From positions 74,677 to 138,676 of the forward strand of contig LFCR01000002.1 of NCBI GenBank assembly GCA_001189215.1: a stretch of 64,000 nt of DNA. The letters run 5' to 3'. The position numbers and the translations under genes are program-made. Source of the stretch: Parcubacteria bacterium C7867-008. Its GTDB lineage: Bacteria > Patescibacteriota > Minisyncoccia > Phycocordibacterales > Phycocordibacteraceae. How positions within the stretch are numbered: position 1 is the stretch's first letter; every line of letters starts with the position of its first letter. The notes beneath the pieces were generated by a model. That model had not been told where the DNA came from and did not search any database. It saw only the letters and a program-made list of their open reading frames with translations. Below, one piece after another: positions 1 to 64,000 of this stretch.

Positions 1-197
1 AGTGGTTCAGCATCCTCGGCAGTTACATGTGCAAAGCCCTCACCAAGAAGATAGATACTGTCATTCAAAGCACCTGCGCCGAGATCAAGTGCAGATTCTT
101 TTTGTTGAACATGTGGCATCGCTTGGACGATTAAACGTCGCGGAGGCTTATCTTTAGTTAGTTCGTAAAAATCCTTCCAGTTCTTCCAAAGACTCAT
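1..197 (-). CDS. class I SAM-dependent methyltransferase, N-terminal part only (gene runs off window start)
   Basis: Reverse-complement of 1-197 translates MSLWKNWKDFYELTKDKPPRRLIVQAMPHVQQKESALDLGAGALNDSIYLLGEGF..., with the glycine-rich LDLGAGAL SAM-binding motif; ATG is the complement of 195-197. Confidence 0.5.
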   Translation of the reverse strand, partial: MSLWKNWKDFYELTKDKPPRRLIVQAMPHVQQKESALDLGAGALNDSIYLLGEGFAHVTAEDAEP

Positions 198-214
198 GGC
201 TGGATTATATCAGT

Positions 215-273
215 GCTGGCAGTCTGGGAAGATGTTGGAACCTTTCTGCAATTTATGCTAGGTTCTGTCCAGA
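215..273 (+). repeat. copy 1 of conserved ~60-nt upstream element (GCTGGCAGTCTGGGAAGATGTTGGAACCTTTCTGCA...TATGCTAGGTTCTGTCCAGA)
   Basis: Near-identical sequence recurs at 824-882, 1272-1304 and 1581-1640; ends ~20 nt before RBS GGAG and ATG at 292. Confidence 0.8.
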
Positions 274-291
274 TTTGCACTGGAGAAACAC

Positions 292-780
292 ATGAGCGAC
301 GAAGCTGAGGCGAGCATCCGTTCATGTGAGGGATGCTCTGCCTGTTGCTACACACATGCAGTCGGAGAAATACAGAAATGGGAGTTCAGTACTTGCACTT
401 CATGCAGTGAAGCGGGTTGCGGAATCTACCCATCGCGGCCCCGTGCGTGCGGTTCATATTTCTGCGCCTGGGCAGTTAACGACATTGGAAACGATGACGA
501 ACGTCCGGATAAGGTAGGTGTGGTGTGCAATACACTATTCACCCGTTTCACCACGGATGATCCGCCTTCAATACTAATGCTGGAAGCATGGCCTGGCGCA
601 CTTGATGAGAGACCGGCACAGGCGCTGTTGGCTCGAATGCTTGCAGAGGGGATATCAGTCCGCACCGGAACACGAGATGGGGCACCACGCTGGCAATACC
701 ATGTTCTCGAACAAACAATGAAACCGTTTGGGCAGATGCTCGAAAAGAACAATCTTAAGGTTGTCTGGCATGATATTTGA
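292..780 (+). CDS. YkgJ-family (UPF0153) putative zinc/iron-chelating Cys-rich protein
   Basis: CEGCSACC (CxxCxxCC) followed by CTSCSEAGCGIYPSRPRACGSYFC, typical of PF03692/YkgJ family; RBS-like GGAG 8 nt upstream. Confidence 0.6.
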   Translation: MSDEAEASIRSCEGCSACCYTHAVGEIQKWEFSTCTSCSEAGCGIYPSRPRACGSYFCAWAVNDIGNDDERPDKVGVVCNTLFTRFTTDDPPSILMLEAWPGALDERPAQALLARMLAEGISVRTGTRDGAPRWQYHVLEQTMKPFGQMLEKNNLKVVWHDI

Positions 781-789
781 ACTCACTCA

Positions 790-818
790 GAGACCGCCTT
801 AGGGCGGTTTCCTTTTAT
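790..818 (+). terminator. rho-independent terminator (GACCGCC-TTAG-GGCGGTT + T-run)
   Basis: GC hairpin followed by TCCTTTTAT immediately after stop of 292..780. Confidence 0.7.
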
Positions 819-823
819 AATAG

Positions 824-882
824 TTGGCAGTCTGGGACAATGTTGGAACCTTTCTGCAATATATGCTAGGTTCTGTCCAGAA
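824..882 (+). repeat. copy 2 of conserved upstream element
   Basis: TTGGCAGTCTGGGACAATGTTGGAACCTTTCTGCAATATATGCTAGGTTCTGTCCAGA; precedes RBS AAGAGGAG and ATG 915. Confidence 0.8.
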
Positions 883-914
883 TGTCCCCACCAAACTCTT
901 AAGAGGAGATACGT

Positions 915-1205
915 ATGTCCAAAGAGCATGAGACGCGAGAAGTAAGGCCAGACGAGGCAGGTGCCATTCGTGATCTCGAAGAAGCTCACGAGAACAACTT
1001 CAGCTTCTCTCTGACCGAGGTTGAACAAGCTACATGCAAGGAATGGATGAAGACCCATGACACTGAGTGCCGTATCCGCGACACGGACACGGCGATCGGT
1101 GGTAGGTGGTCGTTCAATTTTTCCAAGACGACTCTGGGAAATGTGTGCAAGGTCAGCTGCGCATGTGGCCAGGAAAAGAATGTCACTGATTATGGCTGCT
1201 GGTGA
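915..1205 (+). CDS. small Cys-rich hypothetical protein (96 aa, 6 Cys, acidic N-terminal half)
   Basis: ORF with strong RBS AAGAGGAGAT 6 nt upstream; Cys pattern CKEW...ECRI...VCKVSCACG...GCW; no family recognised. Confidence 0.5.
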   Translation: MSKEHETREVRPDEAGAIRDLEEAHENNFSFSLTEVEQATCKEWMKTHDTECRIRDTDTAIGGRWSFNFSKTTLGNVCKVSCACGQEKNVTDYGCW

Positions 1206-1271
1206 ACTGAACAGATAATTCGAGAAGCTGAAAGTACAATACGTACGAGTAGGCTTTTCTCTTTATATATT

Positions 1272-1304
1272 GCTGGCAGTCTGGGACGATGTTGGAACCT
1301 TTTT
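1272..1304 (+). repeat. copy 3 (truncated) of conserved upstream element
   Basis: GCTGGCAGTCTGGGACGATGTTGGAACCTTTT then diverges; overlaps the stop of the minus-strand ORF 1303..1560. Confidence 0.7.
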
Positions 1305-1560
1305 ATGTATTCGGGCTCTTCATAAGCAGGAAAGGCAGCATGAGAAACGGCGCGAACAAACAGTAAATCGGATCAGAAAAATTCAACAATAGGATAAATA
1401 TCACTCCACCTGCTACTAGTGAAACAAGTAATATCAATAAACGGTATGATTTTTGTTTTGCAGCAACCTGTGTTGCAGGAAGTCTTTCCATTATGTTTAG
1501 CACTATGAAAGCAATAGGCCCGCCAACGGCAAACGCGAGAAATCCAAAGCCGAGTAACAT
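1303..1560 (-). CDS. small hydrophobic membrane protein (85 aa), hypothetical
   Basis: ORF-track 1303..1716 trimmed to internal Met (MLLGFGFLAFAVGG...) because the longer form runs through repeat copy 4 and into the next gene; 2-3 predicted TM helices. Confidence 0.4.
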   Translation of the reverse strand: MLLGFGFLAFAVGGPIAFIVLNIMERLPATQVAAKQKSYRLLILLVSLVAGGVIFILLLNFSDPIYCLFAPFLMLPFLLMKSPNT

Positions 1561-1580
1561 ATTTAGATAGTAGCATCCTT

Positions 1581-1640
1581 GCTGGCAGTCTGGGACGATG
1601 TTGGAACCTTTCTGCACCGTATGGTACGTTCTGTCTAGAC
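1581..1640 (+). repeat. copy 4 of conserved upstream element
   Basis: GCTGGCAGTCTGGGACGATGTTGGAACCTTTCTGCACCGTATGGTACGTTCTGTCTAGAC; ends 20 nt before RBS GAGGGG and ATG 1660. Confidence 0.8.
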
Positions 1641-1659
1641 TTATTTGAGGGGAACCAGC

Positions 1660-2127
1660 ATGCAAAAACTCGTCCTTGTGCGTCATGGGGAATACAGCAC
1701 GGTAGACGGCCAACATCTCCTGAACGATGAAGGTCGCCAGCAGATGTCTGTACTTGCAACTAAGCTAAAGGCGTTGATTGGTGGTCAGCGGGCCGTACTG
1801 CACACATCATCTGCACCCCGGGCCACCGCCAGTGCAGCAATCCTTGCAGACGCTCTGGACGTTCCCTGCGAGGAACATCTTGAGCTCTGGTCTGGGGGTG
1901 ACGGCGTGGGTCACTATCCGGATACACACGCCATGGTCTTGCAGATCATGGAGTGGGCGAAGGAGTATGACGTTCTCATTCTCGTCACTCACATGGAGTT
2001 CGTCGAACGGCTGCCCATCAAATTCGCCAACCTCGTCTTCAAGACAGCGATACGCGAGGTGCACATTCCGAAAGGCCATGCCGGTGTCATCGATTGCGAC
2101 ACCAAGCTAATGTCCCAAGTTTCCTGA
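1660..2127 (+). CDS. histidine phosphatase superfamily protein (SixA / phosphoglycerate-mutase-like)
   Basis: N-terminal LVLVRHGE catalytic RHG motif; start moved from TTG 1645 to ATG 1660, which has RBS GAGGGG 7 nt upstream. Confidence 0.6.
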   Translation: MQKLVLVRHGEYSTVDGQHLLNDEGRQQMSVLATKLKALIGGQRAVLHTSSAPRATASAAILADALDVPCEEHLELWSGGDGVGHYPDTHAMVLQIMEWAKEYDVLILVTHMEFVERLPIKFANLVFKTAIREVHIPKGHAGVIDCDTKLMSQVS

Positions 2128-2140
2128 ACACCTACCGCCT

Positions 2141-2188
2141 GAAGAAGCCCGGAGAAATCCATCGCTTCTCCGGGCGGCTTCTTTTTAT
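2141..2188 (+). terminator. rho-independent terminator
   Basis: GAAGAAGCCCGGAGAA...TTCTCCGGGCGGCTTC hairpin followed by TTTTTAT. Confidence 0.7.
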
Positions 2189-2229
2189 ACAAATGATTGC
2201 TGGGAGACTAGGGATCGAACCTTAATTTG

Positions 2230-2300
2230 TCGGGGTGCGGGGAATTGAACCCCGTCTAACTGGTCCCAAACCAGTCGTACTACCGGTATACGACACCCCG
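2230..2300 (-). tRNA. tRNA-Pro (anticodon TGG), no encoded CCA
   Basis: Minus-strand cloverleaf: acceptor CGGGGTG/CACCCCG, anticodon stem ACTGG/CCAGT with loop TTTGGGA, T-arm CGGGG-TTCAATT-CCCCG. Confidence 0.8.
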
Positions 2301-2603
2301 TATGAACGAAAGGACTGCGCGAGGACATGTCCTATGTAAATGCATCCTACCAGATTTTTGATTTTAGCCCACCCAGTTAACGGTGTCTGAATTTTAACCA
2401 TTAAAGTGGCATGTAAAGATATTCACATAACCACTTCTCTTCGCCATTAGTAATGTCTTTATGTGAAGAAGTCTTCATATTCACGACCTTAAATAATACA
2501 GCCTAAATATTAATGATTTCTTGGAAATCTTATAAATCATTCCTGGAGATACTGTCCTTTATCCCCACTGTCCCCCACGTTGTCCACAGTTATACACAAA
2601 TCA

Positions 2604-2630
2604 AAAAGACGGTCTCAGGACCGTCTTTTT
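2604..2630. terminator. bidirectional hairpin terminator (AAAAAGACGGTC-TCAG-GACCGTCTTTTT)
   Basis: Perfect 8-bp GC stem flanked by A-run and T-run; lies just 3' of minus-strand tRNA-Gly. Confidence 0.7.
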
Positions 2631-2639
2631 GATTTTACC

Positions 2640-2713
2640 TGGTGCGGATAGGGAGAATCGAACTCCCGACTCGTCCTTGGCAAGGACGCGTTTTACCACT
2701 AAACCATATCCGC
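2640..2713 (-). tRNA. tRNA-Gly (anticodon GCC), CCA encoded
   Basis: Acceptor GCGGATA/TATCCGC, anticodon stem CGTCC/GGACG with loop TTGCCAA, T-arm GGGAG-TTCGATT-CTCCC, 3' ACCA. Confidence 0.8.
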
Positions 2714-2740
2714 TACAGGGCCGATAATAACACCCCTTCC

Positions 2741-3739
2741 CTACTTTGTCTTCTTGGCGAGGCGTAAAGATGAGTAGTATGCAGCACCAACGAAGATAAG
2801 TCCTGCTGAACCTGTAATGATTTCAGGTACTTCCACAAAGATGCTGGTGAGCATGGCTATAGCAAGTGCCAAAATAGCCCAGTGTGCGCCGTGTTCAAGG
2901 TATACGAGAGCATCAAGTGTCTTACGACGCACCAGATAGACCGTAAGGGATCGTACGAAGTATGCACCGATACCGAGACCAACAACGATGAGAAGAAGCT
3001 CATTGGTGAGGGCAAAAGCACCAACCACACCATCTAGAGAGAAAGCCGCATCGAGTATGTTGAGGTATACGAAGAGGGCTGCACTCCCCGCCCCAATAGA
3101 CTTCTCTGCGCCCTTTGTGAAAGAGTTTGCAACACCCTGAATAACAATGAACAGCACAATGCCAACAACACCAGCAAGAAGAACATTAGCTGAATGATCT
3201 GGCATAAGCAACGCAAGCACAATAAGCACCACAAGACTTATTCCGATCTCTATTGCCTCAATCTTTCCCCACCCTGCCACAATGCGCTCAATAGAACGTA
3301 TCCAGTGGATGTCCTTTCCAACACTAAAGAAGTACTTGAGTGAAACCATGAGCAGGAAGATGCCTCCGAATGCAGAGATTGCATGCCGAGCGCCCTCAAG
3401 TAGATGTCCATATTCATTTGGATTGAAAGCTGCAAGCTGAGCGATCATCCATGGTGACGCACCGACGCTGGCACTCACGATGAGAATTGGTAGCACAAAT
3501 CGTGTACCAAAAACCGCAACAAGTATTCCCCACGTTAGGAAGCGCTTCTGCCACTTCTCATCCATGTTCGCGAGGATCTTTGCATTTACCACCGCATTAT
3601 CGAAAGACAGTGTTACTTCGAGTATTACGAGCAGTGTCGCAATGAAAAATGCCTCCGGACCACCCCACCAAAACACTCCGGCAAGGATTGCAATTGAGAC
3701 AATAACTGGAAGCGCGAATGCGCGAATGGCTGAGTTCAT
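2741..3739 (-). CDS. TerC/DUF475-family integral membrane protein
   Basis: Polytopic membrane protein with EVTLSFDNAVVNA and AFSLDGVVGAF motifs characteristic of TerC-like families. Confidence 0.55.
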   Translation of the reverse strand: MNSAIRAFALPVIVSIAILAGVFWWGGPEAFFIATLLVILEVTLSFDNAVVNAKILANMDEKWQKRFLTWGILVAVFGTRFVLPILIVSASVGASPWMIAQLAAFNPNEYGHLLEGARHAISAFGGIFLLMVSLKYFFSVGKDIHWIRSIERIVAGWGKIEAIEIGISLVVLIVLALLMPDHSANVLLAGVVGIVLFIVIQGVANSFTKGAEKSIGAGSAALFVYLNILDAAFSLDGVVGAFALTNELLLIVVGLGIGAYFVRSLTVYLVRRKTLDALVYLEHGAHWAILALAIAMLTSIFVEVPEIITGSAGLIFVGAAYYSSLRLAKKTK

Positions 3740-3766
3740 TTCCCTACTATACCGTATTCTCTATTG

Positions 3767-3838
3767 TGCTCCCGCCAGGACTCGAACCTGGAACGACTGA
3801 TCCGAAGTCAGTAATGATATCCATTTCACCACGAGAGC
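3767..3838 (-). tRNA. tRNA-Arg (anticodon TCG), no encoded CCA
   Basis: Acceptor GCTCTCG/CGGGAGC, anticodon stem ACTGA/TCAGT with loop CTTCGGA, T-arm CCAGG-TTCGAGT-CCTGG. Confidence 0.75.
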
Positions 3839-3903
3839 GTTCTTGCCTTTGCATACTACGATAGAGCTAGGAGAATGGCGAGTAGCATACTAGTATTTTT
3901 GTA

Positions 3904-5367
3904 ATGAACATGCGCGTTCCAAGTGAGGTGCGAACAGTAGCTGAAGGCCTTAGAGCAGGCGGCTATGAGGCCTATTTGGTCGGTGGCTGTGTACGAGACC
4001 TTTTGCTTGATCGAACCCCTAAAGACTGGGATCTAACTACTGATGCAAAGCCTGAAGATATTCAGCGTCTATTTCCTGAATCCTTCTACGAGAACGACTT
4101 TGGGACGGTGGGAATAAAGACAGAGTCTGAAGACGATCGGTTGGCAGTCATTGAAGTAACCCCCTACCGCACAGAGACTGGATATTCAGATAAACGCCGT
4201 CCTGATGCTGTGGCATTTGGGGATAGTTTGGAAGAAGACCTTGCGCGCCGAGACTTCTCGGTAAACGCTATTGCCTACGATGAATCTAAAGGACAAATCG
4301 TAGATCCGTATCAAGGACAAAAGGACATTGAGCTAAAAGTACTACGTACGGTGGGTATCGCAGCTGATCGGTTTGAAGAAGATGCCCTGCGTCTTATGCG
4401 AGCAGTGCGTTTAGTTGCTGAACTTGAATTTGCCTTAGATGCGGATACTGCTGCAGCAATATTGGAAAAAGGTCCTAATCTTAAGCATGTTTCACGTGAA
4501 AGAATACGGGATGAGTTTGTACGTATTCTTGAGTCTAAACAGCCTATGCAGGCCCTTGTATTGGCTCAGCAGCTTGGAATCCTTGAGTATATCGCCCCTG
4601 AGCTAACCAAAGGTATTGGTATAGAACAGAACCAAGCACACAGCTATGACGTGTTCGGTCATCTTATGCGTGCCTTGCAGCACGCAGCAGATAAAGACTG
4701 GCCTCTTGAATTAAGGCTTTCGGCTGTATTTCATGATGTTTCAAAGCCTGAAACACGTCGTTGGTCCGATGATAAGAAGGACTGGACCTTCCACGGCCAC
4801 GAAGTGGTTGGTGCCCGTACAACAAGAAAAGCGCTTGAAAATATGAGGTTTTCACGTGAAACCATCGAAAAAGTATCGAAATTAGTGCGTTGGCACATGT
4901 TCTTCTCAGACCCTGACCAGATTACTCTTTCAGCTGTTCGTCGAATGATTCGTAATGTTGGCGAGAAAAACATCTGGGATCTTCTAAACCTCCGTATTTG
5001 TGACCGTATTGGCACTGGACGACCTAAGGAACAGCCTTTTAGGTTCCGTAAATATAAAGCAATGGTTGAGGAAGCACTTAGAGACCCAATTTCTGTAGGA
5101 ATGCTTAAAACAGATGGCTCAAGACTTATGAATAAGTTTCACATGAAACCAAGTCCTGAGCTTGGATGGATATTAAACGCCCTTTTGGAGGATGTTTTGG
5201 AGAACCCGGCTCGAAATACTGAGGAGTATCTTGATATTAAGACTAAGGAGCTAATGGCTCTATCCACTGAAAAACTTAAGGAATTGGGGGATTCAGGTAA
5301 GAAAAAGCGAGAGGAGAAAGAATCTGAGGAACTGCAGAAGATACTTGAGAAACACGGAGTAGCATAG
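3904..5367 (+). CDS. cca: CCA-adding tRNA nucleotidyltransferase with HD domain
   Basis: GGCVRDLLLDRTPKDWDLTT polymerase-beta-type NT motif at N-terminus plus HD-domain-like FHDVSKPE; product fits a genome where half the tRNAs lack encoded CCA. Confidence 0.75.
   Translation: MNMRVPSEVRTVAEGLRAGGYEAYLVGGCVRDLLLDRTPKDWDLTTDAKPEDIQRLFPESFYENDFGTVGIKTESEDDRLAVIEVTPYRTETGYSDKRRPDAVAFGDSLEEDLARRDFSVNAIAYDESKGQIVDPYQGQKDIELKVLRTVGIAADRFEEDALRLMRAVRLVAELEFALDADTAAAILEKGPNLKHVSRERIRDEFVRILESKQPMQALVLAQQLGILEYIAPELTKGIGIEQNQAHSYDVFGHLMRALQHAADKDWPLELRLSAVFHDVSKPETRRWSDDKKDWTFHGHEVVGARTTRKALENMRFSRETIEKVSKLVRWHMFFSDPDQITLSAVRRMIRNVGEKNIWDLLNLRICDRIGTGRPKEQPFRFRKYKAMVEEALRDPISVGMLKTDGSRLMNKFHMKPSPELGWILNALLEDVLENPARNTEEYLDIKTKELMALSTEKLKELGDSGKKKREEKESEELQKILEKHGVA
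4490..4501. repeat. palindrome TTTCACGTGAAA (copy a, inside cca ORF)
   Basis: Exact 12-mer palindrome; one of four copies within 1.1 kb. Confidence 0.8.
4850..4861. repeat. palindrome TTTTCACGTGAAAC (copy b, inside cca ORF)
   Basis: 15-mer GTTTTCACGTGAAAC identical to copies c and d. Confidence 0.8.
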
Positions 5368-5368
5368 T

Positions 5369-5380
5369 TTTCACGTGAAA
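5369..5380. repeat. palindrome TTTTCACGTGAAAC (copy c, immediately after cca stop)
   Basis: Starts 1 nt after TAG stop of cca. Confidence 0.8.
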
Positions 5381-5564
5381 CGGGCTTATATAGCCTTAAA
5401 TATAAATATTTAGGGTGTTTCGTGTGGAACCTAAGGTATATAAATAACTAGAGACCCGTAGGGGTCTCTGTTGCGGTCAACCAGGTCTGAAGACAAGGTT
5501 GGGGTTGGGCATTTGGTGAACGTCTTCAAGGAGAAATTTCCCTGGCTAACTTAAAAGAATGCGT

Positions 5565-5576
5565 TTTCACGTGAAA
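5565..5576. repeat. palindrome TTTTCACGTGAAAC (copy d, intergenic)
   Basis: Same 15-mer in 450-nt noncoding gap. Confidence 0.8.
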
Positions 5577-5819
5577 CTTCCGAATCTGACCCATTTATTA
5601 TTCAGGGAATACATCCCGATTATGTTGGTCGATCAGCTTTCAGGTGACAGCGCCTATGATGTTTGAGCACAAAGAGCTCCAAAAGAACTACCGAATCGAG
5701 ATTCGGCAATCCCTTCGCAGGTCTTTGCCGTCTCGTCCTTACGTATCATATATCCATAAAGGACATCGTAAAGGACACAGGAGTGGATAACTTATATAAA
5801 TGTCCTTTATATGTAGTAC

Positions 5820-6584
5820 CTAGAGCGTTATTGAAAGAGGGCAGTGATCTGAACCATATACCGCTGAATGGATTTCAGCTTTCTTTATGTGCTTAACAAA
5901 TTCCTTAGATACAAAGAAATAATCGATACGCCAACCTACATTTCGCTCCCGAGCACGGGTGAGAGTATCCCAGTATGTATACGCATCTGCCTGCTGTGGG
6001 TGGAAGTGTCTGAAAGTATCTACGTATCCCGCCTCAATAACCTCATCAAGCCATTTACGTTCAATCTCTAGGAATCCTGTAGTTTTCTCGTTTTCCTTTG
6101 GGCGAGCCAAATCAATAGGGAAGTGTGCGGTGTTTACATCCCCACAGAACACAACGGGCTTTGATTTTCTAAGTCCTTCACAGAAAGCCAGAAAGTCCTC
6201 GTAATATCGCAGCTTGAAGTCTAGACGCTCTGGGCCACGTCCACCGTTAGGGAAGTAGATATTAAGGAGCCAGAAATCTTCATATTCTGCGCCAATCAGA
6301 CGGCCTTCGTCATCAAACTCTTTAATTCCCATCCCATATATGACAGAGAGTGGTTCAATTCGTGAGTATATTGCTACTCCGCTATAGCCTTTCTTTATCT
6401 TGCAGGGAGAGAAGAATGCTGAGAACCCCCCTAAATTAAGGACATTTTCAGGGAGCTGCTCTGGCTCTGCTTTAACTTCTTGGAAACAGAATATATCTGG
6501 TTTAACTGCCTTAAGAAAGGGTTCCCAGTACCCATTACGCTCAACTGCACGAAGGCCATTAACATTCCACGAGACAATCTTCAT
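5820..6584 (-). CDS. xth: exodeoxyribonuclease III (AP endonuclease, ExoIII/APE1 family)
   Basis: MKIVSWNVNGLRA N-terminus, FCFQE, and C-terminal SDHCP motifs. Confidence 0.85.
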   Translation of the reverse strand: MKIVSWNVNGLRAVERNGYWEPFLKAVKPDIFCFQEVKAEPEQLPENVLNLGGFSAFFSPCKIKKGYSGVAIYSRIEPLSVIYGMGIKEFDDEGRLIGAEYEDFWLLNIYFPNGGRGPERLDFKLRYYEDFLAFCEGLRKSKPVVFCGDVNTAHFPIDLARPKENEKTTGFLEIERKWLDEVIEAGYVDTFRHFHPQQADAYTYWDTLTRARERNVGWRIDYFFVSKEFVKHIKKAEIHSAVYGSDHCPLSITL

Positions 6585-6602
6585 TCGAATATTGTACGAT
6601 AC

Positions 6603-7526
6603 CTATCCCTTACGACGCGAGTGAAACTTCTTATGTACCTCACGTAGGTGAGCATCGGTGACATGCGTGTATATCTGGGTAGTATTTATGGAAGCGTGTC
6701 CCAGCATTTGCTGCACGGAACGTATATCTGCTCCGTTATTTAGGAGATCAGTCGCAAATGAGTGGCGCATGACGTGTGGAGTCACTTTCTTAGTGATACC
6801 TGCCTTAGCTGCATAAATCTTTATCATTCGTTCAATGGAGCGTGGGGTAAGTCGGGTAGGGGTGCGCTTGGAGACCTTTTCTGGGTCTTTGCTCAGCATT
6901 GGGGGCATATTCACAAATAATGCCTCGTCCATATCCTTACGTGCCTTCAGATAGGCTTGGATCGCTGCTTTAGCTTCGTCAGAGAGAAATACCACACGCA
7001 CCTTTTCTCCTTTACCCCGGATAGGGAAGTCGTCTCGTGAAAGATCGAGGTCTGTATTTAAAGAGCAAAGCTCAGAAACACGTAGTCCGGTGGAGAAGAG
7101 GAGCTCAAGAATGGCCTTATCTCTAAGTGATTTCTCATCCGTGCCACTGGCAGAGGTGAGTAACCGATCAAGTTCGGTAGGTGAGATCAGGTCCAAATGG
7201 CGCTCCGGAACCTTGGCGAGCTCAATACGTTCAGGAGATAGGCCTTCAATGCCACGTTTCCGAAGGAATTTAAGGAATGCCCGGAGCGCAATGAGGTAAT
7301 AATTCTGGGTACGGCGTTTCATTGTCCCTGAAACACCTGGCTGGCGATTCAACCAGAGACGGAATTCACGAATTTTCTCTTCTGTTATGTCGGAAACCTC
7401 TTTTATGCCCATTTGGTCAAAGAAACGGCTTAGATAGTGGTCATAGTTCTCAATAGTTTTAACTGCCCGACCACGCTCGATTTCCGTATATTCCAAGAAC
7501 TGACGCTTCCATTCCTCAATATTCAT
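6603..7526 (-). CDS. tyrosine site-specific recombinase, XerC/XerD family
   Basis: C-terminal catalytic region HVMRHSFATDLLNNGADIRSVQQMLGHASINTTQIYTHV with the R...HxxR...Y tetrad. Confidence 0.8.
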   Translation of the reverse strand: MNIEEWKRQFLEYTEIERGRAVKTIENYDHYLSRFFDQMGIKEVSDITEEKIREFRLWLNRQPGVSGTMKRRTQNYYLIALRAFLKFLRKRGIEGLSPERIELAKVPERHLDLISPTELDRLLTSASGTDEKSLRDKAILELLFSTGLRVSELCSLNTDLDLSRDDFPIRGKGEKVRVVFLSDEAKAAIQAYLKARKDMDEALFVNMPPMLSKDPEKVSKRTPTRLTPRSIERMIKIYAAKAGITKKVTPHVMRHSFATDLLNNGADIRSVQQMLGHASINTTQIYTHVTDAHLREVHKKFHSRRKG

Positions 7527-7629
7527 AGGGTACGTATATTGTACGACACAGTGTCTTACAGGCTGGATTGGGGTGGGGAGAGTAAGGACACACTTGCGCG
7601 ATTAATCAAGGTGTGGTAGGATACATTCA

Positions 7630-7896
7630 ATGCTTACGAAACGAGTAAAGACCGCAGTAATCAAGAACGCGGCCCTTCATGATCTAGATACCGGCTCTGC
7701 GTCGGTTCAGGTTGCTATGCTTTCTCGCAAAATAGAGGAGCTAACAACCCACCTTAAGAAGAATCAGAAGGATTTTCATAGTCGTCGTGGTCTTCTTCAA
7801 ATGGTTGCAGACCGTCGCTCACATCTTCGCTACCTAGAGAAGAACAACAAGCGTCAGTACACTTCAATCATCAAGAAGCTCGGTCTCAAGAAGTAA
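7630..7896 (+). CDS. rpsO: 30S ribosomal protein S15
   Basis: GSASVQVAMLSRKIEELTTHLKKNQKDFHSRRGLLQMVADRRSHLRYL matches the S15 signature. Confidence 0.9.
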   Translation: MLTKRVKTAVIKNAALHDLDTGSASVQVAMLSRKIEELTTHLKKNQKDFHSRRGLLQMVADRRSHLRYLEKNNKRQYTSIIKKLGLKK

Positions 7897-7903
7897 GGAC
7901 ACT

Positions 7904-7932
7904 GGCGGGAAATCCCCGCCATTTCCTTTTTC
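7904..7932 (+). terminator. rho-independent terminator after rpsO
   Basis: GGCGGGAAATCCCCGCC hairpin then ATTTCCTTTTTCG. Confidence 0.7.
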
Positions 7933-8025
7933 GTAGCAGTGAAGTGGTAAAATCAATGTAGTAGCGATACGCGCTACCACTTTTTAATAAGAATCTGCGC
8001 GCCCGCGCATCTCTAACAAATTTAT

Positions 8026-8541
8026 ATGGCAGTAATCAAACACCCCGCACAACGGGTAGGAGTATTTATAGATACTCAGAATCTATATCACAGCGCAAAG
8101 CATCTTTATAAATCTCGTGTTAATTTCGCGAATGTTCTTGCAGAAGCAGTGGGGGATCGTATCCTCGTGCGTGCAATTGCATACGTTATAAGCACTGAAA
8201 GCGGTGAAGAGAGTAATTTCTTTGACGCTCTCACAAAGATCGGTATTGAAACGAAGGTTAAAGGTCTTCAAGTGTTCTCAGATGGTGCCAAAAAGGCAGA
8301 CTGGGACGTTGGTCTTGCCATTGATGCAGTTAAACTCGCTCCAAAACTCGACACTATTATCCTTGCAACAGGTGACGGAGACTTTGTTCCCCTCATCGAA
8401 TATCTCGATATGAATATGGGTTGTCAGGTTGAAGTTGTTTCATTTGGAAAATCTTCATCTCAAAAACTTAAGGAAGCGGCACACGCGTTCACCGATATGT
8501 GTGACAATCCAAAGAAGTTTCTCATTGGCGGACGCGGATAA
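8026..8541 (+). CDS. NYN-domain (LabA-like, PIN-like nuclease fold) protein
   Basis: VGVFIDTQNLYHSAK ... ILATGDGDFVPLIEYL pattern of PF01936. Confidence 0.6.
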   Translation: MAVIKHPAQRVGVFIDTQNLYHSAKHLYKSRVNFANVLAEAVGDRILVRAIAYVISTESGEESNFFDALTKIGIETKVKGLQVFSDGAKKADWDVGLAIDAVKLAPKLDTIILATGDGDFVPLIEYLDMNMGCQVEVVSFGKSSSQKLKEAAHAFTDMCDNPKKFLIGGRG

Positions 8542-8607
8542 CATACCCGCATACTCACACGGCGCACGGCTCTTTGGGCCGTGCGCCGTGTACAATGATA
8601 TCTAGCT

Positions 8608-10032
8608 ATGGCTGACGATCCTGCAGCAACACATTCAGATACTTCATCAGACCCCACTCCGTTTATTCGTACCTATGCGAAGGATGTGGCACGCCTTACG
8701 GGTAAGCAACCTGTAGCGGTACATAGAGACACTCCAGAACCTGGTGTGGTATTGCCAACGGTTGATCCAACCCAATCCTTCAACAACGCATCCCCTCGTG
8801 AGTTCCCGCAAGAAGTTATCAGTGTTGGCGCAAGTGACACGGTAGCAAACTTAAATTCAGGAAGCAGTCCTGATCTCTCTAATCGTGAAGTGCGTCGTGA
8901 TGAAATCCTCACGCGCTTGCGTGCGAAGGTAGGAAGGGGAGACGATGAACATGAAATCCATGCTCCAGCACCAACCTATACAACAATTCCGCTTCCGCCA
9001 CCTCCACCTCCTCGAATACCCACTCCGGCGCCTCCGGTTTATATTGCTCCATCAACGCCACCAATTCCTGTACCACCACCTGCACCTCATAAAACACACA
9101 AACAAGCATTCACGTTCTTTGGCCATCACGGAACAAAAGGAGTTGAGAGCGATCCCTCACCATCAAACATTCACACCTTCAAGAGTGATTTCTCTGATCA
9201 CATCGATGATAAGAAGGCCACTACGTTCTCAGTACTAGCTGCGCAGAGCGATAGTAAAGAGAATCTTGCTCATGAACCGAGACCAGCAGTTACATCATCA
9301 AAGAAAAGAAACGTTCAATTTATCCTTGGTGGTATTGCACTGGTTATCTTTACGATAGGCATTGCGGGAGGCACATACTGGTTCGTTGCGCTTCGTACAC
9401 CAAGTACTGGTGTTCCATTTGTTGTTTCATCACTCATCTTTGCGGATGAGAAGGTAGAAATAAACGGTGAGATGGGTGACGAGCTATTGCTTGCGCTTGC
9501 TGCACTAGGACAAGGGCCTTCTGTTAAGGGAAATGTTGTTGTCACTTACGCAGTAACATCAACTGACGGAAAGAGTGGTGTCATAACCGCACCGCAACCA
9601 GGAGGACAGACTATTAAGAAAATGTTCCAGAGTGCTCCAGACATTCTTCTTCGCAACATTAGTGACGAAAGTACTTTCGGTATCGTACAGGCAGGGGAAT
9701 CCAATGCGGCATTCTTTATACTCGATGTGACCTCCTACGAGCGCACCTTCGCTGGCATGCTTGGTTGGGAACCGAAGATCGCTACCGATCTTTCAGTCTT
9801 GTATCCTGCCTACCAAGAAGCACCTATTTCAACCAGTACCCCTCGAGTTACCAGCTCCCCTCGATTTAGTGACTCATCCGTAGCAAACCACGATGTTCGC
9901 ATACTTAAAGACGACTCTGGGAAAACAATCCTTATCTACGGGTACCGCGATAAACAGACACTTATTATCGCTCGTGACGAAGCAGCATTCTCAAGCATAC
10001 TCATCCGTCTAGGCACTGCAGACGGGGAATAA
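8608..10032 (+). CDS. hypothetical single-pass membrane protein with proline-rich cytoplasmic N-terminal region
   Basis: PLPPPPPPRIPTPAPPVYIAPSTPPIPVPPPAP low-complexity tract, then TM helix ILGGIALVIFTIGIAGGTYWFV, then ~230-aa C-terminal domain. Confidence 0.5.
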   Translation: MADDPAATHSDTSSDPTPFIRTYAKDVARLTGKQPVAVHRDTPEPGVVLPTVDPTQSFNNASPREFPQEVISVGASDTVANLNSGSSPDLSNREVRRDEILTRLRAKVGRGDDEHEIHAPAPTYTTIPLPPPPPPRIPTPAPPVYIAPSTPPIPVPPPAPHKTHKQAFTFFGHHGTKGVESDPSPSNIHTFKSDFSDHIDDKKATTFSVLAAQSDSKENLAHEPRPAVTSSKKRNVQFILGGIALVIFTIGIAGGTYWFVALRTPSTGVPFVVSSLIFADEKVEINGEMGDELLLALAALGQGPSVKGNVVVTYAVTSTDGKSGVITAPQPGGQTIKKMFQSAPDILLRNISDESTFGIVQAGESNAAFFILDVTSYERTFAGMLGWEPKIATDLSVLYPAYQEAPISTSTPRVTSSPRFSDSSVANHDVRILKDDSGKTILIYGYRDKQTLIIARDEAAFSSILIRLGTADGE

Positions 10033-10054
10033 ACCCGTGTGCTAGAATGGCGCC

Positions 10055-10411
10055 ATGATTGATACAACCACGTACCGTTCGCGCCTTGAAGAAGAGAAAG
10101 CAAAGCTTGAGAAAGAGCTTCTAAGTGTTGGTAGACGCAATCCTACGAACCCTATGGATTGGGAGCCTGTTCCACAGGAAGTAGGTCAGGAGTCTGATCC
10201 TACAGACCGTGCAGATCTTATAACGCATTTTGAAGACAACACGGCCATTCTTAAGGATCTCGAGATCCGTTATAACCAAGTTGCAGCTGCGATTGATCGC
10301 ATCGACACAAATACGTATGGAGTATGTTCTATTTCAGGTGAAGAGATCGAGGAGGATCGCTTGAATGCAGACCCCGCAGCTACTACCTGTAAGACACATC
10401 TCAATGCCTAA
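10055..10411 (+). CDS. DksA/TraR-family C4-type zinc-finger protein
   Basis: C-terminal YGVCSISGEEIEEDRLNADPAATTCKTH (CxxS...C..C zinc-finger-like) preceded by a coiled-coil region. Confidence 0.55.
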   Translation: MIDTTTYRSRLEEEKAKLEKELLSVGRRNPTNPMDWEPVPQEVGQESDPTDRADLITHFEDNTAILKDLEIRYNQVAAAIDRIDTNTYGVCSISGEEIEEDRLNADPAATTCKTHLNA

Positions 10412-10763
10412 TCCATCTAAGAAATCACGCCTCATTGCACTGATACTGGTGCTCGTAGTTGGTATGTTCGGTGCACACCGATTCTATGTAGGAAAGATTA
10501 AGACTGGTATAGCACAGCTAATCCTCACACTTACATTCTTCGGTGCAGTCATCTCTGGTATTTGGGTATTTATAGACCTCATAATTATTGCCGTTGGATC
10601 CTTTAAGGATGCAGAGGGCCTTGAGGTTAGTGTCTGGGAGCCAGAAACAACAGGCCATAAACCTGATACCACTTCAGAACTCGAAAAGTACGCAGCACTT
10701 CGGGACAAAGGAGTGATAACAGAAGAAGAGTTCCAGGAAAAGAAGAAAACCCTTCTTGGTTAG
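10404..10763 (+). CDS. TM2-domain membrane protein with C-terminal SHOCT domain
   Basis: Start taken at ATG 10404 (overlaps upstream stop by 8 nt) rather than track start 10365; two TM helices with GAHRFY motif; C-terminal LRDKGVITEEEFQEKKKTLL. Confidence 0.55.
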   Translation: MPNPSKKSRLIALILVLVVGMFGAHRFYVGKIKTGIAQLILTLTFFGAVISGIWVFIDLIIIAVGSFKDAEGLEVSVWEPETTGHKPDTTSELEKYAALRDKGVITEEEFQEKKKTLLG

Positions 10764-10775
10764 AGAGAAATAGTA

Positions 10776-10803
10776 AAAGGCCCTCGCAGTGCGAGGGCCT
10801 TTT
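10776..10803. terminator. bidirectional terminator (AAAAGGCCCTCGC-AGT-GCGAGGGCCTTTT)
   Basis: Perfect 9-bp GC stem flanked by A/T runs between convergent genes. Confidence 0.8.
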
Positions 10804-10814
10804 ACTATTGTTTC

Positions 10815-11888
10815 TTACTTAAGTGAACAGTGTGTCATCACCTTACAACCAGAGAAAGGATTCTTTGCGCTACGAACTTCAAAGTGGAGGTGATTACCGG
10901 TTGCCTCACCTGTAGCGCCTACATAGCCGATAAGTTCTCCGGCTGAAACCTTCTCGCCAACAGATGACACATCCTTACTCATGTGTGCGTAGAGAGTTTG
11001 TGAGCCGTTTGCGTGAGAGATAACCACATAACTGCCATATCCACCGTTCCACGCTGCATCAGCCTTAGAAATGATCACGGTGCCTCCAGCTGCTGCATAA
11101 ATAGGAGTTCCTGATGGCGCACCGAGGTCCACACCATTGTTTCCGTGTACTCCCTGGGTAAGAAGTGCTCCTGGAACAGGATTAGTGAAGTATCCAGAGC
11201 CAGCACTTACCGATGTTGTAGCCTTTGCGGTAGTCGTTGTCTTGGTTGTGGTGGTTTTGGTCGTAGTTTTTGCAGGAGCCTTGGTCGCTACAGCACTTAT
11301 TTCACCACCTGGAATAATTATCTGAGAATCTGCCTGGAGGCTTGCATCAGTACCAAGACCATTGAATGTAGCGATTTCTTGCGTATCAGCATTAAATTTC
11401 TTAGCTATCGAAGCAAGTGTCTCACCCTTAGCTACCGTATGCTTTATTCCCGACGTAGGGAGAATAACAAGAGACATACCCGGACGAATGGTGCTCTTAA
11501 TCGTTAGATTGTTGGCCCAAAGGATTGTGTTGGTTGAAACACCAAAGGATTGAGCAATCTTTGAAAGGGAATCACCTTCTTTAACTACATATACGGAAAT
11601 ACTGCCCTTAGGGTCTGCAGCAGTTGCTGAAGAACCACTTGCATCAGGAAGAGTGCCTTCAGGACCACTGCTTGCCATAAGGGCAGAGTCGTTTGAGAGC
11701 GCGAGCTCAACACCACCCTTGGTAGGGTTTGGATCGGTGTTTACCGCAGCCTCAAGGAGTTCGAGGGTAGGGTCATGCAGAATAGGTTGTGACACCTCAT
11801 CAGCGCTTACTTTCCTAAAAGGCCAGAACGCCCCTACTGGGCGTGGAAGGAAATATGCGCCTATTCCAGCGGCAATCAGGACGATCAC
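10815..11888 (-). CDS. LysM-domain M23-family peptidoglycan endopeptidase
   Basis: Two LysM repeats (YVVKEGDSLSKIAQSFGVS, HTVAKGETLASIAKKFNAD) and C-terminal M23 active site GYVGATGEATGNHLHFEV; N-terminal TM anchor. Confidence 0.8.
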   Translation of the reverse strand: MIVLIAAGIGAYFLPRPVGAFWPFRKVSADEVSQPILHDPTLELLEAAVNTDPNPTKGGVELALSNDSALMASSGPEGTLPDASGSSATAADPKGSISVYVVKEGDSLSKIAQSFGVSTNTILWANNLTIKSTIRPGMSLVILPTSGIKHTVAKGETLASIAKKFNADTQEIATFNGLGTDASLQADSQIIIPGGEISAVATKAPAKTTTKTTTTKTTTTAKATTSVSAGSGYFTNPVPGALLTQGVHGNNGVDLGAPSGTPIYAAAGGTVIISKADAAWNGGYGSYVVISHANGSQTLYAHMSKDVSSVGEKVSAGELIGYVGATGEATGNHLHFEVRSAKNPFSGCKVMTHCSLK

Positions 11889-12147
11889 CAGAAGGGATGC
11901 TGCGTATGAGTTCTGACTTGTGCCCGAAGGCTCCTTATCAGAAGAATCAATGAGGAATGAAATACGTGGTGAGGGGAACTTCAGTCAAACTTCAGAATAC
12001 AAAAATGGCTTACCTAGGCCATCTCTTGAGTACATCCATGTCTATCAACCCGGTAAGTATACCGCCCTCGAAGGCTCGGTCAACGGGTTGACAAGGTACC
12101 TGTTGAGAAGGTGAATAAGGCATGAATTGTGACAGAAAGTCAAAATA

Positions 12148-14136
12148 ATGACCTATTATAGGTGGGGAGAGCGTCTTTGCTATAGTGCATTGATGGATCA
12201 CCTGCAGCCTGAGTACGTTTCACATCTAAACCCACGCCAGAAAGAGGCGGTTCTTGCTACCAATGGGCCGGTTTCAGTGCTTGCGGGAGCAGGATCTGGC
12301 AAAACCTCAGTACTCACCACCCGCATATACCATTTAATGCGCCAAGGCGTACCTGCAGATAAGATTCTTGCTGTTACATTCACCAACAAAGCTGCTCGTG
12401 AGATGCGCGAACGCCTCCACGCCAAACTTCCAGACACACCGCTACCGTTTGTAGCCACCTTCCATGGTCTAGGTAGGGAACTGCTTCAAACGTACGGTTC
12501 TGTTATTGGCGTATCCCGTCACTTCACTATTTATGATCGTGATGATTCGAAGAGTGCGATACGAGAAGCACTTAAAGCGCTTGATGTTGATCCTAAAGAG
12601 GTACCGCCTGCTGCAATACTGTCTCGCATATCAAAAGCAAAGAGTGAGGGACAAACACTATCTGCATTTCGTGAGAAACATGGCCGAGAAAGTTTTCGTT
12701 CACGCATAACGGTAGACGTATGGGCACGCTACGATGAAACACTTAAGAAAGAAAAGGCACTCGACTTTGATGATCTCATTGTGCTTCCAGTACATCTGTT
12801 ACGTGATCATCTCGATGTGCGCGCACGCGTGCAGGAACGATTCTCACATTTACATATAGATGAGTATCAAGACACAAATGAGCTGCAAGGAAAACTTGCA
12901 CACTATATTGCGGGTGATCGTAAGAATATATTTGTTGTGGGTGATATCGATCAATCCATTTACACGTGGCGTGGGGCAACGATCGATAATCTTTTAAAGT
13001 TCGAAGAAACCTATCCTGGTGCAAAACATATTGTGCTCGAACATAACTACCGATCCACAGCGACTATCGTTGAAGCATCAAATCAAATCATCGAACGTAA
13101 CAAGAATCGAAAAGATAAACACGCAATCACAAACAACATGAAAGGTGATCGCATTACAATCCACCCTGCAGCCACTGCAGAAGGTGAGGCATTGTGGGTC
13201 GCACGTGAAGCACGTCGATTGATTGAGCGCGGTACAACGCCTGAAGAGATTGCGGTTCTCTATAGAACTAACTTCCAGAGCCGCACACTAGAAGAAGCGT
13301 TCTTGGCATGCTCTGTGCCATATAAGCTTCTAGGTACGCGCTTTTTTGACCGTAAAGAAGTTAAAGACACACTCGCCTGGATACGACTCGCGCTTGATCC
13401 AGATCGCGAATCAGATCGCATGCGTGCAGTGCAGTCACCACCTCGTGGGATAGGCAAAGTAACACTTGGAAAACTTGTGGCAGGGAAGCGTGATGAACTA
13501 CGCGCAGGAGATAAAGCGAAAGTAGACACCTTTGAAGCAGTGGTTGCCTCACTACGTGAACTTGCACAGACCGCACTACCGTCTGTGTTTGTAAAACTTG
13601 TTATTGAAAAGAGTGGCATTGAATCTTCGTTATTAAAGGAAGGTGAGGAAGGACAGGAACGTCTTGAGAACGTAAAAGAACTTGCAACACTAGCGAGTCG
13701 CCATGATGAAATACCGGGTCTCGATGGTATTGCTGCATTCCTTGCAGAAGCCGCACTCGCGGGTGATCAAGATGAGATGGATCGTCCTGAAGGAGAGCGC
13801 AAAGAAAAGAAACCAGGAGTAACACTCATGACCGTGCACGCAGCAAAGGGACTTGAGTTCGATGCAGTGTTTGTTACGGGACTCGAAGAAGGACTCTTCC
13901 CACATGAAGGTATGGGTGGGGAAGAAGAGCGTGACGAGGAAGAAGAACGTCGACTCTTTTATGTTGCAATCACTCGTGCAAAGAAACGACTCTTCCTTAC
14001 GCTCGCTCGCATACGTCGTATCTATGGAACAGACTTCATGTCTGAACCATCACAATTCATTCGTGATATTGATCCTGAACTCACGCACTTCGTTGATGCG
14101 GGTCCGTTCGGTCCAGAGGCTATCATAGAAGCATAA
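12148..14136 (+). CDS. uvrD: UvrD/PcrA-type ATP-dependent DNA helicase (start may be the ATG at 12193)
   Basis: Walker A AGAGSGKT, UvrD motifs TFTNKAAREMRERL, DEYQDTN, VGDIDQSIYTWRGA, and C-terminal FYVAITRAKKRLFLT. Confidence 0.85.
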   Translation: MTYYRWGERLCYSALMDHLQPEYVSHLNPRQKEAVLATNGPVSVLAGAGSGKTSVLTTRIYHLMRQGVPADKILAVTFTNKAAREMRERLHAKLPDTPLPFVATFHGLGRELLQTYGSVIGVSRHFTIYDRDDSKSAIREALKALDVDPKEVPPAAILSRISKAKSEGQTLSAFREKHGRESFRSRITVDVWARYDETLKKEKALDFDDLIVLPVHLLRDHLDVRARVQERFSHLHIDEYQDTNELQGKLAHYIAGDRKNIFVVGDIDQSIYTWRGATIDNLLKFEETYPGAKHIVLEHNYRSTATIVEASNQIIERNKNRKDKHAITNNMKGDRITIHPAATAEGEALWVAREARRLIERGTTPEEIAVLYRTNFQSRTLEEAFLACSVPYKLLGTRFFDRKEVKDTLAWIRLALDPDRESDRMRAVQSPPRGIGKVTLGKLVAGKRDELRAGDKAKVDTFEAVVASLRELAQTALPSVFVKLVIEKSGIESSLLKEGEEGQERLENVKELATLASRHDEIPGLDGIAAFLAEAALAGDQDEMDRPEGERKEKKPGVTLMTVHAAKGLEFDAVFVTGLEEGLFPHEGMGGEEERDEEEERRLFYVAITRAKKRLFLTLARIRRIYGTDFMSEPSQFIRDIDPELTHFVDAGPFGPEAIIEA

Positions 14137-14138
14137 GT

Positions 14139-14924
14139 ATGTTTGCTAAGAAATCACTCGGACAGAACTTTCTCATGCACGCTCAGACGGCGGAGCGTAT
14201 CGTGCAAGCAGCCAAATTACCGGAAGGAGCACTCGTACTCGAAATTGGTCCCGGTACCGGTATGCTTACCCGCGCACTCCTTGCCCAGAATCTAAAAGTC
14301 GTTGCAGTGGAAGCAGACGACACGCTCGCACCTGAGCTTGAAGAGACCTTTGCTCCAGAAATAGCATCGAAGCAATTGAAGATTGTGCATGCGGATATAC
14401 GAAACTTCGATCCAAGCATCATAGAAGGGGAATACCACTTGGTGGCAAACATTCCTTATTACATAACGGGGGAAATCATTCGTTCCTTCCTTACCGCCGG
14501 ACACCAGCCCCGTTCTATGACTCTTTTGGTACAGAAAGAGGTGGCAGAGCGTATTGCACGAAGCAAGAAAGAGAGTCTTCTTTCGCTCTCGGTGAGGGTG
14601 TTTGGCACCCCAGAGTACTGTTTTACCGTGCCCCGGGGCGCATTTCGGCCTGCACCGAACGTTGATTCGGCAGTTTTAGCTATACGAAATATAGATTCTG
14701 AAGCATTTTCAGATAAAAGTAAGGAGAATTACTTCTTTTCCGTTATACGAGCGGGATTTGCACACAAGCGTAAGCGCTTAGCGAAGAATCTTGAGGATGT
14801 GGCATCTGTTGAACAGGTTACGTCCGCATTTGATGCAGCCTCACTGGACAAAAACATTCGTCCGGAAGATCTTTCACTTGAAGATTGGAAGCTACTTACA
14901 CAATCACTTTCAAACAGTTCATAA
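14139..14924 (+). CDS. rsmA: 16S rRNA (adenine1518/1519-N6)-dimethyltransferase
   Basis: FAKKSLGQNFL N-terminus and GPGTGMLT SAM motif. Confidence 0.85.
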   Translation: MFAKKSLGQNFLMHAQTAERIVQAAKLPEGALVLEIGPGTGMLTRALLAQNLKVVAVEADDTLAPELEETFAPEIASKQLKIVHADIRNFDPSIIEGEYHLVANIPYYITGEIIRSFLTAGHQPRSMTLLVQKEVAERIARSKKESLLSLSVRVFGTPEYCFTVPRGAFRPAPNVDSAVLAIRNIDSEAFSDKSKENYFFSVIRAGFAHKRKRLAKNLEDVASVEQVTSAFDAASLDKNIRPEDLSLEDWKLLTQSLSNSS

Positions 14925-14992
14925 CGTATACACACCATATATAGTTGCGCCCTGCTTCACGTGCTGATCATGGTACTATTTATCAAGCAATT

Positions 14993-16006
14993 ATGGCGTT
15001 GTCTGCTCGATCAATCCGCATCATCGCAGCATCAGCACTATCACTAGTGCTTATTGTTGGCGCATACGTTACGTCTGGTCCTATAGATTTTCTTAGGAGT
15101 CGAGTTGCAGACGCGCAGTCTACTGAATCACTCCTTAAGGCATACGCAGCAAAAGATAGTGATGGCGATGCACTTCCAGACTGGCAGGAAGCACTCTACG
15201 GTACTGACCCTAACAATGCGCACTCATTTGATAAGACGCTCACTGATAACGAAGCAGTAAACAAAGGTCTCGTTACCCCAAAGACGTCTGCGGTGGTGCC
15301 AGTTGATCCAGCACTAGATACTCCTGATACTGCTGCTGATGTTCCTGGGAAAGATCCGGCACCAGGCAGTATTACGGACGAGTTTGGAAGACAGTTTTTC
15401 CAAGAATATGTTGCTGCATCTAACGGTGGCCAACTTTCTGAGGAAGATAAGGATGCACTCATTGCAAAACTTCTTGCTCAGTACAGTCAAAAGGCAAGCA
15501 CAGTACTCATTTCAACCTATACCCCCGTATCAGTACGCACATCTTCTGATGTAACAATCACAGAGTATGCGGAGAGTATCGAACAGGTTGTACGTCAGAA
15601 TGATGTACCCCCTGATGCGAGTGATCCGGTAACACTTATGCAAGGATTCTTGGAAGACAGCGATCCTGCTGCATACAAGAAACTTGTTGGCCTTAGTAAG
15701 GCATACTCTGGAATAACAAAAGACCTTCTATCTGTTACCGTGCCTCCGCAACTCGCATCGGAACACCTCGCACTGATTCAGTCTTTTGACACGCTCGCGC
15801 GCTCAACAAAAGCAGTAACAAAATATGAAGATGATCCCCTCGCGGTTCTAGGGTCTCTCTCGCTCCTACAACCAACTGTACATACGCTTATGCTTTCTCT
15901 CCTTACAACTGGTCGTGGAGTTATTGCTGAGAGTGGGGAGCCAAGCGATGGAATGCCAGGTGCACTTATTCTAAAAGTGGTACGTGCCGCAGGAGAACAG
16001 CCATGA
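14993..16006 (+). CDS. hypothetical membrane-anchored exported protein
   Basis: Start moved to ATG 14993 (MALSARSIRIIAASALSLVLIVGAYV signal/anchor); stop overlaps next start (ATGA). Confidence 0.45.
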   Translation: MALSARSIRIIAASALSLVLIVGAYVTSGPIDFLRSRVADAQSTESLLKAYAAKDSDGDALPDWQEALYGTDPNNAHSFDKTLTDNEAVNKGLVTPKTSAVVPVDPALDTPDTAADVPGKDPAPGSITDEFGRQFFQEYVAASNGGQLSEEDKDALIAKLLAQYSQKASTVLISTYTPVSVRTSSDVTITEYAESIEQVVRQNDVPPDASDPVTLMQGFLEDSDPAAYKKLVGLSKAYSGITKDLLSVTVPPQLASEHLALIQSFDTLARSTKAVTKYEDDPLAVLGSLSLLQPTVHTLMLSLLTTGRGVIAESGEPSDGMPGALILKVVRAAGEQP

Positions 16007-17424
16007 GTACAAACCGCCTCCCACGTATAGCGACTGCTGGAATGTGTTTTGCACTTGTCTTAAGTCTTACCTTTGCACCATTCTCATTTAGTACACCGAG
16101 AGCGAGTGCCCAACTTCCTGTTACCGATGCTGCGGTTCTTATTGCACTTACTCCACTTAATGTAAGTGCGGCAACAAGCGCAGAAGGTAACTTCTTTGAT
16201 GCACATATCCGTCCTATTCTTGATGGTCTCGCATGGACTGTAGCAAAAGTAGCAGTTCAATCTCTCACTCGTAGCGTGGTGAACTGGATTAACTCAGGTT
16301 TCCAAGGCTCCCCTGCATTCGTTGGAGACCTTAAGCAGAATCTTCAGGAACTCGGGGATACGGTTGCTGACGACTTTTTTGACTCACTTCAAGATAATAC
16401 GGGTGTAGATGTACGCTCTCCATTCAAAGACCAGGTGACCCAAGCACTTCGTGACAACTACTACCGCACAACGGGTGGATTCTACGGAAGCAACTACGAT
16501 CTAGATCGCTATAGCGATGATCCTGCTGCTTTCGTTAATGGTCACTTTGCGAAGGGTGGTTTTGACGCAATGTTTGCCGCAATGGCACAGGATGAGAACA
16601 CACCACTTGGTGCATACCGCGCAGGACAGGATTCACTTGCGAGAAAGGTTGAAGACTTCCGTGTAAACCGTCTCCACGAACTTACATGGGGCAAAGGATT
16701 CATGTCTTGGCGCGGTAACTGTCTCGTAAAGCAGCCTGCAGGCACTCCTACCTCTCTGCAAAAGAAAGATAGCTGTCTTTCTTATGAGATTAAAACTCCT
16801 GGATCGGTTATTGAAAGCACTCTTGGTATCACCGCATCATCCCCACTTCGTCAGCTTGAACTCGCCGACTCATTCAATGAGATTATCGGTGCACTTGCGG
16901 GTCAGCTTGTTGGACAAATACTTGGTGGTACGGGTCTTTCCGGAGCCTCACAGCCTCGCCCAGGGGGTGGTAGCTCATACTTAGATGAAGCAACTGACCC
17001 TGATCAGTACTCTCAAAACTCAACTAGCCTCGCAAATGGTTTCATTAAGAACGTTAGAGACGAGCAAACACGGACAAAGACCTATCAGAGGGATTGGCAA
17101 ACAGTGCAGTCTGCTGCAGAAGATGCAGGAAGCTGTGTTGACGACAGTGTAGTTCTTGATGCGGTTGAACGATCTAAAGCAGGACTTGAAAAAGCATCTG
17201 CTGCACTATCTGCACTCGACAAGATCAGTGCAAAGATATCGGCCGCTCAGAACTCAACTAACTCCTCAGCAGCACTCACCTCAGTCTCTGCTGAATTCCA
17301 AGAACTTACTTCATCAGGTACGTTTATTACTGCTGGTGAGCAGGTTGAGGCACAGACACAGGCAAGTGATTCAGAGGGTACTCTATACAAGAAACTCACA
17401 GCAACTTGCGGAAGTAAGCGATAA
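16003..17424 (+). CDS. hypothetical secreted protein, first gene of T4SS-like cluster
   Basis: Signal peptide MSTNRLPRIATAGMCFALVLSLTFAPFSFSTPRASA; Ala/Ser-rich C-terminal coiled region; translationally coupled to upstream gene. Confidence 0.45.
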   Translation: MSTNRLPRIATAGMCFALVLSLTFAPFSFSTPRASAQLPVTDAAVLIALTPLNVSAATSAEGNFFDAHIRPILDGLAWTVAKVAVQSLTRSVVNWINSGFQGSPAFVGDLKQNLQELGDTVADDFFDSLQDNTGVDVRSPFKDQVTQALRDNYYRTTGGFYGSNYDLDRYSDDPAAFVNGHFAKGGFDAMFAAMAQDENTPLGAYRAGQDSLARKVEDFRVNRLHELTWGKGFMSWRGNCLVKQPAGTPTSLQKKDSCLSYEIKTPGSVIESTLGITASSPLRQLELADSFNEIIGALAGQLVGQILGGTGLSGASQPRPGGGSSYLDEATDPDQYSQNSTSLANGFIKNVRDEQTRTKTYQRDWQTVQSAAEDAGSCVDDSVVLDAVERSKAGLEKASAALSALDKISAKISAAQNSTNSSAALTSVSAEFQELTSSGTFITAGEQVEAQTQASDSEGTLYKKLTATCGSKR

Positions 17425-17428
17425 CCCT

Positions 17429-19684
17429 ATGCGAATTACATCCCTGATGCTTCGCTCGGTACTCGTTGCAGTTTTATTTGTAGTACTAGTACTCCCCGGG
17501 GTACCTGTACACGCCCAACAACCTGCACCAACAAAGCCTGTTACTCCAGCCGCAGCAACACCTGCTCCTACGGCTGCTCCTACTGCCGCTGGGCAACCTG
17601 CTAAAACATCAGAAAGTCTTGGCGATAAGATAAAGGATGGAGCTGCAGCTGTAGGAGACATTGGTAGTTGTGCCAAAGATTTTGGAAACTGTCTTCTTAA
17701 TGCAGTGGGGAACGCCGTGGGTGGTTTTGCAAACTTTATACTGGCTCTCTCTGGAGTCCTTCTCAACTTTGTAATAGTTAAAACGGTATTCCAGTTCTCA
17801 ACACTTGTTGGTAACTCGCAGGGTCTATTAACCTCATGGGGAATACTGCGTGATCTTGGAAACCTGGTGCTGTTGTTCGGGTTTGTTCTGATGGGGCTCG
17901 GTACTATTTTGGATACGAATAAACTCCCAGACAAAAAAGCAATTCCAATGCTCATAGTCTTTGCAGTTCTTCTGAACTTTAGTCTCTTTGCTGCTGAAGC
18001 GGTTATTGATACATCTAACGTGCTTACATCAGCAATATACGCACAAGCAAACACTAATCCATGTTATTCGGAGGCGTGTGATATTAACGTGGGCCTTGGA
18101 GGAACCATAATGGAGGCAACCGGGCTTTCAACTCTAAACAATGTCCCAACTGACAGCTATTCCAAAAAGGCCAACAAACTTAGTATCATTTTTGGGTTGG
18201 CTGCATTCGCCATAATTGGTAGCGTTGTACTCTTTGCTGCTGCAATAATGCTGGCATTCAGAGCAGTTACACTAACAGGTTTGATAATTATCTCTCCCAT
18301 TGGTTTTGCTGGAATGGCTATTCCTCCACTTAAAAAGTATGCAACACAGTGGTGGAATGCACTTATACATCAAGCATTCTTTGCTCCTCTACTGTTCCTG
18401 TTCATCCTTATAACGCTAAAAGTAACCGAAGGGTTTGCTGCAGGGACTACGAATAAGGGCCTCGCCTCAGCGCTGCTAGCGCAGGGCACATCGGAAATGG
18501 GCATCATTATGGTGTTCATGCTGATCATTGGCGGTCTCGTTGCGTCACTTATGGCTGCAAAGAAGTTTGGCGCCATGGGAGCAGACTATGCGATCAATAC
18601 AGCAGGGAAGGTGGTAGGTGGAGCAACATTCGGTACCGCTGGATTTGTTGGAAGAAGAACTATCGGTGCTGGTTCATTGGCAGCCGCCCGCACCATACGC
18701 TCACAGAGCTGGGGCGCAACAGGGGCTGGTCGCATACTGGCAGGAGTTGCTGACCGGGGCGGGAAGGCAAGTTATGACTTCCGTAAAACGAAGATTGCAG
18801 CTCAAGCTTCTAAGAAAACTAAGATTGACTTTGGCACTCCAGGTAAAACTGCATCTGGTGGCTTTGCCGCAATAGAAAAGAAAGATATCGATAAGAAGAC
18901 TGCATACGCAAAGTCTCTTGAAATGAGTGAGAGCCAGAAGATAGAGAAAGAGAAACTTGGTGCTGCAAAAGAGACTGCTGCAGGTGAGCAGGCCGTTTCT
19001 GTTGTCGACACCAACACACGAAGAGCAGCCGCTGAAGCAACTAAGAAACAAATCAAAGACACTTGGGCTCCTCGCGAGCAACAGCTTAATACCGAGATTG
19101 CTGCTCTTGAAAGCAAGGCAGTAGCAAATGCTGGTGGGGCAGAGGTATCTCGTCTTGATACAGAAATCGCTATTGAAAAACTTAAAGCGCAACGCTTCCA
19201 AGCAACAGGACAGACTACAGAGTGGATGGATGCTGAAAACAAAGTCAAAGCGCTTCAGAAGCAGCGTGCAGAGTTTGTTGATGTTGAAACCAAACTCAAT
19301 GCACTTAGGGATGCAAAGACTACTGAGCTTTCTCAATACGAGGCTCAAATCGCTGTGGTTGATGGGGATCTCGCAAGCATCAGTGCAGAGAGTGCAGCAA
19401 GCGAGACGGCATACAAAGCGAAACTTGATGGAATCGATAAGAGACTCAAGGAGATTGATCCGAAGACTAAACAAGAAAAGTATGCCGAAGGACTTAAGAA
19501 TGATTGGTACGGTGGGTATAGCAGTCGTGAAGCAGCTCGAAAAATTAAGACTGACAACAAGAAGAAGTCTCCAGAGAAAGCACTTCTCGAAGCAATTAAG
19601 GCTCTTGAAGCAAACACTCCTCCTCCAGCAGCACCGCCAGCTCCTGGTTCTCCACCACCCCCTCCTACACCCCCAACTCCGTAA
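17429..19684 (+). CDS. TrbL/VirB6-like polytopic membrane protein with ~350-aa C-terminal coiled-coil/Lys-Ala-Glu-rich extension
   Basis: Start at ATG 17429 (5 nt after upstream stop) instead of track 17156; signal peptide, Pro/Ala-rich linker, then ~6 TM helices in VirB6-like spacing, then long charged coiled-coil and PPAAPPAPGSPPPPPTPPTP tail. Confidence 0.45.
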   Translation: MRITSLMLRSVLVAVLFVVLVLPGVPVHAQQPAPTKPVTPAAATPAPTAAPTAAGQPAKTSESLGDKIKDGAAAVGDIGSCAKDFGNCLLNAVGNAVGGFANFILALSGVLLNFVIVKTVFQFSTLVGNSQGLLTSWGILRDLGNLVLLFGFVLMGLGTILDTNKLPDKKAIPMLIVFAVLLNFSLFAAEAVIDTSNVLTSAIYAQANTNPCYSEACDINVGLGGTIMEATGLSTLNNVPTDSYSKKANKLSIIFGLAAFAIIGSVVLFAAAIMLAFRAVTLTGLIIISPIGFAGMAIPPLKKYATQWWNALIHQAFFAPLLFLFILITLKVTEGFAAGTTNKGLASALLAQGTSEMGIIMVFMLIIGGLVASLMAAKKFGAMGADYAINTAGKVVGGATFGTAGFVGRRTIGAGSLAAARTIRSQSWGATGAGRILAGVADRGGKASYDFRKTKIAAQASKKTKIDFGTPGKTASGGFAAIEKKDIDKKTAYAKSLEMSESQKIEKEKLGAAKETAAGEQAVSVVDTNTRRAAAEATKKQIKDTWAPREQQLNTEIAALESKAVANAGGAEVSRLDTEIAIEKLKAQRFQATGQTTEWMDAENKVKALQKQRAEFVDVETKLNALRDAKTTELSQYEAQIAVVDGDLASISAESAASETAYKAKLDGIDKRLKEIDPKTKQEKYAEGLKNDWYGGYSSREAARKIKTDNKKKSPEKALLEAIKALEANTPPPAAPPAPGSPPPPPTPPTP

Positions 19685-19740
19685 CTAAAGTCACCGTGGA
19701 GTAGTGGTAATTATTCCACTCACGCGCGATACTAAGAGTA

Positions 19741-20937
19741 ATGGGAGAAGAAGAGATCAACATTGATGAGCTCAATCCACAACAGAAGGCTGCCATTCTC
19801 ATGGCAGACCTTCCTGTTCCTGTTCAGAACTTTCTTAGAAGTCCTGAGCGCGACGCCGTATCAATTGAATTAAGTACAAAATATAAACTGCACGCTGATC
19901 AGGCAGGAGTATTCTCTGATGCATATATCTATATGCTCATGGGAATCTACACTCCTGAAGAGTTTGTACAACAACTTCGTCAGGCACAAATACCAGAAGC
20001 TACCGTTCAGGGAATAACCCTTGATCTAAATGAACGTGTGTTTAAGCGCCTTCAGAATGCTGAGCGTACGTACACGCCACCAGCCACGCCCGCACCAGCG
20101 CCAAAACCAGTACCGCCGCCGGTAGTAGTTGCTCCGGTTACTCCAAAGCCGATACAACCAACAGTAATGTCTGCACCAATTGTTCCAAAGCCTGTGCAAC
20201 CTCCTGTAGTTGCTGCTCCAGTCCTTCCAAAACCAGCTGTTACCGCCCCAGCACCACTGGTCGCAAGCATTCCAACCTTTAATCCTGCACTTGGCCCTGT
20301 TCCAACAGAACCAACCCCTACTCCGACACCATTTGCGCCAGTACCTAAAAGCATGCCTGTTATTCCGGTTCAAGGACCAATGCCAGCTGCTGCTCCAGTT
20401 CCACCCCCAGTACCACAAATTCCTGCCTATATTCCACCGTCGCCAGGAGCGACACCTATATATAGTCCGCCAACAGAGGCAGTGCAGCCTGGAGTACGAA
20501 CTATGGCTCACGATATTGAGATGATTAAAGAGGCTGTTGAGCATCCTCATCCTGTACGTCCAGACGTTCCTCCTCAGATATCTTGGCAGCCAAACTCCCC
20601 AGCACGTTCATTCCAGACATCATCTGTACCAAATACTCTTGCTGCACCAAGTATTCATCCGGCTCCAACCGGCGTGCCTATTGCTCCAATACCATCTATG
20701 CCACCGGCTCCAACCATGCCCGCACCTTCAGCACCATTATCTGTTGCGGTCCCACCACAGCACACAGCATCAACGCCTCCGTTACCTCCATCTTCAGCAC
20801 CCGTACCGCACAATCTCCCAACAGAACCAGCAGCGTATCCATGGCAGCAGCAAACACCAGCATCCGTATCAACGGGTCCAGCGAATCCAATCATAAAAGA
20901 GTACAGTGTGGATCCGTATCGTGAGGTCCCTCAGTAG
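19741..20937 (+). CDS. proline-rich low-complexity protein (PxxP/PVxP repeats), hypothetical
   Basis: Globular N-terminal ~115 aa then ~280 aa of P/A/V repeats (PVQPPVVAAPVLPKPAVTAPAPL...); causes many spurious antisense ORFs. Confidence 0.5.
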   Translation: MGEEEINIDELNPQQKAAILMADLPVPVQNFLRSPERDAVSIELSTKYKLHADQAGVFSDAYIYMLMGIYTPEEFVQQLRQAQIPEATVQGITLDLNERVFKRLQNAERTYTPPATPAPAPKPVPPPVVVAPVTPKPIQPTVMSAPIVPKPVQPPVVAAPVLPKPAVTAPAPLVASIPTFNPALGPVPTEPTPTPTPFAPVPKSMPVIPVQGPMPAAAPVPPPVPQIPAYIPPSPGATPIYSPPTEAVQPGVRTMAHDIEMIKEAVEHPHPVRPDVPPQISWQPNSPARSFQTSSVPNTLAAPSIHPAPTGVPIAPIPSMPPAPTMPAPSAPLSVAVPPQHTASTPPLPPSSAPVPHNLPTEPAAYPWQQQTPASVSTGPANPIIKEYSVDPYREVPQ

Positions 20938-20958
20938 GGAACTGATATACTCAAGGTA

Positions 20959-21384
20959 ATGGAGTATCAGGTTCCTCAGTTTATTGAAGTCGAAGATAAG
21001 ATATTTGGTCCTTTCACTCTTCGACAATTCATCTTCGTTGCAGGCGGAGTAGGGTTAAGTGCTGCAATTCTTGTATATGTTCCCCTTATCTTTGCTCTCA
21101 TACTTGTACTTCCTATTGCAGGGATCACCGGGGCACTCGCATTCTACAAAGTAAATAACAAGTCCTTCTTGGATATCATGGAGGCAGGATTCAACTACTA
21201 CACTAAGGAGCGTCTTTATCTTTGGAAGAAAGTTGAGAAGAAGTCTGAAACTCCTGCAATTGTGCAAGTTGCTGCGCCCACACAAGTGGATAGACAAAAG
21301 TTAGGTGTTTCAAGTGATCGTTTGAAAGAACTTGCGTGGTCTCTAGATATCAAGGATCACAATAAGACACCTGATACCTACTAA
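20959..21384 (+). CDS. VirB3-like small two-TM membrane protein
   Basis: 141 aa, hairpin of two TM helices (FIFVAGGVGLSAAILVYVPLIFALILVLPIAGITGALAF) directly upstream of VirB4 gene, as in Gram-positive-type T4SS. Confidence 0.4.
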   Translation: MEYQVPQFIEVEDKIFGPFTLRQFIFVAGGVGLSAAILVYVPLIFALILVLPIAGITGALAFYKVNNKSFLDIMEAGFNYYTKERLYLWKKVEKKSETPAIVQVAAPTQVDRQKLGVSSDRLKELAWSLDIKDHNKTPDTY

Positions 21385-21399
21385 CGTTATAGTTACTGT

Positions 21400-22032
21400 A
21401 TGCCTGCATCTAAACCAGCTCAAGATTTTGTACCTGTATCAGAAGTACGCAGTGGTGTAGTCATCCTGAAAGAGGGGGGCTATCGTGGCATCTTGATGTG
21501 TTCTTCTCTTAACTTCGCACTTAAGTCAGAGGACGAGCAGCGCGCAATAATTGGTGGGTTCCAGAACTTCCTTAACACGCTCGATTTCACCGTGCAGATT
21601 GTGGTGCATTCCCGTAAAACTGACATTCGTCCGTATCTTAATCTCCTAGGTGAACGTCTTCAGCACCAATCGAGTGAACTCATGCGCACTCAACTACGTG
21701 AATACATAAACTTTATTCGAACCTTTATTGAAGGTTCAGAAATCATGACAAAGACCTTCTATGTGGTGGTTCCGTATTCTGTAAGCAGTGCAGCCGTTTC
21801 TGTTAAGGGAGCATTTGCAGGAATAGGGAAGACGCCAAGTGCAGAACCCGTTGCTGATCAGGGCTTCGAGGAGGGTCGAGTGCAGCTTGAACAACGTATG
21901 GCACTCGTGGCTGGCGGTCTTGGCAGTTCAGGTCTACGCGCAATTCCACTTGGTACAGAAGAGATCATCGAACTTCTATACCGTTCATTCAATCTAGGCG
22001 AGATGGATAATCCAATCTCATTCACCGCATAA
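21400..22032 (+). CDS. VirB4/TraE-family ATPase, N-terminal domain (separated from ATPase domain by in-frame TAA)
   Basis: GVVILKEGGYRGILMCSSLNFALKSEDEQRAIIGGFQNFLNTLDFTVQIVVHSRKTDIRPYLNLL resembles the CagE/TrbE/VirB4 N-domain; same reading frame as 22036..23850. Confidence 0.55.
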   Translation: MPASKPAQDFVPVSEVRSGVVILKEGGYRGILMCSSLNFALKSEDEQRAIIGGFQNFLNTLDFTVQIVVHSRKTDIRPYLNLLGERLQHQSSELMRTQLREYINFIRTFIEGSEIMTKTFYVVVPYSVSSAAVSVKGAFAGIGKTPSAEPVADQGFEEGRVQLEQRMALVAGGLGSSGLRAIPLGTEEIIELLYRSFNLGEMDNPISFTA

Positions 22033-22035
22033 TCT

Positions 22036-23850
22036 ATGGCACTACTTGATTTCTTCAACAACAACAAGAAAGATGAGGCACCGGCAATGGCGCCAGTGTT
22101 GCCTAAGGATATTTATGCACAGGGCACACTCGATCTTGCAGACACGATCGCACCCGCAGCACTTAAGGTTGGCTCACGCGAGCTTGAGCTTGGAGAAAAG
22201 GTGGCACGATCGTTCTATACCATTTCATATCCACGCTTCCTTACGGACAGCTGGTTCACCCCCATAATCAATCTCGATAAGGTGTTTGATGTTTCTATAT
22301 TCGTTAGCCCTATTGATACCGCAGATGCGCTCCATAACTTCCAGAGGAAGGTAGCTGAAGTGCAGAGCCAGATTTCAGAAAGGGAAGCAAAGGGTCTTGT
22401 GCGTGATCCAATGCTTGATACGGCATACCAAGACCTTGAAAACCTCCGAGACAACCTACAACAAGCCCAGGAACATCTGTTTGAGGTTGGTTTGTACATA
22501 ACCATGTACGCTTCAAGTAAGGAGGAGCTTGATAAGGTTGAAGGAGATCTTCGCGGCATTCTTGATTCAAAACTCGTATACACCAAGCCTGCGCTCTTCC
22601 AGCAGGAGCAAGGGTTCCGTACCACGCTACCACTTGCCTTAGACCAGTTGAACGTAACAAACAAGCTCAACTCTGCACCGCTTTCTTCTATCTTCCCATT
22701 CGTCTCTTTTGATCTCTCAAGCGATCGAGGAATCCTGTACGGTATAAACCGCCACAACTCATCACTTATTCTTTTCGATCGTTTCTCACTTGAGAACTAC
22801 AACTCGGTTGTGTTCGCAAAGTCTGGCTCTGGAAAGTCCTATGCCGTGAAGCTTGAGATTCTCCGTTCACTCATGTTTGAAACAGACGTTATCGTTATTG
22901 ATCCTGAGCGTGAATACGACAACCTCGCACAGGCTACCGGTGGTAGGGTATTCAATATTTCTCTTTCAAGCGAGAACCATATCAACCCATTTGATCTTCC
23001 GCCGGTTAAGGAGGATGAAAACCCTTCAGATATTCTTCGCAGCACAATCATCAATTTGGTTGGGCTCTTCCGCATCATGCTTGGTGGTCTCAGTCCTGAA
23101 GAAGATGCAATTATCGATCGTGCTATCTCTGAAACCTATGCGCTCAAAGATATTAGTGGGGATGCAGATTTCACCGGTGTAGAGCCACCACTACTTTCAG
23201 ACTTTGAGAACGTACTTTCTGGTATGGAGGGTTCAACATCACTCGTACAGCGCCTCTCTAAGTACACCCGCGGCACGTGGTCTGGATTCCTCAATCAACC
23301 AACGAACGTTGATATCAAGAATCAGTTTGTGGTGTTTTCGGTGCGAGACATGGAAGATGAGCTTAAACCAGTGGCGATGTATATCGTTACGCACTTCATC
23401 TGGAATGCCGTACGCCACGAACTTAAGAAACGCCTTCTTATCATTGATGAGGCATGGTGGATGATGAAGTCTGAAGATACCGCATCATTCCTCTTCAGTA
23501 TTGCGAAACGCGGACGTAAATACTTCCTTGGTCTCTCAACTATCACCCAGGACGTTGAGGACTTCCTTCGCAGTCCATACGGTAAGCCAATTCTTACCAA
23601 CTCCTCTATGCAGCTTCTGCTCAAACAATCTCCAACAACGGTAGATGTACTACAGCAAACATTTAATCTGACAGATGAGGAGAAATTCCTTCTGCTTGAG
23701 TCTGGAGTGGGTGAGGGTCTCTTCTTTGCCGGCCTTAAGCACGCAGCAATTAAAGTTGTTGCTTCCTATACAGAAGACCAGATCATAACCTCAGACCCGT
23801 CCCAGCTACTTCAGATACAGCGTGAAAAATCACGGCAGGAGTCTGCCTAA
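22036..23850 (+). CDS. VirB4/TraE-family T4SS ATPase, ATPase domain
   Basis: Walker A FAKSGSGKSY, Walker B LLIIDEAWWMM, GLSTITQD; length plus preceding ORF about 814 aa, typical of full VirB4. Confidence 0.7.
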   Translation: MALLDFFNNNKKDEAPAMAPVLPKDIYAQGTLDLADTIAPAALKVGSRELELGEKVARSFYTISYPRFLTDSWFTPIINLDKVFDVSIFVSPIDTADALHNFQRKVAEVQSQISEREAKGLVRDPMLDTAYQDLENLRDNLQQAQEHLFEVGLYITMYASSKEELDKVEGDLRGILDSKLVYTKPALFQQEQGFRTTLPLALDQLNVTNKLNSAPLSSIFPFVSFDLSSDRGILYGINRHNSSLILFDRFSLENYNSVVFAKSGSGKSYAVKLEILRSLMFETDVIVIDPEREYDNLAQATGGRVFNISLSSENHINPFDLPPVKEDENPSDILRSTIINLVGLFRIMLGGLSPEEDAIIDRAISETYALKDISGDADFTGVEPPLLSDFENVLSGMEGSTSLVQRLSKYTRGTWSGFLNQPTNVDIKNQFVVFSVRDMEDELKPVAMYIVTHFIWNAVRHELKKRLLIIDEAWWMMKSEDTASFLFSIAKRGRKYFLGLSTITQDVEDFLRSPYGKPILTNSSMQLLLKQSPTTVDVLQQTFNLTDEEKFLLLESGVGEGLFFAGLKHAAIKVVASYTEDQIITSDPSQLLQIQREKSRQESA

Positions 23851-23856
23851 TCCGAT

Positions 23857-24240
23857 ATGGCAGCACAGCCTATCGACAACACGGAACAGCATTTGATGAT
23901 TGGCGCTTCATTCCTTGCAGATACCATTGGTCTTATCCCTGTAATTGGTAACTTTGTTTGGTTTGCCGCGTACGTTTCATTAACACTCTATTTTCTAATA
24001 AAGCTCGGGCCAAGCTATCTCGGGGGGAAGAATTCGGATCAAAAGATGGCCAAAGCCCTTATAACAGGGATTATTGGCGCCATACCAGTAATAGGGAACA
24101 TTGCTCCAGATCTCCTCATTCTGACCGTTACTACATTTCGTATGCACAATAAGGAGGTGGCGGAAGAGGAGCACAAAATGCAGGCAGCAACACAAGCAGC
24201 TAATGATAATGTTCGACGGAACCTATCCCGAGCTGCTTAG
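23857..24240 (+). CDS. small membrane protein with duplicated IPVIGN motif, hypothetical
   Basis: GLIPVIGNFVWFAAYVSLTLYFL and IIGAIPVIGNIAPDLLILTV hydrophobic repeats. Confidence 0.45.
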   Translation: MAAQPIDNTEQHLMIGASFLADTIGLIPVIGNFVWFAAYVSLTLYFLIKLGPSYLGGKNSDQKMAKALITGIIGAIPVIGNIAPDLLILTVTTFRMHNKEVAEEEHKMQAATQAANDNVRRNLSRAA

Positions 24241-24277
24241 CTTCGTACTGGTATAGACGCGTTATACTGTACCTATC

Positions 24278-25264
24278 ATGAAAGCAGGTTTCGTAGTACT
24301 GGCAGCACTTCTTATTGGTCTAAGCGGCACACCTGTACACGCACAGACTGCTGAAATTGGTCAGGACCCTTTGATGGTTTCTATAAGTCCTGATTTCCCA
24401 CGTCCATACGAAGCAGTTACGATAAGTCCTCAAAGTAACCTTATAGATCTAAGTGCCAGCACGGTCAGTGTATCTGTGAACGGAGTACTGATTGAAAAGG
24501 GGAGCGGTACCGCACCCGTACAAATACAAGCTGGTGCCGCTGGTGTCAGGACTGTTGTTACGGTAACTGCCGTGAATAATGGCCAGACATATACGAAAGA
24601 AATAACCATTCGCCCTGCAGATGTGGCACTTATTGTCGAGCCTGTATCGGTAAACCATCCATTCTATCGAGGAGCATCTCTTGTTTCTTCTGAAGGACTG
24701 CTTCGTTTAGTTGCACTTCCAGATCTCCGCACCACATCTGGGGCACCAATTCCCGCATCGAGCCTTGTATATACCTGGCGCAACGGTAGTCAGGTCCTTC
24801 AGGATAATTCGGGTATCGGCAAGTCTGTCCTTACCGCAACTGCGCCGGTACGCTATCGAGATACCACTATTCGTGTAACTGTTGCTACACAAGACAGTAG
24901 TATCGTTGCTGAGGCAACGGCATTCATCTCTCCAACCGTTCCTGTTATTCGTATCTACCAAAACGACCCCCTACTTGGTCCACTCTTTAATTACGCACTG
25001 CCTGCAAAAATAACTATGACTAGTGAGGAACAGACATTCCGTGCTGTTCCATATTACTTCTCCGGCATCCCACTCATGAACTGGACGGTTAACGGTAACC
25101 AGAGTCAATCAGGTAAGGATATTACGGTGCGTTCAAGTGGTTCAGGGACCGGAACAGCACTTGTTGGTTTCAATGCAAAACAGACTGCGTCAGGGGTGAT
25201 TGCTAACAGCTCTCTCAACATTAACTTCGGTGAGAAGAAGTCCCTTGGTATATTTGGCCTATAG
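24278..25264 (+). CDS. secreted beta-rich hypothetical protein
   Basis: Signal peptide MKAGFVVLAALLIGLSGTPVHA; Thr/Val/Ser-rich. Confidence 0.45.
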   Translation: MKAGFVVLAALLIGLSGTPVHAQTAEIGQDPLMVSISPDFPRPYEAVTISPQSNLIDLSASTVSVSVNGVLIEKGSGTAPVQIQAGAAGVRTVVTVTAVNNGQTYTKEITIRPADVALIVEPVSVNHPFYRGASLVSSEGLLRLVALPDLRTTSGAPIPASSLVYTWRNGSQVLQDNSGIGKSVLTATAPVRYRDTTIRVTVATQDSSIVAEATAFISPTVPVIRIYQNDPLLGPLFNYALPAKITMTSEEQTFRAVPYYFSGIPLMNWTVNGNQSQSGKDITVRSSGSGTGTALVGFNAKQTASGVIANSSLNINFGEKKSLGIFGL

Positions 25265-25266
25265 CT

Positions 25267-25893
25267 ATGAAACGCACCACTCTAATTTCAGCATCTTACT
25301 TCCTCCTTAGTGCGGTACTTATTTCAGTACCATCTCTCGTATTCGCGGATGACTCCTTCGTTCCTCTCACGAGTCTTCCTGGTATTCAAGATGTTGTTGG
25401 ATCGCCAACACTACCCGCATTCATAAATAATATTTATAAGTTCCTTATTGGGGGAGCGGCAATCTTGGCAGTGATTGAGATCAGTCGTGCAGGGTTCTCA
25501 ATCATGAATAGCAGTGACAGTATCTCTGCAAACAAGAAGGCTAAGGCACGTATATCTAATGCAATTATCGGACTCGTTCTCGTTCTTTCTCCATACATTG
25601 TGTTTAGCATTATCAATCCAAAGATTCTTGATATTAGTCTTGATTTCAGTCAGCTGAAGTCTGGTGCAACAGATGGAGGGGGTGGGGGTGCAGGGGGAAG
25701 TTCCGCATCATCTACGACTCCTGTTGCTGGTTGTGAGGCATATCCAACTCCAAGTGCTATTGGCGCTGAACAAAGCTGCAACACGGGAGCGGGGTATAAG
25801 CAGATAGATGCTAAGTGTTGCAGGGGGAGTGCAGCAGGAGCAAAATGCTGCGCTATTCCAAAGGGCACTGCTTCCACAACTCCTAAAATTTAG
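25267..25893 (+). CDS. pilin-like (VirB2/TrbC-like) protein with Gly/Cys-rich C-terminal tail
   Basis: Signal peptide, then two hydrophobic helices (FLIGGAAILAVIEISRAGF / AIIGLVLVLSPYIVFSIINP) separated by a short polar loop, then GGGGGAGG and 6-Cys tail. Confidence 0.35.
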   Translation: MKRTTLISASYFLLSAVLISVPSLVFADDSFVPLTSLPGIQDVVGSPTLPAFINNIYKFLIGGAAILAVIEISRAGFSIMNSSDSISANKKAKARISNAIIGLVLVLSPYIVFSIINPKILDISLDFSQLKSGATDGGGGGAGGSSASSTTPVAGCEAYPTPSAIGAEQSCNTGAGYKQIDAKCCRGSAAGAKCCAIPKGTASTTPKI

Positions 25894-25902
25894 TACCAAA
25901 TT

Positions 25903-27123
25903 ATGACTCGACGCATTCTCATCATCGCCGCAGCAATCATAGTCATACTTGGTATTGCAGTTGCAGTCTATTTCTTCTTTTTTGCTTCTAAACCAAGTGA
26001 ACTAATAATTGACACAGATCCATTCGGCAACACAGGTGCTGGAAATATTGATGGTTCTGGCTCATTAATAGAAGGGCAGGGAGCAGGTACGGTAGTTGGT
26101 CCTAACTTTGTACGCATCACTGAAGGCCCCGTAGCACTTGGCGTAGCAGCCGTTGATGTAATGATTCCTGACGTTACGGGTGGTGTAAGCACCACGAGCA
26201 GTAGCACACCACTGGTTCCTGACGTGGCGGTACGGTTCATTGATCGCGCAAGTGGGAACATATACAGCTATGTGACGCATGCTCGTACCCTCACTCGTAT
26301 TTCAAATAAGACACTGCCAGGTATTCAAGAAGCATCATGGGTTCCTGATGGCTCACTCGTATATGCACGTTTCATCACCAGTGACTCAGAGTCTGGAGAA
26401 CATATTGCCACCTATGCACTTCCAGAGAATGGAGAAGGGGGTTACTTTATCGAACAAGATCTTTCTCAAGCGACTGTTGTTGGTTCCACCGGCCTCTTTA
26501 CGCTCGTTACGAGCACAGGTGGTAGTGTAGGCACTATTGCTAAAGCAGACAGTACTGGAGCGAAGACACTCTTCACGTCTCTTATTTCATCTCTCATCGT
26601 CTATCCTTCAACTGGTACGTACTTTGCACACACAAAGGCCTCAAGCCAGACCGATGGATACGGCTTCCAGATAACCAACGGTTCATTTAATCGTGTACTT
26701 GGTCCATTACGTGGCCTCTCACTCCTTCCAAGTCCTTCAGGAAAGTCTCTTCTTTATAATTATGTAAGTGGCGGAGTTACGTACCTCGCAGTTATCGATC
26801 TTGCGAATCGAAACGCAACAGCACTTCCACTCGCTACTCTTAGTGAGAAGTGTGTGTGGGCAAGCGAGGTAACCGTATATTGTGGCGTTCCAACCACACT
26901 GAGTGGCTCAGCAATACCTGAAGATTGGTACCAAGGTGCTACCACCTTCTCAGATCGTATCTGGCGTATTGATATGACCGCTCGTGTCGCTACTCTTGTG
27001 ATTGATCCAACGCAAGTAGCGAAGACCTCTATTGATGCCGTTGCTCTCACCACAGACCCTAAAGAAGATGTGCTTGTGTTCACCGACAAGAGGACGGGCT
27101 CGCTTTGGTTATACGATCTCTAG
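25903..27123 (+). CDS. N-terminally anchored hypothetical protein (likely beta-propeller/surface)
   Basis: TM anchor ILIIAAAIIVILGIAVAVYFFFF; last gene of the plus-strand cluster. Confidence 0.45.
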   Translation: MTRRILIIAAAIIVILGIAVAVYFFFFASKPSELIIDTDPFGNTGAGNIDGSGSLIEGQGAGTVVGPNFVRITEGPVALGVAAVDVMIPDVTGGVSTTSSSTPLVPDVAVRFIDRASGNIYSYVTHARTLTRISNKTLPGIQEASWVPDGSLVYARFITSDSESGEHIATYALPENGEGGYFIEQDLSQATVVGSTGLFTLVTSTGGSVGTIAKADSTGAKTLFTSLISSLIVYPSTGTYFAHTKASSQTDGYGFQITNGSFNRVLGPLRGLSLLPSPSGKSLLYNYVSGGVTYLAVIDLANRNATALPLATLSEKCVWASEVTVYCGVPTTLSGSAIPEDWYQGATTFSDRIWRIDMTARVATLVIDPTQVAKTSIDAVALTTDPKEDVLVFTDKRTGSLWLYDL

Positions 27124-27145
27124 TAGGAGTTAAGAAAAAACCGCT

Positions 27146-27883
27146 CTAAGCGGTTTTTTCTTCTTCAAGTACCACTTGGGGTAGTTTCCGTATAAGAAGT
27201 TCTTGAGCAAGAGTGAATAGGCTTGTGGTGATGAAATAGAGTGCAATTGCTCCAGAAGATACATATGCAATACCACCTATGAAGACCGGTAATAGATATC
27301 GCATCTGAATAGCCATAGTGCGATTGAACTGTTCTGATGTGGTCGCGTTCTTTCCAACCTTTGGAATAGGCATAGCGTACTTAGCCTGAAGGAATTGAGT
27401 TCCTGCCGCAACAACGGCAAGTATCACGTTGTGACTCGTGAGAGTAAAGAAGCCGAGGAACAAGAAGGAAACGGTTTCAGGAACGGCAACAAATGAGTAG
27501 AGCAGGGCAGTATCAACCCCAACGAGCTCACGCTGGAACACAAGATACAGTGCAATAACAACAGGAAGCTGGATAAGCAGCGCAAGAATACTCGAAAAAG
27601 GATTGATCTTGTACTTCTTATAGAGTGCAAACGTCTCTTTTGCCTGAGTTTCCTTATCATCCTTGTATTTCTCCTGTAGTTCCTTGAATTTAGGCTGTAT
27701 AACCTGCATTGCTCGAGAAGTTCGTAGAGCAGAGACCGTAAGAGGGAGGATAGCGAGCTTAACAATGATCGTTACAATGATCACCGCCAGACCCAAATCA
27801 CCGCCCGGGAGTACATCCACGAGCGCAATAAGGAGATTATAAATAGGAACAAATAAGTAGGTGTGGAATAGATTGCCGATCAT
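27146..27883 (-). CDS. yidC: membrane protein insertase YidC/Oxa1 (short form)
   Basis: Five TM helices with conserved IIVKLAILPLT and KINPFSSILALLIQLPV; sits in the rpmH-rnpA-yidC context. Confidence 0.8.
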   Translation of the reverse strand: MIGNLFHTYLFVPIYNLLIALVDVLPGGDLGLAVIIVTIIVKLAILPLTVSALRTSRAMQVIQPKFKELQEKYKDDKETQAKETFALYKKYKINPFSSILALLIQLPVVIALYLVFQRELVGVDTALLYSFVAVPETVSFLFLGFFTLTSHNVILAVVAAGTQFLQAKYAMPIPKVGKNATTSEQFNRTMAIQMRYLLPVFIGGIAYVSSGAIALYFITTSLFTLAQELLIRKLPQVVLEEEKTA

Positions 27884-28218
27884 GTAGGTTCCATAGTACC
27901 GGAAGGGAAGGATTGTTGTAAGAGTGTAGTAAGTTCCACCTCCATTTCAGAGAAAGGGAGTTCGGCTGCCCCGGGTCGTGCATGAATGATTATTACCCTC
28001 CCAGACACACACCAAGGCTTGGTTATGGCCTTAATACGGCGCTTAAGCTGATGCCGGTCCACTGATTTCTTGGCTACCTTCTTAGAAACCACCACCGCAC
28101 CCCCTGAAATAGGGGCAGATTGTATGTAGGCCATAGAAAAATACCGGCTAGCGGTACGTCGCAGGCCGGTATTCTGCTCAAAACCGGCCCTAGGGAGGCG
28201 GTTGGAGCGTGAAAGCAT
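27880..28218 (-). CDS. rnpA: ribonuclease P protein component
   Basis: KKVAKKSVDRHQLKRRIK basic motif; start overlaps rpmH stop. Confidence 0.8.
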   Translation of the reverse strand: MLSRSNRLPRAGFEQNTGLRRTASRYFSMAYIQSAPISGGAVVVSKKVAKKSVDRHQLKRRIKAITKPWCVSGRVIIIHARPGAAELPFSEMEVELTTLLQQSFPSGTMEPT

Positions 28219-28370
28219 TAGCGTACTTTCTTAGAGACAGTAAGGCTGGCACGGCCCTTACGGCGACGTGCGAGGAGCACACGACGTCCGGTAGGGGTAG
28301 CTGAACGAGCACGGAAACCGTGGGTTCGTGCGCGCTTACGCTTCTTTGGCTGGTAGGTGCGCTTAGGCAT
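28218..28370 (-). CDS. rpmH: 50S ribosomal protein L34
   Basis: Reverse-complement translates [50 protein letters not shown]; the ORF-track entry 28190..28384 is a different frame and is spurious. Confidence 0.85.
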
Positions 28371-28376
28371 AGGAAG

Positions 28377-28385
28377 TTATACACA
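28377..28385 (+). promoter_or_regulatory. DnaA box (TTATACACA, 1 mismatch)
   Basis: In rpmH/dnaA divergent intergenic region. Confidence 0.5.
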
Positions 28386-28436
28386 GGATACTAACAGGTT
28401 GCGCTCTGGCGTGCAAGAAAAGCCCTATCTTTGTGG

Positions 28437-28445
28437 TTATCCACA
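28437..28445 (+). promoter_or_regulatory. DnaA box (TTATCCACA, perfect consensus)
   Basis: 23 nt upstream of dnaA ATG; overlaps inverted TGTGGTTAT. Confidence 0.65.
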
Positions 28446-28467
28446 GGCCTGTATACAATGAGCGTAC

Positions 28468-29817
28468 ATGAATCGCTCTGATCCACATGAACTTTGGGAA
28501 TACATTCTGATGCAGGTCGAGTTATCTATATCTGCAGCTAATTTCAACACCTGGTTCAAGTCGAGCAGCATCGTAAAGATAGAGGATGGCATTGTATACA
28601 TTGGTGTTCAGAGCCCCTTCTTCAAAGACTGGTATCAAAAGCATTTTCACACCCTTCTTCTTAAGATAGTGCGTGATGTATCTATTGAGTTCCGTAATAT
28701 TGAGTATCAAATCGTAAAAGATATTGCTCGTAAACCAAAGGAACAGCGTAGTCGTCGTGAGCCAACACCTGAACTTCCTCTCAATGAGTTCTATATCAAC
28801 AAGAGCGATAATCTAAACCCTCGATATACGTTTGATACCTTCGTGGTGGGTTCATTTAATGAGTTAGCTCATACCGCTGCGATGGCAGCCATTGCGCGCC
28901 CTGGTATAACATACAACCCGCTCTTTATTTATGGTGATACCGGACGTGGAAAGACTCACCTTATTCAGTCTATTGGTAACCAGTACAAGAAACAGTATCC
29001 AAATCGTAAGGTGTTCTACCTAACATCTGAGAAGTTCGGTACTGACTATACCGATTCACTCCAGCAGGGAACCGCAAACCGTTTTAAGGAGAAGTATCGT
29101 CAGTATGATCTTCTGATCATGGACGATGTGCAGTTCCTTTCTCGTAAGGAGAAGATGCAGGAAGAACTCTTCCATCTCTTCAACACGCTCTACGACAACA
29201 ACAAGCAGATTGTATTCTCCTCAGATCGTGCACCTATCGCTATTCCAGACATTGCAGACCGTCTTCGTGGACGCTTCGTATCTGGCATGACCGTTGATAT
29301 TGGTGAACCAGACAACGAGTCTCGTATCGCTATCGTACGAAAGAAGGCTGCAATGAACGGTATTACGCTTTCTGATGAAGTGGCTGAATATATCGCTACT
29401 TCAGTAACAGGGTCTATTCGAGAACTGGAGGGCGTACTCAATTCAGTGGTCTGCCATACACAAGTGAAAGGTATTCCACCAGACATTGCAGAGGTTCGTC
29501 AGTCTCTTCGTTCCTTCTCTCGCCCTTCTAAAACAGTATCGGTTAAGCATGTGGTCTCTAAGATTGCTGAGTTCTACGGTATTGAGGAGGAAAGTATCTA
29601 TGAGAAGACTCGTAGAAGGGAAGTAGTACGTCCACGCCAGGTGATTATGTACATTCTTCGTGAAGACTTTAGTGTTTCATACCCAACTATTGGCTCTAAA
29701 CTCGGTGGTAGAGACCACACCACCGTCATTCACTCCTGCGAAAAGGTTAAGAGAGAAGTCGCAGAAGATACTGAGCTCGCAAAAGAGATTCAGGATATTC
29801 GTACCTTGTTAGTCTAG
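28468..29817 (+). CDS. dnaA: chromosomal replication initiator protein DnaA
   Basis: Walker A GDTGRGKTHL, Walker B LLIMDDVQF, sensor and C-terminal DNA-binding helix KLGGRDHTTVIHSCEKV. Confidence 0.9.
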   Translation: MNRSDPHELWEYILMQVELSISAANFNTWFKSSSIVKIEDGIVYIGVQSPFFKDWYQKHFHTLLLKIVRDVSIEFRNIEYQIVKDIARKPKEQRSRREPTPELPLNEFYINKSDNLNPRYTFDTFVVGSFNELAHTAAMAAIARPGITYNPLFIYGDTGRGKTHLIQSIGNQYKKQYPNRKVFYLTSEKFGTDYTDSLQQGTANRFKEKYRQYDLLIMDDVQFLSRKEKMQEELFHLFNTLYDNNKQIVFSSDRAPIAIPDIADRLRGRFVSGMTVDIGEPDNESRIAIVRKKAAMNGITLSDEVAEYIATSVTGSIRELEGVLNSVVCHTQVKGIPPDIAEVRQSLRSFSRPSKTVSVKHVVSKIAEFYGIEEESIYEKTRRREVVRPRQVIMYILREDFSVSYPTIGSKLGGRDHTTVIHSCEKVKREVAEDTELAKEIQDIRTLLV

Positions 29818-30058
29818 TTGTGAATAAAGTCTGGGGATTTCCTGTGGAGATCCTGGAGATAGAGTAGGGAAGAACTATGTGGAGAAGTATCTGACAGACG
29901 TATAATTTTCCCCACCTACCAACCACACTCCGCACTATCCCCAGTAGTTCTCCGCGCCTTTCACACAGCTTGAATGAAACCTGCGTAAGCGTTTGGGACC
30001 GTATATACTAGAGATATCGCTCTTTCCCCAGTGTCCACACCCCTAATAATAAAGAATC

Positions 30059-31159
30059 ATGATTATCAATATAGAAAAAAAAGAATTCTCTGAAGCAGTA
30101 AGTCGCGTGTCTCGATTTGCTGAGAGAAAGTCTGCAACATTACCGGTACTCGCAGGCATCGCTATTGTTGCCGGTGATGATGGTATCAAGCTTCGTGCAA
30201 CGAATCTTGAGACGGGTATTGATTTCAAGATGGGTGGGACTATTGAGCAGCCGGGGGTGGTGGCTCTTCCTGCGGTTACGCTTCGTGAAATAACTAACTC
30301 ATTCTCAGGAACAGGAACAATCAAACTAGAGCACACGGGCGACACCGTCCTTATCTCCTCCTCTGCGGGGCGTAGCGCGCTTAAGACCCTTGCCTACGAA
30401 GATTTCCCCACACTCCCATTCCCTGAAGCTCCTACGGCTAAATTTACGCTTCCAGGAGTATCTATTCGTACACTCGTACTCACTGTTGCTGGTTGTGCGT
30501 CACCTTCTACAGTGCGTCCTGAGCTGGCTAGTGTTCTTCTCTCGGCTGAAGGAGGTTTTGTTAAGGCTGTTGCTACTGATTCGTTCCGTCTTGCTGAGAA
30601 AAAGATTTCCGTAACAGGGTCTGTGGCCCCATTTTCTATACTTATCCCTGCAAAGAATGCGATTGATATCGTACAGACACTTCCCGATACCGATGTGGAG
30701 GTACTTATTGATGAACACCAGTGCGCATTCTCCTGGCCAGGCGGTATTGTTACGACCCGTCTTGTAACGGTTCCATACCCTGACTACACACAGATCATTC
30801 CTAAACAGTTTGTATCTGAAGCAACATTGCTTCGTAAGGACTTTGAAGCTGTACTACGTCGTACTGCAATCTTTTCAGACTCTTTCCAGAAGATTCGTGT
30901 TGGGTTCGCTACTGCAGATAAGAAGATTGCGTTCTCTGCACGTAATAGTGATGTTGGAGAGTCTTCTGAAAGTGTTCCTGCATCACTTTCTGGTGAAGCT
31001 ATTGAGCTTTCATTCAATCATCGCTATCTAGCAGCACCACTATCTCTCGTTAGTTCAGAGAATCTTTCACTATCTGCAGCAGGTATAGGGCGCCCGTTGA
31101 TCATTAAAGGGATAGGAGACAATACGTTCTTGTATCTTGTAATGCCGATGAATCAGTAG
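30059..31159 (+). CDS. dnaN: DNA polymerase III beta subunit (sliding clamp)
   Basis: Directly downstream of dnaA, 366 aa, three-domain clamp pattern ending LVMPMN. Confidence 0.8.
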   Translation: MIINIEKKEFSEAVSRVSRFAERKSATLPVLAGIAIVAGDDGIKLRATNLETGIDFKMGGTIEQPGVVALPAVTLREITNSFSGTGTIKLEHTGDTVLISSSAGRSALKTLAYEDFPTLPFPEAPTAKFTLPGVSIRTLVLTVAGCASPSTVRPELASVLLSAEGGFVKAVATDSFRLAEKKISVTGSVAPFSILIPAKNAIDIVQTLPDTDVEVLIDEHQCAFSWPGGIVTTRLVTVPYPDYTQIIPKQFVSEATLLRKDFEAVLRRTAIFSDSFQKIRVGFATADKKIAFSARNSDVGESSESVPASLSGEAIELSFNHRYLAAPLSLVSSENLSLSAAGIGRPLIIKGIGDNTFLYLVMPMNQ

Positions 31160-31196
31160 TGCGTTTTTCCCACACTCTGTGAAGTAGAATAAATCC

Positions 31197-32159
31197 ATGA
31201 AGGAAACCAGACCCATTTTTTTGATCGCTCTGGTTCTTGTTGCTGTATGTAGTGCTGTTGGGTATTTTTTGTATCAAAAACTATCAACAGACTGTAGATT
31301 TGTTGGCTGTAACGATGCTAATGAGAATACAAACATAGTTTCAACTACTTCACCTAAAATTCCAGAAGTGAAACAAAAAACCGAATGGGAATACCATACC
31401 TATGGTGATTTTAATATTCCTATTCCAAAAGGATGGACTTCGTTTGAAGGAAGTAAAGATGGAGGGTACGGAAGTCTAGCGGTATATTCAAAAACTGATT
31501 CAAGTGATCGTTACGATATAAGACTTATAAAGTCATCAAGATACGTAACTGGCCCGGATGAAGTTGAAGAAGAAGCATTGTTAGACGGAACTATGGTAAA
31601 GGGTGTAATACGTACGTTGCCTGCACTCGGATCGAATGTACATATGTACAAAAACAAAGAAGATCCAACACACAATCTCTATGTCGTGTTTACAACCCGC
31701 GGGGGTTTAGAGATCTCTTACTACACGAAAAGCAGTATTAATGGAAATGATGTTCTGGATAATATATCGTTTGTATCTAATCATTCAACAGAAAATACTG
31801 CTGTTCCGCCAAATCTTGAATATATAGGATCACACTTCAGTCGCGATACAAAGAATGTATATTTTTATGGAAAGATTGTACCAAATGCTGATCCAGCAAC
31901 GTTTTCTGTTATTAAACAAGGGAAGGGTTTAAAAACAATTGTTGCAAAAGATAGTAATTACGTTTTTCAGAATTCACTTTACCAATCGGTTACGACTATA
32001 CCTGGTGCAGATCCAACGACATTCAAGATTTCAACTACTCAGGCTGATTACGCGCATGACCAGTATCACAGCTATAAATATGGTTTATTTCCTGACGCGC
32101 AATCAGAACAAGGGCCGTATGGGTATTATCTTATTGGAAGCCAAATCATATTCGATTAA
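31197..32159 (+). CDS. membrane-anchored hypothetical protein
   Basis: N-terminal TM IFLIALVLVAVCSAVGYFLY; Tyr/Asn-rich extracellular domain. Confidence 0.45.
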   Translation: MKETRPIFLIALVLVAVCSAVGYFLYQKLSTDCRFVGCNDANENTNIVSTTSPKIPEVKQKTEWEYHTYGDFNIPIPKGWTSFEGSKDGGYGSLAVYSKTDSSDRYDIRLIKSSRYVTGPDEVEEEALLDGTMVKGVIRTLPALGSNVHMYKNKEDPTHNLYVVFTTRGGLEISYYTKSSINGNDVLDNISFVSNHSTENTAVPPNLEYIGSHFSRDTKNVYFYGKIVPNADPATFSVIKQGKGLKTIVAKDSNYVFQNSLYQSVTTIPGADPTTFKISTTQADYAHDQYHSYKYGLFPDAQSEQGPYGYYLIGSQIIFD

Positions 32160-32178
32160 GAACTACATATTCATTGGT

Positions 32179-32430
32179 ATGAAAAGCCTTGCAGATCTAC
32201 TACTAAATCACAAAGTACCTGGTGTACGAGACGCACAAATACGACATGCCATTGCTGAGGAGTTGAGTACTCTACTAAATATCACGATTGAACCTAAACA
32301 AGTGAAATATAAAGATGCGGATTTGGTACTTGCGGTACCTCCAGTGGTTAAGTCGGTAATAAAGTTGAGGACAGAAGAGATTATAGAAATACTTAAGAGA
32401 CGAGATATAAGAGTTACAACAATAAAATAA
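32179..32430 (+). CDS. DUF721/DciA-like small protein (83 aa)
   Basis: Position right after dnaN; DADLVLAVPPVVKSVIKLRTEEIIEIL resembles the DUF721 core; start set at ATG 32179. Confidence 0.4.
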   Translation: MKSLADLLLNHKVPGVRDAQIRHAIAEELSTLLNITIEPKQVKYKDADLVLAVPPVVKSVIKLRTEEIIEILKRRDIRVTTIK

Positions 32431-32460
32431 CAGCGGACTAAATGTCCGCTGTTATTTTAT
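32429..32460. terminator. bidirectional terminator (AACAGCGGAC-TAAAT-GTCCGCTGTT)
   Basis: Perfect 10-bp stem followed by ATTTTATTTG; between convergent genes. Confidence 0.8.
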
Positions 32461-32466
32461 TTGTTT

Positions 32467-34671
32467 CTACTGTCCTCCAATATCTGTTCCATCGATACCA
32501 ACTGCTGGGGTTGAAGTCCCGCCTTGAACTGTTGGTGCAAGTTGTGCGCCACCAGCAATCCAGTTGCCGATAGGGTATTCCCAGTATGCATACTGTGCAT
32601 CGCCCACTGAGCTGCCGCCCCCCATAGGATTGTTCTTGTTCACCCAGTACAAGATGTCGTGCATAGAAGAACCATCGGTGTAGATACCACGGAGTGCTGC
32701 AGGCGCACTATCTGCAATTGCAGGAGGTTCAGGGAATACTTCGTTTGGGTACTTGTTAAGTGCGAAGTTCATAACCTCATGCCACATAGGAGCAACAATG
32801 TATCCGGCGATCTCCTTCACCATCGGAGTATTGTCGTTGTTCCCTGCCCAAACACCAATAGCAATCGATGGAGTGTATCCAACGGTCCATGCATCACGTG
32901 ATTCGTTAGTGGTACCGGTCTTAGCAGCCACATCGTAGCCGGGGAAGGTGAATGGATTCACAGGAGGATACTCAGGTTGACGTGCCTGATTATTTGAAAG
33001 CATAGAGGAAATACCATGTGCAATCTCAGGAGCAATAACCTGTTTCGTATCTTCCTTATATTCTTCAAGTGTCTTACCTGTCTTGTCCGTGATGCGAAGG
33101 ATACCGGTTGGGGTGTTGAGTTTACCGTCGTTAGCGAATGCCCCATATGCACCAACAAGATCAAGGAGACGTACTTCAGCAGCACCAAGCGCTAGTGAGA
33201 GACCATAATCTGATGGTTTTCCGAGCGTTGAGATACCCATGTCTTTTGCGAGAGTGAGAACATTAGGAATACCAGTAAGGTACATCGCTTTAACGGCAGG
33301 AACGTTAATAGATTGTGCGAGTGCGGTAGTGAAGGTCATCGGACCACGGAACTTTCCATCATAATTACCCGGTGCGTAACACGGTGCCGTACCATTGAAG
33401 TTATCTGATGGTGAACAGGTGGTTGAGAACTGAGTAGGGAGGTCGAACACGGAAGTGAGAGGTGTGTATCCCTTCTGAAGAGCTGCTGCGTATACGAATG
33501 GTTTGAACGACGAACCTGGCTGACGTTCAGCAAGCGCAATGTTGTAGTTACCATCGATGTTCTTGTCGAAGTAATCTCGTGAACCAACCATGGCGAGGAT
33601 CTGTCCCGTCTTTGGATCAATAGCCACTAACGCTGCGTTACTTGCATTGAACTTCTTTTCATTAATAAGCGCGTACTGATTAACCGTCGTTTCTGCTTGG
33701 TGCTGCAGATCAGCATCGATGGTAGTGAGGACATTAAGACCTTGTGTTGCAACATCGGAACCATACTTGTTTTCAAGATACTGCTCAATATAGAAGACAA
33801 AGTGAGGCGCAAGAATCGTATTGTTCTGCTGGCGACTAAACACGACCACCTCATCCTTTGCTTGCTGATACTGCTCGTCAGTTATATAGCCGAGTTCCTT
33901 CATGCGCTTTAGAACAAGGTTCTTGCGTACATCAAGTGATGCGCGATTGTTGCCGTACGGAGAGTAGTAGGTAGGTAGCTGCGGGATAGCTGCCATGTAT
34001 GCAGCTTCTGCAATATCTAGATCCTTTGCAGACTTCCCAAAGAATGTGCGACTAGCTACTTCAGCGCCATACATAGTTCCTCCGTAGGGGGCTACGTTGA
34101 AATAGAACTCAAGAATTTCCTCCTTGGTATATCGTTGCTCAAACTTAATAGCCAGAATCCACTCTTGCACCTTACGGGTAATAGACTTCTGTCCTGAAAG
34201 AATCGTATTCTTCACCACCTGCTGTGTGATAGTTGAACCACCTTGCGCGAAGGAGAGTTGAGTAATGTCCTTATATATAGAACGTGCGATACCGGTGAAT
34301 GAAATACCCCCATGCTTATAAAAGTCTGAGTCTTCAATAGAAATGGTTGCTTGTTGGAGGTATGGAGAAATATCTGCAAGCGGTACCACATTACGCTTCA
34401 CATCATGGTTTAGGTCGTAGAGAACTGTCTTTCCAGTGCGATCATAGAGTTTTGTGGACTGAGCCACCTTTCTTGAATCAAATGAGTTAAGCGCGGGGAT
34501 TGGAGTAAGAGCCACCCAAAGAATACCGGTGCCCATAATAAACAGAGCAATACCGGCCATAATAAAGGATGCTTTGAGGAGAGGGTGAGGATCTTGGAAG
34601 ACTTCCCTGATACTTCTAGTGCGCGAAGATGAACGTGTGTGACGACGTGACATGGCCTGATAGTAGCACAA
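32467..34671 (-). CDS. class A penicillin-binding protein (transglycosylase + transpeptidase)
   Basis: GT51 motif ISIEDSDFYKHGGISFTGIARS, transpeptidase SxxK/KTG region, N-terminal TM anchor. Confidence 0.85.
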   Translation of the reverse strand: MCYYQAMSRRHTRSSSRTRSIREVFQDPHPLLKASFIMAGIALFIMGTGILWVALTPIPALNSFDSRKVAQSTKLYDRTGKTVLYDLNHDVKRNVVPLADISPYLQQATISIEDSDFYKHGGISFTGIARSIYKDITQLSFAQGGSTITQQVVKNTILSGQKSITRKVQEWILAIKFEQRYTKEEILEFYFNVAPYGGTMYGAEVASRTFFGKSAKDLDIAEAAYMAAIPQLPTYYSPYGNNRASLDVRKNLVLKRMKELGYITDEQYQQAKDEVVVFSRQQNNTILAPHFVFYIEQYLENKYGSDVATQGLNVLTTIDADLQHQAETTVNQYALINEKKFNASNAALVAIDPKTGQILAMVGSRDYFDKNIDGNYNIALAERQPGSSFKPFVYAAALQKGYTPLTSVFDLPTQFSTTCSPSDNFNGTAPCYAPGNYDGKFRGPMTFTTALAQSINVPAVKAMYLTGIPNVLTLAKDMGISTLGKPSDYGLSLALGAAEVRLLDLVGAYGAFANDGKLNTPTGILRITDKTGKTLEEYKEDTKQVIAPEIAHGISSMLSNNQARQPEYPPVNPFTFPGYDVAAKTGTTNESRDAWTVGYTPSIAIGVWAGNNDNTPMVKEIAGYIVAPMWHEVMNFALNKYPNEVFPEPPAIADSAPAALRGIYTDGSSMHDILYWVNKNNPMGGGSSVGDAQYAYWEYPIGNWIAGGAQLAPTVQGGTSTPAVGIDGTDIGGQ

Positions 34672-34672
34672 A

Positions 34673-34711
34673 TAAGACCCTGTCTGGCGTACCAGACAGG
34701 GTCTTATTTTG
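34673..34711. terminator. hairpin terminator (AAGACCCTGTCTGG-CGTA-CCAGACAGGGTCTT + ATTTT)
   Basis: 14-bp perfect stem; 3' of minus-strand acidic ORF, 5' of PBP gene. Confidence 0.75.
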
Positions 34712-34725
34712 AGAAAAAGTCTCTC

Positions 34726-34917
34726 TTAGAAGTCCGTTACAGGAGCTTCGTCGTCATCCTGAACACGCATACCGTGTGCTTCAGGATCTTCCTCATCGAG
34801 CTCATCATCATCCTCTCCAGGGATAACTGGAGCATCAATGACGTCCTCCTCCTCTTCAATAAGTGCTGGATCAATTACCCCTTCCTCACCTTCCACCATT
34901 TCATCTTCGTCGTGCAT
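34726..34917 (-). CDS. small highly acidic protein (63 aa, ~50% Asp/Glu), hypothetical
   Basis: ORF MHDEDEMVEGEEGVIDPALIEEEEDVID...; own terminator downstream; no family recognised. Confidence 0.35.
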   Translation of the reverse strand: MHDEDEMVEGEEGVIDPALIEEEEDVIDAPVIPGEDDDELDEEDPEAHGMRVQDDDEAPVTDF

Positions 34918-35111
34918 AGTAGCTACATTTAAATCTGTTCATGTACCGGTTTGTTCCGGTCAGCCTCTGTATAGTCGTAAACCTTGGGATCTTTTGCAAG
35001 AGTCTTAGTGCAAGCGTGTGGATAAGACCAATACTTTTATTTAGTTCTCTCCTGCAAATGAGCATAATGCAATGCAGTAAATGATGCCTTAATGAAAAGG
35101 CAATAAAGAGA

Positions 35112-35618
35112 TTATGTTCTACGATCAGCCAGACCAGCAATACCAAGAGCAATGGCGTCTAGCTCATCATCAAGGCGCTTCTTCGGGGGAAGGGTGATTA
35201 GATGGGGGATCATTCGAGCAATAGCTGCTTTGTCTGAAGCGCCATACCCAGTAACAGCGAGCTTCACTTGTTGTGGTGCGTATTCTTGAAGAGGAATCTC
35301 TGCAGCGCCTGCTGCGGCCAGTACCGCTCCACGTGCTTCCGCCACACCAATAGCAGTTGTTTTGTTTGAACTAAAGAAGAGTGTCTCAAGTGCAAGAATA
35401 TCTGGATTGTATTCTTGTATTGCATCTGCCGTTGCTTTATAGACAACAGCTAAACGAGACTCCTTCTTACCTTTTGGTGGAATCACACAATCACTCCATA
35501 CGTGTATTGGCTTACTCGCATCTCCTTCAAGCACCGCAATACCTAATCTGTCGTACCCAGGATCAATTGCTAGTACCCGCCGAAGCTTATTCTTCAGTGC
35601 TTTCATACCCACGTGCAT
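35112..35618 (-). CDS. ruvC: crossover junction endodeoxyribonuclease RuvC
   Basis: VLAIDPGYDRLGIAVLEGD N-terminal catalytic Asp motif; downstream of yebC as in the classic yebC-ruvC arrangement. Confidence 0.8.
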   Translation of the reverse strand: MHVGMKALKNKLRRVLAIDPGYDRLGIAVLEGDASKPIHVWSDCVIPPKGKKESRLAVVYKATADAIQEYNPDILALETLFFSSNKTTAIGVAEARGAVLAAAGAAEIPLQEYAPQQVKLAVTGYGASDKAAIARMIPHLITLPPKKRLDDELDAIALGIAGLADRRT

Positions 35619-36144
35619 TCGTTACGACTTCCTGCACGTCCTCATAATCATCAAGAATCTGAAGGATTGTTGTGAGTTTTGTTTCATCGTCTCCAACAAC
35701 ATCCATAAGTGGTTCGTTTGGTGTATACCTGCCATTCGGACTCTTGGTGAATGCCCACAAGGCACTACCTGGGGTACCAAGTTCATACCCATTCTTCGAA
35801 AGGAGGTGTTTCACTTCTTGAGTAGTGCGGTTCTTGTTGTCTGTGAGGGCAGAGACAATGAGCGCTGAGCCCCCCGGTCCATAGAATTCGTACGAGACCG
35901 CATCAAGATCACCCGCTTCCTTCGAGTTGCCCTTAGCAATTGCTCGTTCAATCGTATCCTTCGGCATATTCGCTGCCTTTGCACGGTCTATAGCTGAAAT
36001 AAGGCTGGGTGAAGAAAGATTCCCATTAGCCTTCTTGGATTCAATGGTTATGAACTTTCCAAGGCGAGAAAAGGTCTTTGATTTAGCTGCATCTGCAGCA
36101 CCTTTCTGATGTTTGATCTGTGACCATTTACTGTGTCCTGACAT
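35587..36144 (-). CDS. yebC: YebC/PmpR-family probable transcriptional regulator (short form)
   Basis: MSGHSKWSQIKHQKGAADAAKSKTFSRLGKFITIESKK is the canonical YebC N-terminus. Confidence 0.8.
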   Translation of the reverse strand: MSGHSKWSQIKHQKGAADAAKSKTFSRLGKFITIESKKANGNLSSPSLISAIDRAKAANMPKDTIERAIAKGNSKEAGDLDAVSYEFYGPGGSALIVSALTDNKNRTTQEVKHLLSKNGYELGTPGSALWAFTKSPNGRYTPNEPLMDVVGDDETKLTTILQILDDYEDVQEVVTNARGYESTEE

Positions 36145-36256
36145 GAATTAACTATATCAAAAATGATTGAGGTGCCCAAAGTTCGATCCCTAGCAAGCAA
36201 TACAAATCCTAGAACTTGCTTCAGGTTGAATAACCTGTAAAGTATGAATCGGTTGA

Positions 36257-36332
36257 GGTGGGGTAGCTATAACTGGTAAGAGCGCTGCTTTTCAAGCAGA
36301 ATTCCTGGGTTCGATCCCCAGCTCCACTGCCA
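36257..36332 (+). tRNA. tRNA-Glu (anticodon TTC), CCA encoded
   Basis: Acceptor GGTGGGG/CTCCACT (two G-U pairs), anticodon loop TTTTCAA, T-arm CTGGG-TTCGATC-CCCAG, 3' GCCA. Confidence 0.7.
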
Positions 36333-36521
36333 ACCGTTCTTTAACGATTCTTTTGCGCATAAATGATGCCGTCCATGCTTGGACGGCTCTTATTTTATAA
36401 AAGAATGAAAGTTCCAACATCGCCCAGACGGCAATAATATTGAAGCGGTTTGTAGGAAGTAGATTTATATAGTGGCGCCTGTATACTGCGCCAGGAAACC
36501 AACACGGAGGCTCGAAGGAGC

Positions 36522-37001
36522 ATGGATTACCTAATCATTATACCAATCGAGCCGTTCGGCGAGCGCGATCTTTATCCCGCCGACCAGATGCTCCCTGCCC
36601 ACTGCACCCTTATGCCGTGGTTTGCTTCCAACCGGTTCATGCCAATCGATGATCTGTTGGAATGGGTGGTTGAAAGGGAAGAGCTGTTCCCCATTCAACT
36701 CATCGCTCAAGGCCGCGAGTTTTTCGGTCCAAACAACAACGTACCGGTGTGCGTGCTTACGCCCACCGACAACTTAAAGTTTCTTCACACTACACTACTC
36801 GTAACCTTGGCGCAGATGGGTATTATCCCGAAGTTGCAGTGGGTTGGTGCGGGGTATCGGCCGCACATTTCTGATACACCAACCGCTGTGTTCAAGAACG
36901 GTTTCAACGCCCAACCAAGTGAACTCGTTCTGGTTCGACGCAATGAAGAAGGAGAGAAGGTGGTTATAGGGAAGTATTCCTTCGCACCCAAGTCACTGTA
37001 G
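36522..37001 (+). CDS. 2H phosphoesterase superfamily protein (LigT/ThpR-like)
   Basis: Two H-x-T/S-x motifs (AHCTLMPW and PHISDT) at the spacing seen in 2'-5' RNA ligase-like proteins. Confidence 0.5.
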   Translation: MDYLIIIPIEPFGERDLYPADQMLPAHCTLMPWFASNRFMPIDDLLEWVVEREELFPIQLIAQGREFFGPNNNVPVCVLTPTDNLKFLHTTLLVTLAQMGIIPKLQWVGAGYRPHISDTPTAVFKNGFNAQPSELVLVRRNEEGEKVVIGKYSFAPKSL

Positions 37002-37012
37002 TTCCTAAAGGT

Positions 37013-37046
37013 CTGCCACCCACCTCAAGCGGTGGCATTCTTTTTA
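37013..37046. terminator. bidirectional terminator (TGCCACC...GGTGGCA + TTCTTTTT)
   Basis: Between convergent genes. Confidence 0.65.
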
Positions 37047-37047
37047 T

Positions 37048-38061
37048 CTAGTTACCCAAATACTCTTTTCCTTTTGGTGTAAGAATACGTCCACGAGAAG
37101 ATCGTTCAATAAATCCAAGACGTAGAAGATAAGGCTCATAGAGATTCTCAACCGTATCACTATCTTCATGTAGGGCACTTGCAAGTGCACGAACTCCAGC
37201 AGGACCTCCTTTAAATGAATCACGAAGTGTCTCAAGATAGCGGCGATCGTCTTTGGTGAGACCAAGCGTATCAATACCAAACAAGGTGCATGCCTTGTCA
37301 CAAACGGCTTTCGTAAGAGGGAGATTGTGTACCTGTGCGTAATCACGCACACGTTTAAGAAGAGCATTGGCAACACGAGGTGTTGCACGACTGCGTGCAG
37401 CAATCATATCCACGACACCATCATCAATATCCATGGCGAGTAGGGAAGCGGAACGAGAAACAATGGCACGAAGATCTTCGTCTGAATAGAAATCAAGTTG
37501 ATATACGCCGCCACCGAACCGAGAACGTAGAGGTCCTGAAAGTTGTGCTACTCGTGTGGTTGCGCCAACGAGAGTAAATGGAGGAAGTGAAAGTTCAACA
37601 GTGCGTGCACTTGGCCCTTTGCCTAAAATAATATCGAGTGACCCAGATTCAAGAGCGGGATAGAGAAGTTCTTCAATCTTGCTAGAGAGTTGATGAATCT
37701 CATCGATAAAGAGAACAGTACCTGGTTCAAGATTGGTGAGAATGGCTGCAAGATCTCCCGCGCGCTCAATCGCAACCCCTGATGTGGTCTTAACAGGAGC
37801 CTCAAGTGATTTTCCTATAAGGTGTGCAAGTGTGGTCTTACCAACTCCTGGAGGTCCATAGAACAAAATATGTTCCGGCATGTCTCCACGCATCTTTGCA
37901 GCCTCTAAAACGATATGTACATTGTCCTTCACATGCCCCTGACCCACATATTCATCCCAAACAGAGGGACGAAGTGCTGCATCGAGCGCCTGGTCTCGAA
38001 GCTTGATAGGAAGGTCGGTTTCGTTGGGGGTACTTGACATAAAAACACTGTGTGCTAGCAT
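37048..38061 (-). CDS. ruvB: Holliday junction branch-migration ATPase RuvB
   Basis: Walker A GPPGVGKTTLAHLI, Walker B LFIDEIHQL, winged-helix C-terminus. Confidence 0.9.
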   Translation of the reverse strand: MLAHSVFMSSTPNETDLPIKLRDQALDAALRPSVWDEYVGQGHVKDNVHIVLEAAKMRGDMPEHILFYGPPGVGKTTLAHLIGKSLEAPVKTTSGVAIERAGDLAAILTNLEPGTVLFIDEIHQLSSKIEELLYPALESGSLDIILGKGPSARTVELSLPPFTLVGATTRVAQLSGPLRSRFGGGVYQLDFYSDEDLRAIVSRSASLLAMDIDDGVVDMIAARSRATPRVANALLKRVRDYAQVHNLPLTKAVCDKACTLFGIDTLGLTKDDRRYLETLRDSFKGGPAGVRALASALHEDSDTVENLYEPYLLRLGFIERSSRGRILTPKGKEYLGN

Positions 38062-38283
38062 TGTATCACATGAGGGTTGGCCTCATAAGTACCTTGCCTC
38101 GCGCAAGGTAATTTCTTTTTGTTCCCGCATACCACCCTCTAGGCAAGGCTTGACGGCTTCGGGCGACTCCCCAAGGCTTATCTGGTTCTCACCTCGTAGT
38201 GAGCGCGCTGGATATCCCCTCAGGCGTTTCGACCACCGTCCTATTTATAGGACGGAGTGCCTGGAGGGTAGTGTGCAGGAAAA

Positions 38284-38316
38284 GAAAAACACCGCTTCAA
38301 ACGAAGCGGTGTTTTT
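38284..38316. terminator. terminator (AAAAACACCGCTTC-AAAC-GAAGCGGTGTTTTT)
   Basis: Perfect stem with flanking A/T runs, immediately 3' of pilB. Confidence 0.8.
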
Positions 38317-38319
38317 CTT

Positions 38320-39972
38320 TTAGAAACGAGGTGGATCAACCACTCGGAATACTTCTTCAAGAGTAGTCTGTCCTGCTAATGCTTTTATAATGCCGTCTTG
38401 AGCCATAGTCAGATATCCCTGACGCGTTGCTTGCTTTGCTATATCACTCGCAGACGGTGCACTGCGCAAGAACTCTGCAAGCTCGTCATCCATAAAGATT
38501 GCCTCGTATACACCAACACGACCCTTGTACCCTGTGCCATTAGGACCTTCTGCGCCAACTTGTTCAATAGCTGCTGGAACAAGTGTCTTGTCAGCAAGTG
38601 TAGAGAATACATGAGTGATAAGTTGTTTCTCTTCTTCTGTGGTGGGACGCATAGTGCGCGTCTCAGGATTAAGTGTACGAATGAGGCGCTGTGCCATAGC
38701 AACAGAGACCGCTGATGGAATTGTTTTAGGGTCGATACCAAGATCGAACAAGCGAGGGAATGCACCTGCGGCATCGTTGGTGTGAAGTGTGGTGAACACA
38801 AAGTGTCCGGTGAGCGCTGCCTGCACTGCAACTTCTGCCACTTCTGCATCACGAATTTCTCCCACCATGATCACATCAGGGTCTTGTCTAAGAATAGAAC
38901 GAAGACCTGCGGCAAAGGTGTAATCAGTACCATCGGTTTGAGTCTGCACAATACCGGGAAGGTGATATTCAACCGGGTCTTCAATGGTAATGATTTTTGT
39001 TTCTGGGGTGTGTACTTCCTGTAGGAATGTATAGAGCGTTGTGGTCTTACCAGAGCCGGTAGGTCCAGTGGTAAGAAGCATGCCGTTTGGGCGATGAATC
39101 TCTGTTGCCAAACGAGCAAGGAGTTTCGGATGAATACCAAGATCACCGAATGAATGATTAATCGCATTCGGATCAAGAATACGCATCACAATAGACTCAC
39201 CGTAGTTACCAGGAATAATTGATGTACGTATTTCAATCTCTGTCCCGCGCACAGCGACAGTGAAGCGACCATCTTGTGCACGACTCACCACATTCAACTT
39301 AAGACCTGAAAGAATCTTTATACGTGATTCGAGAAGGCGATAGACGTGTGGATCGAATGAATACGCATCAGTCAGCTGTCCATCAAGACGCATACGCATA
39401 CGAGCAACATTCTCTTCTGGTTCAAAGTGAATGTCTGATGCTTTCATTGCGAGTGCAGCTGATAGTACTTCTTCAAACACATGAGACACCTGTGCAGTAT
39501 TTTTTGCACTGAGTATCTGGTCCAGCTGAGTCTTAAGTCCGGCAACCGTAGAGAGGGAAGTGTCTTCTGCGCTATTGATCGTAAAGGTACCCTCCCTGTC
39601 CTGCTCTGCGTATGAAAGCTCTTTATATTTAGCAAGTCCAAGCGCAAGACTACGTTCTGAAATAAGGAATTGCTCAATGATATATCCTTGTGCATCAAGC
39701 TCGGTAAGAAGCGTACGAGCGGCATCAAGTTCAACACTGCGTAGTGCAATAGATATATGCTTACCGTTTTTATCAAAGGCAACAGCCTGTGCGCTGCGTG
39801 CATCAGCTTCTGGTATGACGCGGAGCGCATCGGCATTTATGGGAATAAGGGATAGATCCGTGTATGGAATACCATACTTTTCCGAGAGGATGCGGGTCAG
39901 GTCTTCCTCCTCCTGCTCACGAAGGTGGGCAAGTTTTTCATTCTCAGCATCGGTATCAAAATGAGCAGGCAT
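38320..39972 (-). CDS. pilB: type IV pilus assembly ATPase PilB (GspE family)
   Basis: Walker A TGPTGSGKTT, Asp/His boxes, GEIRD, N-terminal GspE-N domain. Confidence 0.85.
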   Translation of the reverse strand: MPAHFDTDAENEKLAHLREQEEEDLTRILSEKYGIPYTDLSLIPINADALRVIPEADARSAQAVAFDKNGKHISIALRSVELDAARTLLTELDAQGYIIEQFLISERSLALGLAKYKELSYAEQDREGTFTINSAEDTSLSTVAGLKTQLDQILSAKNTAQVSHVFEEVLSAALAMKASDIHFEPEENVARMRMRLDGQLTDAYSFDPHVYRLLESRIKILSGLKLNVVSRAQDGRFTVAVRGTEIEIRTSIIPGNYGESIVMRILDPNAINHSFGDLGIHPKLLARLATEIHRPNGMLLTTGPTGSGKTTTLYTFLQEVHTPETKIITIEDPVEYHLPGIVQTQTDGTDYTFAAGLRSILRQDPDVIMVGEIRDAEVAEVAVQAALTGHFVFTTLHTNDAAGAFPRLFDLGIDPKTIPSAVSVAMAQRLIRTLNPETRTMRPTTEEEKQLITHVFSTLADKTLVPAAIEQVGAEGPNGTGYKGRVGVYEAIFMDDELAEFLRSAPSASDIAKQATRQGYLTMAQDGIIKALAGQTTLEEVFRVVDPPRF

Positions 39973-40022
39973 ATAGGTGAATACCCGAATAATAGCACCA
40001 CCTTACGGCCCATAACCCCTAT

Positions 40023-40051
40023 TGACTTTTATATATTTATGGGGTATATTT
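40023..40051 (+). promoter_or_regulatory. sigma70-like promoter (TTGACT - 17 nt - TATATT)
   Basis: AT-rich, precedes RBS GAGGAG and ATG 40094 of the GC-rich gene. Confidence 0.5.
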
Positions 40052-40093
40052 GAATCTGAACAAAAACCACTCGAATCTCGAGGAGACCGAGCA

Positions 40094-40972
40094 ATGACCT
40101 TTCGATCGGCCTTTATGGCCTCAATTATTGCGACTATCAGCGTCTTCGGCGCTGGCCAGGCACTGGCGGGCGATCACGCTTCCAACACCTGGTACTACGA
40201 GAAGATCCGGCAACCCGGCGATATGCCGCGCCCGAGCGCCCGCAACCTTCCCCCGACGCCCGCGGCCGGCAAGGTGAACCTCTTTGGTTGCAAGACCAAT
40301 GCGGACGGCGACTGGGAGATCAAGACGAGCTGGTTCGGCGAAAAGTACAACTGCGACTACTTCATCTTCGACGCCTCGGCGGTCCAAGGGAAGGTGACGC
40401 AGCAGCAACTTGTCGCTGCCACACCGGCCGTGCAGACCTCGGTCGTCGATGAGCTCTGCTTCACCGACCGACCGTTCTGCACGCTGCGTTCGGATCAAGA
40501 ACCCCAATATAACGGGAAATACGATCCGTACTACCAGAAGAGCCCGACCGAGTGCGTAGTCGGCGGGCAGACCTGCAAGTGGATCAACACCAAGATCCGC
40601 GGACCGAACTGGAAGCCCGAGGAAGTTCAACAGCAGTTGAGCACCCCGGACCCCTGTCGGTTCGACCGCAAGAACCCTGTCCCCATCGTTTTGATGGAAC
40701 CGGGTGGCGGATATCGGATCGCATGCGCCAGCGAGAAGTATGTCCGTGACATGCACTCGCGGTACGGGCCGGCTTACGGTGTCAGCTATCCGGGCCAATT
40801 CCGCGGCCCGGGCGACATCGGCTTCGGCTTCTACTTCGGGAGCGCCTGGAACTACGGTTCTGGGCGACCCTATCACGAGTATCGCCCGAGTTCGTGGGAC
40901 GGCCCGAGCGTCTGCAGCCGCAATGGCGAGTATCGCCAGAACGGCGGACGCGCCTTCACCAGGGGCTGCTGA
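40094..40972 (+). CDS. secreted Cys-containing hypothetical protein encoded in a GC-rich island
   Basis: Start set at ATG 40094 (MTFRSAFMASIIATISVFGAGQALAG signal peptide); coding region visibly about 60% GC with GC3-rich codons, against about 48% surroundings. Confidence 0.55.
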   Translation: MTFRSAFMASIIATISVFGAGQALAGDHASNTWYYEKIRQPGDMPRPSARNLPPTPAAGKVNLFGCKTNADGDWEIKTSWFGEKYNCDYFIFDASAVQGKVTQQQLVAATPAVQTSVVDELCFTDRPFCTLRSDQEPQYNGKYDPYYQKSPTECVVGGQTCKWINTKIRGPNWKPEEVQQQLSTPDPCRFDRKNPVPIVLMEPGGGYRIACASEKYVRDMHSRYGPAYGVSYPGQFRGPGDIGFGFYFGSAWNYGSGRPYHEYRPSSWDGPSVCSRNGEYRQNGGRAFTRGC

Positions 40973-41007
40973 CAGCAATACTGAACCGCATGGTTCGAAA
41001 CTCAAGG

Positions 41008-41047
41008 TGCCCGTTTCTCCTATCACAGGGGGACGGGCACTTTTTCT
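41008..41047 (+). terminator. GC-rich rho-independent terminator (GTGCCCGT...ACGGGCAC + TTTTTC)
   Basis: Follows stop of GC-rich gene. Confidence 0.7.
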
Positions 41048-41071
41048 ATTCAAGAGTACAATTTCTATACT

Positions 41072-41524
41072 ATGGATTCTGCGCCGAAGAACCTTGGAGA
41101 TCTTGAAGCACTGCAAGCAGAGGCTGCAGAGTTTGCAAAAACACTCTCACCAAATACTGAGTTCGCTACACTCGTTACCCTTTCAGGAGAACTAGGAGCA
41201 GGGAAGACCTCTTTCACCCAAGGTCTTGCTCGTGCACTTGGAATAACAGAATCAATCACCAGCCCGACGTTCGTACTCGAGAAGATATACGAACTTCCCA
41301 AAAAAGCAGCACAAGGATTTGAAAGACTCATACATATAGATGCATATCGTCTGGAGGAAGCTCCAATGCTCAATCCACTTGGCTTCCATGAGTTTATGCG
41401 AGACCCGAAGAACCTAATTGTTCTTGAGTGGCCAGAGCATGTATATGAGGCGGTACGAACTGCACAGTATCAAATCAAACTCGCTGTTGGTGAGGGGAAT
41501 ACTCGAGACATCATATATGCCTAA
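41072..41524 (+). CDS. tsaE: tRNA threonylcarbamoyladenosine biosynthesis protein TsaE
   Basis: P-loop GELGAGKTSFTQGLARALGI and SPTFVLEKIY. Confidence 0.8.
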   Translation: MDSAPKNLGDLEALQAEAAEFAKTLSPNTEFATLVTLSGELGAGKTSFTQGLARALGITESITSPTFVLEKIYELPKKAAQGFERLIHIDAYRLEEAPMLNPLGFHEFMRDPKNLIVLEWPEHVYEAVRTAQYQIKLAVGEGNTRDIIYA

Positions 41525-43928
41525 AGCACCCACAAAGAAAGTTGAGAAGAAAAAGAGACTTGTACTCTTAGATGCGCACGCAATTATTCATCGTGCGTAT
41601 CATGCGCTTCCAGACTTCACTTCTCCGACAGGTGAACCAACAGGCGCACTATACGGATTGTCTTCCATGCTCCTGCGTATCATTCAAGATCTTAAACCAG
41701 ACTATCTTGCGTCTTGTTACGATCTTCCAAAAGCAACATTCCGTCATGAAGCCTATGACGCGTATAAAGGAACACGAGTATCCCTAGACGATGCGCTTGC
41801 AAAGCAACTCAACACATCACGCAAAGTGTTTGAAGCATTTTCAATACCCATCTATGAGAAGGAAGGATTTGAAGCAGATGATATGCTCGGCACTATTTGC
41901 GAGCTTACTCGTGACCAGAAGGATCTTGAAATCATCATTGCGTCTGGAGATATGGACACACTTCAGCTTATCGAGAAGGGGCGTGTAAAGGTATACACCC
42001 TCAAGAAGGGAATAAACGACACCATAATCTACGATGAGAAATCTGTAGAAGAACGTTATGGATTCGCACCAAAGATGGTCGCGGATTATAAGGGCCTGCG
42101 CGGAGATCCGTCCGATAACATCATTGGTATCCCGGGAGTTGGTGAAAAGACCGCAACTGAATTGATTCAGAAGTTTGGAACAATTGAAGATATTTATAAA
42201 AAGCTAAAGAAGAACGAAGCATTGTTCACTGAGCAAGGAATCAAACCGCGTATCGTTGCACTTCTTAAGGAGTACGAAGAAGATGCACTCTTCTCAAAGA
42301 TGCTCACCACTATTCGTATTGATGCACCAATCGTATTCCGTCTCCCGGAAGCTGTGTGGCAAGACGGCAGCGTACTTCCAAAAGTACTTGCACTCTTTGA
42401 TGAGCTTGGATTCCGTACACTGCGTGGTCGTGCACGTGCACTCTTTGAGAAGGGAGACGGGTCTGTTGAAGAAACAGACCCTGAAGTACTGGTAGAGGAG
42501 AAAGATATAGACCCAACACGACTTCAAGAAGCACAGGTGATGGTGTGGCTCCTTGCTTCAGATCTCACCAACCCAACACTGGATGACATTCTCGCGTACA
42601 CAAAAGCACAGACATTCGATGCTGCATATAAAACACTCCAAACAAAGATTGATACTACTGGTCAGTTAGATGAGGTATATCAGAACATAGAAAAACCACT
42701 AGTGCCGGTACTCCGAGCAATGGAAGCACATGGTGTGCTTATTGATCAAGAGGCGCTAGGAACACTCGGGAAAACATATCGTAAAGAACTTGAAGCAGTG
42801 GAGAAACGTATTTTCAAAGTGGTGGGTCACGAGTTCAATATCAGCTCACCAAAACAACTCGGTGATGTTCTCTTTGATGAACTGCAACTCAAGGCACCTG
42901 GATCTAAGGCCCAGAAGAAGACTTCAACAGGGCAGCGTTCTACTAAAGAATCAGAACTTGAGAAGCTACGCGAACACCACCCCATTATTGAAGATATTCT
43001 TGAATACCGTCAGATACAGAAACTTCTGGGTACCTATATAGATAACATCCCACCACTTCTAGATGCTGAGGGTCGAATCCACCCCCAATTCATACAGACC
43101 GGTGCCGTTACTGGCCGCATGGCAACCACAAACCCAAGTATTCAAAACATTCCGATACGTACCGAGCGTGGCCGTGCGATTCGTCACGCATTCATTGCAC
43201 CAAAAGGATTTGAACTCATTGGTCTCGACTACTCCCAGATAGAACTACGTCTTGCTGCAATACTTTCAGGTGATGAGAAGCTTGGTGATATCTTCCGTTC
43301 AGGTAGAGATGTGCATCGTGAAGTTGCTGCTGCAGTCTTCGGAGTAATACCTGAGAATGTAGATCCTGAAATGCGACGCCGTGCAAAGATCATTAACTTC
43401 GGCATTCTATACGGCATGGGCGTTAATGCCCTTAAGGCGCAACTCGGCACGAGCACTAGTGAAGCACAGCAATTCTACGAGGATTATTTCCGTACCTTCA
43501 ATCGTCTCGCAGAATATCTTGAAGAGACACGCGGTGCTGCACGACGCCAAGGTTTCACTGAAACATTGTTTGGTCGTCGTCGAGAATTCTCGGGTATTAA
43601 ATCTTCACTTCCATTTGTACGTGCACAAGCAGAGCGCATGGCGATTAACGCACCAATACAAGGAACACAGGCGGACATCATAAAGATTGCGATGGTGCGC
43701 ATACAACAAATGCTCACTGATGAGAACGCTTTGGAAGACGCGCACATGCTTCTTCAGGTACATGACGAACTAGTGTTTGAGATACGTGAATCGCGTAGTC
43801 GTGAACTGGCGCAGAAGATTCGTGAAATTATGGAGACGGTAGTACCCGAAGATCAGACACTTGGTATACCCCTACTAGCCCAACCGAAGATAGGGAAGAA
43901 CTGGGGAGATATGCAGGCTCTAGACTAG
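41517..43928 (+). CDS. polA: DNA polymerase I (5'-3' exonuclease + polymerase; no obvious 3'-5' exo domain)
   Basis: Start set at ATG 41517 (overlaps tsaE stop by 8 nt); N-terminal 5'-nuclease LVLLDAHAIIHRAYHAL; C-terminal family-A motifs RRRAKIINFGILYGM and QVHDELVFE. Confidence 0.9.
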   Translation: MPKAPTKKVEKKKRLVLLDAHAIIHRAYHALPDFTSPTGEPTGALYGLSSMLLRIIQDLKPDYLASCYDLPKATFRHEAYDAYKGTRVSLDDALAKQLNTSRKVFEAFSIPIYEKEGFEADDMLGTICELTRDQKDLEIIIASGDMDTLQLIEKGRVKVYTLKKGINDTIIYDEKSVEERYGFAPKMVADYKGLRGDPSDNIIGIPGVGEKTATELIQKFGTIEDIYKKLKKNEALFTEQGIKPRIVALLKEYEEDALFSKMLTTIRIDAPIVFRLPEAVWQDGSVLPKVLALFDELGFRTLRGRARALFEKGDGSVEETDPEVLVEEKDIDPTRLQEAQVMVWLLASDLTNPTLDDILAYTKAQTFDAAYKTLQTKIDTTGQLDEVYQNIEKPLVPVLRAMEAHGVLIDQEALGTLGKTYRKELEAVEKRIFKVVGHEFNISSPKQLGDVLFDELQLKAPGSKAQKKTSTGQRSTKESELEKLREHHPIIEDILEYRQIQKLLGTYIDNIPPLLDAEGRIHPQFIQTGAVTGRMATTNPSIQNIPIRTERGRAIRHAFIAPKGFELIGLDYSQIELRLAAILSGDEKLGDIFRSGRDVHREVAAAVFGVIPENVDPEMRRRAKIINFGILYGMGVNALKAQLGTSTSEAQQFYEDYFRTFNRLAEYLEETRGAARRQGFTETLFGRRREFSGIKSSLPFVRAQAERMAINAPIQGTQADIIKIAMVRIQQMLTDENALEDAHMLLQVHDELVFEIRESRSRELAQKIREIMETVVPEDQTLGIPLLAQPKIGKNWGDMQALD

Positions 43929-43988
43929 TCCTTTTCTAGGACAGGAGTATCATTATCTTTGGTGTTAACACTTGTTCGGGGGTGATTT

Positions 43989-44135
43989 ATGACGTCAGTT
44001 CCTGTCTCGAATCAAGCTTCGCATGCCCCGCTCTGGCCAAGAGTTGTGGTCCCGCTGCTGCTGGCTTTGGCAATGTGGGGTTTCGTCGGCGTCGGGTTTG
44101 TGGGCCTCTGGCTCAAAATCCACGGCTAGGATGAG
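43989..44135 (+). CDS. possible 48-aa hydrophobic ORF in second GC-rich fragment (low confidence)
   Basis: ATG 43989 ... TGA 44133-44135, MTSVPVSNQASHAPLWPRVVVPLLLALAMWGFVGVGFGGPLAQNPRLG; GC-rich like the 40.1-41.0 kb island; followed by GC hairpin 44152-44177. Confidence 0.25.
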
Positions 44136-44201
44136 ATCCCGCAACTATTAGAAGGCGCTCCTCACCGGGCGCCTTCAACACGTTCGAGATACAATACGAA
44201 G

Positions 44202-44858
44202 GTGATATATCTTTTCCACGGCTCAGATACAAATAAAGTACGCGCCAAGGCATTCCAGTGGGTGGCAGCTACTCATGCAAAAGCACCAGATGCGTACTAC
44301 GCAAGATTGGACGCGTCGTCAGTTTCACCTGAAGCCTTACAAGAAGCACTTTCAACACAAGGTCTATTCTTTTCTAAAACCCTTATCCTGATCGATGACC
44401 CTTTCTCAGAAAGTGCAGCCGGGGAAGCAGTTCTTGAATCACTTGCTGAACTCGCAACATCTCCTAATGCGGTTGCCATACTTGCACCAAAACTTCTCGC
44501 AACACGATTAAAGAAAATAGAACCGCATGCTGCTAAAGTATTCGAAGTTAACGTAACGGAGAAAAAAGTAGCACGTGGATTTAATAGCGGACTCGTAAAC
44601 GCACTTGGTGAGAAGAATGGTGCAAAACTCTGGCAAGAAATAGAGAAAGCTCGGCGTGTTGGTGATGCGCCTGAAATGATTCATGGACTACTGCACTGGA
44701 AAGCACGGGACATTATGCAGAAAGGGAAGCGTGTGTGGACTCATGAGGAAGCACGAATACTTTCGCGTGATCTTATCGAACTACTTTCAGATTCACGATC
44801 AGGAGACCTCCCACTAAACCTTTCATTGGAACGTTTCGCGCTCTCGCTTCACGTATAG
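44202..44858 (+). CDS. holA: DNA polymerase III delta subunit-like protein (short HolA)
   Basis: MIYLFHGSD N-terminus and overall pattern resemble HolA N-terminal domains; follows polA. Confidence 0.45.
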   Translation: MIYLFHGSDTNKVRAKAFQWVAATHAKAPDAYYARLDASSVSPEALQEALSTQGLFFSKTLILIDDPFSESAAGEAVLESLAELATSPNAVAILAPKLLATRLKKIEPHAAKVFEVNVTEKKVARGFNSGLVNALGEKNGAKLWQEIEKARRVGDAPEMIHGLLHWKARDIMQKGKRVWTHEEARILSRDLIELLSDSRSGDLPLNLSLERFALSLHV

Positions 44859-45044
44859 CCTTTACGCACGACGCCGGAGGTTGGTATCAATAATTTCTTT
44901 CTTCTCCTCCAAGGGCTTGGCTTGTGCTTTGAACGCGTCAAGCTTTTCTTTTGCAGTGCTAGCTTCGCGCGCTTTATCCACTCTTGTATAAAAAGAAGCC
45001 GCCCGATGTTGCTCAGGCGAGCTTCGATCAGGCGGGCAAAATGT

Positions 45045-45326
45045 CTATTTTGGTACTAGCGACGTGCTGACTTCGCGGGGCGTAGAGGTTGTCGCCTTCC
45101 CCGAGATCGTCGGCTCATTCCAGGATGTCTGGCTTGGCTGCAGGCACTTGCTGTAGTAAACGCTGTGTCCTCCGTCACCGAAGCGGTAAACTTTGCAGCC
45201 GTCATGCTCGAACAGCAGGCTTACGGAAATTTGCGTGTTGCTGGATTGCTCTTTGACCAACCCCGGCTTGTCACAACCTGACAGAGCCAAAATACAGGGC
45301 AAGCAGGCGAGAAGAAGCTTTTTCAC
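45045..45326 (-). CDS. small lipoprotein (lipobox LALSGC), hypothetical
   Basis: MKKLLLACLPCILALSGC signal peptide with lipobox; region moderately GC-enriched. Confidence 0.45.
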   Translation of the reverse strand: MKKLLLACLPCILALSGCDKPGLVKEQSSNTQISVSLLFEHDGCKVYRFGDGGHSVYYSKCLQPSQTSWNEPTISGKATTSTPREVSTSLVPK

Positions 45327-45406
45327 GTCTATGTCTCCAGAATTAGTTGAAACGTTAAGGGGCTATTCATAATTAGAATAGCACAATAGATAAATAAGTC
45401 AAATAT

Positions 45407-45482
45407 TGGTCCGCCTACCAGGGCTCGAACCTGGGACCGTCTCCTTAAAAGGGAGCTGCTCTACCAACTGAGCTATAGGCGG
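45407..45482 (-). tRNA. tRNA-Lys (anticodon TTT), CCA encoded
   Basis: Acceptor CCGCCTA/TAGGCGG, D-arm GCTC-AGTTGGTA-GAGC, anticodon loop CTTTTAA, T-arm CCAGG-TTCGAGC-CCTGG. Confidence 0.8.
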
Positions 45483-45512
45483 ATGATTGCACACGCACGC
45501 TTTGTTATACCG

Positions 45513-46475
45513 TTAATACTGATATAGGTCTACCGTCTTTCCGTTCTGATCGAGTAGCTTTATGGCTTCTTTTGAACTCTTCCACAACTCTCCGTATTTA
45601 CGAGACTCGTCGTGGTTCTTGGTGAGTGATCCACGGCCAAGATAGATGCGCCAAGAGTTGCCCCAGAAGCGCTGATCCCCTCGATGAGTATTTAGACAGC
45701 CTTGATAGTTGAGATACGTGTCGATAAATCGATAACATGAGGATGAAAGCCGCTTACCACCTTCGTTCGGAACACTGCAACGATCTACGTTCGAGATAAA
45801 CTCCTCACATCCACCATCTTTATACTCATTCCCCGAGTAAAACTGTTCAAAATCATCTTGTGGATCAGGACAGCTCTGAGAAAGGGAAGGTGAGAATGAT
45901 TTGTTCTGAGTGTAGTATCCAACGCACTGATTCTCTCGGAAAGAAACACCAACAGGTGATTCACCAGTGACAATGATCGCTGAATCATTTGGATGGAGAA
46001 TAATTGGTGCAGTTGCATTGCTTGTTTTTGAAAGCAGCTCCTGTCCAAATGGAATAGTTGCGGTACGGTCATTTGATACCGCAACAAGCTGCCACCCTGA
46101 GATATTTATATTTGGCTCTGCATTGTACCCAGCTTTAATGGTTATATATTCATCATCAGGATCTGTTGCACCCACGTTGCTACCCCAGCTTATGGTCACC
46201 ATTCCTTTATACGGAGATGCTTCGCCAAAAAGTTTTGCATCACGCACATCCTTCTTTAAATTGAAGATTGAGTTCTGAATACTAAAAAGGTCGGAACGCG
46301 CACCTGCGGTATTGAAATCATTTATATCCCCGTATCCTTCCTGCACGGTTCCAACCGTAGTGATGGGTGTTATATATGGTCCTGCAAAGGAGATAGGGTG
46401 ATTGGGACCACCACTAGCGATCCAAACCACAAAGAAGAAGAGGAAGAATCCAAGAATAAATGCTCCGTCGCTCAT
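45513..46475 (-). CDS. N-terminally anchored hypothetical exported protein
   Basis: TM FILGFFLFFFVVWIASGG then Cys-containing extracellular domain. Confidence 0.45.
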   Translation of the reverse strand: MSDGAFILGFFLFFFVVWIASGGPNHPISFAGPYITPITTVGTVQEGYGDINDFNTAGARSDLFSIQNSIFNLKKDVRDAKLFGEASPYKGMVTISWGSNVGATDPDDEYITIKAGYNAEPNINISGWQLVAVSNDRTATIPFGQELLSKTSNATAPIILHPNDSAIIVTGESPVGVSFRENQCVGYYTQNKSFSPSLSQSCPDPQDDFEQFYSGNEYKDGGCEEFISNVDRCSVPNEGGKRLSSSCYRFIDTYLNYQGCLNTHRGDQRFWGNSWRIYLGRGSLTKNHDESRKYGELWKSSKEAIKLLDQNGKTVDLYQY

Positions 46476-46479
46476 GCGC

Positions 46480-47742
46480 CTATGATAGCAGGAGCTTCTC
46501 GAGTTCTTCTGCCACTACTTGTGCATCACTCCATGGTGTTTTCTTGCCATTTGCCTCCATGATGTATGGATCAGTTCCTTTGCCAGTGACTAGTACAGCA
46601 TCACCACCGCGTGCACGAGATAGTGCTTCGTGGATAGCTTCACGACGATCCATGATGATAGTTGGACTGCGCTTCATGCCCGCTGCCATAGCATCCATGA
46701 TGGCCTGAGGATCCTCATCATATGGGTCTTCATTGGCAAGAATCACTTCATCACAGTACTCATCTGCAATACGCCCCATCTCTGGACGTTTCCACGTATC
46801 GCGACCGCCACCCGTATTTCCAAGTACGCACACTTTCCGACGTTCAGGATATGCCTGATACAGCGCTAACAAAGAATCAGGAGTATGTGCGTAATCAACA
46901 ACGGCAAGGAAGTCCTGTCCTCGTTCAATACGTTCTGCACGTCCCGCGATACGTCCGAGATTTCCGAGTGCTTTTGCACTCACCGGAACCGGCACACCAA
47001 CAAATGCAGCAGCTTTAATAGCTGCGAGTGCGTTACGTGCACTAAATGCACCAGGGTGGGGAAGAGATACGTGTGTGTTATCAAACTCAAAGCTTGTGGA
47101 TTGATCCGTTAAGACAAGATTCTCTGCGTCACTTAATGCAAAGGCAATGGAGCGTTCAACCTGAAGTTTCAAGAACCTGCGACCATATTCACCTTCGCTA
47201 TTTGCAATGATTGCTCGCGGTCTCTTTGAAGATCGTGCGAGTGCCGTTCCGAGTCTGAACTTTGCCTGGAAATATTTCTCCATGCTGCCATGAGACTCGA
47301 TGTGCTCCTTTTCAAGATTGGTGAACACAAGCGCGTCGAGAGATAGAAACAAATGACGATACTGCAATGCAGATTCGCTGGTGAGTTCAATCACTGCATG
47401 AGTGGCGCCATCACGTACTGCTTCAGCGAGAAGTTTCTGAATGAATCCACGACCAGGAAGAGTCATCTTGAATTTGTTTGGCCGAGTTGTTTTACCGGTC
47501 TTGAAATGAATCGTACTTGATACCGCTACGGTATACCCAGCCTCTTCAAGAATGGCAGAAAGCATCTCTGTTACAGAAGACTTTCCTTTAGTTCCTGTAA
47601 CACCAATCACCACAAGTTTCTTTGCAGGGAATCCATATCGAATCGCACTGCATAGAGACCAGCCCACGTGATAGGGAATAAGAAGTGCTCGATATAACGA
47701 GCGTGGAAGTATGCGTTCTACCAATCGTTTAAGTGCTCCCAT
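46480..47742 (-). CDS. murE: Mur ligase (MurE-like UDP-MurNAc-tripeptide synthetase)
   Basis: Start set at Met 47742 (1 nt after ruvA stop); P-loop VIGVTGTKGKSS, and DYAHTPDSL typical of MurE. Confidence 0.7.
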   Translation of the reverse strand: MGALKRLVERILPRSLYRALLIPYHVGWSLCSAIRYGFPAKKLVVIGVTGTKGKSSVTEMLSAILEEAGYTVAVSSTIHFKTGKTTRPNKFKMTLPGRGFIQKLLAEAVRDGATHAVIELTSESALQYRHLFLSLDALVFTNLEKEHIESHGSMEKYFQAKFRLGTALARSSKRPRAIIANSEGEYGRRFLKLQVERSIAFALSDAENLVLTDQSTSFEFDNTHVSLPHPGAFSARNALAAIKAAAFVGVPVPVSAKALGNLGRIAGRAERIERGQDFLAVVDYAHTPDSLLALYQAYPERRKVCVLGNTGGGRDTWKRPEMGRIADEYCDEVILANEDPYDEDPQAIMDAMAAGMKRSPTIIMDRREAIHEALSRARGGDAVLVTGKGTDPYIMEANGKKTPWSDAQVVAEELEKLLLS

Positions 47743-47743
47743 A

Positions 47744-48298
47744 TCAACGTGACTTACCAGCAAGTGCAGCCTTGAGGCGCGCATCACGACCCGTAATATG
47801 CATTGGTACATTTCCAACCGCAACACGTGCCTCACGATCCGTGTACCCAAGCGCGACGAGTGTATCAAATACTTCTGAATCAGCATCGTCATGCTTTGCA
47901 TCGGTTGCGGTCACTTTCTCTGAAAGTTCAACTACCAGTTTCTCTGCAGCCTTCTTCCCAAGCCCCACCACACGAGTGAGGTATGAAACGTCACGTGTAG
48001 CAATTGCTGTTTCAAGTGATTCACGAGATGCACGAGAGAATATGGAGAGAGCGGTCTTAGGACCCACTCCAGAAACCGTTAGTAGCTGTTCGAAGAAGTG
48101 ACGGTCTTCTTCCGTAGAGAACCCATATAATTCCACACCGTCCTGCTTAAATGCCATATAGGTCTTTAGACGAACCTGATCTCCAGGGGCGAGCATGTCA
48201 TTGGCCGATAGGTGAACAAAGATACCGAAACCAGCCACCTCCACAATGGCCCCTCCTGGTTCGTTTCCTATAACCACTCCACTGAGCTCGCGAATCAT
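47744..48298 (-). CDS. ruvA: Holliday junction DNA helicase subunit RuvA
   Basis: MIRELSGVVIGNEPGGAIVEVAGFGIFVHLS OB-fold start, and HhH LLTVSGVGPKTALSI. Confidence 0.85.
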   Translation of the reverse strand: MIRELSGVVIGNEPGGAIVEVAGFGIFVHLSANDMLAPGDQVRLKTYMAFKQDGVELYGFSTEEDRHFFEQLLTVSGVGPKTALSIFSRASRESLETAIATRDVSYLTRVVGLGKKAAEKLVVELSEKVTATDAKHDDADSEVFDTLVALGYTDREARVAVGNVPMHITGRDARLKAALAGKSR

Positions 48299-48354
48299 AT
48301 AAGGTATCGTACCATTTGCGTACCGAGACGATATAGCGTACTATCTCCTCACCT

Positions 48355-48624
48355 ATGGCAATCACCGCAAACGCAAAGAAGGCACACCGCGCGTCCCTTA
48401 AGAAGCGCGTATTCAACGTACGTCGCAAGCGCGTCCTTACCAGCACCACTAAGGAAGCTCGTAAGCAGATCGCTCTTAACACTGCTGATGTTGCTACTTC
48501 ACTTTCTGAGGCATACAAGGCTATCGATAAAGCAGCAAAGCGCGGCATCATCAAGAAGAACACCGCGTCTCGCAAGAAGTCTCGTCTTGCACTAGCTCTT
48601 AAGCGCGCAACCGTAAAGGCATAA
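48355..48624 (+). CDS. rpsT: 30S ribosomal protein S20
   Basis: MAITANAKKAHRASLKKRVFNVRRKRVL... Confidence 0.85.
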   Translation: MAITANAKKAHRASLKKRVFNVRRKRVLTSTTKEARKQIALNTADVATSLSEAYKAIDKAAKRGIIKKNTASRKKSRLALALKRATVKA

Positions 48625-48627
48625 GCC

Positions 48628-48670
48628 AAAAGAAAACAGCCCGGGGCAATGCCCCGGGCTGTTTTCTTTT
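48628..48670. terminator. bidirectional terminator (AAAAGAAAACAGCCCGGGG-CAAT-GCCCCGGGCTGTTTTCTTTT)
   Basis: Long perfect stem with A/T flanks. Confidence 0.85.
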
Positions 48671-48672
48671 GG

Positions 48673-50730
48673 CTATCGCTCAAGTCCGCCCCATTCAACC
48701 AAGGTGAATCCAGAACGTGCGAACGGTTTGAATGATTGTGGTTCGGGAAGAGAGGATGGTTTCTCCGAAAGGGGACTCCAGTCTAGGAACACACGCAGTG
48801 TGCTCTGTGGACGAGGAGATACCGTCATAGGAATGAATCGATTCATTTGTTCGGTAGTGAAGAAGGAAAGGCGATAGAACGGACTCTTTGTTTCAAGAAG
48901 CTTGGGGACCCAGAATGAACGCATATCATCCGATTCTTTTGCAGTGAGTCCAATCTTATTGAGTTCAGTACTCATAACCGTATCCAACTCATCACGAGTG
49001 ACCACAAACCCTTTCTTTTCGATTGGATAGGTTCCGTTTGCATGACCAGACCAGTAGATATATGGGTATGTCTTTGTCTTGCAGGCATCTTTTGCATACT
49101 CAGAACCAATCCTGTTGGTGTCTAGCGCAGCACAATCCGTGTACTCAGACTGAAGGTCTGTGAGTGAGCCATCTGGATGTGCGAGAACATTCCAACCGTT
49201 GTGATAGCTCGGAATATCAACATGGAATGAAGGAAGGCGAGGGAAGGAGAGTGTTACCTTGGTTGGGGTCTCTGGGTAGAGATACACCACCGGCTTACCG
49301 CAACCACCCCCACCAAGATACGTATGCTCAGCAATTCCCACCCATCGTCCCCATGGATCCTTGAAGAACATGATTGGATTCTGTTGAGCATACTTTTCGT
49401 ATTCAGTTGGCACGCGTATTGGGTCAGCAATTACGCGCGTGCCCTCAGGAGTAAACGTATCCGAGACATACGAATACGCATCATAGGTTTGCTTCAAATA
49501 GTGTTCAGTTTGGATAAGAGAAGTTCCTTTGCCTGGAGCAAACGTATATAGCTCTGCACCTTTCCAACTTCTACCCGTATCTACAAGATCAGACTCAAGA
49601 ATGTTTTTCACAGTGTAGCTCCACGAACTATTTGTCGTACCACATCCAAGAGGGAAGATATTTCCATAGGTTGCGTACATCGAAGGGACACTGTTGCCAG
49701 GTGAGACTTCTAGCTCACTGTATGAATCTTGATATCCGTCAGGTGTGGCAGGTTTGGTTGCAGTAGGGAGTAAATAGCTCTCGAAGCCTTTGAAACTAAG
49801 ATGGTAGGCGAATGAATTGCCGGCACTATCTTGAGCCACAAGAATCGTCGACTCACCGATTGCGTCTCGTAAAGTCTTTGTGTATGTCGCGAAGTCTATG
49901 CCAACCGGAGGTATTTCAGACATATTGAACTCTTCATCGGGAACAATATCCTCAACATCAATCTTTAGTGTATACAGCGAGAGCCCAGAAACTAATTCAG
50001 ATTGAATCTGTCTGCCGAACGATGCAGTGGTGGTTGAGAACTGCCGAACAAGACTAAGGGTGAAGACATCATTGATTGGAATAATTGCTGGGAAGTGCAC
50101 CGGAAGTGCATCAACACCGGTCACTACCTTTGGATTAACAAAACCAGGATTCGGGACCAGACCGAGTTTATCGTCATGGAGAACAAAGGTCTTATAGTCC
50201 TTCGTTGCAAATGTGTAGTAGGAAGGCAATTCAGGACCATCTGAGGGATACTCTGCGATCACAAGATGATACCCAGCATATTTCCCTGAAGGGATAATTC
50301 CATCTTCGAAGTATGAAATATATTCGCCAAGATGTGACGGATATTCAGGATCAACGTATGTTTCCATGAAAATGCCGTATCGGTCTGAGCTAACAGGAAA
50401 CGGTTCTTTTGCGAGGAGTGCCTGCACTCGAACGAGTTCTGTCGCTGCTATTGCAGCATCATATGGGATGTAGTTCTCATCACCCGTAGAAATCTCTCTA
50501 GGAGGACGGACACCTGTTGGAACTTCTATAGGTACGCTAACTATAGGAGAAGAACCTCGCATCTGGACCGCAACGTATGCGCCAATGCCAAGCACGATTA
50601 GTACTACAGCGATTGCCACCACACGAATAACCAAAACACGTTTGCTAAGAGGAGGTGTCTGAATTTCAGGAGAAACAGGCTGTTCGATCGGTTCAAGTGT
50701 TGGTTCCATATCACGACTATAGCACCGCAT
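48673..50730 (-). CDS. large N-terminally anchored hypothetical exported protein (685 aa)
   Basis: TM VLVIRVVAIAVVLIVLGIGAYVAV; Trp/Tyr-rich; no family recognised. Confidence 0.5.
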   Translation of the reverse strand: MRCYSRDMEPTLEPIEQPVSPEIQTPPLSKRVLVIRVVAIAVVLIVLGIGAYVAVQMRGSSPIVSVPIEVPTGVRPPREISTGDENYIPYDAAIAATELVRVQALLAKEPFPVSSDRYGIFMETYVDPEYPSHLGEYISYFEDGIIPSGKYAGYHLVIAEYPSDGPELPSYYTFATKDYKTFVLHDDKLGLVPNPGFVNPKVVTGVDALPVHFPAIIPINDVFTLSLVRQFSTTTASFGRQIQSELVSGLSLYTLKIDVEDIVPDEEFNMSEIPPVGIDFATYTKTLRDAIGESTILVAQDSAGNSFAYHLSFKGFESYLLPTATKPATPDGYQDSYSELEVSPGNSVPSMYATYGNIFPLGCGTTNSSWSYTVKNILESDLVDTGRSWKGAELYTFAPGKGTSLIQTEHYLKQTYDAYSYVSDTFTPEGTRVIADPIRVPTEYEKYAQQNPIMFFKDPWGRWVGIAEHTYLGGGGCGKPVVYLYPETPTKVTLSFPRLPSFHVDIPSYHNGWNVLAHPDGSLTDLQSEYTDCAALDTNRIGSEYAKDACKTKTYPYIYWSGHANGTYPIEKKGFVVTRDELDTVMSTELNKIGLTAKESDDMRSFWVPKLLETKSPFYRLSFFTTEQMNRFIPMTVSPRPQSTLRVFLDWSPLSEKPSSLPEPQSFKPFARSGFTLVEWGGLER

Positions 50731-50770
50731 ATGTACGGTTTACCCTACGTTCACTATGGGGTGTGTGATT

Positions 50771-50845
50771 TGGTGCTCCCGGCAGGAATCGAACCTACAT
50801 CGTATCCTCCGCAAGGATATGTCCTATCCATTGAACGACGGGAGC
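50771..50845 (-). tRNA. tRNA-Arg (anticodon read as GCG; could be misread ACG/CCG), CCA encoded
   Basis: Acceptor GCTCCCG/CGGGAGC, anticodon stem TATCC/GGATA with loop TTGCGGA, T-arm GTAGG-TTCGATT-CCTGC. Confidence 0.6.
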
Positions 50846-50913
50846 AGTGAGAGACAAACAAAAAATGTTCGTCCCGTGCTGACTGTATCGTCTGAGAGCC
50901 CTATTTGCAAGAA

Positions 50914-51429
50914 TTAATGACGGAGCAGGTGCGTGATGCGATCGATCAATGAGTTTTCATGCATGCCCTCTGGAAGATGTTGTGAGACATACTCATATAC
51001 CTCAAGAGGATCATGATCGATGATCGGTATATAGATGTGTGGCGCAAAGAAGTGATTCGTCTTTATGGAGAGAGCAGGAGGGAGTGCATTGTCTATGTAT
51101 TCAAGTACTGAGAAGTCCACCATGTCCTTATAGAGGTACAAACTATTGTCTATACCCACGCCAGTATCATAAATAGCGAAGCGGTGGGTGCGTGGGTGCT
51201 TCGCTGCAGATAGACCAAGTGCTCCTGCTGCTGCAATAACAAGCAGACCGAGTAAGAGGTTGTTAAAGAGAATGCAGGCAACTGCTGCAGCAATTGCAAT
51301 GATACCGAGTGCCCAGTACCAATCTGCTCCTTTCTCTTCGAACACGTATTCCATTCCAAACCACTCGAATAGAGGCGTGTGAGGCATGTTCGTATGATAG
51401 CACTGCGCGCGCTCTTGAAGCGCGCGCAT
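50914..51429 (-). CDS. hypothetical membrane protein
   Basis: Two TM helices (WYWALGIIAIAAAVACILFNNLLLGLLVIAAAGALGL). Confidence 0.4.
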   Translation of the reverse strand: MRALQERAQCYHTNMPHTPLFEWFGMEYVFEEKGADWYWALGIIAIAAAVACILFNNLLLGLLVIAAAGALGLSAAKHPRTHRFAIYDTGVGIDNSLYLYKDMVDFSVLEYIDNALPPALSIKTNHFFAPHIYIPIIDHDPLEVYEYVSQHLPEGMHENSLIDRITHLLRH

Positions 51430-51452
51430 GTGTATGTAGCACTATGTTTGTG

Positions 51453-51539
51453 CGGAGGGGGAGAGATTCGAACTCTCGGTCCCCGTAAAGAGACTCCTGT
51501 TTTCAAGACAGGTGCAATCGACCACTCTGCCACCCCTCC
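51453..51539 (-). tRNA. tRNA-Ser (anticodon TGA), long variable arm, no full CCA
   Basis: Acceptor GGAGGGG/CCCCTCC, anticodon stem CCTGT/ACAGG with loop CTTGAAA, extra arm, T-arm GAGAG-TTCGAAT-CTCTC. Confidence 0.75.
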
Positions 51540-51646
51540 GTATCTTCCACGTATGAACGTGGTACGCGCATACTACCCTCATCTGTGTTCTAAATCCAGT
51601 ACTTGAGTGCGTGGTGGAGAACAGGTGTGTTTGCTAGGATACCTAT

Positions 51647-52405
51647 ATGAAATATCTCGGCATAGATTACGGCACCAAGAAAGTGGGTCTGGCCCTCTCA
51701 GACGATGGGGGTTCTATGGGATTTCCACACAGTGTTATGCCCAATGACACACGCCTGTTCGACGTGATTGTACATCTAATTGCCAAGGAAAAGGTTGAAG
51801 CAGTGGTGATGGGGGAGTCCCGAGATTTCTCTGGAGCAGAGAATCCCGTAGCGCAGGAGGCACGTGCATTTGCTACGCGTCTTGTTGAAGCAGGTACCCC
51901 CGTGCACTTCGAGCCTGAGATGCTAACCACCCAAGAAGCCCGTAGAGATTTTGAAGGAGTACGTACGAACGGACATTCAATTGTTGATTCCTCAGCAGCA
52001 GCACTTATCCTCACAAGTTTTCTTTCCCGCACACCTGCACCCACACTTGTTGAAGAAGTTCCTACTAGCAAGCCACAGATTTCAATAGATGATTTTCTCA
52101 AGATTGAAGTGAAGATGGGTGTGGTCCGTACGGCTGAACGAGTTGAGGACACAGACAAACTTCTTCGTCTCACCGTGGATTTCAATGAACCTGCTGGACC
52201 CCGTCAGATTGTTTCGGGTATCGCTATGTATGTTGAGACACCAGAATCATTGGTTGGTAGACAACTCGCATTTGTTACAAACTTGAAGCCACGCACCATT
52301 AAAGGTCTAGAGTCTAACGGTATGCTCTTTGCTGTTGGAGAAGGGGATACGTTTGCGTTTGTAACCCCAGATCGTGAAGTACCGCCCGGTACTGCCGCAC
52401 ACTAA
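51647..52405 (+). CDS. RuvX/YqgF Holliday-junction-resolvase-like domain fused to C-terminal tRNA-binding (Myf/CsaA/EMAP-type) domain
   Basis: N-terminus MKYLGIDYGTKKVGLALSDD (YqgF); C-terminus KLLRLTVDFNEPAGPRQIVSGIAMYV...FVTNLKPRTIKGLESNGMLFAVGEG matches the tRNA-binding OB domain PF01588. Confidence 0.6.
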   Translation: MKYLGIDYGTKKVGLALSDDGGSMGFPHSVMPNDTRLFDVIVHLIAKEKVEAVVMGESRDFSGAENPVAQEARAFATRLVEAGTPVHFEPEMLTTQEARRDFEGVRTNGHSIVDSSAAALILTSFLSRTPAPTLVEEVPTSKPQISIDDFLKIEVKMGVVRTAERVEDTDKLLRLTVDFNEPAGPRQIVSGIAMYVETPESLVGRQLAFVTNLKPRTIKGLESNGMLFAVGEGDTFAFVTPDREVPPGTAAH

Positions 52406-52466
52406 TTCATATTTGTAGGTATAACGTTGTGCCAACTGTCCACTCGGCGCGCTATACTAGGCGGTA

Positions 52467-53552
52467 ATGAAGCATTCGCTTGCACACTTCGCACGTATTG
52501 AGTTCGCTCCTCCGGATTATCTTGCGCTACCCACTGCAGGGATGGATATATCAGCGAGTGGTATTAAGACGGTAATGCTTAAAGAGCGCCTCCATGGACT
52601 TGAGGTATCAGCGATATCTGAAGAACGTCTTCCTGCTGGAGTGATTCAGAACGGTGAGATTGCAGATCACGTCACCCTCACAAAAGCCTTGGCAGTAGTT
52701 GCCGCACGTCACGGTATACGCCGAGCAAATATCACGCTCCCAGAAGCGCGCGGGTATCTATTCGAAGCTGACGCAACAGGGAAAAGCAGAAAGTTCTGGC
52801 GCACCAGCGTTGAACAGCATCTTGATGAGTATGTACCGCTCCCTCCTGCTGAAGTGGCATTTGATGTTGCACCACTCACCGTGAAGGGTGATGAGGTGCA
52901 CGTGGTTGGTATTGGATACGCACGCCGTGTTGCAGATGCTGCGGTGCAAGTATTTGAAGATGCGGGCATCGAGGTGCGCGCACTTGAAAGTGAAACGTTT
53001 GCGCTTCCACGAGCGATCCTTCCACACGGAGACACAGAAACCGTAATGGTTATTGATATTGGTAAGACCACAACCAAACTTCTAGTGGTGTCTCACCGAC
53101 TTCCACGTTTTGCAACAACACTTGATGTGGGAGGACATGCTCTTACTCTCGCCGTACAGAAACACTTTGGGGTTACCGAGGAAGAAGCAAAGCGTGTGAA
53201 AGCAGAACAAGGTTTGGTGGCAGGTGCAGAGAATGCGGAGTACCAGGCAGCAATGCTTTCAACCGTATCGGTTATTCGCGAAGAGATCGTTCGGCGTCTT
53301 GATTACTGGCAGAGTAGGGCAGGACAGATTCCTGCGCATGAGCCGGTAACCCGCGCGATTCTAGTCGGAGGTAATGCAACGGTACGCGGTCTTCCAGAGT
53401 ATCTTGGTGCCTCACTCAAGATTCCGGTTGAACTTGGGGATATATTCAAGAACCTCGCATCACGTGACGAGTGGTTACCCCCAATTGATTACATGGAATC
53501 ACTAGCCTATGGCACTGCAGTAGGGCTCGCACTACGAGAACATGTCGACTGA
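52467..53552 (+). CDS. pilM: type IV pilus assembly protein PilM (actin-like ATPase)
   Basis: Actin-fold phosphate motifs (VIDIGKTTTKLLVV, ILVGGNATVRGLPEYL); followed by two single-TM genes. Confidence 0.65.
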   Translation: MKHSLAHFARIEFAPPDYLALPTAGMDISASGIKTVMLKERLHGLEVSAISEERLPAGVIQNGEIADHVTLTKALAVVAARHGIRRANITLPEARGYLFEADATGKSRKFWRTSVEQHLDEYVPLPPAEVAFDVAPLTVKGDEVHVVGIGYARRVADAAVQVFEDAGIEVRALESETFALPRAILPHGDTETVMVIDIGKTTTKLLVVSHRLPRFATTLDVGGHALTLAVQKHFGVTEEEAKRVKAEQGLVAGAENAEYQAAMLSTVSVIREEIVRRLDYWQSRAGQIPAHEPVTRAILVGGNATVRGLPEYLGASLKIPVELGDIFKNLASRDEWLPPIDYMESLAYGTAVGLALREHVD

Positions 53553-54102
53553 ACTCACTAATCTTCTTACGCGTTCACATGCAAAAGCGTTTAAGCGTGA
53601 TTATCTTCTGCGTGTCGCAGCATTTGCATTGTTCATGTTTATCGTACTTATTGTGATTCATGGTCTGCTACTGGTACCAAGCTACATGTATGCACATACA
53701 GAAACAGTGAGGCAGACAAAGCAGCTCGCAGGTCTCGATGCGAGCCTTCAGACGTCAGAAGAGAAGGAGGTTCGTGCGCGTCTATCAAGTCTTACCGATA
53801 ACGTAACGTATCTAAATCGCCTTGCTACCACTACGGCTGCGAGTGACGTGGTGCGCAGACTTCTTGAAGTTCCACGGGGAGGTATTCAACTCTCTGGTTT
53901 CACGTATGCACCTGCTGGTGCTAAAGATAGTGCACGTATGACACTTTCAGGTGTTGCTGCCTCAAGAGATACACTACGAGCATATGCATTAGCTCTTGGG
54001 CAACTTCCGTTTGTTACGAATGCTGATCTCCCAATCAGTGCCTATGCAAAGGAAGTTGAGATTCCATTCACCATCACCCTTACGGGAACTCTAAAGCCAT
54101 GA
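53542..54102 (+). CDS. pilN: PilN-like single-TM protein
   Basis: N-terminal TM then coiled region; overlaps pilM stop. Confidence 0.45.
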   Translation: MSTELTNLLTRSHAKAFKRDYLLRVAAFALFMFIVLIVIHGLLLVPSYMYAHTETVRQTKQLAGLDASLQTSEEKEVRARLSSLTDNVTYLNRLATTTAASDVVRRLLEVPRGGIQLSGFTYAPAGAKDSARMTLSGVAASRDTLRAYALALGQLPFVTNADLPISAYAKEVEIPFTITLTGTLKP

Positions 54103-54641
54103 AAAAGCCTCTAACACACCTCATCATAGCTGGCATACTCCTGCTCATTGCAGTAGGAGCGTACGGAGTCTGGTTCGTAATGGTTGATACTGAGAATGCT
54201 AAAGCTCGTGCACTTGCTACAGAAATTGAAACAAAGAGCCAAGATGCGTCACGCATCGCTGAGGCAAAAGCAGCTCTTGCTGCACTCGCTCTGAATGAGA
54301 CCGCTGTCTCCTCACACTTCATATCACCAAATGATGTGGTGCCGTTTCTCGGTAGCTTGGGCAGTACCGGTGCAGCACTTGGTTCTAAAGTGGATGTGGT
54401 GTCTGTGGGTGCAGACCCTGTTAGCTCAGGGCAGGGACATCTCACGCTCTCCATTCGTATTACCGGCAGCTTCGATGCCGTACTTCGTACCCTTGGAGCA
54501 TTTGAATACGCACCATACGATGTTTCGCTCTCAAACCTTTCTTTTGATAGAAGTGGAGAATCTGGTTGGTCCGCAGCGGTAACACTGAGGGTGGGTACCG
54601 GACCGGTAGCAGCAAAACCACCTGTAAAACCAGCATCATGA
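54099..54641 (+). CDS. pilO: PilO-like single-TM protein
   Basis: N-terminal TM plus coiled region; ATGA overlap with pilN. Confidence 0.45.
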   Translation: MKKPLTHLIIAGILLLIAVGAYGVWFVMVDTENAKARALATEIETKSQDASRIAEAKAALAALALNETAVSSHFISPNDVVPFLGSLGSTGAALGSKVDVVSVGADPVSSGQGHLTLSIRITGSFDAVLRTLGAFEYAPYDVSLSNLSFDRSGESGWSAAVTLRVGTGPVAAKPPVKPAS

Positions 54642-54976
54642 AACTGACCCTTCCTAAATTCTCAAAGAACTCTGCCGGTGCATTTAAGTATGGCGACCGT
54701 CTTAACCCATCACGCGATTGGTTTATACTCGTCACTATTTTTGTAGTACTTCTTCTTGCGAGCCTTGCTTGGAATGTATGGCTCTTTGATCGTGTAACCA
54801 AAGGTGATGCAATAGGAAACGCCTCTGCACCCGCGCCACTTAACCCCGCATCCATTGATTCTGTGCAGGCATTGTTCGAAGCGAGAGCGATAAAAGAAAC
54901 TGACTACAAGAACACTCATTTTGTAGACCCTTCCGTATCTAGTGCCCCTAGTGCTAGTGTTGAAGTGCCCCTATAG
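54638..54976 (+). CDS. small single-TM protein (possible PilP-like), hypothetical
   Basis: Start at ATG 54638 overlapping pilO stop; TM WFILVTIFVVLLLASLAWNVWLF. Confidence 0.4.
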   Translation: MKLTLPKFSKNSAGAFKYGDRLNPSRDWFILVTIFVVLLLASLAWNVWLFDRVTKGDAIGNASAPAPLNPASIDSVQALFEARAIKETDYKNTHFVDPSVSSAPSASVEVPL

Positions 54977-55041
54977 CTCAATGGATAGAGCAGGAGACTT
55001 CTAAGCTCTTGATCTAGGTTCGATTCCTGGTGGGGGCACCA
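54967..55041 (+). tRNA. tRNA-Arg (anticodon TCT), CCA encoded
   Basis: Acceptor GCCCCTA/TGGGGGC, D-arm GCTC-AATGGATA-GAGC, anticodon loop CTTCTAA, T-arm CTAGG-TTCGATT-CCTGG, 3' ACCA. Confidence 0.8.
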
Positions 55042-55114
55042 TTGACCGATTTTCAATAGAGTGTTTGAATCCATCCAGACGTTTTCACCTGTTACCCGTT
55101 GAAAGGGGTTAAGA

Positions 55115-55585
55115 ATGGTCACGCTCGATAGGCTTCAAGATATCGCAGATCGTACTGCGAGCCTTTTTGTCGGCAAGAATCAGCTTGTACGGCATGGATT
55201 GCTCATGGCCGCGGAAGATGCTTCTTGGCACGCGGAAGAAGGGTTTCGATATGCCTCATTGGCTGGCACTCCCTTCGCTGATACGCTTGCCCAACTGACC
55301 AGGAATTCTTTGGATGGTATCGAGATCGATCTCGTCGATGTCGACAACATTCCCATACACAGACACATGAAGAGTGACATCACGCTGGTTGTACTGCCGG
55401 ACTCCATGGGCCAGGGCTGGTTTGAACTGAATCGTCGGTGGAACAGAATCTACCAGAATCAGGTCATCACTCTTCCGAAGGGCGCGCTGCACGGGTTCAC
55501 CTCGATGAATCCAAACACCCGACTTGGTCTGCTCGGCTTCAACTACCCGCCGATCGGAGATGATGACACGATATTCCTCTCGTAG
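55115..55585 (+). CDS. hypothetical protein (possible cupin-like)
   Basis: ORF between two tRNAs with own terminator; slightly GC-enriched; no confident family. Confidence 0.4.
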   Translation: MVTLDRLQDIADRTASLFVGKNQLVRHGLLMAAEDASWHAEEGFRYASLAGTPFADTLAQLTRNSLDGIEIDLVDVDNIPIHRHMKSDITLVVLPDSMGQGWFELNRRWNRIYQNQVITLPKGALHGFTSMNPNTRLGLLGFNYPPIGDDDTIFLS

Positions 55586-55608
55586 ATCGGACACCGCTAC
55601 ACGAGAAA

Positions 55609-55650
55609 GGAGGGCAGTCGCTTGCGACTAGCCCTCTTTTTCTTTTCCAC
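55609..55650 (+). terminator. rho-independent terminator (nested hairpin AGGGC...GCCCT + TTTTTCTTTT)
   Basis: Directly after the 55115..55585 ORF. Confidence 0.65.
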
Positions 55651-55690
55651 AAAAGAAAACACCCAGGAGTACTCCTGGGTGTTTTCTTTC
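55651..55690. terminator. bidirectional terminator (AAAAGAAAACACCCAGGAG-T-ACTCCTGGGTGTTTTCTTTC)
   Basis: Perfect long stem; 3' of minus-strand tRNA-Val. Confidence 0.8.
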
Positions 55691-55693
55691 TAG

Positions 55694-55766
55694 TGCGGGC
55701 TGAGGGACTTGAACCCCCGACCATTCGAGTGTAAATCGAGTGCTCTACCAACTGAGCTAAGCCCGC
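55694..55766 (-). tRNA. tRNA-Val (anticodon TAC), no encoded CCA
   Basis: Acceptor GCGGGCT/AGCCCGC, D-arm GCTC-AGTTGGTA-GAGC, anticodon loop TTTACAC, T-arm GGGGG-TTCAAGT-CCCTC. Confidence 0.8.
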
Positions 55767-55824
55767 CTACCAGCTACCATACCGCATACCAGGGTTTTTT
55801 TGAAGTATGTGCTAGGGTACCGAT

Positions 55825-56556
55825 ATGAATCTCCCCGTTATTTATGAAGACGACGCCATTGTGGCAATAGATAAGCCGATCGGTGTGATGACACATCCGG
55901 ATGGTCATTCTACAGATGAAACCGTTAGTGACTGGTTTGCTAAGCACTATCCAGCCTCTGCAGAGGTGGGGGAAACACAGCGCCTGCAGAATGGTACTGA
56001 GATACTTCGTGCAGGTATCGTGCATCGTCTGGACCGCGACACTTCAGGTGTGATGATTCTCACCAAGACTCCCGAAGCGCACGCTTTCTATAAAGAAGCA
56101 TTCCAGGAACATTCAATACAGAAAACCTATCTTGCGTTTGTGTACGGAACAATGAAAGAAGAGAAGGGAACCATCAATCTCCCTATCGGGCGTTCTGCCA
56201 CAGACTTCCGTTTGCGTTCCGCACAGCGTGGTTCGAAAGGATTACGCCGTGACGCAATCACGCATTATCAAGTGGTGGGGGACATTGGCACACACTCTCT
56301 TATCAAAGCGATGCCACAGACCGGACGCACCCATCAGATTCGTGTGCACCTGAAGGCAGTGCACCACCCAATCGTGTGCGATCCACTCTACGCCCCTAAC
56401 CAGAAATGCGATCTTGGTTTCAAGCGACTAGGGCTTCATGCATACAAGCTTGAGCTACCGTTATTGTCTGGTGAATCAATTACTATTACCGCACCCGTAC
56501 CACTAGAGCTACAAGCTGCTATAGCAATGTTTCCGAATACTGAAGACCTTCTTTAA
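55825..56556 (+). CDS. RluA-family pseudouridine synthase
   Basis: Catalytic HRLDRDTSGVMILTK motif. Confidence 0.8.
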   Translation: MNLPVIYEDDAIVAIDKPIGVMTHPDGHSTDETVSDWFAKHYPASAEVGETQRLQNGTEILRAGIVHRLDRDTSGVMILTKTPEAHAFYKEAFQEHSIQKTYLAFVYGTMKEEKGTINLPIGRSATDFRLRSAQRGSKGLRRDAITHYQVVGDIGTHSLIKAMPQTGRTHQIRVHLKAVHHPIVCDPLYAPNQKCDLGFKRLGLHAYKLELPLLSGESITITAPVPLELQAAIAMFPNTEDLL

Positions 56557-56613
56557 AAGAGGGAGGCGACGACCGTGGTGGTCGCCGCCTCAAACGAACT
56601 TGCGCCATCTTGC

Positions 56614-57279
56614 TCACCCTAAGGCTCGCAGGTACTCCACTGCCTTAACAACTGCCTGTTCTCGATGATTTAGCTTGTCTTCCTTTTCATGAGGAGGAAA
56701 TTGTTCACCAATTCCCATGAGCAGACCCCAACTGTCGACAAACATGAGGGATGCAAACGGGAACCCTTCAATACGCATCTGGTCTGGTTGTTCCAGTACG
56801 TGACCATCGAGAGAACCTTCGAACATGACGGGCTCAACGATCGTGCCATCTTCGTTGAGTATGGTCATGGCAAGAACCGTACGCGCTTGGATGGTTCGGT
56901 CTTCGCCGGTGAGTGTGATCATCTGCGCGATGGCGTAGCTGATGATCTCTTCATCGCCCATGCGGGTCTCACCATCCCGCCAGCGTCGAACGAAGATACC
57001 TGGCGCTCCACCTAACGCCTTGATAAAGAAGCCGGTGTCGTCCGAGAGGATGAAGACCCGCTTTCCAACAAGAGCAGGATGTCCTAGAAGCGCCCTGGCA
57101 TATGCTCGCACCTTGATCTCAGCGTTCTGGCCAAGATTCGTTCCGGTCTCCTGAACATCGGTCTCGCAGCCGAGATCCTCAGGAGATAGAACCTCGAACC
57201 CGAGATGCTCGAGGATGCTTCGCATCTCCAGGATCTTGCCCGGATTACTGGTTGCGTATAGTAAGGTGTTTTGGGACAT
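56614..57279 (-). CDS. rdgB: non-canonical purine NTP pyrophosphatase (RdgB/Ham1 family)
   Basis: LLYATSNPGKILEMRSIL N-terminus and DTGFFIKALGGAPGIF. Confidence 0.7.
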   Translation of the reverse strand: MSQNTLLYATSNPGKILEMRSILEHLGFEVLSPEDLGCETDVQETGTNLGQNAEIKVRAYARALLGHPALVGKRVFILSDDTGFFIKALGGAPGIFVRRWRDGETRMGDEEIISYAIAQMITLTGEDRTIQARTVLAMTILNEDGTIVEPVMFEGSLDGHVLEQPDQMRIEGFPFASLMFVDSWGLLMGIGEQFPPHEKEDKLNHREQAVVKAVEYLRALG

Positions 57280-57367
57280 GATTTACTCCGTGAATGGGTC
57301 CACAGGGATACTATACCGTCCAGAGAAAGCGTCTAGTTTTGCTTTTATACAGGCCGTGTGGTAGATT

Positions 57368-57949
57368 TTGCCTACTATGAATTCCGTTATAACTCCCGTA
57401 AAGACGGCGGAGCGCACCAGCCTTGGTATCCGCCCAGGTGACACTGTACGTGTACACCAGAACATTGTTGAGAAGGGTAAGACCCGAACTCAGGTGTTCG
57501 AAGGTCTCGTTATTGCTGTAAAGCACGGCACTGAGGCAGGTGCTTCGTTCACCGTCCGCGCAACCCTTTCAGGTGTTGGTGTTGAGCGTATTTTCCCACT
57601 CTTCGCTCCATTTATCTCTAAAATCGAGATCGTGCGCCGTTCTAAGGTTCGTCGCGCTAAGCTTTACTTCATCCGTGAGAAGGTTGCTCGTGAGGTACGT
57701 CGTCAGCTTCGCAACATGCGCATGGTAAAGATGTCTACCGACGACTTCAAGGAGGAAGAGATTCCTGCTGAAGCAGCACCTGTAGAAGTCGAGGAAGTAA
57801 TGGAGATGGATCCAGCACAGACTTCAGAAGGTGCAGACATGACTCCTGCAGAAGAGGAAGTAGGTACACCTGAAGCTCCTGTTGTTGAGGAAATGTCAGT
57901 TGATGCTCCTACAGAGGAACCAGCAGTTGAAGAAGAGAAAGCTGCGTAA
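57368..57949 (+). CDS. rplS: 50S ribosomal protein L19 with acidic C-terminal extension (start possibly ATG 57377)
   Basis: RPGDTVRVHQNIVEKGKTRTQVFEGLVIAVKHGTEAGASFTVR ... KLYFIREKVAREVRR, then ~70 aa E/A/V-rich tail. Confidence 0.85.
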   Translation: MPTMNSVITPVKTAERTSLGIRPGDTVRVHQNIVEKGKTRTQVFEGLVIAVKHGTEAGASFTVRATLSGVGVERIFPLFAPFISKIEIVRRSKVRRAKLYFIREKVAREVRRQLRNMRMVKMSTDDFKEEEIPAEAAPVEVEEVMEMDPAQTSEGADMTPAEEEVGTPEAPVVEEMSVDAPTEEPAVEEEKAA

Positions 57950-57957
57950 GCTTTGAT

Positions 57958-57993
57958 AAAAAGAAAGGGCCGCTCTAAGCGGCCCTTTCTTTT
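57958..57993 (+). terminator. rho-independent terminator (AAAGAAAGGGCCGC-TCTAA-GCGGCCCTTTCTTTTT)
   Basis: After rplS. Confidence 0.85.
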
Positions 57994-58039
57994 TATCTTT
58001 TCATTCCGTATAGTGGAAAAATCCCGTGAGGGAACACCT

Positions 58040-58121
58040 GCCCAGGTGTTGAAATTGGTAGACAAGCATCCTTGAGGTGGATGTGCCGCAAGGCGTGGAG
58101 GTTCAAGTCCTCTCCTGGGCA
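58040..58121 (+). tRNA. tRNA-Leu (anticodon GAG), long variable arm, incomplete CCA (ACCG)
   Basis: Acceptor GCCCAGG/CCTGGGC, anticodon stem CATCC/GGATG with loop TTGAGGT, extra arm TGCCGCAAGGCGT, T-arm GGAGG-TTCAAGT-CCTCT. Confidence 0.8.
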
Positions 58122-58131
58122 CCGAAAACAT

Positions 58132-58707
58132 ATGCCTACACTGTATACAGGAAAGGGCGATGGCGGTACGACGAAGACATTCGGTTGTGATCAACAGCGC
58201 ATATCAAAAGCAACCGAGCTGCCAGAAGCGCTTGGTACGTTAGATGAACTCAACTCATTCCTTGGATTAGCAAAGATTCGTGCAAAACAGGTGCAAGATT
58301 CTAGTCTCCAGGTAGGAAAGAAATCATATTCAATATCCGCAATCCTTCGCGATGTGCAGGAAACACTCTTTATCGTTCAGGCAGAAGTTGCGGGAGCACC
58401 AAAGAAAGTAGGGAAGGTGAAGGTAACGCATGTAGAGAAGTTGATTGCGGCGGTAGAAGGAGAGATTCCTCCCGTAGTGTCCTTCTCCATTGCAGGAGGT
58501 ACTGAAGTGTCTGCGCTTCTTGATGTTGCACGTACGCTTGCACGCCGTGCAGAGCGTCGTGTGGTGGCGGTGCATGAGCTTGAACTACGAACTCTCTCAC
58601 CACACACTCGTGCGTATCTCAATCGTCTTTCCTCTCTTTTATTTGCACTTGCTCGTCTCGCAAATCATAAATCAGGCGTCGTAGAAGAGAATCCAACATA
58701 TCGATAA
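58132..58707 (+). CDS. PduO-type ATP:cob(I)alamin adenosyltransferase-family protein
   Basis: Start set at ATG 58132; MPTLYTGKGDGGTT and TLDELNSFLG match the PduO/MMAB N-terminal signature. Confidence 0.55.
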   Translation: MPTLYTGKGDGGTTKTFGCDQQRISKATELPEALGTLDELNSFLGLAKIRAKQVQDSSLQVGKKSYSISAILRDVQETLFIVQAEVAGAPKKVGKVKVTHVEKLIAAVEGEIPPVVSFSIAGGTEVSALLDVARTLARRAERRVVAVHELELRTLSPHTRAYLNRLSSLLFALARLANHKSGVVEENPTYR

Positions 58708-58740
58708 TCCGTCTCCCGTGGTATAAGAGTTCAGTGCGCT

Positions 58741-58830
58741 ACATGGCGGCTATGGTGTAACGGTTAACACTACAGGTTGTGGCTCTGTGTATTGTTCGGG
58801 CGAACTCTCACAACAGCTTAGGAGGCGATC
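58741..58830 (+). promoter_or_regulatory. highly structured 5' leader (nested hairpins) upstream of radical-SAM gene
   Basis: GTGTAACGGTTAACAC imperfect palindrome; GTTGTG...CACAAC stem enclosing GTTCG-GGC-CGAAC hairpin; ends at RBS AGGAGG and ATG 58831. Confidence 0.45.
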
Positions 58831-60267
58831 ATGAGAGAAAAAACGGATGCGTTCTCACACGCCACCGATGCTCTTTCACAACTTGGCATTCCAAAAATTC
58901 TTGAAGCGCTTCGAGCTACCGGTATATCCGTTCGACGTTCTGATATGGGTGGAAGTCACTCGGTGGTAACCTACCCGCCACTGCATGCACTCAGAAAGAC
59001 TGAGTCACCAGCAGTGACGTATGGAAAGACCACGAGTCTGTACATCCACATCCCGTTCTGTGAAAGTGTGTGTACGTTCTGCCACTACGTCGTTCAGCAC
59101 TATCGTGGTAACCGCGAATCTGCTGCGCGTCAGAGTGTAGTGTCCGGATATATGCACGCACTAAACATCGAGATGAACAGTTGGGCGCATGAACTCGGTA
59201 CGACTGGTACGACTATCACATCAATCTATATCGGTGGCGGAACACCACTGGTGCTGGAAACGCATCAACTGGTTGATCTGCTCGACATGATTAGGTTGAA
59301 GTTTAAGGTGGCTGAAGGCGCGGATATCTGCGTCGAAGCCAGCCCTCTCACCATCACTGCTACCGACGGCCTCGCTAAACTGCAAACATTGAGACAGCAC
59401 GGGGTCACGCGCCTCAGTTTCGGTGTGCAATCCCTCGATAATGAAGTTTTGCTTCGTGCCGGTCGCGGATATGAGCGGGCAACCGCCATTCGTGCCTGCA
59501 TGATTGCAGCGCAAGTTTTCGACAACTGGAATATAGATCTCATACAGTCCCTGTACAAAGGGACTTCGGATGAGATCTGGGAGAATCTTCAAGCGATCGA
59601 TCAAGTACGACCACCACACGTCACCTGGTACCACGGTAGGTTCATGGACCGACCGCAAGGCCACTGGCGTAATGAGCCGAACATGCAGAAGGGCTTCGAG
59701 AATGATCAGCAAACCCTCTTCGGACGGATGCTGATCTGGCAGGAACTTGCACAGATGGGATACCGTCAGATCGACGGGAATCGCTTTGTGCTGGGTGAGC
59801 GCTTCGTTGACCCTTTCAAGAAGACTCGTACTTCAGTCACCAGTGATCTGCTCGGACTCGGAGTCTCAGCCTACTCTCACGTAGGTTCGCAGTCTCATGA
59901 GCCCGGTGGTCTATTCTTCCGTAATACGACAAAGACTCCAGACTACGTGAACAGACTGGAGACAGGCTTCAATCCGATTGAATCAGGATTCACGTTTGAT
60001 CCTGATGAACATCTTGCGGCATCGTATGTCGTAGGGCTACGGACCGGGAGACTACCTTTTCAGGCGCATGTGTACGCGTCTGAGGTAGCAGTGTCCTATT
60101 ACGACCGGTTGATACATGAGCTCAGCAAAGTAAAGGTGTTGGAGCTTGTGAATTCAGACTCGGGCACGATGATCAGATTGTCGGAGCTCGGAAGGTTATT
60201 TGAGGACGAGATACTCGCGCTCTTCTACAGTCCTCGTGTTTTAGAGCTCCTGGCTCCAGCTAAGTAG
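58831..60267 (+). CDS. radical SAM protein, HemN/HemW (oxygen-independent coproporphyrinogen oxidase-like) family
   Basis: LYIHIPFCESVCTFCHY (CxxxCxxC) radical-SAM cluster motif plus HemN-like C-terminal domain. Confidence 0.75.
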   Translation: MREKTDAFSHATDALSQLGIPKILEALRATGISVRRSDMGGSHSVVTYPPLHALRKTESPAVTYGKTTSLYIHIPFCESVCTFCHYVVQHYRGNRESAARQSVVSGYMHALNIEMNSWAHELGTTGTTITSIYIGGGTPLVLETHQLVDLLDMIRLKFKVAEGADICVEASPLTITATDGLAKLQTLRQHGVTRLSFGVQSLDNEVLLRAGRGYERATAIRACMIAAQVFDNWNIDLIQSLYKGTSDEIWENLQAIDQVRPPHVTWYHGRFMDRPQGHWRNEPNMQKGFENDQQTLFGRMLIWQELAQMGYRQIDGNRFVLGERFVDPFKKTRTSVTSDLLGLGVSAYSHVGSQSHEPGGLFFRNTTKTPDYVNRLETGFNPIESGFTFDPDEHLAASYVVGLRTGRLPFQAHVYASEVAVSYYDRLIHELSKVKVLELVNSDSGTMIRLSELGRLFEDEILALFYSPRVLELLAPAK

Positions 60268-60404
60268 TTTTTATGGCCACCGCGGTTGTACCGCGGTGGC
60301 CAACTGTTTTATATTTCAAGTAAGTAAACCTTAGCGAGGTTGCGACTTGGATTCTCTAACGTATACTGCGTCCCGGACAATCATGTTCTGAGGGGAAACC
60401 TCCA

Positions 60405-60962
60405 ATGGCTAAACTACTTATGGGGCTTGGTACCCTTCAGCTGCATGGCCTGCAGACCACGCTGTATAGGTGGCTTCAAGCCAACTCGATGATGAACAGA
60501 GACATTTCACCGCCGCTACAGGCATACTGCAACTGTACGCTTGGAACTAATTTCGAACCCGAGCGTGTTCGTTCCTTGCGGGATGCGCTCGCAACAGAGT
60601 TTGTTGACGTGTTCCAAGAAGAGGGACTTGTAGCACGGGCCGATGCACCATTCTGCGTCAAAACACAGCAACAGGATGGATACACGACACTTCTACTACC
60701 GCTTGAAAGTAAGCTGCTGCAGAGTGTTCGCAAACGTTTGCGGGAATACCTGTCTCGTGAGTGGGGATTCCGTGTTCATGATGGCGATCATCCGGCGAGC
60801 ATAACGCTTGTACATAATATTCCGGCTACTGCTGACGAGCAGATCATGGAACTGTGTGCGATGCTCGTATGGCCGGACTTTGTCACGTTCACTTCGGCAG
60901 CGATATATACGGGAGGGAAGCAATACAAGCGTTTTGGCCAGATCCCGTTCAAAACCCAATAG
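60405..60962 (+). CDS. hypothetical protein
   Basis: ORF with own downstream intergenic; no family recognised; start uncertain. Confidence 0.35.
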   Translation: MAKLLMGLGTLQLHGLQTTLYRWLQANSMMNRDISPPLQAYCNCTLGTNFEPERVRSLRDALATEFVDVFQEEGLVARADAPFCVKTQQQDGYTTLLLPLESKLLQSVRKRLREYLSREWGFRVHDGDHPASITLVHNIPATADEQIMELCAMLVWPDFVTFTSAAIYTGGKQYKRFGQIPFKTQ

Positions 60963-61024
60963 GTTATATATAGATTGAAAGGTAAACGGGGGTCTGCGGA
61001 CCCTCGTTTTGCTATACTGCCACC

Positions 61025-61414
61025 ATGAAATCATTTATAGAGGAATTCAAGAAGTTCGCCCTACGCGGCAATGTCATAGATCTGGCAATCGGTGTTGTGA
61101 TTGGTACTGCATTCAGCAATATCACCAATTCGTTAGTCACTAACATCATCACACCACCCTTAGGTCTCTTGCTGGGACAGGTAGACTTTAAGGACCTTGT
61201 TCTTAATCTTGGAGGTACGGTTGAAATTAAATACGGTCTCTTCCTTCAGTCCGTTCTCGATTTCGTCATCATCGCATTGGTACTCTTCGTGCTGATTCGT
61301 CTCATAAATCGTATTGCTAATAAGAAGGCCGAAGATATGCCTGAAGCAAGTAAGTCTCCTGAGCTCCAGGTGCTAGAACAGATTCGTGATTCAATTGGTC
61401 ATCCAAAACTGTAA
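61025..61414 (+). CDS. mscL: large-conductance mechanosensitive channel
   Basis: MKSFIEEFKKFALRGNVIDLAIGVVIGTAF N-terminus and second TM helix. Confidence 0.85.
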   Translation: MKSFIEEFKKFALRGNVIDLAIGVVIGTAFSNITNSLVTNIITPPLGLLLGQVDFKDLVLNLGGTVEIKYGLFLQSVLDFVIIALVLFVLIRLINRIANKKAEDMPEASKSPELQVLEQIRDSIGHPKL

Positions 61415-61420
61415 TCAGGT

Positions 61421-62101
61421 ATGAAAAATCTCCTAATAGGCATTGCGCTCGTTGTACTGATTGGCGTTGGTGCATTCGTATACCGCAGTGCAATGGAACG
61501 CCCGAAAGTTGCACTACCAATAGGAGGTGAGAAGGCCTGTACCCTTGAGGCAAAGATTTGTCCTGATGGAAGTGGTGTTGGTCGTACTGGTCCAAATTGT
61601 GAGTTTGCTGCGTGTGCACTTCCAAATGCTGAAGATGCACAGATCGGAATTTCCTTTGTGATACCGGATGGCTTCGTTGCGAACCCAGATGCGATTGGAG
61701 CAGATACTTCACTACGTGCGGTCTTTGATTCAAAGACCATCAAGTCCGGTGGAGTTCCTGATTCACTTATCATTCGTCGCTACGGTGTCCCAGCAGGGAA
61801 GACTGGGAATGACGTGATACTGGCAAATACCGTACATGAATCATCAGGCATTCAGGCTGCCTCAATGAAAGAATTTGAGCCGGTGATCATAAATGGAAAT
61901 ACATTCCAAACAATAACGGTTGAGCGTTTTGAAGCACTGGTGCACACAGAATACTATCTCGTACGCACAAATGATGTGCTCCGCTTTGAGGTAGTGGAAC
62001 GTGAGGTGAATAATTGGACAGACCCTAATCTCAAGGTTATGAAACTGCCATCGCATCAAGCGTTACAAAATCTCCTGGTAACTCTACAGAGTACCAAGTA
62101 A
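61421..62101 (+). CDS. secreted hypothetical protein
   Basis: Signal peptide MKNLLIGIALVVLIGVGAFVY; 4 Cys near N-terminus. Confidence 0.45.
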   Translation: MKNLLIGIALVVLIGVGAFVYRSAMERPKVALPIGGEKACTLEAKICPDGSGVGRTGPNCEFAACALPNAEDAQIGISFVIPDGFVANPDAIGADTSLRAVFDSKTIKSGGVPDSLIIRRYGVPAGKTGNDVILANTVHESSGIQAASMKEFEPVIINGNTFQTITVERFEALVHTEYYLVRTNDVLRFEVVEREVNNWTDPNLKVMKLPSHQALQNLLVTLQSTK

Positions 62102-62135
62102 AGAAAAGCCCGGTCTAGCGACCGGGCTTTTCTTA
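62099..62135. terminator. bidirectional terminator (AAAGAAAAGCCCGGTC-TAGC-GACCGGGCTTTTCTTAT)
   Basis: Between convergent genes. Confidence 0.85.
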
Positions 62136-62876
62136 TCCTGCGATTTGTATAACCACAAACAGTACTAATGCACCCAACAGGGTCATGACTGTTGTAAGGA
62201 TGCGCGGGTGATTGTGGTGACTCTCAGGCAAGAGATCTGATGCTCCAATGTAGAGGAAGAATCCTGCAAATGTTGAAAGGATAATCGCGAGTGCGCCTTC
62301 CGGTACTGTGATAAAGAGTGTGGCAATTGCACCAAGAAGCGGGGCAGCAGCATCAGCTAGTAACCACCTAAATGCTTCTTTGCGAGAACCCCCATTCTTA
62401 AGAACAAGGTTTACGGTATTGATACCGTCAGAGAAATCATGCGTCAGTACTGCCGCCGCTACCACTGCACCAACCGCAGGAGATACTTGGAATGCAAGAC
62501 CAATAGCGAATCCATCAAGGAAGCTGTGACTTGAAAGACTGCCTGCACCAATGATGCCGCGACGAGTGCTGTGGTGTGCATGTACATGTCCATCGTCACC
62601 GTCATTGTGTGCGTGAAGCAGAATCACGCGATCCAGAATCATGTATGCAAAGAAGCCAATTGCCGTGAACGTGATGAGTGTGCCTGGCTCGAAGAATGTA
62701 GCGCCAAGCTCAAGCGATTCTGGGATGAGGTCGAAGAACGCAACTGCCAGGACAGCTCCGGCCGAGAACCCAAGAATAAGGTGGAGCTTATCTTTGAGTT
62801 TCAAAGCCAAGCTGCCACCGATAAAGGTGGCCACAGAGGCAGCGAGGGCAACGAGTAGTATTGGTAGGGATTCCAT
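62133..62876 (-). CDS. zupT: ZIP-family divalent metal transporter (ZupT-like)
   Basis: His-rich loop HAHNDGDDGHVHAHHS and conserved HSFLDGFAIGLAF helix. Confidence 0.8.
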   Translation of the reverse strand: MESLPILLVALAASVATFIGGSLALKLKDKLHLILGFSAGAVLAVAFFDLIPESLELGATFFEPGTLITFTAIGFFAYMILDRVILLHAHNDGDDGHVHAHHSTRRGIIGAGSLSSHSFLDGFAIGLAFQVSPAVGAVVAAAVLTHDFSDGINTVNLVLKNGGSRKEAFRWLLADAAAPLLGAIATLFITVPEGALAIILSTFAGFFLYIGASDLLPESHHNHPRILTTVMTLLGALVLFVVIQIAG

Positions 62877-62954
62877 TTTGTAAGTATATAACTTCTCAAA
62901 CGACTACGGCTATAAGTGCTACCATTAGCCTAATCAGTAGTAATTAATATACCT

Positions 62955-63764
62955 ATGCCCGAATCATTACCAGAGACCATTGTGCGCGCATCTCGCCCTG
63001 TCCGTTATGCGGCAGCCGCTGCGCTCACGGTGCTCGCCCTGTTCCTCCTCGTTAAGACGTTTGATGCTATAGACCAGTTTGGTACGGGTCCTAACCGTCC
63101 TATTAACAGCATTACAGTGTCTGGTGAAGGAAAGAGTACATCTATTCCAAACATTGCACAGATAACCTTCACCGTGCAGGAGACTGCAGCAAGTGTTAAG
63201 GATGCGCAGGATGCTGCAACAAAGCGAACGAATGATTCACTCGCTGCAATGAAGACTATGGGAATTGAAGAGAAGGATATTAAGACTCTTGGATACAATG
63301 TGTATCCTCAGTATGAGAACCGCGCGATGGCTCCTTGTTACCCAGGTAGCGCATGCCCAACGCAGTCCAATAAGATCTCTGGATACCAGGTATCTCAGAC
63401 CGTACAAGTAAAAGTACGTGACACTGCGAAGGCAGGTGACGTGCTTCAGCAGCTCGGCACCTTTGGTGTACAGAACATCTCAGGACCAGACTTCATGCTT
63501 GATGATGACAGCACCGTTACCGATGAGGCACGTGCTGAAGCAATTAAGGATGCTCGTGAAAAGGCAGAGCTTCTTGCTAAGCAGCTCCACGTTCGTCTTG
63601 GTGATGTGATCAGCTTCTCTGAGGGAGGAGGTTACTACCCAATGTACAGCGGCTATGCAAAGGGAGGTGTTGCTATGGATGCTGCAGTGGCTCCATCACC
63701 ATCACTTCCGGTAGGGGAGAACGAAACAAATGTAACGGTTCAGGTTACGTACGAGATTCGCTAA
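62955..63764 (+). CDS. SIMPL-domain (DUF541) periplasmic/secreted protein
   Basis: N-terminal TM/signal then the SIMPL pattern (ITVSGEGKST...AKLLAKQLHVRLGDVISFSEGG). Confidence 0.6.
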   Translation: MPESLPETIVRASRPVRYAAAAALTVLALFLLVKTFDAIDQFGTGPNRPINSITVSGEGKSTSIPNIAQITFTVQETAASVKDAQDAATKRTNDSLAAMKTMGIEEKDIKTLGYNVYPQYENRAMAPCYPGSACPTQSNKISGYQVSQTVQVKVRDTAKAGDVLQQLGTFGVQNISGPDFMLDDDSTVTDEARAEAIKDAREKAELLAKQLHVRLGDVISFSEGGGYYPMYSGYAKGGVAMDAAVAPSPSLPVGENETNVTVQVTYEIR

Positions 63765-63783
63765 ATAACAAAATCTCTGTGAC

Positions 63784-63812
63784 AAAGCCACGCGGTTTTC
63801 CTGCGTGGCTTT
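63784..63812 (+). terminator. rho-independent terminator (AAAGCCACGC-GGTTTTCCT-GCGTGGCTTT)
   Basis: After SIMPL gene. Confidence 0.7.
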
Positions 63813-64000
63813 GCTCATTTGACACCCTAAAACCCTGTAGTAATATAGGAATATATAAGAGCCCCCGGGGCTTTTTTATTTAGACCACCATGAATTCATT
63901 CATCAGCTATCTCATTCACTGCAGTCTTCATTGCGGGCCTTGACTACCTCTTCACCCAAGGAGTCAGCCAGCTCATCGTTCGCTAATTTTAGCAACGTTA

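Follow-up and report, generated by a model that had tools for sequence, protein, structure and literature searches.

The window, by which we mean the whole 64-kb stretch of Parcubacteria bacterium C7867-008 DNA analysed here, carries near its left end a run of small genes separated by direct copies of one repeat and anchored at a tRNA-Pro gene (Table 1). A repeat search of the window returned a single family with four direct copies (205-273, 813-881, 1262-1330 and 1571-1639), and the 29-nt core pattern gave four matches with no mismatches against an expectation of 0.00 in 100 shuffles. The four plus-strand copies reported earlier are real, at 213-273, 821-881, 1270-1299 (core only) and 1579-1639. 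The element consists of two parts, a 30-nt core and a 31-nt variable half, with the 3′ half found in copies 1, 2 and 4 only. Copy 3 is indeed a stump, ending after GGAACCTTTTT and abutting the 85-aa minus-strand ORF at its stop codon (1303-1305), which the TTTTTA tail of core 3 supplies or abuts. Core 1 has the start of the minus-strand methyltransferase gene on its left and the forward CxxCxxCC gene on its right. ORFs and family searches bear out the description of the downstream genes as a CxxCxxCC protein, a 96-aa Cys-rich protein and a SixA-like phosphatase, the first of these (292-780) giving no match in searches of Pfam and NCBIfam.

The description of a four-copy array holds for the copies inside the window and falls short as its full extent, since the array runs on to the left, where two more cores lie at L051 9297 and 8895 (window position 1 corresponds to L051 9710); the former is the other boundary of the SAM methyltransferase cassette. 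The hairpin at 2141-2181, previously counted with the last cassette, is part of the conserved tRNA flank, where homology to the related genome L014 begins at 2135. The tRNA-Gln fragment at 2197-2222 comprises the acceptor 3′ strand, the T-arm and a 2-nt trailer, lies ~7 nt beyond the 3′ end of tRNA-Pro and closes the array as its terminal, tRNA-type repeat. In total the 64-kb window holds four copies and one degenerate copy, all but one in a single array; the solo core lies 80 nt past the 3′ end of a tRNA gene (36257-36329, plus strand) in an array-like relative orientation.

Table 1. Repeats, genes and flanking features of the array, with the solo core, in window coordinates.
Feature	Position	Strand	Basis or remark
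SAM methyltransferase, 194 aa, N-terminal part	3-197	-	reverse-facing cassette
Core repeat 1 (GTGCTGGCAGTCTGGGAAGATGTTGGAACC)	213-242	+	nhmmer, 36.7 bits
Promoter half, copy 1	243-273	+	predicted; TG 256-257, -10-like TAGGTT 259-264
CxxCxxCC protein, 162 aa, cassette gene	292-780	+	ORF list
Terminator, hairpin and T-run	790-820	+	closes CxxCxxCC cassette, directly before core 2
Core repeat 2	821-850	+	repeat search, core pattern, profile search
Promoter half, copy 2	851-881	+	predicted; -10-like TAGGTT 867-872
Cys-rich protein, 96 aa, cassette gene	915-1205	+	family search: no match
Core repeat 3, core-only form	1270-1299	+	43.2 bits
Membrane protein, 85 aa, reverse-facing cassette gene	1303-1560	-	ORF list
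Core repeat 4	1579-1608	+	43.2 bits
Promoter half, copy 4	1609-1639	+	predicted; -10-like TACGTT 1625-1630
SixA-like histidine phosphatase, last cassette gene	1660-2127	+	His_Phos_1, E=1.4e-6
Conserved flank start, including hairpin 2141-2181	2135-2196		81% identity to related genome L014
Partial tRNA-Gln(UUG) 3′ end copy, 26 nt	2197-2222	-	27/27 identical to L012 tRNA-Gln
tRNA-Pro(UGG), array anchor	2229-2300	-	3′ end faces array
Degenerate solo core	36410-36439	-	profile search

The core (TTGCTGGCAGTCTGGGACGATGTTGGAACC) is nearly invariant in ~25 Patescibacteria/Paceibacterota genomes and >100 metagenome contigs, although its apparent conservation is inflated because loci were fetched by an exact 21-mer. 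Exact copies number 65, in 50 loci of ~25 Patescibacteria MAGs; a profile search found 167 copies, and a further 258 in 120 metagenome loci. The long form, with the 3′ arm, accounts for 24 of 150 copies. Neighbouring copies are co-oriented in 114 of 116 pairs at a median spacing of 530 bp (range 210-5500 bp), and the cassettes between them carry one or two small unrelated genes. A simple greedy ORF picker called a single small ORF in each interval, with a median length of 127 aa; 70 of these lie on the minus and 59 on the plus strand, and the 129 cassette proteins form 118 clusters. The core holds three YTGGNA direct repeats, has a sharp right boundary at GGAACC and lacks the dyad symmetry that simple tyrosine-recombinase core sites usually have. 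Its quality decays only weakly with distance from the tRNA (rho -0.31, p=0.025, some arrays counted twice), a trend too weak for us to retain polar growth of the arrays. The earlier note had read the element as a family of promoter or 5′-leader modules. The conserved 5′ 30 nt of the element instead lies in hundreds of unrelated contexts in other genomes, as would a fragment of a common mobile element, a result that the note had named beforehand as counting against its reading.

Array contents are hypervariable: they differ completely between related genomes whose flanks align at ~80%. Window positions 2135-6604 align with L014 at 81% identity without a single cassette in common. Likewise, the conserved tRNA-Gln/dnaX locus carries differing cassettes in L044, L012, L002, L007, L010 and L029, as does the locus conserved between CAMTWI010000004.1 (L021 and L017 joined) and L016. 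Where cassettes are held in common, they occupy different arrays and homology ends at the cores. Four pairs of homologous cassettes, taken from different genomes or loci, have all four of their ends inside a core, and about five other pairs have only some of theirs there. The CxxCxxCC cassette has homologues in other arrays, at L020 (88% nucleotide identity) and L034 (70%); it sits in the tRNA-Pro array here and at L020 in a relative that does not have it in its own tRNA-Pro array (L014). The JALHOO and JALHML genomes carry cassettes in inverted order relative to each other. Between xer and exoIII, L006 carries a core-cassette-core arrangement, an ORF-less unit and a hybrid core, whereas the window has only 18 nt there. 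The structure of the arrays and their varying content support the description of a cassette-like accessory locus at a tRNA gene. Neither circular intermediates nor pairs of empty and occupied strains were seen, and exact-protein look-ups for recent cassette gain or loss in close strains returned the same sample only.

The core is similar to tRNA-Gln, and its arrays adjoin tRNA genes in a fixed orientation. Aligned with the reverse complement of the tRNA-Gln 3′ end and trailer, it is identical in 18 of 22 columns, a score equalled by 17 of 5000 shuffles (p about 0.003), and tRNA-Gln is its best match among the 15 tRNA species sampled. It is not a plain partial tRNA, since 7 nt are inserted and 1 nt is deleted in the T-loop region. 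The arrays adjoin the 3′ ends of tRNA genes, their repeats co-oriented with the tRNA, and 24 of the 26 tRNAs within 1.5 kb of a core share the same side and relative orientation, 19 of them being tRNA-Gln; arrays also lie beside tRNA-Pro, tRNA-Ala, tRNA-Met and xer. The tRNA-proximal or right-hand ends of arrays carry hybrid sites, core-type on the left and tRNA-type on the right, or partial copies of the tRNA-Gln 3′ end (window 2197-2222, L014, L005, L006 and L093/L137), the copies in the window and at L093/L137 being exact. Judged from sequence, the core resembles a copied tRNA-Gln gene end, which is what site-specific DNA integration usually leaves behind.

The variable half fits an extended -10 promoter, and the suggestion that the 3′ half is a shared promoter is plausible. 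The pattern TTGGAA, 18 nt, TGnTA(G/C)GTT is conserved across the 24 long-form copies, in which G45, A47 and T52 are invariant; the -35-like TTGGAA of copy 1 (235-240) lies inside the core. The variable half occurs solely ahead of forward-facing cassettes, and a Shine-Dalgarno sequence and start codon follow 8-40 nt after the long-form element; a simple consensus promoter scan of the window does not call it. A sigma-54 or ECF-type promoter was set aside on spacings judged by eye: GG-N10-GC is off by one and the 19-20 nt from GGAAC to (C)GTT are too long. Genes face both ways, and individual genes are preceded by promoter-like sequences. The reverse-facing 85-aa gene has TGcTACTAT 6 nt before its ATG, suggesting a leaderless gene with a predicted extended -10 promoter, and the SAM methyltransferase gene has TGaTATAAT at the same distance. 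The conserved 30-nt core itself is not a promoter module, as had been thought, because it is equally conserved between convergent gene ends, after terminators and beside unrelated TTGACA/TATAAT promoters; cores between convergent genes score a median of 34 bits versus 21-33 elsewhere.

The reading that we favour, and consider rather probable, is that the cores are att-type repeats left by the serial site-specific integration of single-gene cassettes, a mechanism that we infer. The 30-nt core would be a repeat of attachment-site type that arose from the 3′ end of a tRNA-Gln gene, and each core would mark the point where a small cassette, circular or linear and in most cases made up of a single gene and its promoter, was joined to the chromosome beside a tRNA 3′ end. 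Repeated joining events would produce a co-oriented array, and recombination between cores would add, remove and reshuffle cassettes, with the result that one locus holds different genes in related genomes. In copies 1, 2 and 4 the 31 nt after the core would serve as a portable extended -10 promoter with the TTGGAA of the core as its -35, and reverse-facing cassettes, which do not have these 31 nt, would use a leaderless promoter at their far end. The likeliest catalyst would be a tyrosine recombinase working in trans from a gene elsewhere in the genome, with crossover probably at about core positions 8-12. Both site-specific catalysis, as opposed to homologous recombination, and the identity of the recombinase are points that we infer.

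Across ~170 loci no consistently adjacent recombinase was found in a search for Xer-like tyrosine recombinases, run by phmmer with the Xer protein of the window as query against all ORFs of 51 + 120 loci. The matches were Xer orthologues only, and no tyrosine recombinase was found inside the arrays. Xer-type genes lie near arrays in the window (6603-7526), L006, L166 and L197, and in L006 and L166 the xer gene is directly followed by a mini-array. The recombinase of the window is XerD/XerA-like, and its 139.7 bits fall short of the 265-bit cut-off for TIGR02249 (integron integrase). When 519 flank and cassette proteins were clustered, only housekeeping families recurred (dnaX, a 754-aa unannotated protein, LeuRS and others).

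The lack of a recombinase adjoining the arrays would also be expected if the cores were portable homology anchors, with natural transformation and RecA-dependent homologous exchange requiring no dedicated recombinase. Crossovers would join two 30-60-nt cores, or one core and a highly conserved tRNA or housekeeping gene next to it. The tRNA-like sequence would then be a relic of the first event, and concerted evolution would keep the cores identical. Homology blocks of shared cassettes take in whole cores on both sides, as homologous exchange predicts, arrays sit beside sequence conserved across species (tRNA genes, dnaX, xer/exoIII), and core variants peculiar to one genome, such as TGTGGGAC in UBA6241, suggest that cores are homogenised within genomes; CPR bacteria, moreover, depend on DNA uptake. 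However, 30 nt is near the lower limit of efficient RecA exchange, the near-invariance of a non-coding 30-mer across species is left unexplained, and the co-orientation, the sharp GGAACC boundary, the hybrid core/tRNA sites and the architecture at tRNA 3′ ends are classic signatures of site-specific integration. We regard exchange by homology alone as unlikely, if worth keeping in view.

Two regulatory readings fare worse. The core could be bound by a regulator, as its operator or activator site, or could nucleate a silencer, co-regulating accessory genes through adjacent promoters on either side, and cassette shuffling would be a side effect of the recurrence of one site in all intergenic gaps. 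Each cassette gene of the window does have a predicted promoter beside a core, forward genes starting ~50 nt to its right and reverse genes ~17-23 nt to its left with TGnTAnnnT, and the three YTGGNA repeats and the forward -35-like TTGGAA would suit such a role. Yet of 85 resolved cores, 14 have convergent gene ends on both sides and are conserved as well as the others, the distance from the core varies from 2-11 nt to the leftward -10 and from 8 to ~30 nt to unrelated TTGACA promoters, and the similarity to tRNA-Gln and the fixed orientation towards tRNA genes go unexplained, which makes this reading quite improbable. Less credible by far is that the ~60-nt element works as an RNA, either a structured leader or a small RNA, in which a UCUGG/CCAGA and GGAACC/GGUUC hairpin controls the downstream gene. 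The long-form consensus can make both stems, with 94.6% of cells paired, and with either C or U at column 58 a pair is kept, as G-C or G-U. Compensatory changes, though, are absent from all 10 proposed pairs, and the pairing is no better than that of shuffled columns (mean 94.7%; 500 of 500 column shuffles as high), with pair C30-G49 broken in 7 of 24 copies. Folded as single-stranded DNA, neither the core (z +1.2 on either strand) nor the long form (z 0.0-0.45) is more stable than shuffled sequence. Rfam searches of the window, L051 8700-9450 and L006, at gathering and at permissive E-value thresholds, returned tRNAs only; 126 of 150 copies are entirely without the 3′ arm, and the predicted transcription start lies close to the 3′ end of the element. 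The structured-leader proposal of the earlier note is thus already largely refuted.

Other classes of element were rejected. All 34 IMG/VR matches fall within one phage C5-methyltransferase ORF (…VWDDVGTFDG…) and form no array, so we take them as a coding-sequence coincidence rather than a sign of viral origin. CRISPR arrays have 28-37-nt repeats and non-coding spacers of ~30-40 nt, whereas the intervals here span 210-5500 bp and each carries a gene. DNA uptake sequences occur about once per kb in both orientations, unlike the few, co-oriented copies in 64 kb. By eye, the core also resembles the terminal repeats of the Tn3 family (GTCTG…TGGAAC) and the start of the Cas13b repeat (GTTGGAAC); both likenesses were treated as coincidence.

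We found no published description of the element in literature searched by sequence and by concept. It is possible, and we put it forward tentatively, that these arrays represent a second, independently evolved bacterial system of cassette capture, a CPR/Paceibacteria analogue of integrons with a double-stranded, tRNA-Gln-derived 30-nt site in place of a folded attC, cassettes with their own promoters in either orientation and an unlinked recombinase acting in trans, possibly the single Xer-type enzyme of the cell. CPR/Patescibacteria have tiny genomes that are usually called poor in recognisable mobile elements, and their gene content varies between close relatives. If true, the 30-nt junction repeat would offer a concrete mechanism for this variation, GGGACGATGTTGGAAC would be a sequence handle with which to pull the accessory gene pool of the clade from metagenomes, like attC for integrons, and genetic tools for these organisms, which are very difficult to manipulate, would gain a candidate landing site that occurs naturally.

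The likeness to integrons lies in co-oriented short repeats between mostly single, small and diverse ORFs (Nudix, HAD, GNAT, His_Phos and unknowns), in array content that is hypervariable among relatives, in cassettes common to different arrays with boundaries at the repeats, and in the stop codon of reverse genes, which touches or overlaps the repeat, an arrangement also seen with attC. Like CALINs, the arrays have no integrase next to them. In contrast, the repeat here is 30 nt and unstructured, whereas attC is an imperfect palindrome of 57-141 nt that folds as single-stranded DNA; no IntI is present, the sole nearby tyrosine recombinase falling below the integron-integrase cut-off. Both gene directions are near-equal here with apparent promoters of their own, whereas integron cassettes are mostly promoterless and share a common Pc. 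The repeat here, unlike that of integrons, is probably tRNA-derived, and its arrays are anchored at tRNA 3′ ends.

Tycheposon islands of Prochlorococcus are formed by tRNA-targeting integrative elements that accrete in tandem (bioRxiv 10.1101/2020.12.28.424599). They resemble the arrays in adjoining tRNA genes, in having att repeats between units and co-oriented with the tRNA, which in tycheposons are partial tRNA copies, as the cores may be, in including non-autonomous remnants without an integrase and in occurring in streamlined genomes with few other mobile elements; older insertions are proposed to be displaced deeper into the island as newer ones arrive. However, the cassettes here are ~0.5 kb and carry single genes, compared with multi-kb elements with integrase and replication modules, and no integrase-bearing master element is seen. 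The site is also a standardised 30-mer, set apart from the tRNA by the T-loop insertion, conserved across species and used beside several tRNAs and even protein genes. CIME/ICE accretion and SCC composite islands offer further comparisons for tRNA targeting and tandem accretion. Correia elements of Neisseria, REP/BIME sequences and MITEs are short conserved intergenic repeats as well, some of which give a promoter to the neighbouring gene. The present element, in which neither terminal inverted repeats nor a palindromic hairpin was found, was rejected as a MITE or REP, and it differs from all of these in being co-oriented, clustered and tied to tRNA 3′ ends, whereas they are scattered in both orientations.

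The four element copies that the earlier note had described beside tRNA-Pro are genuine: a repeat search of the window returned one direct-repeat family (205-273, 813-881, 1262-1330 and 1571-1639), and a 29-nt core pattern matched four times with zero mismatches against a chance expectation of 0.00. The small genes around them also agree with that description (table). The 3' half (TATGsTAsGTTCTGTCyAGA), which follows the 30-nt core, is restricted to copies 1, 2 and 4. The array extends leftward of the window, as seen on L051, a JGI 3300001199 contig with the window's genes (window position 1 = L051 9710), which has a core at 9297 and a degenerate core at 8895. Elsewhere in the 64-kb window, a profile search found a single degenerate core (36410-36439, minus strand). 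It lies 80 nt past the 3' end of a tRNA at 36257-36329 (+), detected by Rfam and missed by ARAGORN. Its orientation relative to that tRNA is the one found in the arrays, and it could be a site that is empty or has decayed.

Genes of the array at the left end of the window
Feature	Position	Strand	Type
162-aa CxxCxxCC protein	292-780	+	ORF
96-aa Cys-rich protein	915-1205	+	ORF
85-aa membrane ORF, stop abutting copy 3	1303-1560	minus	
His_Phos_1 phosphatase	1660-2127	+	
tRNA-Pro	2229-2300	minus	

Scanning with CAGTCTGGGANNATGTTGGAACC, one genome per species, gave 50 loci in ~25 Patescibacteria/Paceibacterota (Parcubacteria) MAGs (L-numbers denote retrieved loci). The aligned copies define a 30-nt core, TTGCTGGCAGTCTGGGACGATGTTGGAACC, that is almost invariant, a conservation overestimated through retrieval of the loci by an exact 21-mer; its right edge is sharp and followed by a short T-rich tail (TTTnT). 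Profile searching found 167 copies in the retrieved loci and another 258 in 120 metagenome loci, the latter including a few phage C5-cytosine-methyltransferase coincidences, and in the profile matches variation is lowest at core positions 14-29 (GGGACGATGTTGGAAC) and highest at positions 8-12. Rightward of the core, three kinds of sequence occur: (a) the 3' half, a Shine-Dalgarno and then a forward gene (24 of 150 copies by strict match); (b) an unrelated promoter of the canonical TTGACA-N17-TATAAT type, variably spaced from the core; and (c) the end (stop codon or terminator) of a gene read from the right toward the core. The left side has either the terminator of a forward gene (hairpin plus T-run) or the start of a reverse gene ~20 nt off, with TGnTAnnnT 6-7 nt before its ATG. 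This motif, without a Shine-Dalgarno, precedes reverse cassette genes at window 198-212 and 1561-1578 and in 16 loci, which suggests that extended -10 promoters give rise to leaderless mRNAs in the clade.

Judged from alignment, the core appears to be a relative of the tRNA-Gln 3' end. The tRNA-Gln(UUG) genes adjoining arrays begin, in core orientation, (tt)GCTGGGAGACTAGGGATCGAACCTAG, and their alignment with the core, TTGCTGG[C/G]AG[T/A]CT[-/A]GGGA[-/T]CGA, spans the 2-nt trailer, the acceptor 3' strand and the T-stem with 18 of 22 columns identical; beyond it the core has 7 additional bases (TGTTGGA) ahead of ACC. Among the 15 tRNA species available tRNA-Gln is the best match, and 17 of 5000 shuffled cores scored as well against it. 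Of the 26 tRNAs no more than 1.5 kb from a core (the window and L014, a locus of the relative Parcubacteria bacterium C7867-007, each supply two from one cluster), 24 lie on the same side and on the strand opposite to the core, and 19 of these are tRNA-Gln; their 3' ends thus point toward the array, and the tRNA has the orientation of the core's reverse complement. Lying ~7 nt past the tRNA-Pro 3' end in the window, the 26-nt stretch 2197-2222 duplicates the tRNA-Gln 3' end exactly, and it matches the tRNA-Gln of L012 at 27/27 when one trailer base is added. Array ends in L014, L005, L006 and L093/L137 likewise have tRNA-type or hybrid sites, a hybrid being core-type GCTGGCAG followed by tRNA-type A.TAGGGATCGAAC. 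Partial tRNA-Gln duplicates also occur beside full tRNA-Gln genes in L093/L137 and L002/L088, as a 3' fragment 17 nt past a divergent tRNA-Gln and as 5'-part fragments upstream.

Neighboring cores point the same way in 114 of 116 cases, at a median spacing of 530 bp. A typical interval between consecutive cores carries a single small ORF, with a median length of 127 aa and in either orientation (70 on the minus strand, 59 on the plus strand). The 129 cassette proteins form 118 clusters; an annotated sample contained one Nudix, one PIG-L/LmbE, His_Phos_1, a methyltransferase, a weak DprA-like match and several proteins without a family, and, on reading the sequences, several others resemble members of the Nudix, HAD and GNAT families. 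The largest arrays hold at least 12 cores across ~7 kb (joined L012+L018, L008+L002 and L027+L028). Some units contain no ORF, namely those at L051 8929-9290, immediately leftward of the window, and at L006 ~3320-3760. Their borders are a TTGACA-type promoter and a terminator (hairpin plus T-run), they had no Rfam match, and they may be previously unknown small-RNA cassettes. The JGI 3300001199 assembly splits between tRNA cluster and array into two contigs, L086 and L051, and many metagenome matches are 1-2-kb contigs packed with cores, both of which fit strain heterogeneity at the arrays.

Comparisons between genomes indicate that array content is hypervariable where the surrounding locus is conserved, and that cassettes move as units. 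Window 2135-6604, which holds tRNA-Pro/Gly/Arg, TerC, the CCA-adding enzyme and ExoIII, is 81% identical to L014, and leftward of 2135 the cores alone match. The tRNA-Gln/dnaX locus in six genomes has a conserved flank and differing arrays of 1 to at least 12 cores, and CAMTWI010000004.1 (L021+L017 joined) and L016 likewise share a conserved locus with a hypervariable array. Few cassettes are common to different genomes, and these are found in other arrays or in another order. In four cassette pairs homology ends inside cores at all four ends (window 224-851/L020 7108-7740, at 88%; L027/L030; L010/L027; L006/L044), and in about five more only some ends lie inside cores. The CxxCxxCC cassette is absent from the relative's tRNA-Pro array (L014) and present at L020 in the same genome. 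The xer-exoIII gap of L006 contains core-cassette-core, an ORF-less unit and a hybrid core, whereas in the window exoIII is only 18 nt from the Xer-type gene (6603-7526, minus).

The best-supported model, which we consider rather probable, is that single-gene cassettes would be serially integrated and excised by site-specific recombination at a tRNA-Gln-derived site. The crossover probably lies to the left of the invariant core block, because the core's left ~11 nt travel with the left neighbor (window/L020), positions 8-12 differ between the otherwise homologous L006/L044 cassettes, and hybrid sites change type after GCTGGCAG. No recombinase linked to the arrays was found, a Xer-type gene alone turning up. 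The protein encoded in the window is XerD/XerA-like and below the integron-integrase cut-off, and the L014-window homology stops exactly at its gene. In L006 (4198-5190) and L166 (5434-6507) a 2-core mini-array begins immediately after the gene for a Xer-type tyrosine recombinase, an adjacency that could be coincidence. Exchange after DNA uptake, with the cores and adjoining conserved genes serving as homology arms, is a less likely alternative to site-specific recombination. An attC identity was rejected since the core does not fold, and CRISPR repeats, MITEs, REPs and uptake sequences since spacing, symmetry and distribution are all wrong. A viral origin was discarded because all 34 IMG/VR matches fall within one phage methyltransferase ORF. 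The 19-mer TCTGGGACGATGTTGGAAC lies in this conserved C5-cytosine-methyltransferase ORF (…VWDDVGTFDG…) in L052-L085 (IMG/VR) and several of L088-L207; the core reads LAVWDDVGTF in one frame, and we treat the match as coincidence.

The earlier note had read the element as a promoter or structured 5'-leader module, and the promoter part is a plausible inference for the 3' half, but not as the core's primary role. The long form (24 copies, at least 15 genomes) has the consensus core + yTTnTGCAAynTrTGsTAsGTTCTGTCyAGr, in which TTGGAA (core positions 23-28) is laid out like a -35 and TA(G/C)GTT, 18 nt later, like a -10 element, a hexamer that tolerates variation at its third position. The G of the upstream TG is invariant and the T nearly so, and a start ~7 nt past TA(G/C)GTT would land in CyAGA, immediately before the Shine-Dalgarno. 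The 3' half would then be an extended -10 promoter borrowing its -35 from the core; a simple consensus promoter scan does not call it. The -10 region (window 259-273, TATGGTAGG) also resembles the sense-strand tRNA-Gln D-loop (TAATGGTAGG), in the orientation opposite to the core's own tRNA-Gln match, possibly by chance. That the core is primarily a promoter or a regulator site is quite improbable, as among 85 resolved cores 14 are flanked by convergent gene ends, with conservation as good as that of the rest. An RNA structure formed by the element is more doubtful still, and the leader reading was dropped: no pair in the proposed hairpin is changed on both sides among the 24 long-form copies, C30-G49 is disrupted in 7 of them by the G/C variation of TA(G/C)GTT, pairing equals the shuffle mean, folding energies are unremarkable, and no Rfam family matches the element.

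No published description of the core or the array system was found in the full-text literature, by sequence or by concept. The form of the arrays is apparently undescribed, within a clade regarded as poor in mobile elements, and it combines known ideas, namely att repeats at tRNA genes, tandem accretion and integron-like cassettes. The textbook footprint of integrase insertion is a block of identity from the T-loop region to the tRNA end, directly repeated beside that tRNA. The tycheposon islands of Prochlorococcus follow the same logic, and later insertions are proposed to push earlier ones into the island (bioRxiv 10.1101/2020.12.28.424599).

Follow-up and report, generated by a model that had tools for sequence, protein, structure and literature searches.

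Probable chromosomal parS sites clustered within and just behind the cca gene of a Parcubacteria bacterium

In chromosomal ParABS systems, ParB acts as a CTP-dependent clamp. Many of the parS sites of Bacillus subtilis lie inside coding sequences, and the clustered arrays of Caulobacter crescentus, Corynebacterium glutamicum, Pseudomonas aeruginosa, and Myxococcus xanthus form one partition complex. A paralogue of ParB binds the Noc-binding sites (NBS) of Firmicutes, which are 14- to 16-bp palindromes with TTTC...GAAA arms and a CCCGGG centre, dispersed over the chromosome and avoiding the terminus. As a rule, parS sites are found in the ori domain, with several in most species, and parAB lies close to oriC in most bacteria studied. 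The chromosomal consensus is TGTTNCACGTGAAACA in B. subtilis and TGTTTCACGTGAAACA in Hyphomonas, the latter being also the parS sequence of Caulobacter and of Burkholderia chromosome I (PMC7022226, Table 1). Our full-text literature search found the exact 16-mer TGTTTCACGTGAAACA used as parS in the papers checked, and for Patescibacteria, CPR, Parcubacteria, and Saccharibacteria, we met no account of either parS or ParB in the searchable literature.

We analysed a 64-kb stretch (the window) of the genome of the uncultured Parcubacteria bacterium C7867-008 (Parcubacteria/Paceibacterota, within the little-studied Patescibacteria) in which a parS-like palindrome is repeated. Three of its positions lie within cca, whose product has no identical protein on record, and the other copies lie in the gap between convergent genes. 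The gene and the sites, numbered as candidate parS, are as follows.

3904..5367, plus strand: cca, tRNA CCA-adding nucleotidyltransferase with HD domain (Pfam PolyA_pol, PolyA_pol_RNAbd, HD, tRNA_NucTran2_2)
4488..4503, unstranded: candidate parS-1, TGTTTCACGTGAAAGA, 15/16 against TGTTTCACGTGAAACA; within cca, codons 196-200 (VSRER)
4848..4863, unstranded: candidate parS-2, GTTTTCACGTGAAACC, 13/16, with the 12-bp core exact; within cca, codons 316-320 (FSRET)
5135..5150, unstranded: candidate parS-3, decayed, AGTTTCACATGAAACC, core CG changed to CA; within cca, codons 411-416
5367..5382, unstranded: candidate parS-4, GTTTTCACGTGAAACG, 13/16; begins on the final base of the cca stop codon
5417..5430, unstranded: candidate parS-5, decayed, GTTTCGTGTGGAAC, two changes within the central hexamer
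5563..5578, unstranded: candidate parS-6, GTTTTCACGTGAAACT, 13/16; within a small-RNA candidate

The 12-mer TTTCACGTGAAA was found in four exact copies (4490-4501, 4850-4861, 5369-5380, and 5565-5576) and nowhere else in the 64 kb. A first-pass annotation had reported four perfect 12-mers without another full copy in the window and had judged them far beyond chance. The exact count agreed, and so did the comparison with chance: four copies were observed against a mean of 0.02 expected, and none of 100 dinucleotide-preserving shuffles reached four. Its finer points also held, namely that three copies share a 15-mer (GTTTTCACGTGAAAC), that the third copy starts 1 nt past the cca stop (TAG, 5365-5367), that the in-frame copies encode VSRER and FSRET (HVSRER in copy 1 and RFSRET in copy 2), and that a degenerate copy, which reads GTTTCGTGTGGAAC, lies at 5417-5430. 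Two points needed amendment. The motif in its title, TTTTCACGTGAAAC, is correct for three copies but not for copy 1, which reads TGTTTCACGTGAAAGA; and its list, right about the four exact copies and the one at 5417-5430, had missed a one-mismatch copy, TTTCACATGAAA, within cca at 5137-5148. The cluster, therefore, comprises four intact copies spanning 1.1 kb and two decayed ones (5137 and 5417). When up to two mismatches were allowed, 10 matches were found in the window against 3.1 expected; the excess is the cluster itself, and the five other such matches outside it are at chance level. The bare hexamer CACGTG occurs 20 times against 14-17 expected and is scattered across the whole window. 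Because the hexamer keeps its expected frequency window-wide, the clustered entity is the long palindrome and not the short word. A site of the TTTCACGTGAAA type was likewise not found in the adjoining 10 kb on the left, which were taken from a metagenome contig.

Extended to 16 bp, the four intact copies match TGTTTCACGTGAAACA at 15, 13, 13, and 13 of 16 positions and all preserve the 12-bp core exactly; against the universal consensus of chromosomal parS, TGTTNCACGTGAAACA, they match at 13-15 of 16. Departures are found at outer positions 1-2, where three of the four intact copies have GT in place of TG, and the perfect 16-mer consensus does not occur among the 81 loci that we compared (the window and 80 relatives). 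The core varies in the relatives as TTYCACGTGRAA, and the two variable positions (Y and R) coincide with the N of the published consensus and with the position symmetric to it. We read the palindromes as probable chromosomal parS, that is, as centromere-like loading sites of a ParABS segregation system, and we put the probability of this reading at roughly 0.85. A partition site had been the last-listed alternative in the first-pass annotation, and it is the one favoured by a canonical parS palindrome near origin-like elements.

Relatives were collected by scanning species-representative genomes with the cca protein, which gave 80 loci at 69-93% amino-acid identity. These are labelled Parcubacteria, Paceibacterota, Kaiserbacteria, or Patescibacteria, and many MAGs carry the label 'Saccharibacteria'; the closest relative is Parcubacteria bacterium C7867-007 (L001). 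The palindrome recurs across these loci at equal cca offsets of 586, 946, and 1233, and one to four further copies follow within 300 nt past the cca stop. At offset 586 (parS-1), the exact core is present in 57/81 loci, and offset 946 (parS-2) is filled in 50/81. The position of the decayed parS-3, offset 1233, has the exact core in 18/81 loci, and the majority reading in relatives is AAG TTY CAC GTG AAA CC, or GTTYCACGTGAAAC. Behind the gene, most relatives carry a copy immediately past the stop codon, as with parS-4; the closest relative has a one-mismatch copy at the position that corresponds to parS-5 in the alignment (offset 1514); and parS-6, which reads GTTYCACGTGRAA in the intergenic alignments, is among their best-conserved stretches.

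Over the 81 loci, the core TTYCACGTGRAA was found 233 times in the 1.6-kb cluster region versus once in 1.32 Mb of flanks, an enrichment of ∼2,400-fold for the window and its 80 relatives. At least one site is present in 77 of the 78 species with a complete region (median of three). Local clustering is, thus, extreme, and the positions are conserved across ∼80 species. The first-pass annotation had staked its reading on a motif that is locally clustered and shared by orthologous loci, and this is what we found: the motif is not uniformly frequent, and it recurs at the orthologous locus in nearly all of these species.

The copies inside cca allowed constraint on the protein to be told from constraint on the DNA. 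When 70 cca genes were aligned by codon without gaps, a single codon dominated at most of the residues concerned: TCA for Ser197 (59/70), CGT for Arg198 (55/57), and GAA for Glu199 (62/70) in parS-1, and TTT for Phe316 (64/70), TCA for Ser317 (59/61), and GAA for Glu319 (66/70) in parS-2, where CGT for R318 is also constrained. Neighbouring Leu and Arg codons have a codon entropy of 1.7-2.5 bits. When residues of cca were ranked from the lowest synonymous entropy upward, the motif Ser codons came 1st and 3rd of 12 conserved Ser, the motif Arg codons came 1st and 2nd of 34, and the motif Glu codons came 1st and 2nd of 25. The motif codons are synonymously constrained, and selection, therefore, acts on the nucleotide sequence itself. 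Conservation of the in-ORF copies at synonymous positions, which the first-pass annotation had proposed as a check, was borne out by these lowest or near-lowest entropies.

The cluster also lies close to two elements of origin type.

2420..2600, plus strand: origin-like element, an AT-rich stretch and then a same-strand array of DnaA-box-like 9-mers
28377..30045, plus strand: classical origin neighbourhood, with dnaA at 28468-29817 and dnaN at 30059-31159 (Pfam)

In the origin-like element, the AT-rich stretch (2421-2540, 120 bp) has the lowest GC content of the window (29%). The DnaA-box-like 9-mers that follow are spaced ∼10 bp apart (TTATCCCCA at 2559, TGTCCCCCA at 2570, TTGTCCACA at 2580, and TTATACACA at 2590), and this array, 2559-2598, is the densest DnaA-box cluster in the window. 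The element is conserved upstream of cca in 43 relatives, with 1.95 boxes per locus versus a background of 0.037, and the relatives likewise show an AT-rich dip directly upstream of the DnaA boxes. At the second element, rnpA and rpmH on the minus strand precede dnaA-dnaN in the classical arrangement, and both spacers hold DnaA boxes (28377, 28437, 28479, 29819, and 29878). The parS cluster is ∼2 kb from the DnaA-box/AT-rich element and 23 kb from rpmH-dnaA-dnaN, so it is both ori-proximal and multicopy; because of these distances, its location fits the ori-domain rule for parS. GC skew, in the window and as the mean of 46 relatives, is too weak and noisy to choose oriC between the 2.5-kb element and dnaA-dnaN. 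On the other side of the cluster, an exonuclease-family gene (5820-6584, minus strand) converges with cca and is followed by a gene for a XerC/D-type recombinase (Pfam). The order cca, exonuclease, xer, rpsO, NYN is kept in relatives, and in none of these loci does dnaA lie less than 10 kb from cca.

Binding and spreading of ParB at these sites and a role in segregation are what we infer from the motif and its setting. A ParB dimer would recognise each 16-bp palindrome through its helix-turn-helix domain, would then close into a CTP-dependent clamp, and would slide onto the adjoining DNA. With four intact sites in 1.1 kb, loading events would recur and build up one large partition complex, which would mark the origin region, be moved by ParA, and probably load SMC; several neighbouring sites would make ParB loading robust. 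In this family of Patescibacteria, the loading sites would be embedded in the 3′ half of cca and the spacer behind it, adjoining the DnaA-box/AT-rich element.

We searched for the proteins that would read such sites. Pfam scans of the 67 ORFs of the window revealed neither parB nor parA. Spo0J and Soj queries, which score as ParB and ParA when checked, found neither by tblastn in the window or in the ∼21-kb loci of the 80 relatives (±10 kb around cca) at cut-offs of E<=1e-3 and E<=50, together with a scan for the GERRxRA motif. Neither turned up in the 10 kb of metagenome contig that adjoins the window on the left; on the right, the contigs stop where the window itself ends. The search covers 74 kb, by our estimate well under 15% of a Patescibacteria-sized genome (the largest contigs of relatives reach ∼0.69 Mb).

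These negative results bear on the alternative that the sites are bound outside ParABS by a ParB-derived or unrelated protein, such as a Noc-like nucleoid-occlusion factor or an orphan ParB that loads SMC after the loss of ParA. The absence of parA and parB from the 74 kb around the origin-type elements and from the vicinity of cca in 80 relatives is in its favour, as are the reduced genomes of Patescibacteria and the existence of ParB proteins with no active segregation role, for example in Thermus. We nevertheless consider it unlikely. The core carries the CACGTG of ParB sites and not a Noc-type centre, the dispersed distribution of Noc sites contrasts with the tight grouping of the present sites near the origin, and an orphan ParB would leave the sites parS all the same. 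Should genomes as reduced as these truly lack ParB, conservation of the sites would suggest that some other factor reads parS, which would be the more interesting outcome.

The spacer behind cca contains a further candidate element.

5445..5738, minus strand: candidate structured small RNA of ∼290 nt, between cca and the exonuclease gene; contains parS-6
5745..5812, minus strand: promoter region of the small-RNA candidate, with direct repeats of TGTCCTTTA at 5757 and 5769 and an inverted copy at 5801

The minus strand of this 450-bp spacer has a predicted sigma-70-like promoter (5772 to 5745) and a predicted terminator hairpin (5469 to 5450); in relatives, the -10 box is kept as TAnnnT, and T-tailed terminators and several conserved blocks are present as well. 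For the 294-nt transcript, the minimum free energy (MFE) of folding is -98.6 kcal/mol (z = -4.14). RNAalifold predicted no structure from a gappy 27-sequence intergenic alignment, and we, therefore, tested one well-aligned hairpin by counting pairs. This hairpin, GGGR-YGUAU-YCCC, shows compensatory changes at three of four pairs, a result matched by none of 500 shuffles and by no slid control. Rfam gave no match in the window at gathering score or at E<=10, apart from chance-level miRNA matches, and none for the small-RNA candidate in six relatives. SRP RNA, tmRNA, RNase P RNA, and 6S RNA were each compared with the candidate by eye and did not fit, in agreement with Rfam and ARAGORN.

The lead idea of the first-pass annotation was an operator array for a dimeric DNA-binding protein; here, a transcription factor that binds the palindromes would regulate cca, the small-RNA candidate, or the two together. 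Perfect inverted repeats are typical of dimeric regulators, and copies lie in or near this conserved minus-strand transcription unit (5445-5772). We nevertheless regard such an array as distinctly improbable. The placement, within a coding sequence or in the gap between convergent genes, is not that of operators: three positions fall deep inside cca, at 0.6-1.2 kb from the start of its ORF, a distance of 170-370 nt separates the remaining ones from the spacer's only predicted promoter, and no copy overlaps the predicted -35/-10 boxes. Moreover, the small-RNA promoter bears another conserved motif, TGTCCTTTA, and the palindrome has the sequence of parS and not of any regulator box known to us. 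Boxes for LexA (GAAC-N4-GTTC), Rex, CRP/FNR, cre/CcpA, and Noc were compared individually and do not match it.

The palindromes might instead work as RNA, either as self-complementary hairpins or as pairing partners, in the 3′ region of the cca mRNA and in the small RNA; in the MFE fold of the latter, parS-6 does pair with a degenerate copy at 5638-5649. To this we assign a very small chance. Two RNA roles with nothing in common would be demanded, one for the copies on the sense strand of cca and one for the copy in the minus-strand RNA; a perfect palindrome of 12 nt yields only a 4-bp hairpin; and covariation, the mark of constraint on RNA, is absent at the palindrome, where the sequence itself is conserved. 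Conservation of parS-6 could be partly owed to the RNA candidate in which it lies. Least probable is a word in general use across the genome, whether as a dispersed repeat, for DNA uptake, or as a target of methylation or restriction-modification. In its favour, type II restriction enzymes are known to cut at CACGTG, but the methylation idea of the first-pass annotation is refuted because the motif is strictly local, with the 12-mer confined to the 1.1-kb cluster and the relatives' flanks all but empty of it, and because the hexamer occurs at the expected frequency. Mobile or dispersed repeats were considered separately; the copies are not copies of such a repeat because the sequences flanking them are unrelated to each other.

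A second motif, TGTCCTTTA, is clustered together with the probable parS sites. Five exact copies occur in the window, all within 2553-5809, versus ∼0.5 expected by our own calculation. Relatives show it fused to the first DnaA box of the element upstream of cca, at two fixed cca positions that are synonymously constrained (GGA for Gly130 in 67/69), and as direct repeats across the -35 region of the small-RNA promoter. A DnaA-box-like TTATCCACT lies at 5782-5790 in that promoter region; GTAAAGGA is found 300-620 nt past cca in ∼70 of 78 loci, with GTGGATA 15 nt later in about half.

We tentatively suggest, as a possibility that we hold to be rather doubtful, that the 3.4-kb segment at 2.4-5.8 kb is a combined origin-centromere module specific to this family of Patescibacteria. 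Such a module may have four parts: an oriC-type unit detached from dnaA, with two to four phased DnaA boxes and an AT-rich stretch; four to six parS sites fixed within cca; TGTCCTTTA as putative factor-binding sites at the DnaA box, in cca, and at the -35 region of the small-RNA promoter; and a previously undescribed structured small RNA, which may carry parS in its gene and a DnaA box in its promoter. If so, expression of the small RNA could report the occupancy of the origin region by ParB and DnaA. Further work may be rewarded at the origin-like element, the TGTCCTTTA motif, and the RNA candidate in particular.

Read as parS, the repeat gains a testable identity: it would mark the centromere of one Candidate Phyla Radiation chromosome. 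It offers an example of a DNA signal kept within a housekeeping gene through selection at synonymous sites. Because it is conserved in all but one of the related species with a complete region, the cluster could serve as a practical landmark for origin regions in fragmentary Patescibacteria MAGs.

Compared with known systems, the locus most resembles parS as bound by Spo0J/ParB in B. subtilis. Both have the same 16-bp palindrome with tolerated degeneracy at position 5/12, both have several copies that lie mostly in the ori domain, and both show one to three mismatches at outer positions. The B. subtilis sites, however, are spread over hundreds of kilobases, one of them in spo0J itself, whereas here, four to six sites fall within 1.1 kb, in a single, unrelated housekeeping gene and the spacer that follows it. 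Three of the four intact sites here have GT, not TG, as outer dinucleotide, and parAB was not found nearby. Arrays in C. crescentus, C. glutamicum, P. aeruginosa, and M. xanthus are like this one in having several parS within a few kilobases to tens of kilobases near oriC; they differ in flanking or lying near the parAB operon, whereas the present cluster is anchored to the cca-exo-xer synteny, with parAB either absent or no nearer than 10-60 kb. Set against the NBS consensus, the sites fall outside that class, since the centre is CACGTG in all intact copies and the distribution is strictly local. The half-parS sites of P. aeruginosa ParB (GTTCCAC / GTTTCAC) have the same heptamer arms as every copy here, but they number in the hundreds and are dispersed, whereas the present sites are full palindromes in a cluster. 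The element itself is well known; what is new is its host phylum and its unusually compact arrangement within a gene.

The spacer between cca and the exonuclease gene contains a candidate for a new structured small RNA on the minus strand, whose predicted promoter and terminators are both conserved in relatives. It is listed here with other sites of this region:

5445-5772, minus strand: candidate structured small RNA, ∼290 nt, in the spacer between cca and the exonuclease gene
5638-5649: degenerate parS-like TTTCAGGTGACA
5782-5790, minus strand: DnaA-box-like TTATCCACT
2553-2561, 4287-4295, 5757-5765, 5769-5777, 5801-5809: exact copies of TGTCCTTTA
2420-2600: phased array of four DnaA-box-like 9-mers, between tRNA-Pro and tRNA-Gly

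One hairpin of the candidate RNA shows compensatory changes, and a C-rich loop carries CACCA..GCCCCnGCUCCA; a search of Rfam returned no match for it. One copy of parS, the palindrome read as a ParB-binding site, lies inside the candidate (5565-5576) and, in the predicted fold, base-pairs with the degenerate TTTCAGGTGACA. The DnaA-box-like TTATCCACT is located ∼35 bp upstream of the predicted −10 box of the small-RNA promoter, and roughly half of the relatives have its counterpart, GTGGATA, at a constant spacing.

A second motif, TGTCCTTTA, is also clustered: all five exact copies fall within 3.3 kb, compared with ∼0.5 expected for the whole window. The motif is kept at the same places in relatives, including inside cca, where it is under synonymous constraint.

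Farther upstream of cca, the phased DnaA-box-like array adjoins the 120-bp stretch with the highest AT content in the window and is conserved in 43 relatives. This element may be an oriC detached from dnaA or a second DnaA-box cluster. The organism's two JGI metagenome contigs (J055_10002654 and J055_10000356, sample 3300001199; L083 and L084) both stop at this tRNA/DnaA-box region, at ∼2.1-2.7 kb of the window, and the assembly therefore breaks at that point. Two further contigs that bear a Patescibacteria-type cca with parS have been assigned to a “Bacillota” MAG (L034) and a “Methylobacter” MAG (L060), assignments that are probably binning errors.

Toward and at dnaA, two more features were recorded:

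14945-27123: type IV secretion/conjugation-like gene cluster (TrbL/VirB6, PrgI, TraG/VirB4-like ATPase, T4SS pilin)
28218-28370, minus strand: short unlisted ORF, read by eye only as ribosomal protein L34 (rpmH)

The secretion-like cluster sits between the parS cluster and dnaA, and its 19-25 kb part has a strongly negative GC skew that differs from its surroundings. The L34-like ORF, on this by-eye reading, completes the classical rnpA-rpmH/dnaA-dnaN arrangement.

Follow-up and report, generated by a model that had tools for sequence, protein, structure and literature searches.

A chromosomal type IV secretion gene cluster adjoining the replication origin in a Paceibacteria genome: a probable non-conjugative host-interface system

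Introduction

Type IV secretion systems (T4SS) occur across the Patescibacteria and, in Quinonero-Coronel et al. 2025 (PMC12102498), are described without a relaxase; those of Paceibacteria are there chromosomal and close to dnaA/dnaN/rnpA/ksgA. Pilin-bearing Patescibacteria T4SS have been described in the 2023-2025 literature. In Southlakia epibionticum the T4SS of Saccharibacteria (SEML1_0006-0019; Wang et al. 2023, PMC10633639) is essential; this species can dispense with comEC (PMC12857230), and its T4CP homologue did not come out as essential (PMC12102498). In a host-RNA-feeding relative, tubular structures have been observed that are possibly T4SS pili (bioRxiv 10.64898/2026.06.21.733656).

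The cluster analysed here lies in a 64-kb window, the whole stretch of DNA under study, of a 173.7-kb contig of Parcubacteria bacterium C7867-008. The system is already known in the sense that it matches the Patescibacteria T4SS of PMC12102498: next to virB4 lies a TrsD-like gene, further components are PrgI/VirB3, VirB6 and a VirB2-like pilin (PF18895/PF04956), a relaxase and a nearby T4CP are both missing, and the position near dnaA/dnaN/rnpA/ksgA is that seen in Paceibacteria. In place of the arrays of 2-11 short pilins carried by Saccharimonadia and Microgenomatia, the cluster has a single pilin gene whose product is extended at length at the C-terminus, and it lacks the peptidase or lysozyme gene found directly downstream of virB4 in S. 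epibionticum. Six of its genes (g0, g1, g3, g7, g8 and g10 in Table 1) are not named in the T4SS description within the available part of PMC12102498.

Gene order and chromosomal setting

The ORF list agrees with the earlier note on a ~11-kb same-strand cluster of ten consecutive plus-strand genes packed into 16003-27123, in which neighbours overlap by at most 4 nt and lie at most 56 nt apart. The start given there did not hold, as the conserved block opens one gene earlier, with g0, whose ORF (14945-16006) has a conserved methionine (M17) at 14993 and overlaps g1 by 4 nt. The cluster genes are all intact and are real genes, every family having a counterpart at the corresponding place in related genomes. 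The gene order uvrD-rsmA-[11 genes]-yidC/rnpA-dnaA is kept in 30/30 related loci spanning rsmA to yidC, which indicates a vertically inherited chromosomal system and not a mobile element. The 11-gene cluster adjoins the replication origin, and the GC content is uniform.

Table 1. Genes of the cluster and its flanks (positions in the window)
Feature	Position	Strand	Assignment	Basis
uvrD	12148-14136		before rsmA	
rsmA/ksgA	14139-14924	+	upstream boundary; RsmA/KsgA-like (dimethyladenosine transferase)	appearance by eye, no family scan; synteny
g0	14993-16006	+	putative membrane-anchored surface protein, thrombospondin-type-3-like Ca-binding motif (DSDGDALPDWQE)	
g1	16003-17424	+	predicted secreted, mostly alpha-helical protein, large unnamed family	signal-peptide-like N-terminus
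g2	17429-19684	+	VirB6/TrbL-like polytopic membrane protein ("extended VirB6")	TrbL match, hydropathy
g3	19741-20937	+	cytoplasmic-type protein	alignment, hydropathy
g4	20959-21384	+	PrgI family (VirB3-like) two-TM protein	PF12666, 39.2 bits (cut-off 27); TM hairpin
g5	21400-22032	+	TrsD-like, stand-alone homologue of VirB4 N-terminal domain	profile matches
g6	22036-23850	+	VirB4 ATPase	NF045971, P-loop_TraG, Walker motifs
g7	23857-24240	+	small membrane protein, duplicated IPVIGN motif	ORF translation, hydropathy
g8	24278-25264	+	predicted secreted beta-sandwich (Ig/cadherin-like) protein	Cadherin-like PF12733, 30.6 bits (cut-off 24.2)
g9	25267-25893	+	VirB2-like pilin	signal peptide and two-helix hairpin; PF18895
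g10	25903-27123	+	predicted extracellular beta-propeller, N-terminal anchor	AF2 pLDDT 85, pTM 0.78
yidC	27146-27883	-	downstream boundary	ORF list, synteny
rnpA	27880-28218	-	downstream boundary	Ribonuclease_P family match, synteny
dnaA	28468-29817	+	origin region	ORF list, synteny
dnaN	30059-31159		near dnaA, origin region	

Elsewhere in the window there is a gene for a tyrosine recombinase of XerC/D-like appearance (6603-7526), with housekeeping genes between it and the cluster, and type IV pilus genes are found in the same genome (PilB, 38320-39972; PilM, 52467-53552).

A scan of 39 ORFs in the window revealed no relaxase, VirD4 or VirB11, as the earlier note had also observed, and its view that a complete conjugation module is the less likely reading fits both the conserved synteny with housekeeping genes and the analysis in PMC12102498. 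The window covers 64 of the 173.7 kb, and VirD4-like genes lie elsewhere in most Patescibacteria genomes according to that same text, so a distant coupling protein is possible. Another reading, in which an integrated conjugative element, intact or decayed, has the cluster as its mating-pair-formation module, is highly improbable and strongly disfavoured. The family to which VirB4 belongs takes its name from conjugation, the order VirB6-PrgI-VirB4 is common to relatives on conjugative plasmids, and the recombinase gene could be taken as a further sign of such an element; however, all 30 loci have the same housekeeping genes as flanks (uvrD-rsmA and yidC-rnpA-dnaA), neither GC content nor gene integrity points to an insertion or decay, the window yielded neither a relaxase nor a T4CP, and the VirB4 is 29-34% identical to plasmid copies against 71-87% among Paceibacteria species. 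The recombinase itself resembles XerC/D and is set apart from the cluster by housekeeping genes.

Core components

The cluster contains a VirB4 ATPase, a separate TrsD-like protein, and PrgI/VirB3-like, VirB6-like and VirB2-like proteins. The g6 protein reaches 383 bits on NCBIfam NF045971 (CD1110 family; curated cut-off 325) and 86 bits on Pfam P-loop_TraG, with a Walker A motif KSGSGKSY and a Walker B motif LLIIDEAWWMM. In the profile search g5 aligns to positions 2-122 of NF045971 and 104-233 of VirB4_plasma, with a weak match to the TrsD family and E 1.4e-5 against an unsplit plasmid VirB4, while g6 covers the remainder of the models, so that together they make up a complete VirB4. The two genes share a reading frame with one TAA between them; the split is present in 79/79 relatives (same frame in 21, different frames in 58), and the TAA is therefore a genuine gene boundary.

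Relatives of this VirB4 were found in >594 species genomes, and the best 80 of these, all Paceibacteria/Parcubacteria, share 71-87% identity. The median identity in the same related genomes is 73% for VirB4 against 55% for DnaA, with UvrD, RsmA and YidC also below VirB4, a comparison in which the VirB4 value is somewhat inflated by the choice of loci by VirB4 similarity. A conservation of VirB4 exceeding that of DnaA is a contribution of the present analysis.

The g2 ORF opens at a TTG codon (17156), and the start at MRITSL... corresponds to 17429. Hydropathy gives a signal-peptide-like N-terminus and at least 6 further TM segments. The TrbL match (E 2.5e-4, 21.3 bits) is under the cut-off of 25.9, but 4/20 orthologues match TrbL (best 1.9e-7). 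A tail of ~370 aa, rich in Ala, Lys and Glu, ends in a proline run; with 8 K/R against 1 D/E after the last TM segment, it is probably cytoplasmic. The PrgI-family protein g4 is present at 72 loci. For the pilin g9, the PF18895 score is 26.2 bits (cut-off 26.6), and among 24 orthologues 21 match PF18895 and 8 also TrbC/VirB2. The VirB6-like and VirB2-like assignments, just under cut-off for the window proteins, are thus supported by orthologues. The profile searches proposed in the earlier note placed VirB4 and PrgI above cut-off and TrbL and PF18895 just below, and its readings of a VirB4 N-domain plus ATPase, a TrbL/VirB6-like polytopic protein, a VirB3-like protein with two TM segments and a pilin-like protein with two hydrophobic helices and a Cys/Gly-rich tail are all borne out. 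Counterparts of VirB8 and VirB1 were not identified among the cluster genes.

The C-terminal extension of the pilin comprises 90 aa, rich in Gly and Ser and with 6 Cys, and it varies strongly across orthologues, 89% of which have an even Cys count; this hypervariable Cys-rich extension is also a contribution of the present analysis. An outward-facing extension of this kind, the Ig-like and propeller surface proteins and the absence of a substrate-recruiting ATPase among those found would suit a VirB4/VirB2-like pilus that merely binds the host and translocates nothing. We consider such an attachment filament improbable, since type IV pili for adhesion are already encoded (PilB, PilM), the long-tailed VirB6-like channel protein is kept in all 30 complete clusters and so extreme a conservation of VirB4 is in keeping with a central role in physiology.

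Partner proteins

The earlier note had read g1 as a secreted protein at the cluster head, g7 as a small IPVIGN-repeat membrane protein, g8 as secreted and beta-rich and g10 as an anchored surface protein. These readings hold: hydropathy gives signal-peptide-like N-termini for g1 and g8, PF12733 is above cut-off in g8, the repeat is seen twice in g7 and g10 has a single N-terminal anchor. Families g0, g1, g8 and g10 were found in 30/30 complete clusters, as was the N-domain of g3 (55 loci in all); g7 was detected in 21/30, and by jackhmmer immediately 3' of VirB4 at 58 loci.

One TM segment is seen in g0, which scores 19.1 bits, under cut-off, on TSP3_bac, and its profile matches the Ca-binding region of Bap. 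The position of g1, upstream of VirB6, is that of VirB5/TraI in other systems. This protein, 100% identical to AB203_03850 (annotated hypothetical), belongs to a family of 5094 cluster representatives at E<=1e-3; the window protein has no Pfam match, DUF4141 is matched below cut-off by 4/50 homologues, and a Foldseek search with its AF2 model (mean pLDDT 64) gave no match. In g3 a conserved N-domain of ~100 aa is followed by a proline-rich linker of variable length and a C-terminal DPYRE motif; hydropathy shows neither TM segment nor signal peptide, and there is no match in Pfam or PDB. The g7 relatives have a variable C-terminal tail and g7 matches DUF4112 weakly. Weak matches to Ig-like chains were obtained with the g8 profile. 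The g10 protein (100% identical to AB203_03895) resembles generic WD40/TolB propellers in Foldseek, with a weak TolB profile match.

We add to the described system these six families, Paceibacteria-specific partners that are strictly co-conserved with the core in fixed order, as well as the invariant DPYRE motif at the C-terminus of the cytoplasmic-type partner g3. Across relatives g0, g1, g8, g9 and g10 show 25-36% identity against 73% for VirB4, which suggests that the host-facing parts evolve fast.

Bordetella Ptl and Streptococcus suis 89K are protein-exporting systems. An exporter of this type, delivering Sec-secreted or cytoplasmic effectors or toxins into or onto the host in order to manipulate or lyse it, is conceivable here but rather unlikely. 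The signal peptides on several cluster proteins (g1, g8) could mark two-step cargo, the surface parts evolve fast, effector delivery has been speculated upon (PMC11665869, PMC10633639), and Ptl is a precedent for export without a coupling protein (PMC12102498). However, neither the cluster nor its immediate surroundings contain recognisable genes for effectors, toxins or immunity proteins, the proteins with signal peptides show the strict, ordered co-conservation typical of structural parts, and no coupling protein for recruiting cytoplasmic substrates was found in the window.

Relation to other systems

The earlier note's description of a Gram-positive-style layout is consistent with the closest plasmid VirB4s, which are of the CD1110 type from Bacillota/Actinomycetota (29-34% identity), and with the order VirB6-PrgI-VirB4. 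In the MPF-FATA system of CTn2/CD1110 type on Clostridium botulinum pCDC3875, the VirB4 is 33% identical to g6 over 89% of the length, g6 passing the CD1110-family model, and both clusters have VirB6 - PrgI - VirB4 - small protein as their core order; for the partners other than VirB4, similarity to this system was not detectable. The plasmid has a VirD4 (CD1115), an SLT-domain hydrolase, a MOBP relaxase and an unsplit VirB4 of 797 aa, and no pilin, whereas the present cluster has a split VirB4, an added VirB2-like pilin and extra surface proteins. The system is probably derived from monoderm MPF-FATA conjugation machinery and has become fixed beside the replication origin in a Paceibacteria genome.

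The NCBIfam models of Mycoplasma ICE, Mbov_0395 (pilin-like), Mbov_0396 (TM protein) and Mbov_0397 (VirB4), weakly match g9, g2 and g5/g6, with scores far below the cut-offs (20 vs 40, 20 vs 70 and 244 vs 590). These three weak matches suggest a wall-less/monoderm triad of pilin-like, VirB6-like and VirB4 proteins common to both, although the Mycoplasma genes are on mobile ICE and the present cluster has a fixed chromosomal location.

Helicobacter pylori ComB and archaeal Ced have, as here, a VirB4-type ATPase as sole motor with pilin-like and VirB6-like parts (PMC11665869, PMC12102498 and general knowledge). They also share with the cluster, as seen in the window, the lack of both a relaxase and a coupling protein. 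In sequence they are not specifically related to it (CedB scores 33 bits, with a cut-off of 700, in the P-loop region only), and ComB is a diderm system with VirB7/9/10.

Proposed mechanism and direction of transport

Overall, our data make it likely that the cluster encodes a chromosomal, vertically inherited, non-conjugative T4SS of the Patescibacteria clade with a role at the host interface. VirB4 would dock at the membrane on PrgI and the VirB6-like channel and provide the energy to extract the VirB2-like pilin and polymerise it into a filament or conduit across the wall, with the variable, disulfide-rich C-terminal extension of the pilin pointing outward. The wall-spanning and host-contact parts may consist of the beta-sandwich, beta-propeller and helical proteins, which are anchored or secreted. 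The reading we prefer is a conduit to the host that works independently of a coupling protein, with a leaning to uptake. To our knowledge, the T4SSs with VirB4 as sole ATPase, H. pylori ComB and archaeal Ced, are importers; that nucleic acids or other macromolecules are taken up from the host is proposed here only tentatively, at somewhat less than even odds. Such a system, working without conjugation and without a coupling protein, would move macromolecules between host and epibiont in the service of the epibiotic lifestyle.

Gene block and its conservation

An ORF listing recovered the ten consecutive plus-strand genes claimed in the earlier note (g1 to g10; see table) with exactly matching coordinates, and the junctions vary between an overlap of 4 nt and a gap of 56 nt. 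The proposed start of the block did not stand, since the conserved block opens one gene earlier, at g0, an ORF with a conserved Met that overlaps g1 by 4 nt. A hydropathy scan reproduced the topologies noted before: the N-termini of g1, g2, g8 and g9 are signal-peptide-like, g2 is polytopic, g4 has two TM segments, g9 has two helices and g10 is held by a single anchor. The translations likewise contain Walker A, Walker B and two copies of the IPVIGN motif. Scans for promoters and terminators gave counts at or below shuffle expectation and were uninformative, and no paralogues of the cluster families were found elsewhere in the window.

A synteny comparison with other Patescibacteria, suggested earlier, was carried out on loci around VirB4 relatives. 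In all 30 loci that span rsmA to yidC, the genes g0, g1, VirB6-like (g2), g3, PrgI (g4), TrsD-like (g5), VirB4 (g6), g8 and g10 follow each other in the order of the window; the pilin (g9) is found in 29 and g7 in 21, being absent from the other nine. The borders are the same in 30/30, with uvrD-rsmA upstream of the block and yidC(-)-rnpA(-)-dnaA-dnaN downstream of it. The cluster thus occupies a chromosomal site near dnaA, dnaN, rnpA and ksgA, with no relaxase nearby in the window, as described for Paceibacteria T4SSs in PMC12102498. The median identity of VirB4 (73%) is higher than that of DnaA (55%), UvrD (49%), RsmA (49%) and YidC (43%) in the same genomes, and VirB4 identity exceeds that of DnaA in 48 of 50 loci, a gap that is somewhat exaggerated since the loci were chosen by VirB4 similarity. 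Conservation is lowest, with 25-36% identity, in the proteins that face outward.

No mobile-element signature was found: the synteny is fixed in 30/30 loci, the GC content is even (0.46-0.49 across block and flanks) and housekeeping genes stand at both borders. Taken together, the synteny, the VirB4 comparisons and the uniform GC rule out a mobile element and indicate a vertically inherited core system. That the cluster is a conjugation system is extremely unlikely in view of this fixed synteny and uniform GC, and also because conjugation-specific genes are absent from the window, where a Pfam scan of 39 ORFs bore out the earlier statement that relaxase, VirD4 and VirB11 are missing and found no TcpA either. 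The relaxase and T4CP of an MPF-FATA conjugative T4SS or ICE were hence not found among these 39 ORFs.

The block forms part of a 13-gene plus-strand array, from uvrD to g10, oriented towards yidC/rnpA/dnaA. The T4SS operon would be head-on to the replication fork if oriC adjoins dnaA, and the orientation of the array is kept in relatives. Within the window the cumulative GC skew is lowest at about 24-26 kb. The UvrD/PcrA-type helicase gene, two genes upstream of and co-oriented with the block, is syntenic in 28 loci. The helicase could be functionally tied to the block through the handling of nucleic acids, or its position could simply be part of the conserved synteny close to the origin. The remainder of the window holds housekeeping genes and type IV pilus genes, and ORFs in which no Pfam match was obtained are included in the table.

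Coordinates of the T4SS block, neighbouring genes and other features (plain numbers, the window; L-numbers, loci of related genomes around VirB4 relatives)
Feature	Coordinates	Strand	Remark
ORF	8608-10032	+	474 aa; no Pfam match at E<=0.001
M23 peptidase	10815-11888	-	two LysM domains
uvrD	12148-14136	+	UvrD/PcrA-type helicase
uvrD to g10	12148-28467	+	region holding the 13-gene array
g0	14993-16006	+	ORF 14945-16006, conserved Met at 14993
g1	16003-17424	+	
g2	17429-19684	+	VirB6-like
g3	19741-20937	+	
g4	20959-21384	+	PrgI
g5	21400-22032	+	TrsD-like
g5/g6 boundary	22030-22035	+	TAA plus one codon
g6	22036-23850	+	VirB4
g7	23857-24240	+	
g8	24278-25264	+	
g9	25267-25893	+	pilin
g10	25903-27123	+	
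dnaA	28468-29817	+	
PilB-type ATPase	38320-39972	-	Pfam T2SSE, 355 bits; type IV pilus
ORF	40022-41116		~320 aa; no Pfam match at E<=0.001
ORF	48673-50730	-	685 aa; no Pfam match at E<=0.001
PilM	52467-53552	+	type IV pilus
ORF after PilM	53542-54102		no Pfam match
ORF after PilM	54099-54641		no Pfam match
g3 orthologue	L014:8034-8894		
g3 orthologue	L006:8027-8902		
g7 relative	L001:11846-13126		
g7 relative	L013:11799-13460		
Pilin extension	L040:13287-14162		shared pattern, see text
Pilin extension	L047:13257-14174		shared pattern, see text
Pilin extension	L058:6804-7724		shared pattern, see text

VirB4 and the membrane components

The g6 product is a VirB4-family ATPase of the T4SS superfamily; it passes the NCBIfam model NF045971 for CD1110-type VirB4 (383 bits, cut-off 325) and matches the Pfam family P-loop_TraG PF19044 (86.3 bits, cut-off 25.8). 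VirB4 relatives number more than 594 in a scan that took one genome per species, and the 80 best all belong to Paceibacteria/Parcubacteria lineages (71-87% identity). The best plasmid matches are CD1110-type proteins of Bacillota and Actinomycetota with 29-34% identity. Of the VirB4 models, g5 matches the N-terminal positions and g6 the remainder. Both parts of the arrangement noted earlier, a VirB4 N-domain plus a VirB4 ATPase, were recovered, as two true genes in the same frame. The two are parted by a TAA plus one codon, and a pseudogene or read-through can be dismissed since the split is found in 79/79 relatives, 21 with the same frame and 58 with different frames. This ratio of about 1:2 and the universal split indicate that the stop is a true gene boundary and the shared frame due to chance. 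The TrsD model scores weakly against g5 (19.8 bits, cut-off 200). A separate TrsD-like gene adjoining virB4 is a trait of the Patescibacteria clade in PMC12102498, and is observed here.

The VirB3-like two-TM partner beside VirB4 is g4, which matches PrgI PF12666 (39.2 bits, cut-off 27) and has two adjacent hydrophobic segments. For g2, described earlier as TrbL/VirB6-like, the polytopic topology was confirmed with at least six predicted TM segments, while the family assignment is less firm, since the TrbL/VirB6 model scores 21.3 bits (E 2.5e-4), under the cut-off of 25.9, and is matched by 4 of 20 orthologues (best 1.9e-7). A profile of g2 found no solved VirB6 among PDB sequences. The K/R-rich tail of about 370 aa in g2 is probably cytoplasmic by the positive-inside rule.

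Pilin and its extension

The g9 product, with a signal peptide and two helices, falls 0.4 bits short of the cut-off for PF18895 'T4SS pilin' (26.2 against 26.6 bits), and PF18895 is found in 21 of 24 orthologues (best 3e-11) with TrbC/VirB2 also in 8 of 24. A VirB2-like pilin (PF18895/PF04956) is hence encoded near virB4, a trait also given in PMC12102498. After the VirB2-like hairpin follows a hypervariable C-terminal extension, which in 46 orthologues of loci L001-L080 is between 7 and 501 aa long (median 182 aa). Its number of Cys is even in 89% of orthologues, and the 6-Cys tail of g9 in the window (C..C..CC..CC) is common to its nearest relatives. Pfam recognised no domain in any extension of the family. 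Three extensions have in common the pattern 'GTEPGH...G..D(I/L)R...HWH', which resembles a zinc-peptidase signature; an M15-peptidase-like reading of these was rejected, having no Pfam support.

Partner proteins

The g3 protein, which has neither TM segment nor signal peptide, begins with a conserved N-domain (about 100 aa). A proline-rich linker, about 30-290 aa in length, leads from there to a D-P-Y-R-E motif that is invariant and lies 3-4 residues ahead of the stop. The protein is encoded in 30/30 complete clusters. Its DPYRE motif looks like a docking peptide, or might act as a C-terminal signal. Directly after VirB4, g7 encodes a small membrane protein whose relatives (113-566 aa) have an N-terminal membrane domain in common and long, charged, variable C-terminal tails. 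Of the other partners, g0 carries a TSP3-type calcium-binding motif, g8 a cadherin-like beta-sandwich domain (Pfam), and g10 is an anchored beta-propeller (AF2 pLDDT 85, generic WD40/TolB fold matches) and not an NTF2 fold, as judged by AF2 and Foldseek. Both g1 and g10 are 100% identical to C7867-008 proteins annotated as hypothetical.

Pfam, PDB-profile and structure searches gave no family for g1, g3 and g7, and PDB profile searches with g0, g1, g2, g3, g8 and g10 gave weak or generic matches only (TSP3 motif, coiled coils, Ig-like domains, TolB). The AF2 model of g1 has low confidence (pLDDT 64) save for a C-terminal helical bundle, and Foldseek found nothing for it at E<0.6. The g1 family is large, with 5094 representatives in a full-library profile search, and no remote links emerged among the top 150 close relatives listed. 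DUF4141, a 53-residue N-terminal model overlapping the signal-peptide region, was found in 4 of 50 g1 homologues, all below cut-off, and is a lead rather than a finding. Pfam detected no hydrolase domain in g0-g10. Just outside the block lies the M23/LysM peptidase, a candidate functional stand-in for the absent VirB1-type wall hydrolase.

Relation to known systems

The component models and the agreement with the published Patescibacteria system support the T4SS interpretation of the earlier note, and the finding is not new since this system has been described in PMC12102498 and related literature. In that paper (Quinonero-Coronel et al. 2025, PMC12102498), the Patescibacteria VirB4 clade is monophyletic and nested in MPF-FATA, TrsD is the commonest partner, and the parts include PrgI/VirB3, VirB6 and VirB2-like pilins (PF18895/PF04956), with very few VirB8/VirB1 homologues, almost no relaxases and T4CP homologues seldom near virB4. 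The cluster is the same system, real, biologically important and already published. To the literature consulted, our data add an explicit 11-gene conserved Paceibacteria parts list, the g3 protein, a long hypervariable Cys-rich extension on a single pilin, and a VirB4 more conserved than DnaA.

Plasmid pCDC3875, which carries one of the closest plasmid VirB4s, has the T4SS gene order VirD4 - x - VirB6 - PrgI - x - unsplit VirB4 - small protein - SLT hydrolase. When every cluster protein was compared with the T4SS proteins of this plasmid, by sequence and by profile, similarity was detected for VirB4 alone. The likeness to the DNA-uptake systems ComB and Ced is functional only, with VirB4 as the sole ATPase, and not one of membership: no specific homology to ComB or CedA/CedB components was found, since CedB reaches 33.1 bits against its cut-off of 700 and CedD 16.4 bits against 600, both in the P-loop region only.

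Mechanism and biological meaning

Gene content, topology and co-conservation, together with the lack of conjugation-specific genes in the window, are the observed part of the mechanism. Beyond this, VirB4 and the TrsD-like protein would dock onto PrgI and the VirB6-like channel, and VirB4 would drive assembly of the VirB2-like pilin into a filament carrying the C-terminal extension on its outside, with g0, g1, g8 and g10 as putative wall-spanning or contact parts.

In Saccharibacteria, growth as an epibiont requires the corresponding system, which is essential (Wang et al. 2023, PMC10633639). In Southlakia epibionticum comEC is dispensable (PMC12857230), and its T4CP homologue was not found essential (PMC12102498). 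No coupling protein is needed for the essential role of the system in Saccharibacteria. Reviews call the function of the Patescibacteria T4SS 'completely unknown' and name effector delivery and the uptake of nucleotides or DNA as proposals (PMC11665869). Feeding on host RNA, and tubular structures that are possibly T4SS pili, are reported in a preprint of 2026 (bioRxiv 10.64898/2026.06.21.733656).

The T4SSs known to have VirB4 as their only ATPase (ComB, Ced) act as importers, and for this reason we lean, tentatively, towards uptake over export; uptake may be the function of the system. Protein export is somewhat unlikely, and a system serving adhesion only is highly improbable, so that we lean to the order uptake, protein export, adhesion only, conjugation. 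A more specific form of the uptake reading, which we regard as quite doubtful, is that of a T4SS turned feeding tube, in which a VirB4-driven pilus independent of a coupling protein would import host nucleic acids or macromolecules, the hypervariable disulfide-rich pilin domain would set the host range, and cytoplasmic g3, with its N-domain, proline ruler and DPYRE, would be a previously unrecognised adaptor. Such an adaptor might connect the VirB4/TrsD motor or the VirB6 tail with the cargo being taken in, or with its later processing, e.g. by the co-oriented UvrD-type helicase. If true, this reading and the adaptor idea would be of higher interest than the locus itself. The locus is no new kind of system; it offers a clean 11-gene Paceibacteria parts list with six uncharacterised co-conserved partners, and two directly testable features, the DPYRE-tailed protein and the extended pilin.

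Patescibacteria make up a large fraction of bacterial diversity and are unable to synthesise nucleotides, lipids and most amino acids. The T4SS is essential in the only species in which this was tested, occurs almost universally and shows at this locus a higher conservation than DnaA; it is the leading candidate for the machine by which they obtain these compounds from their hosts.
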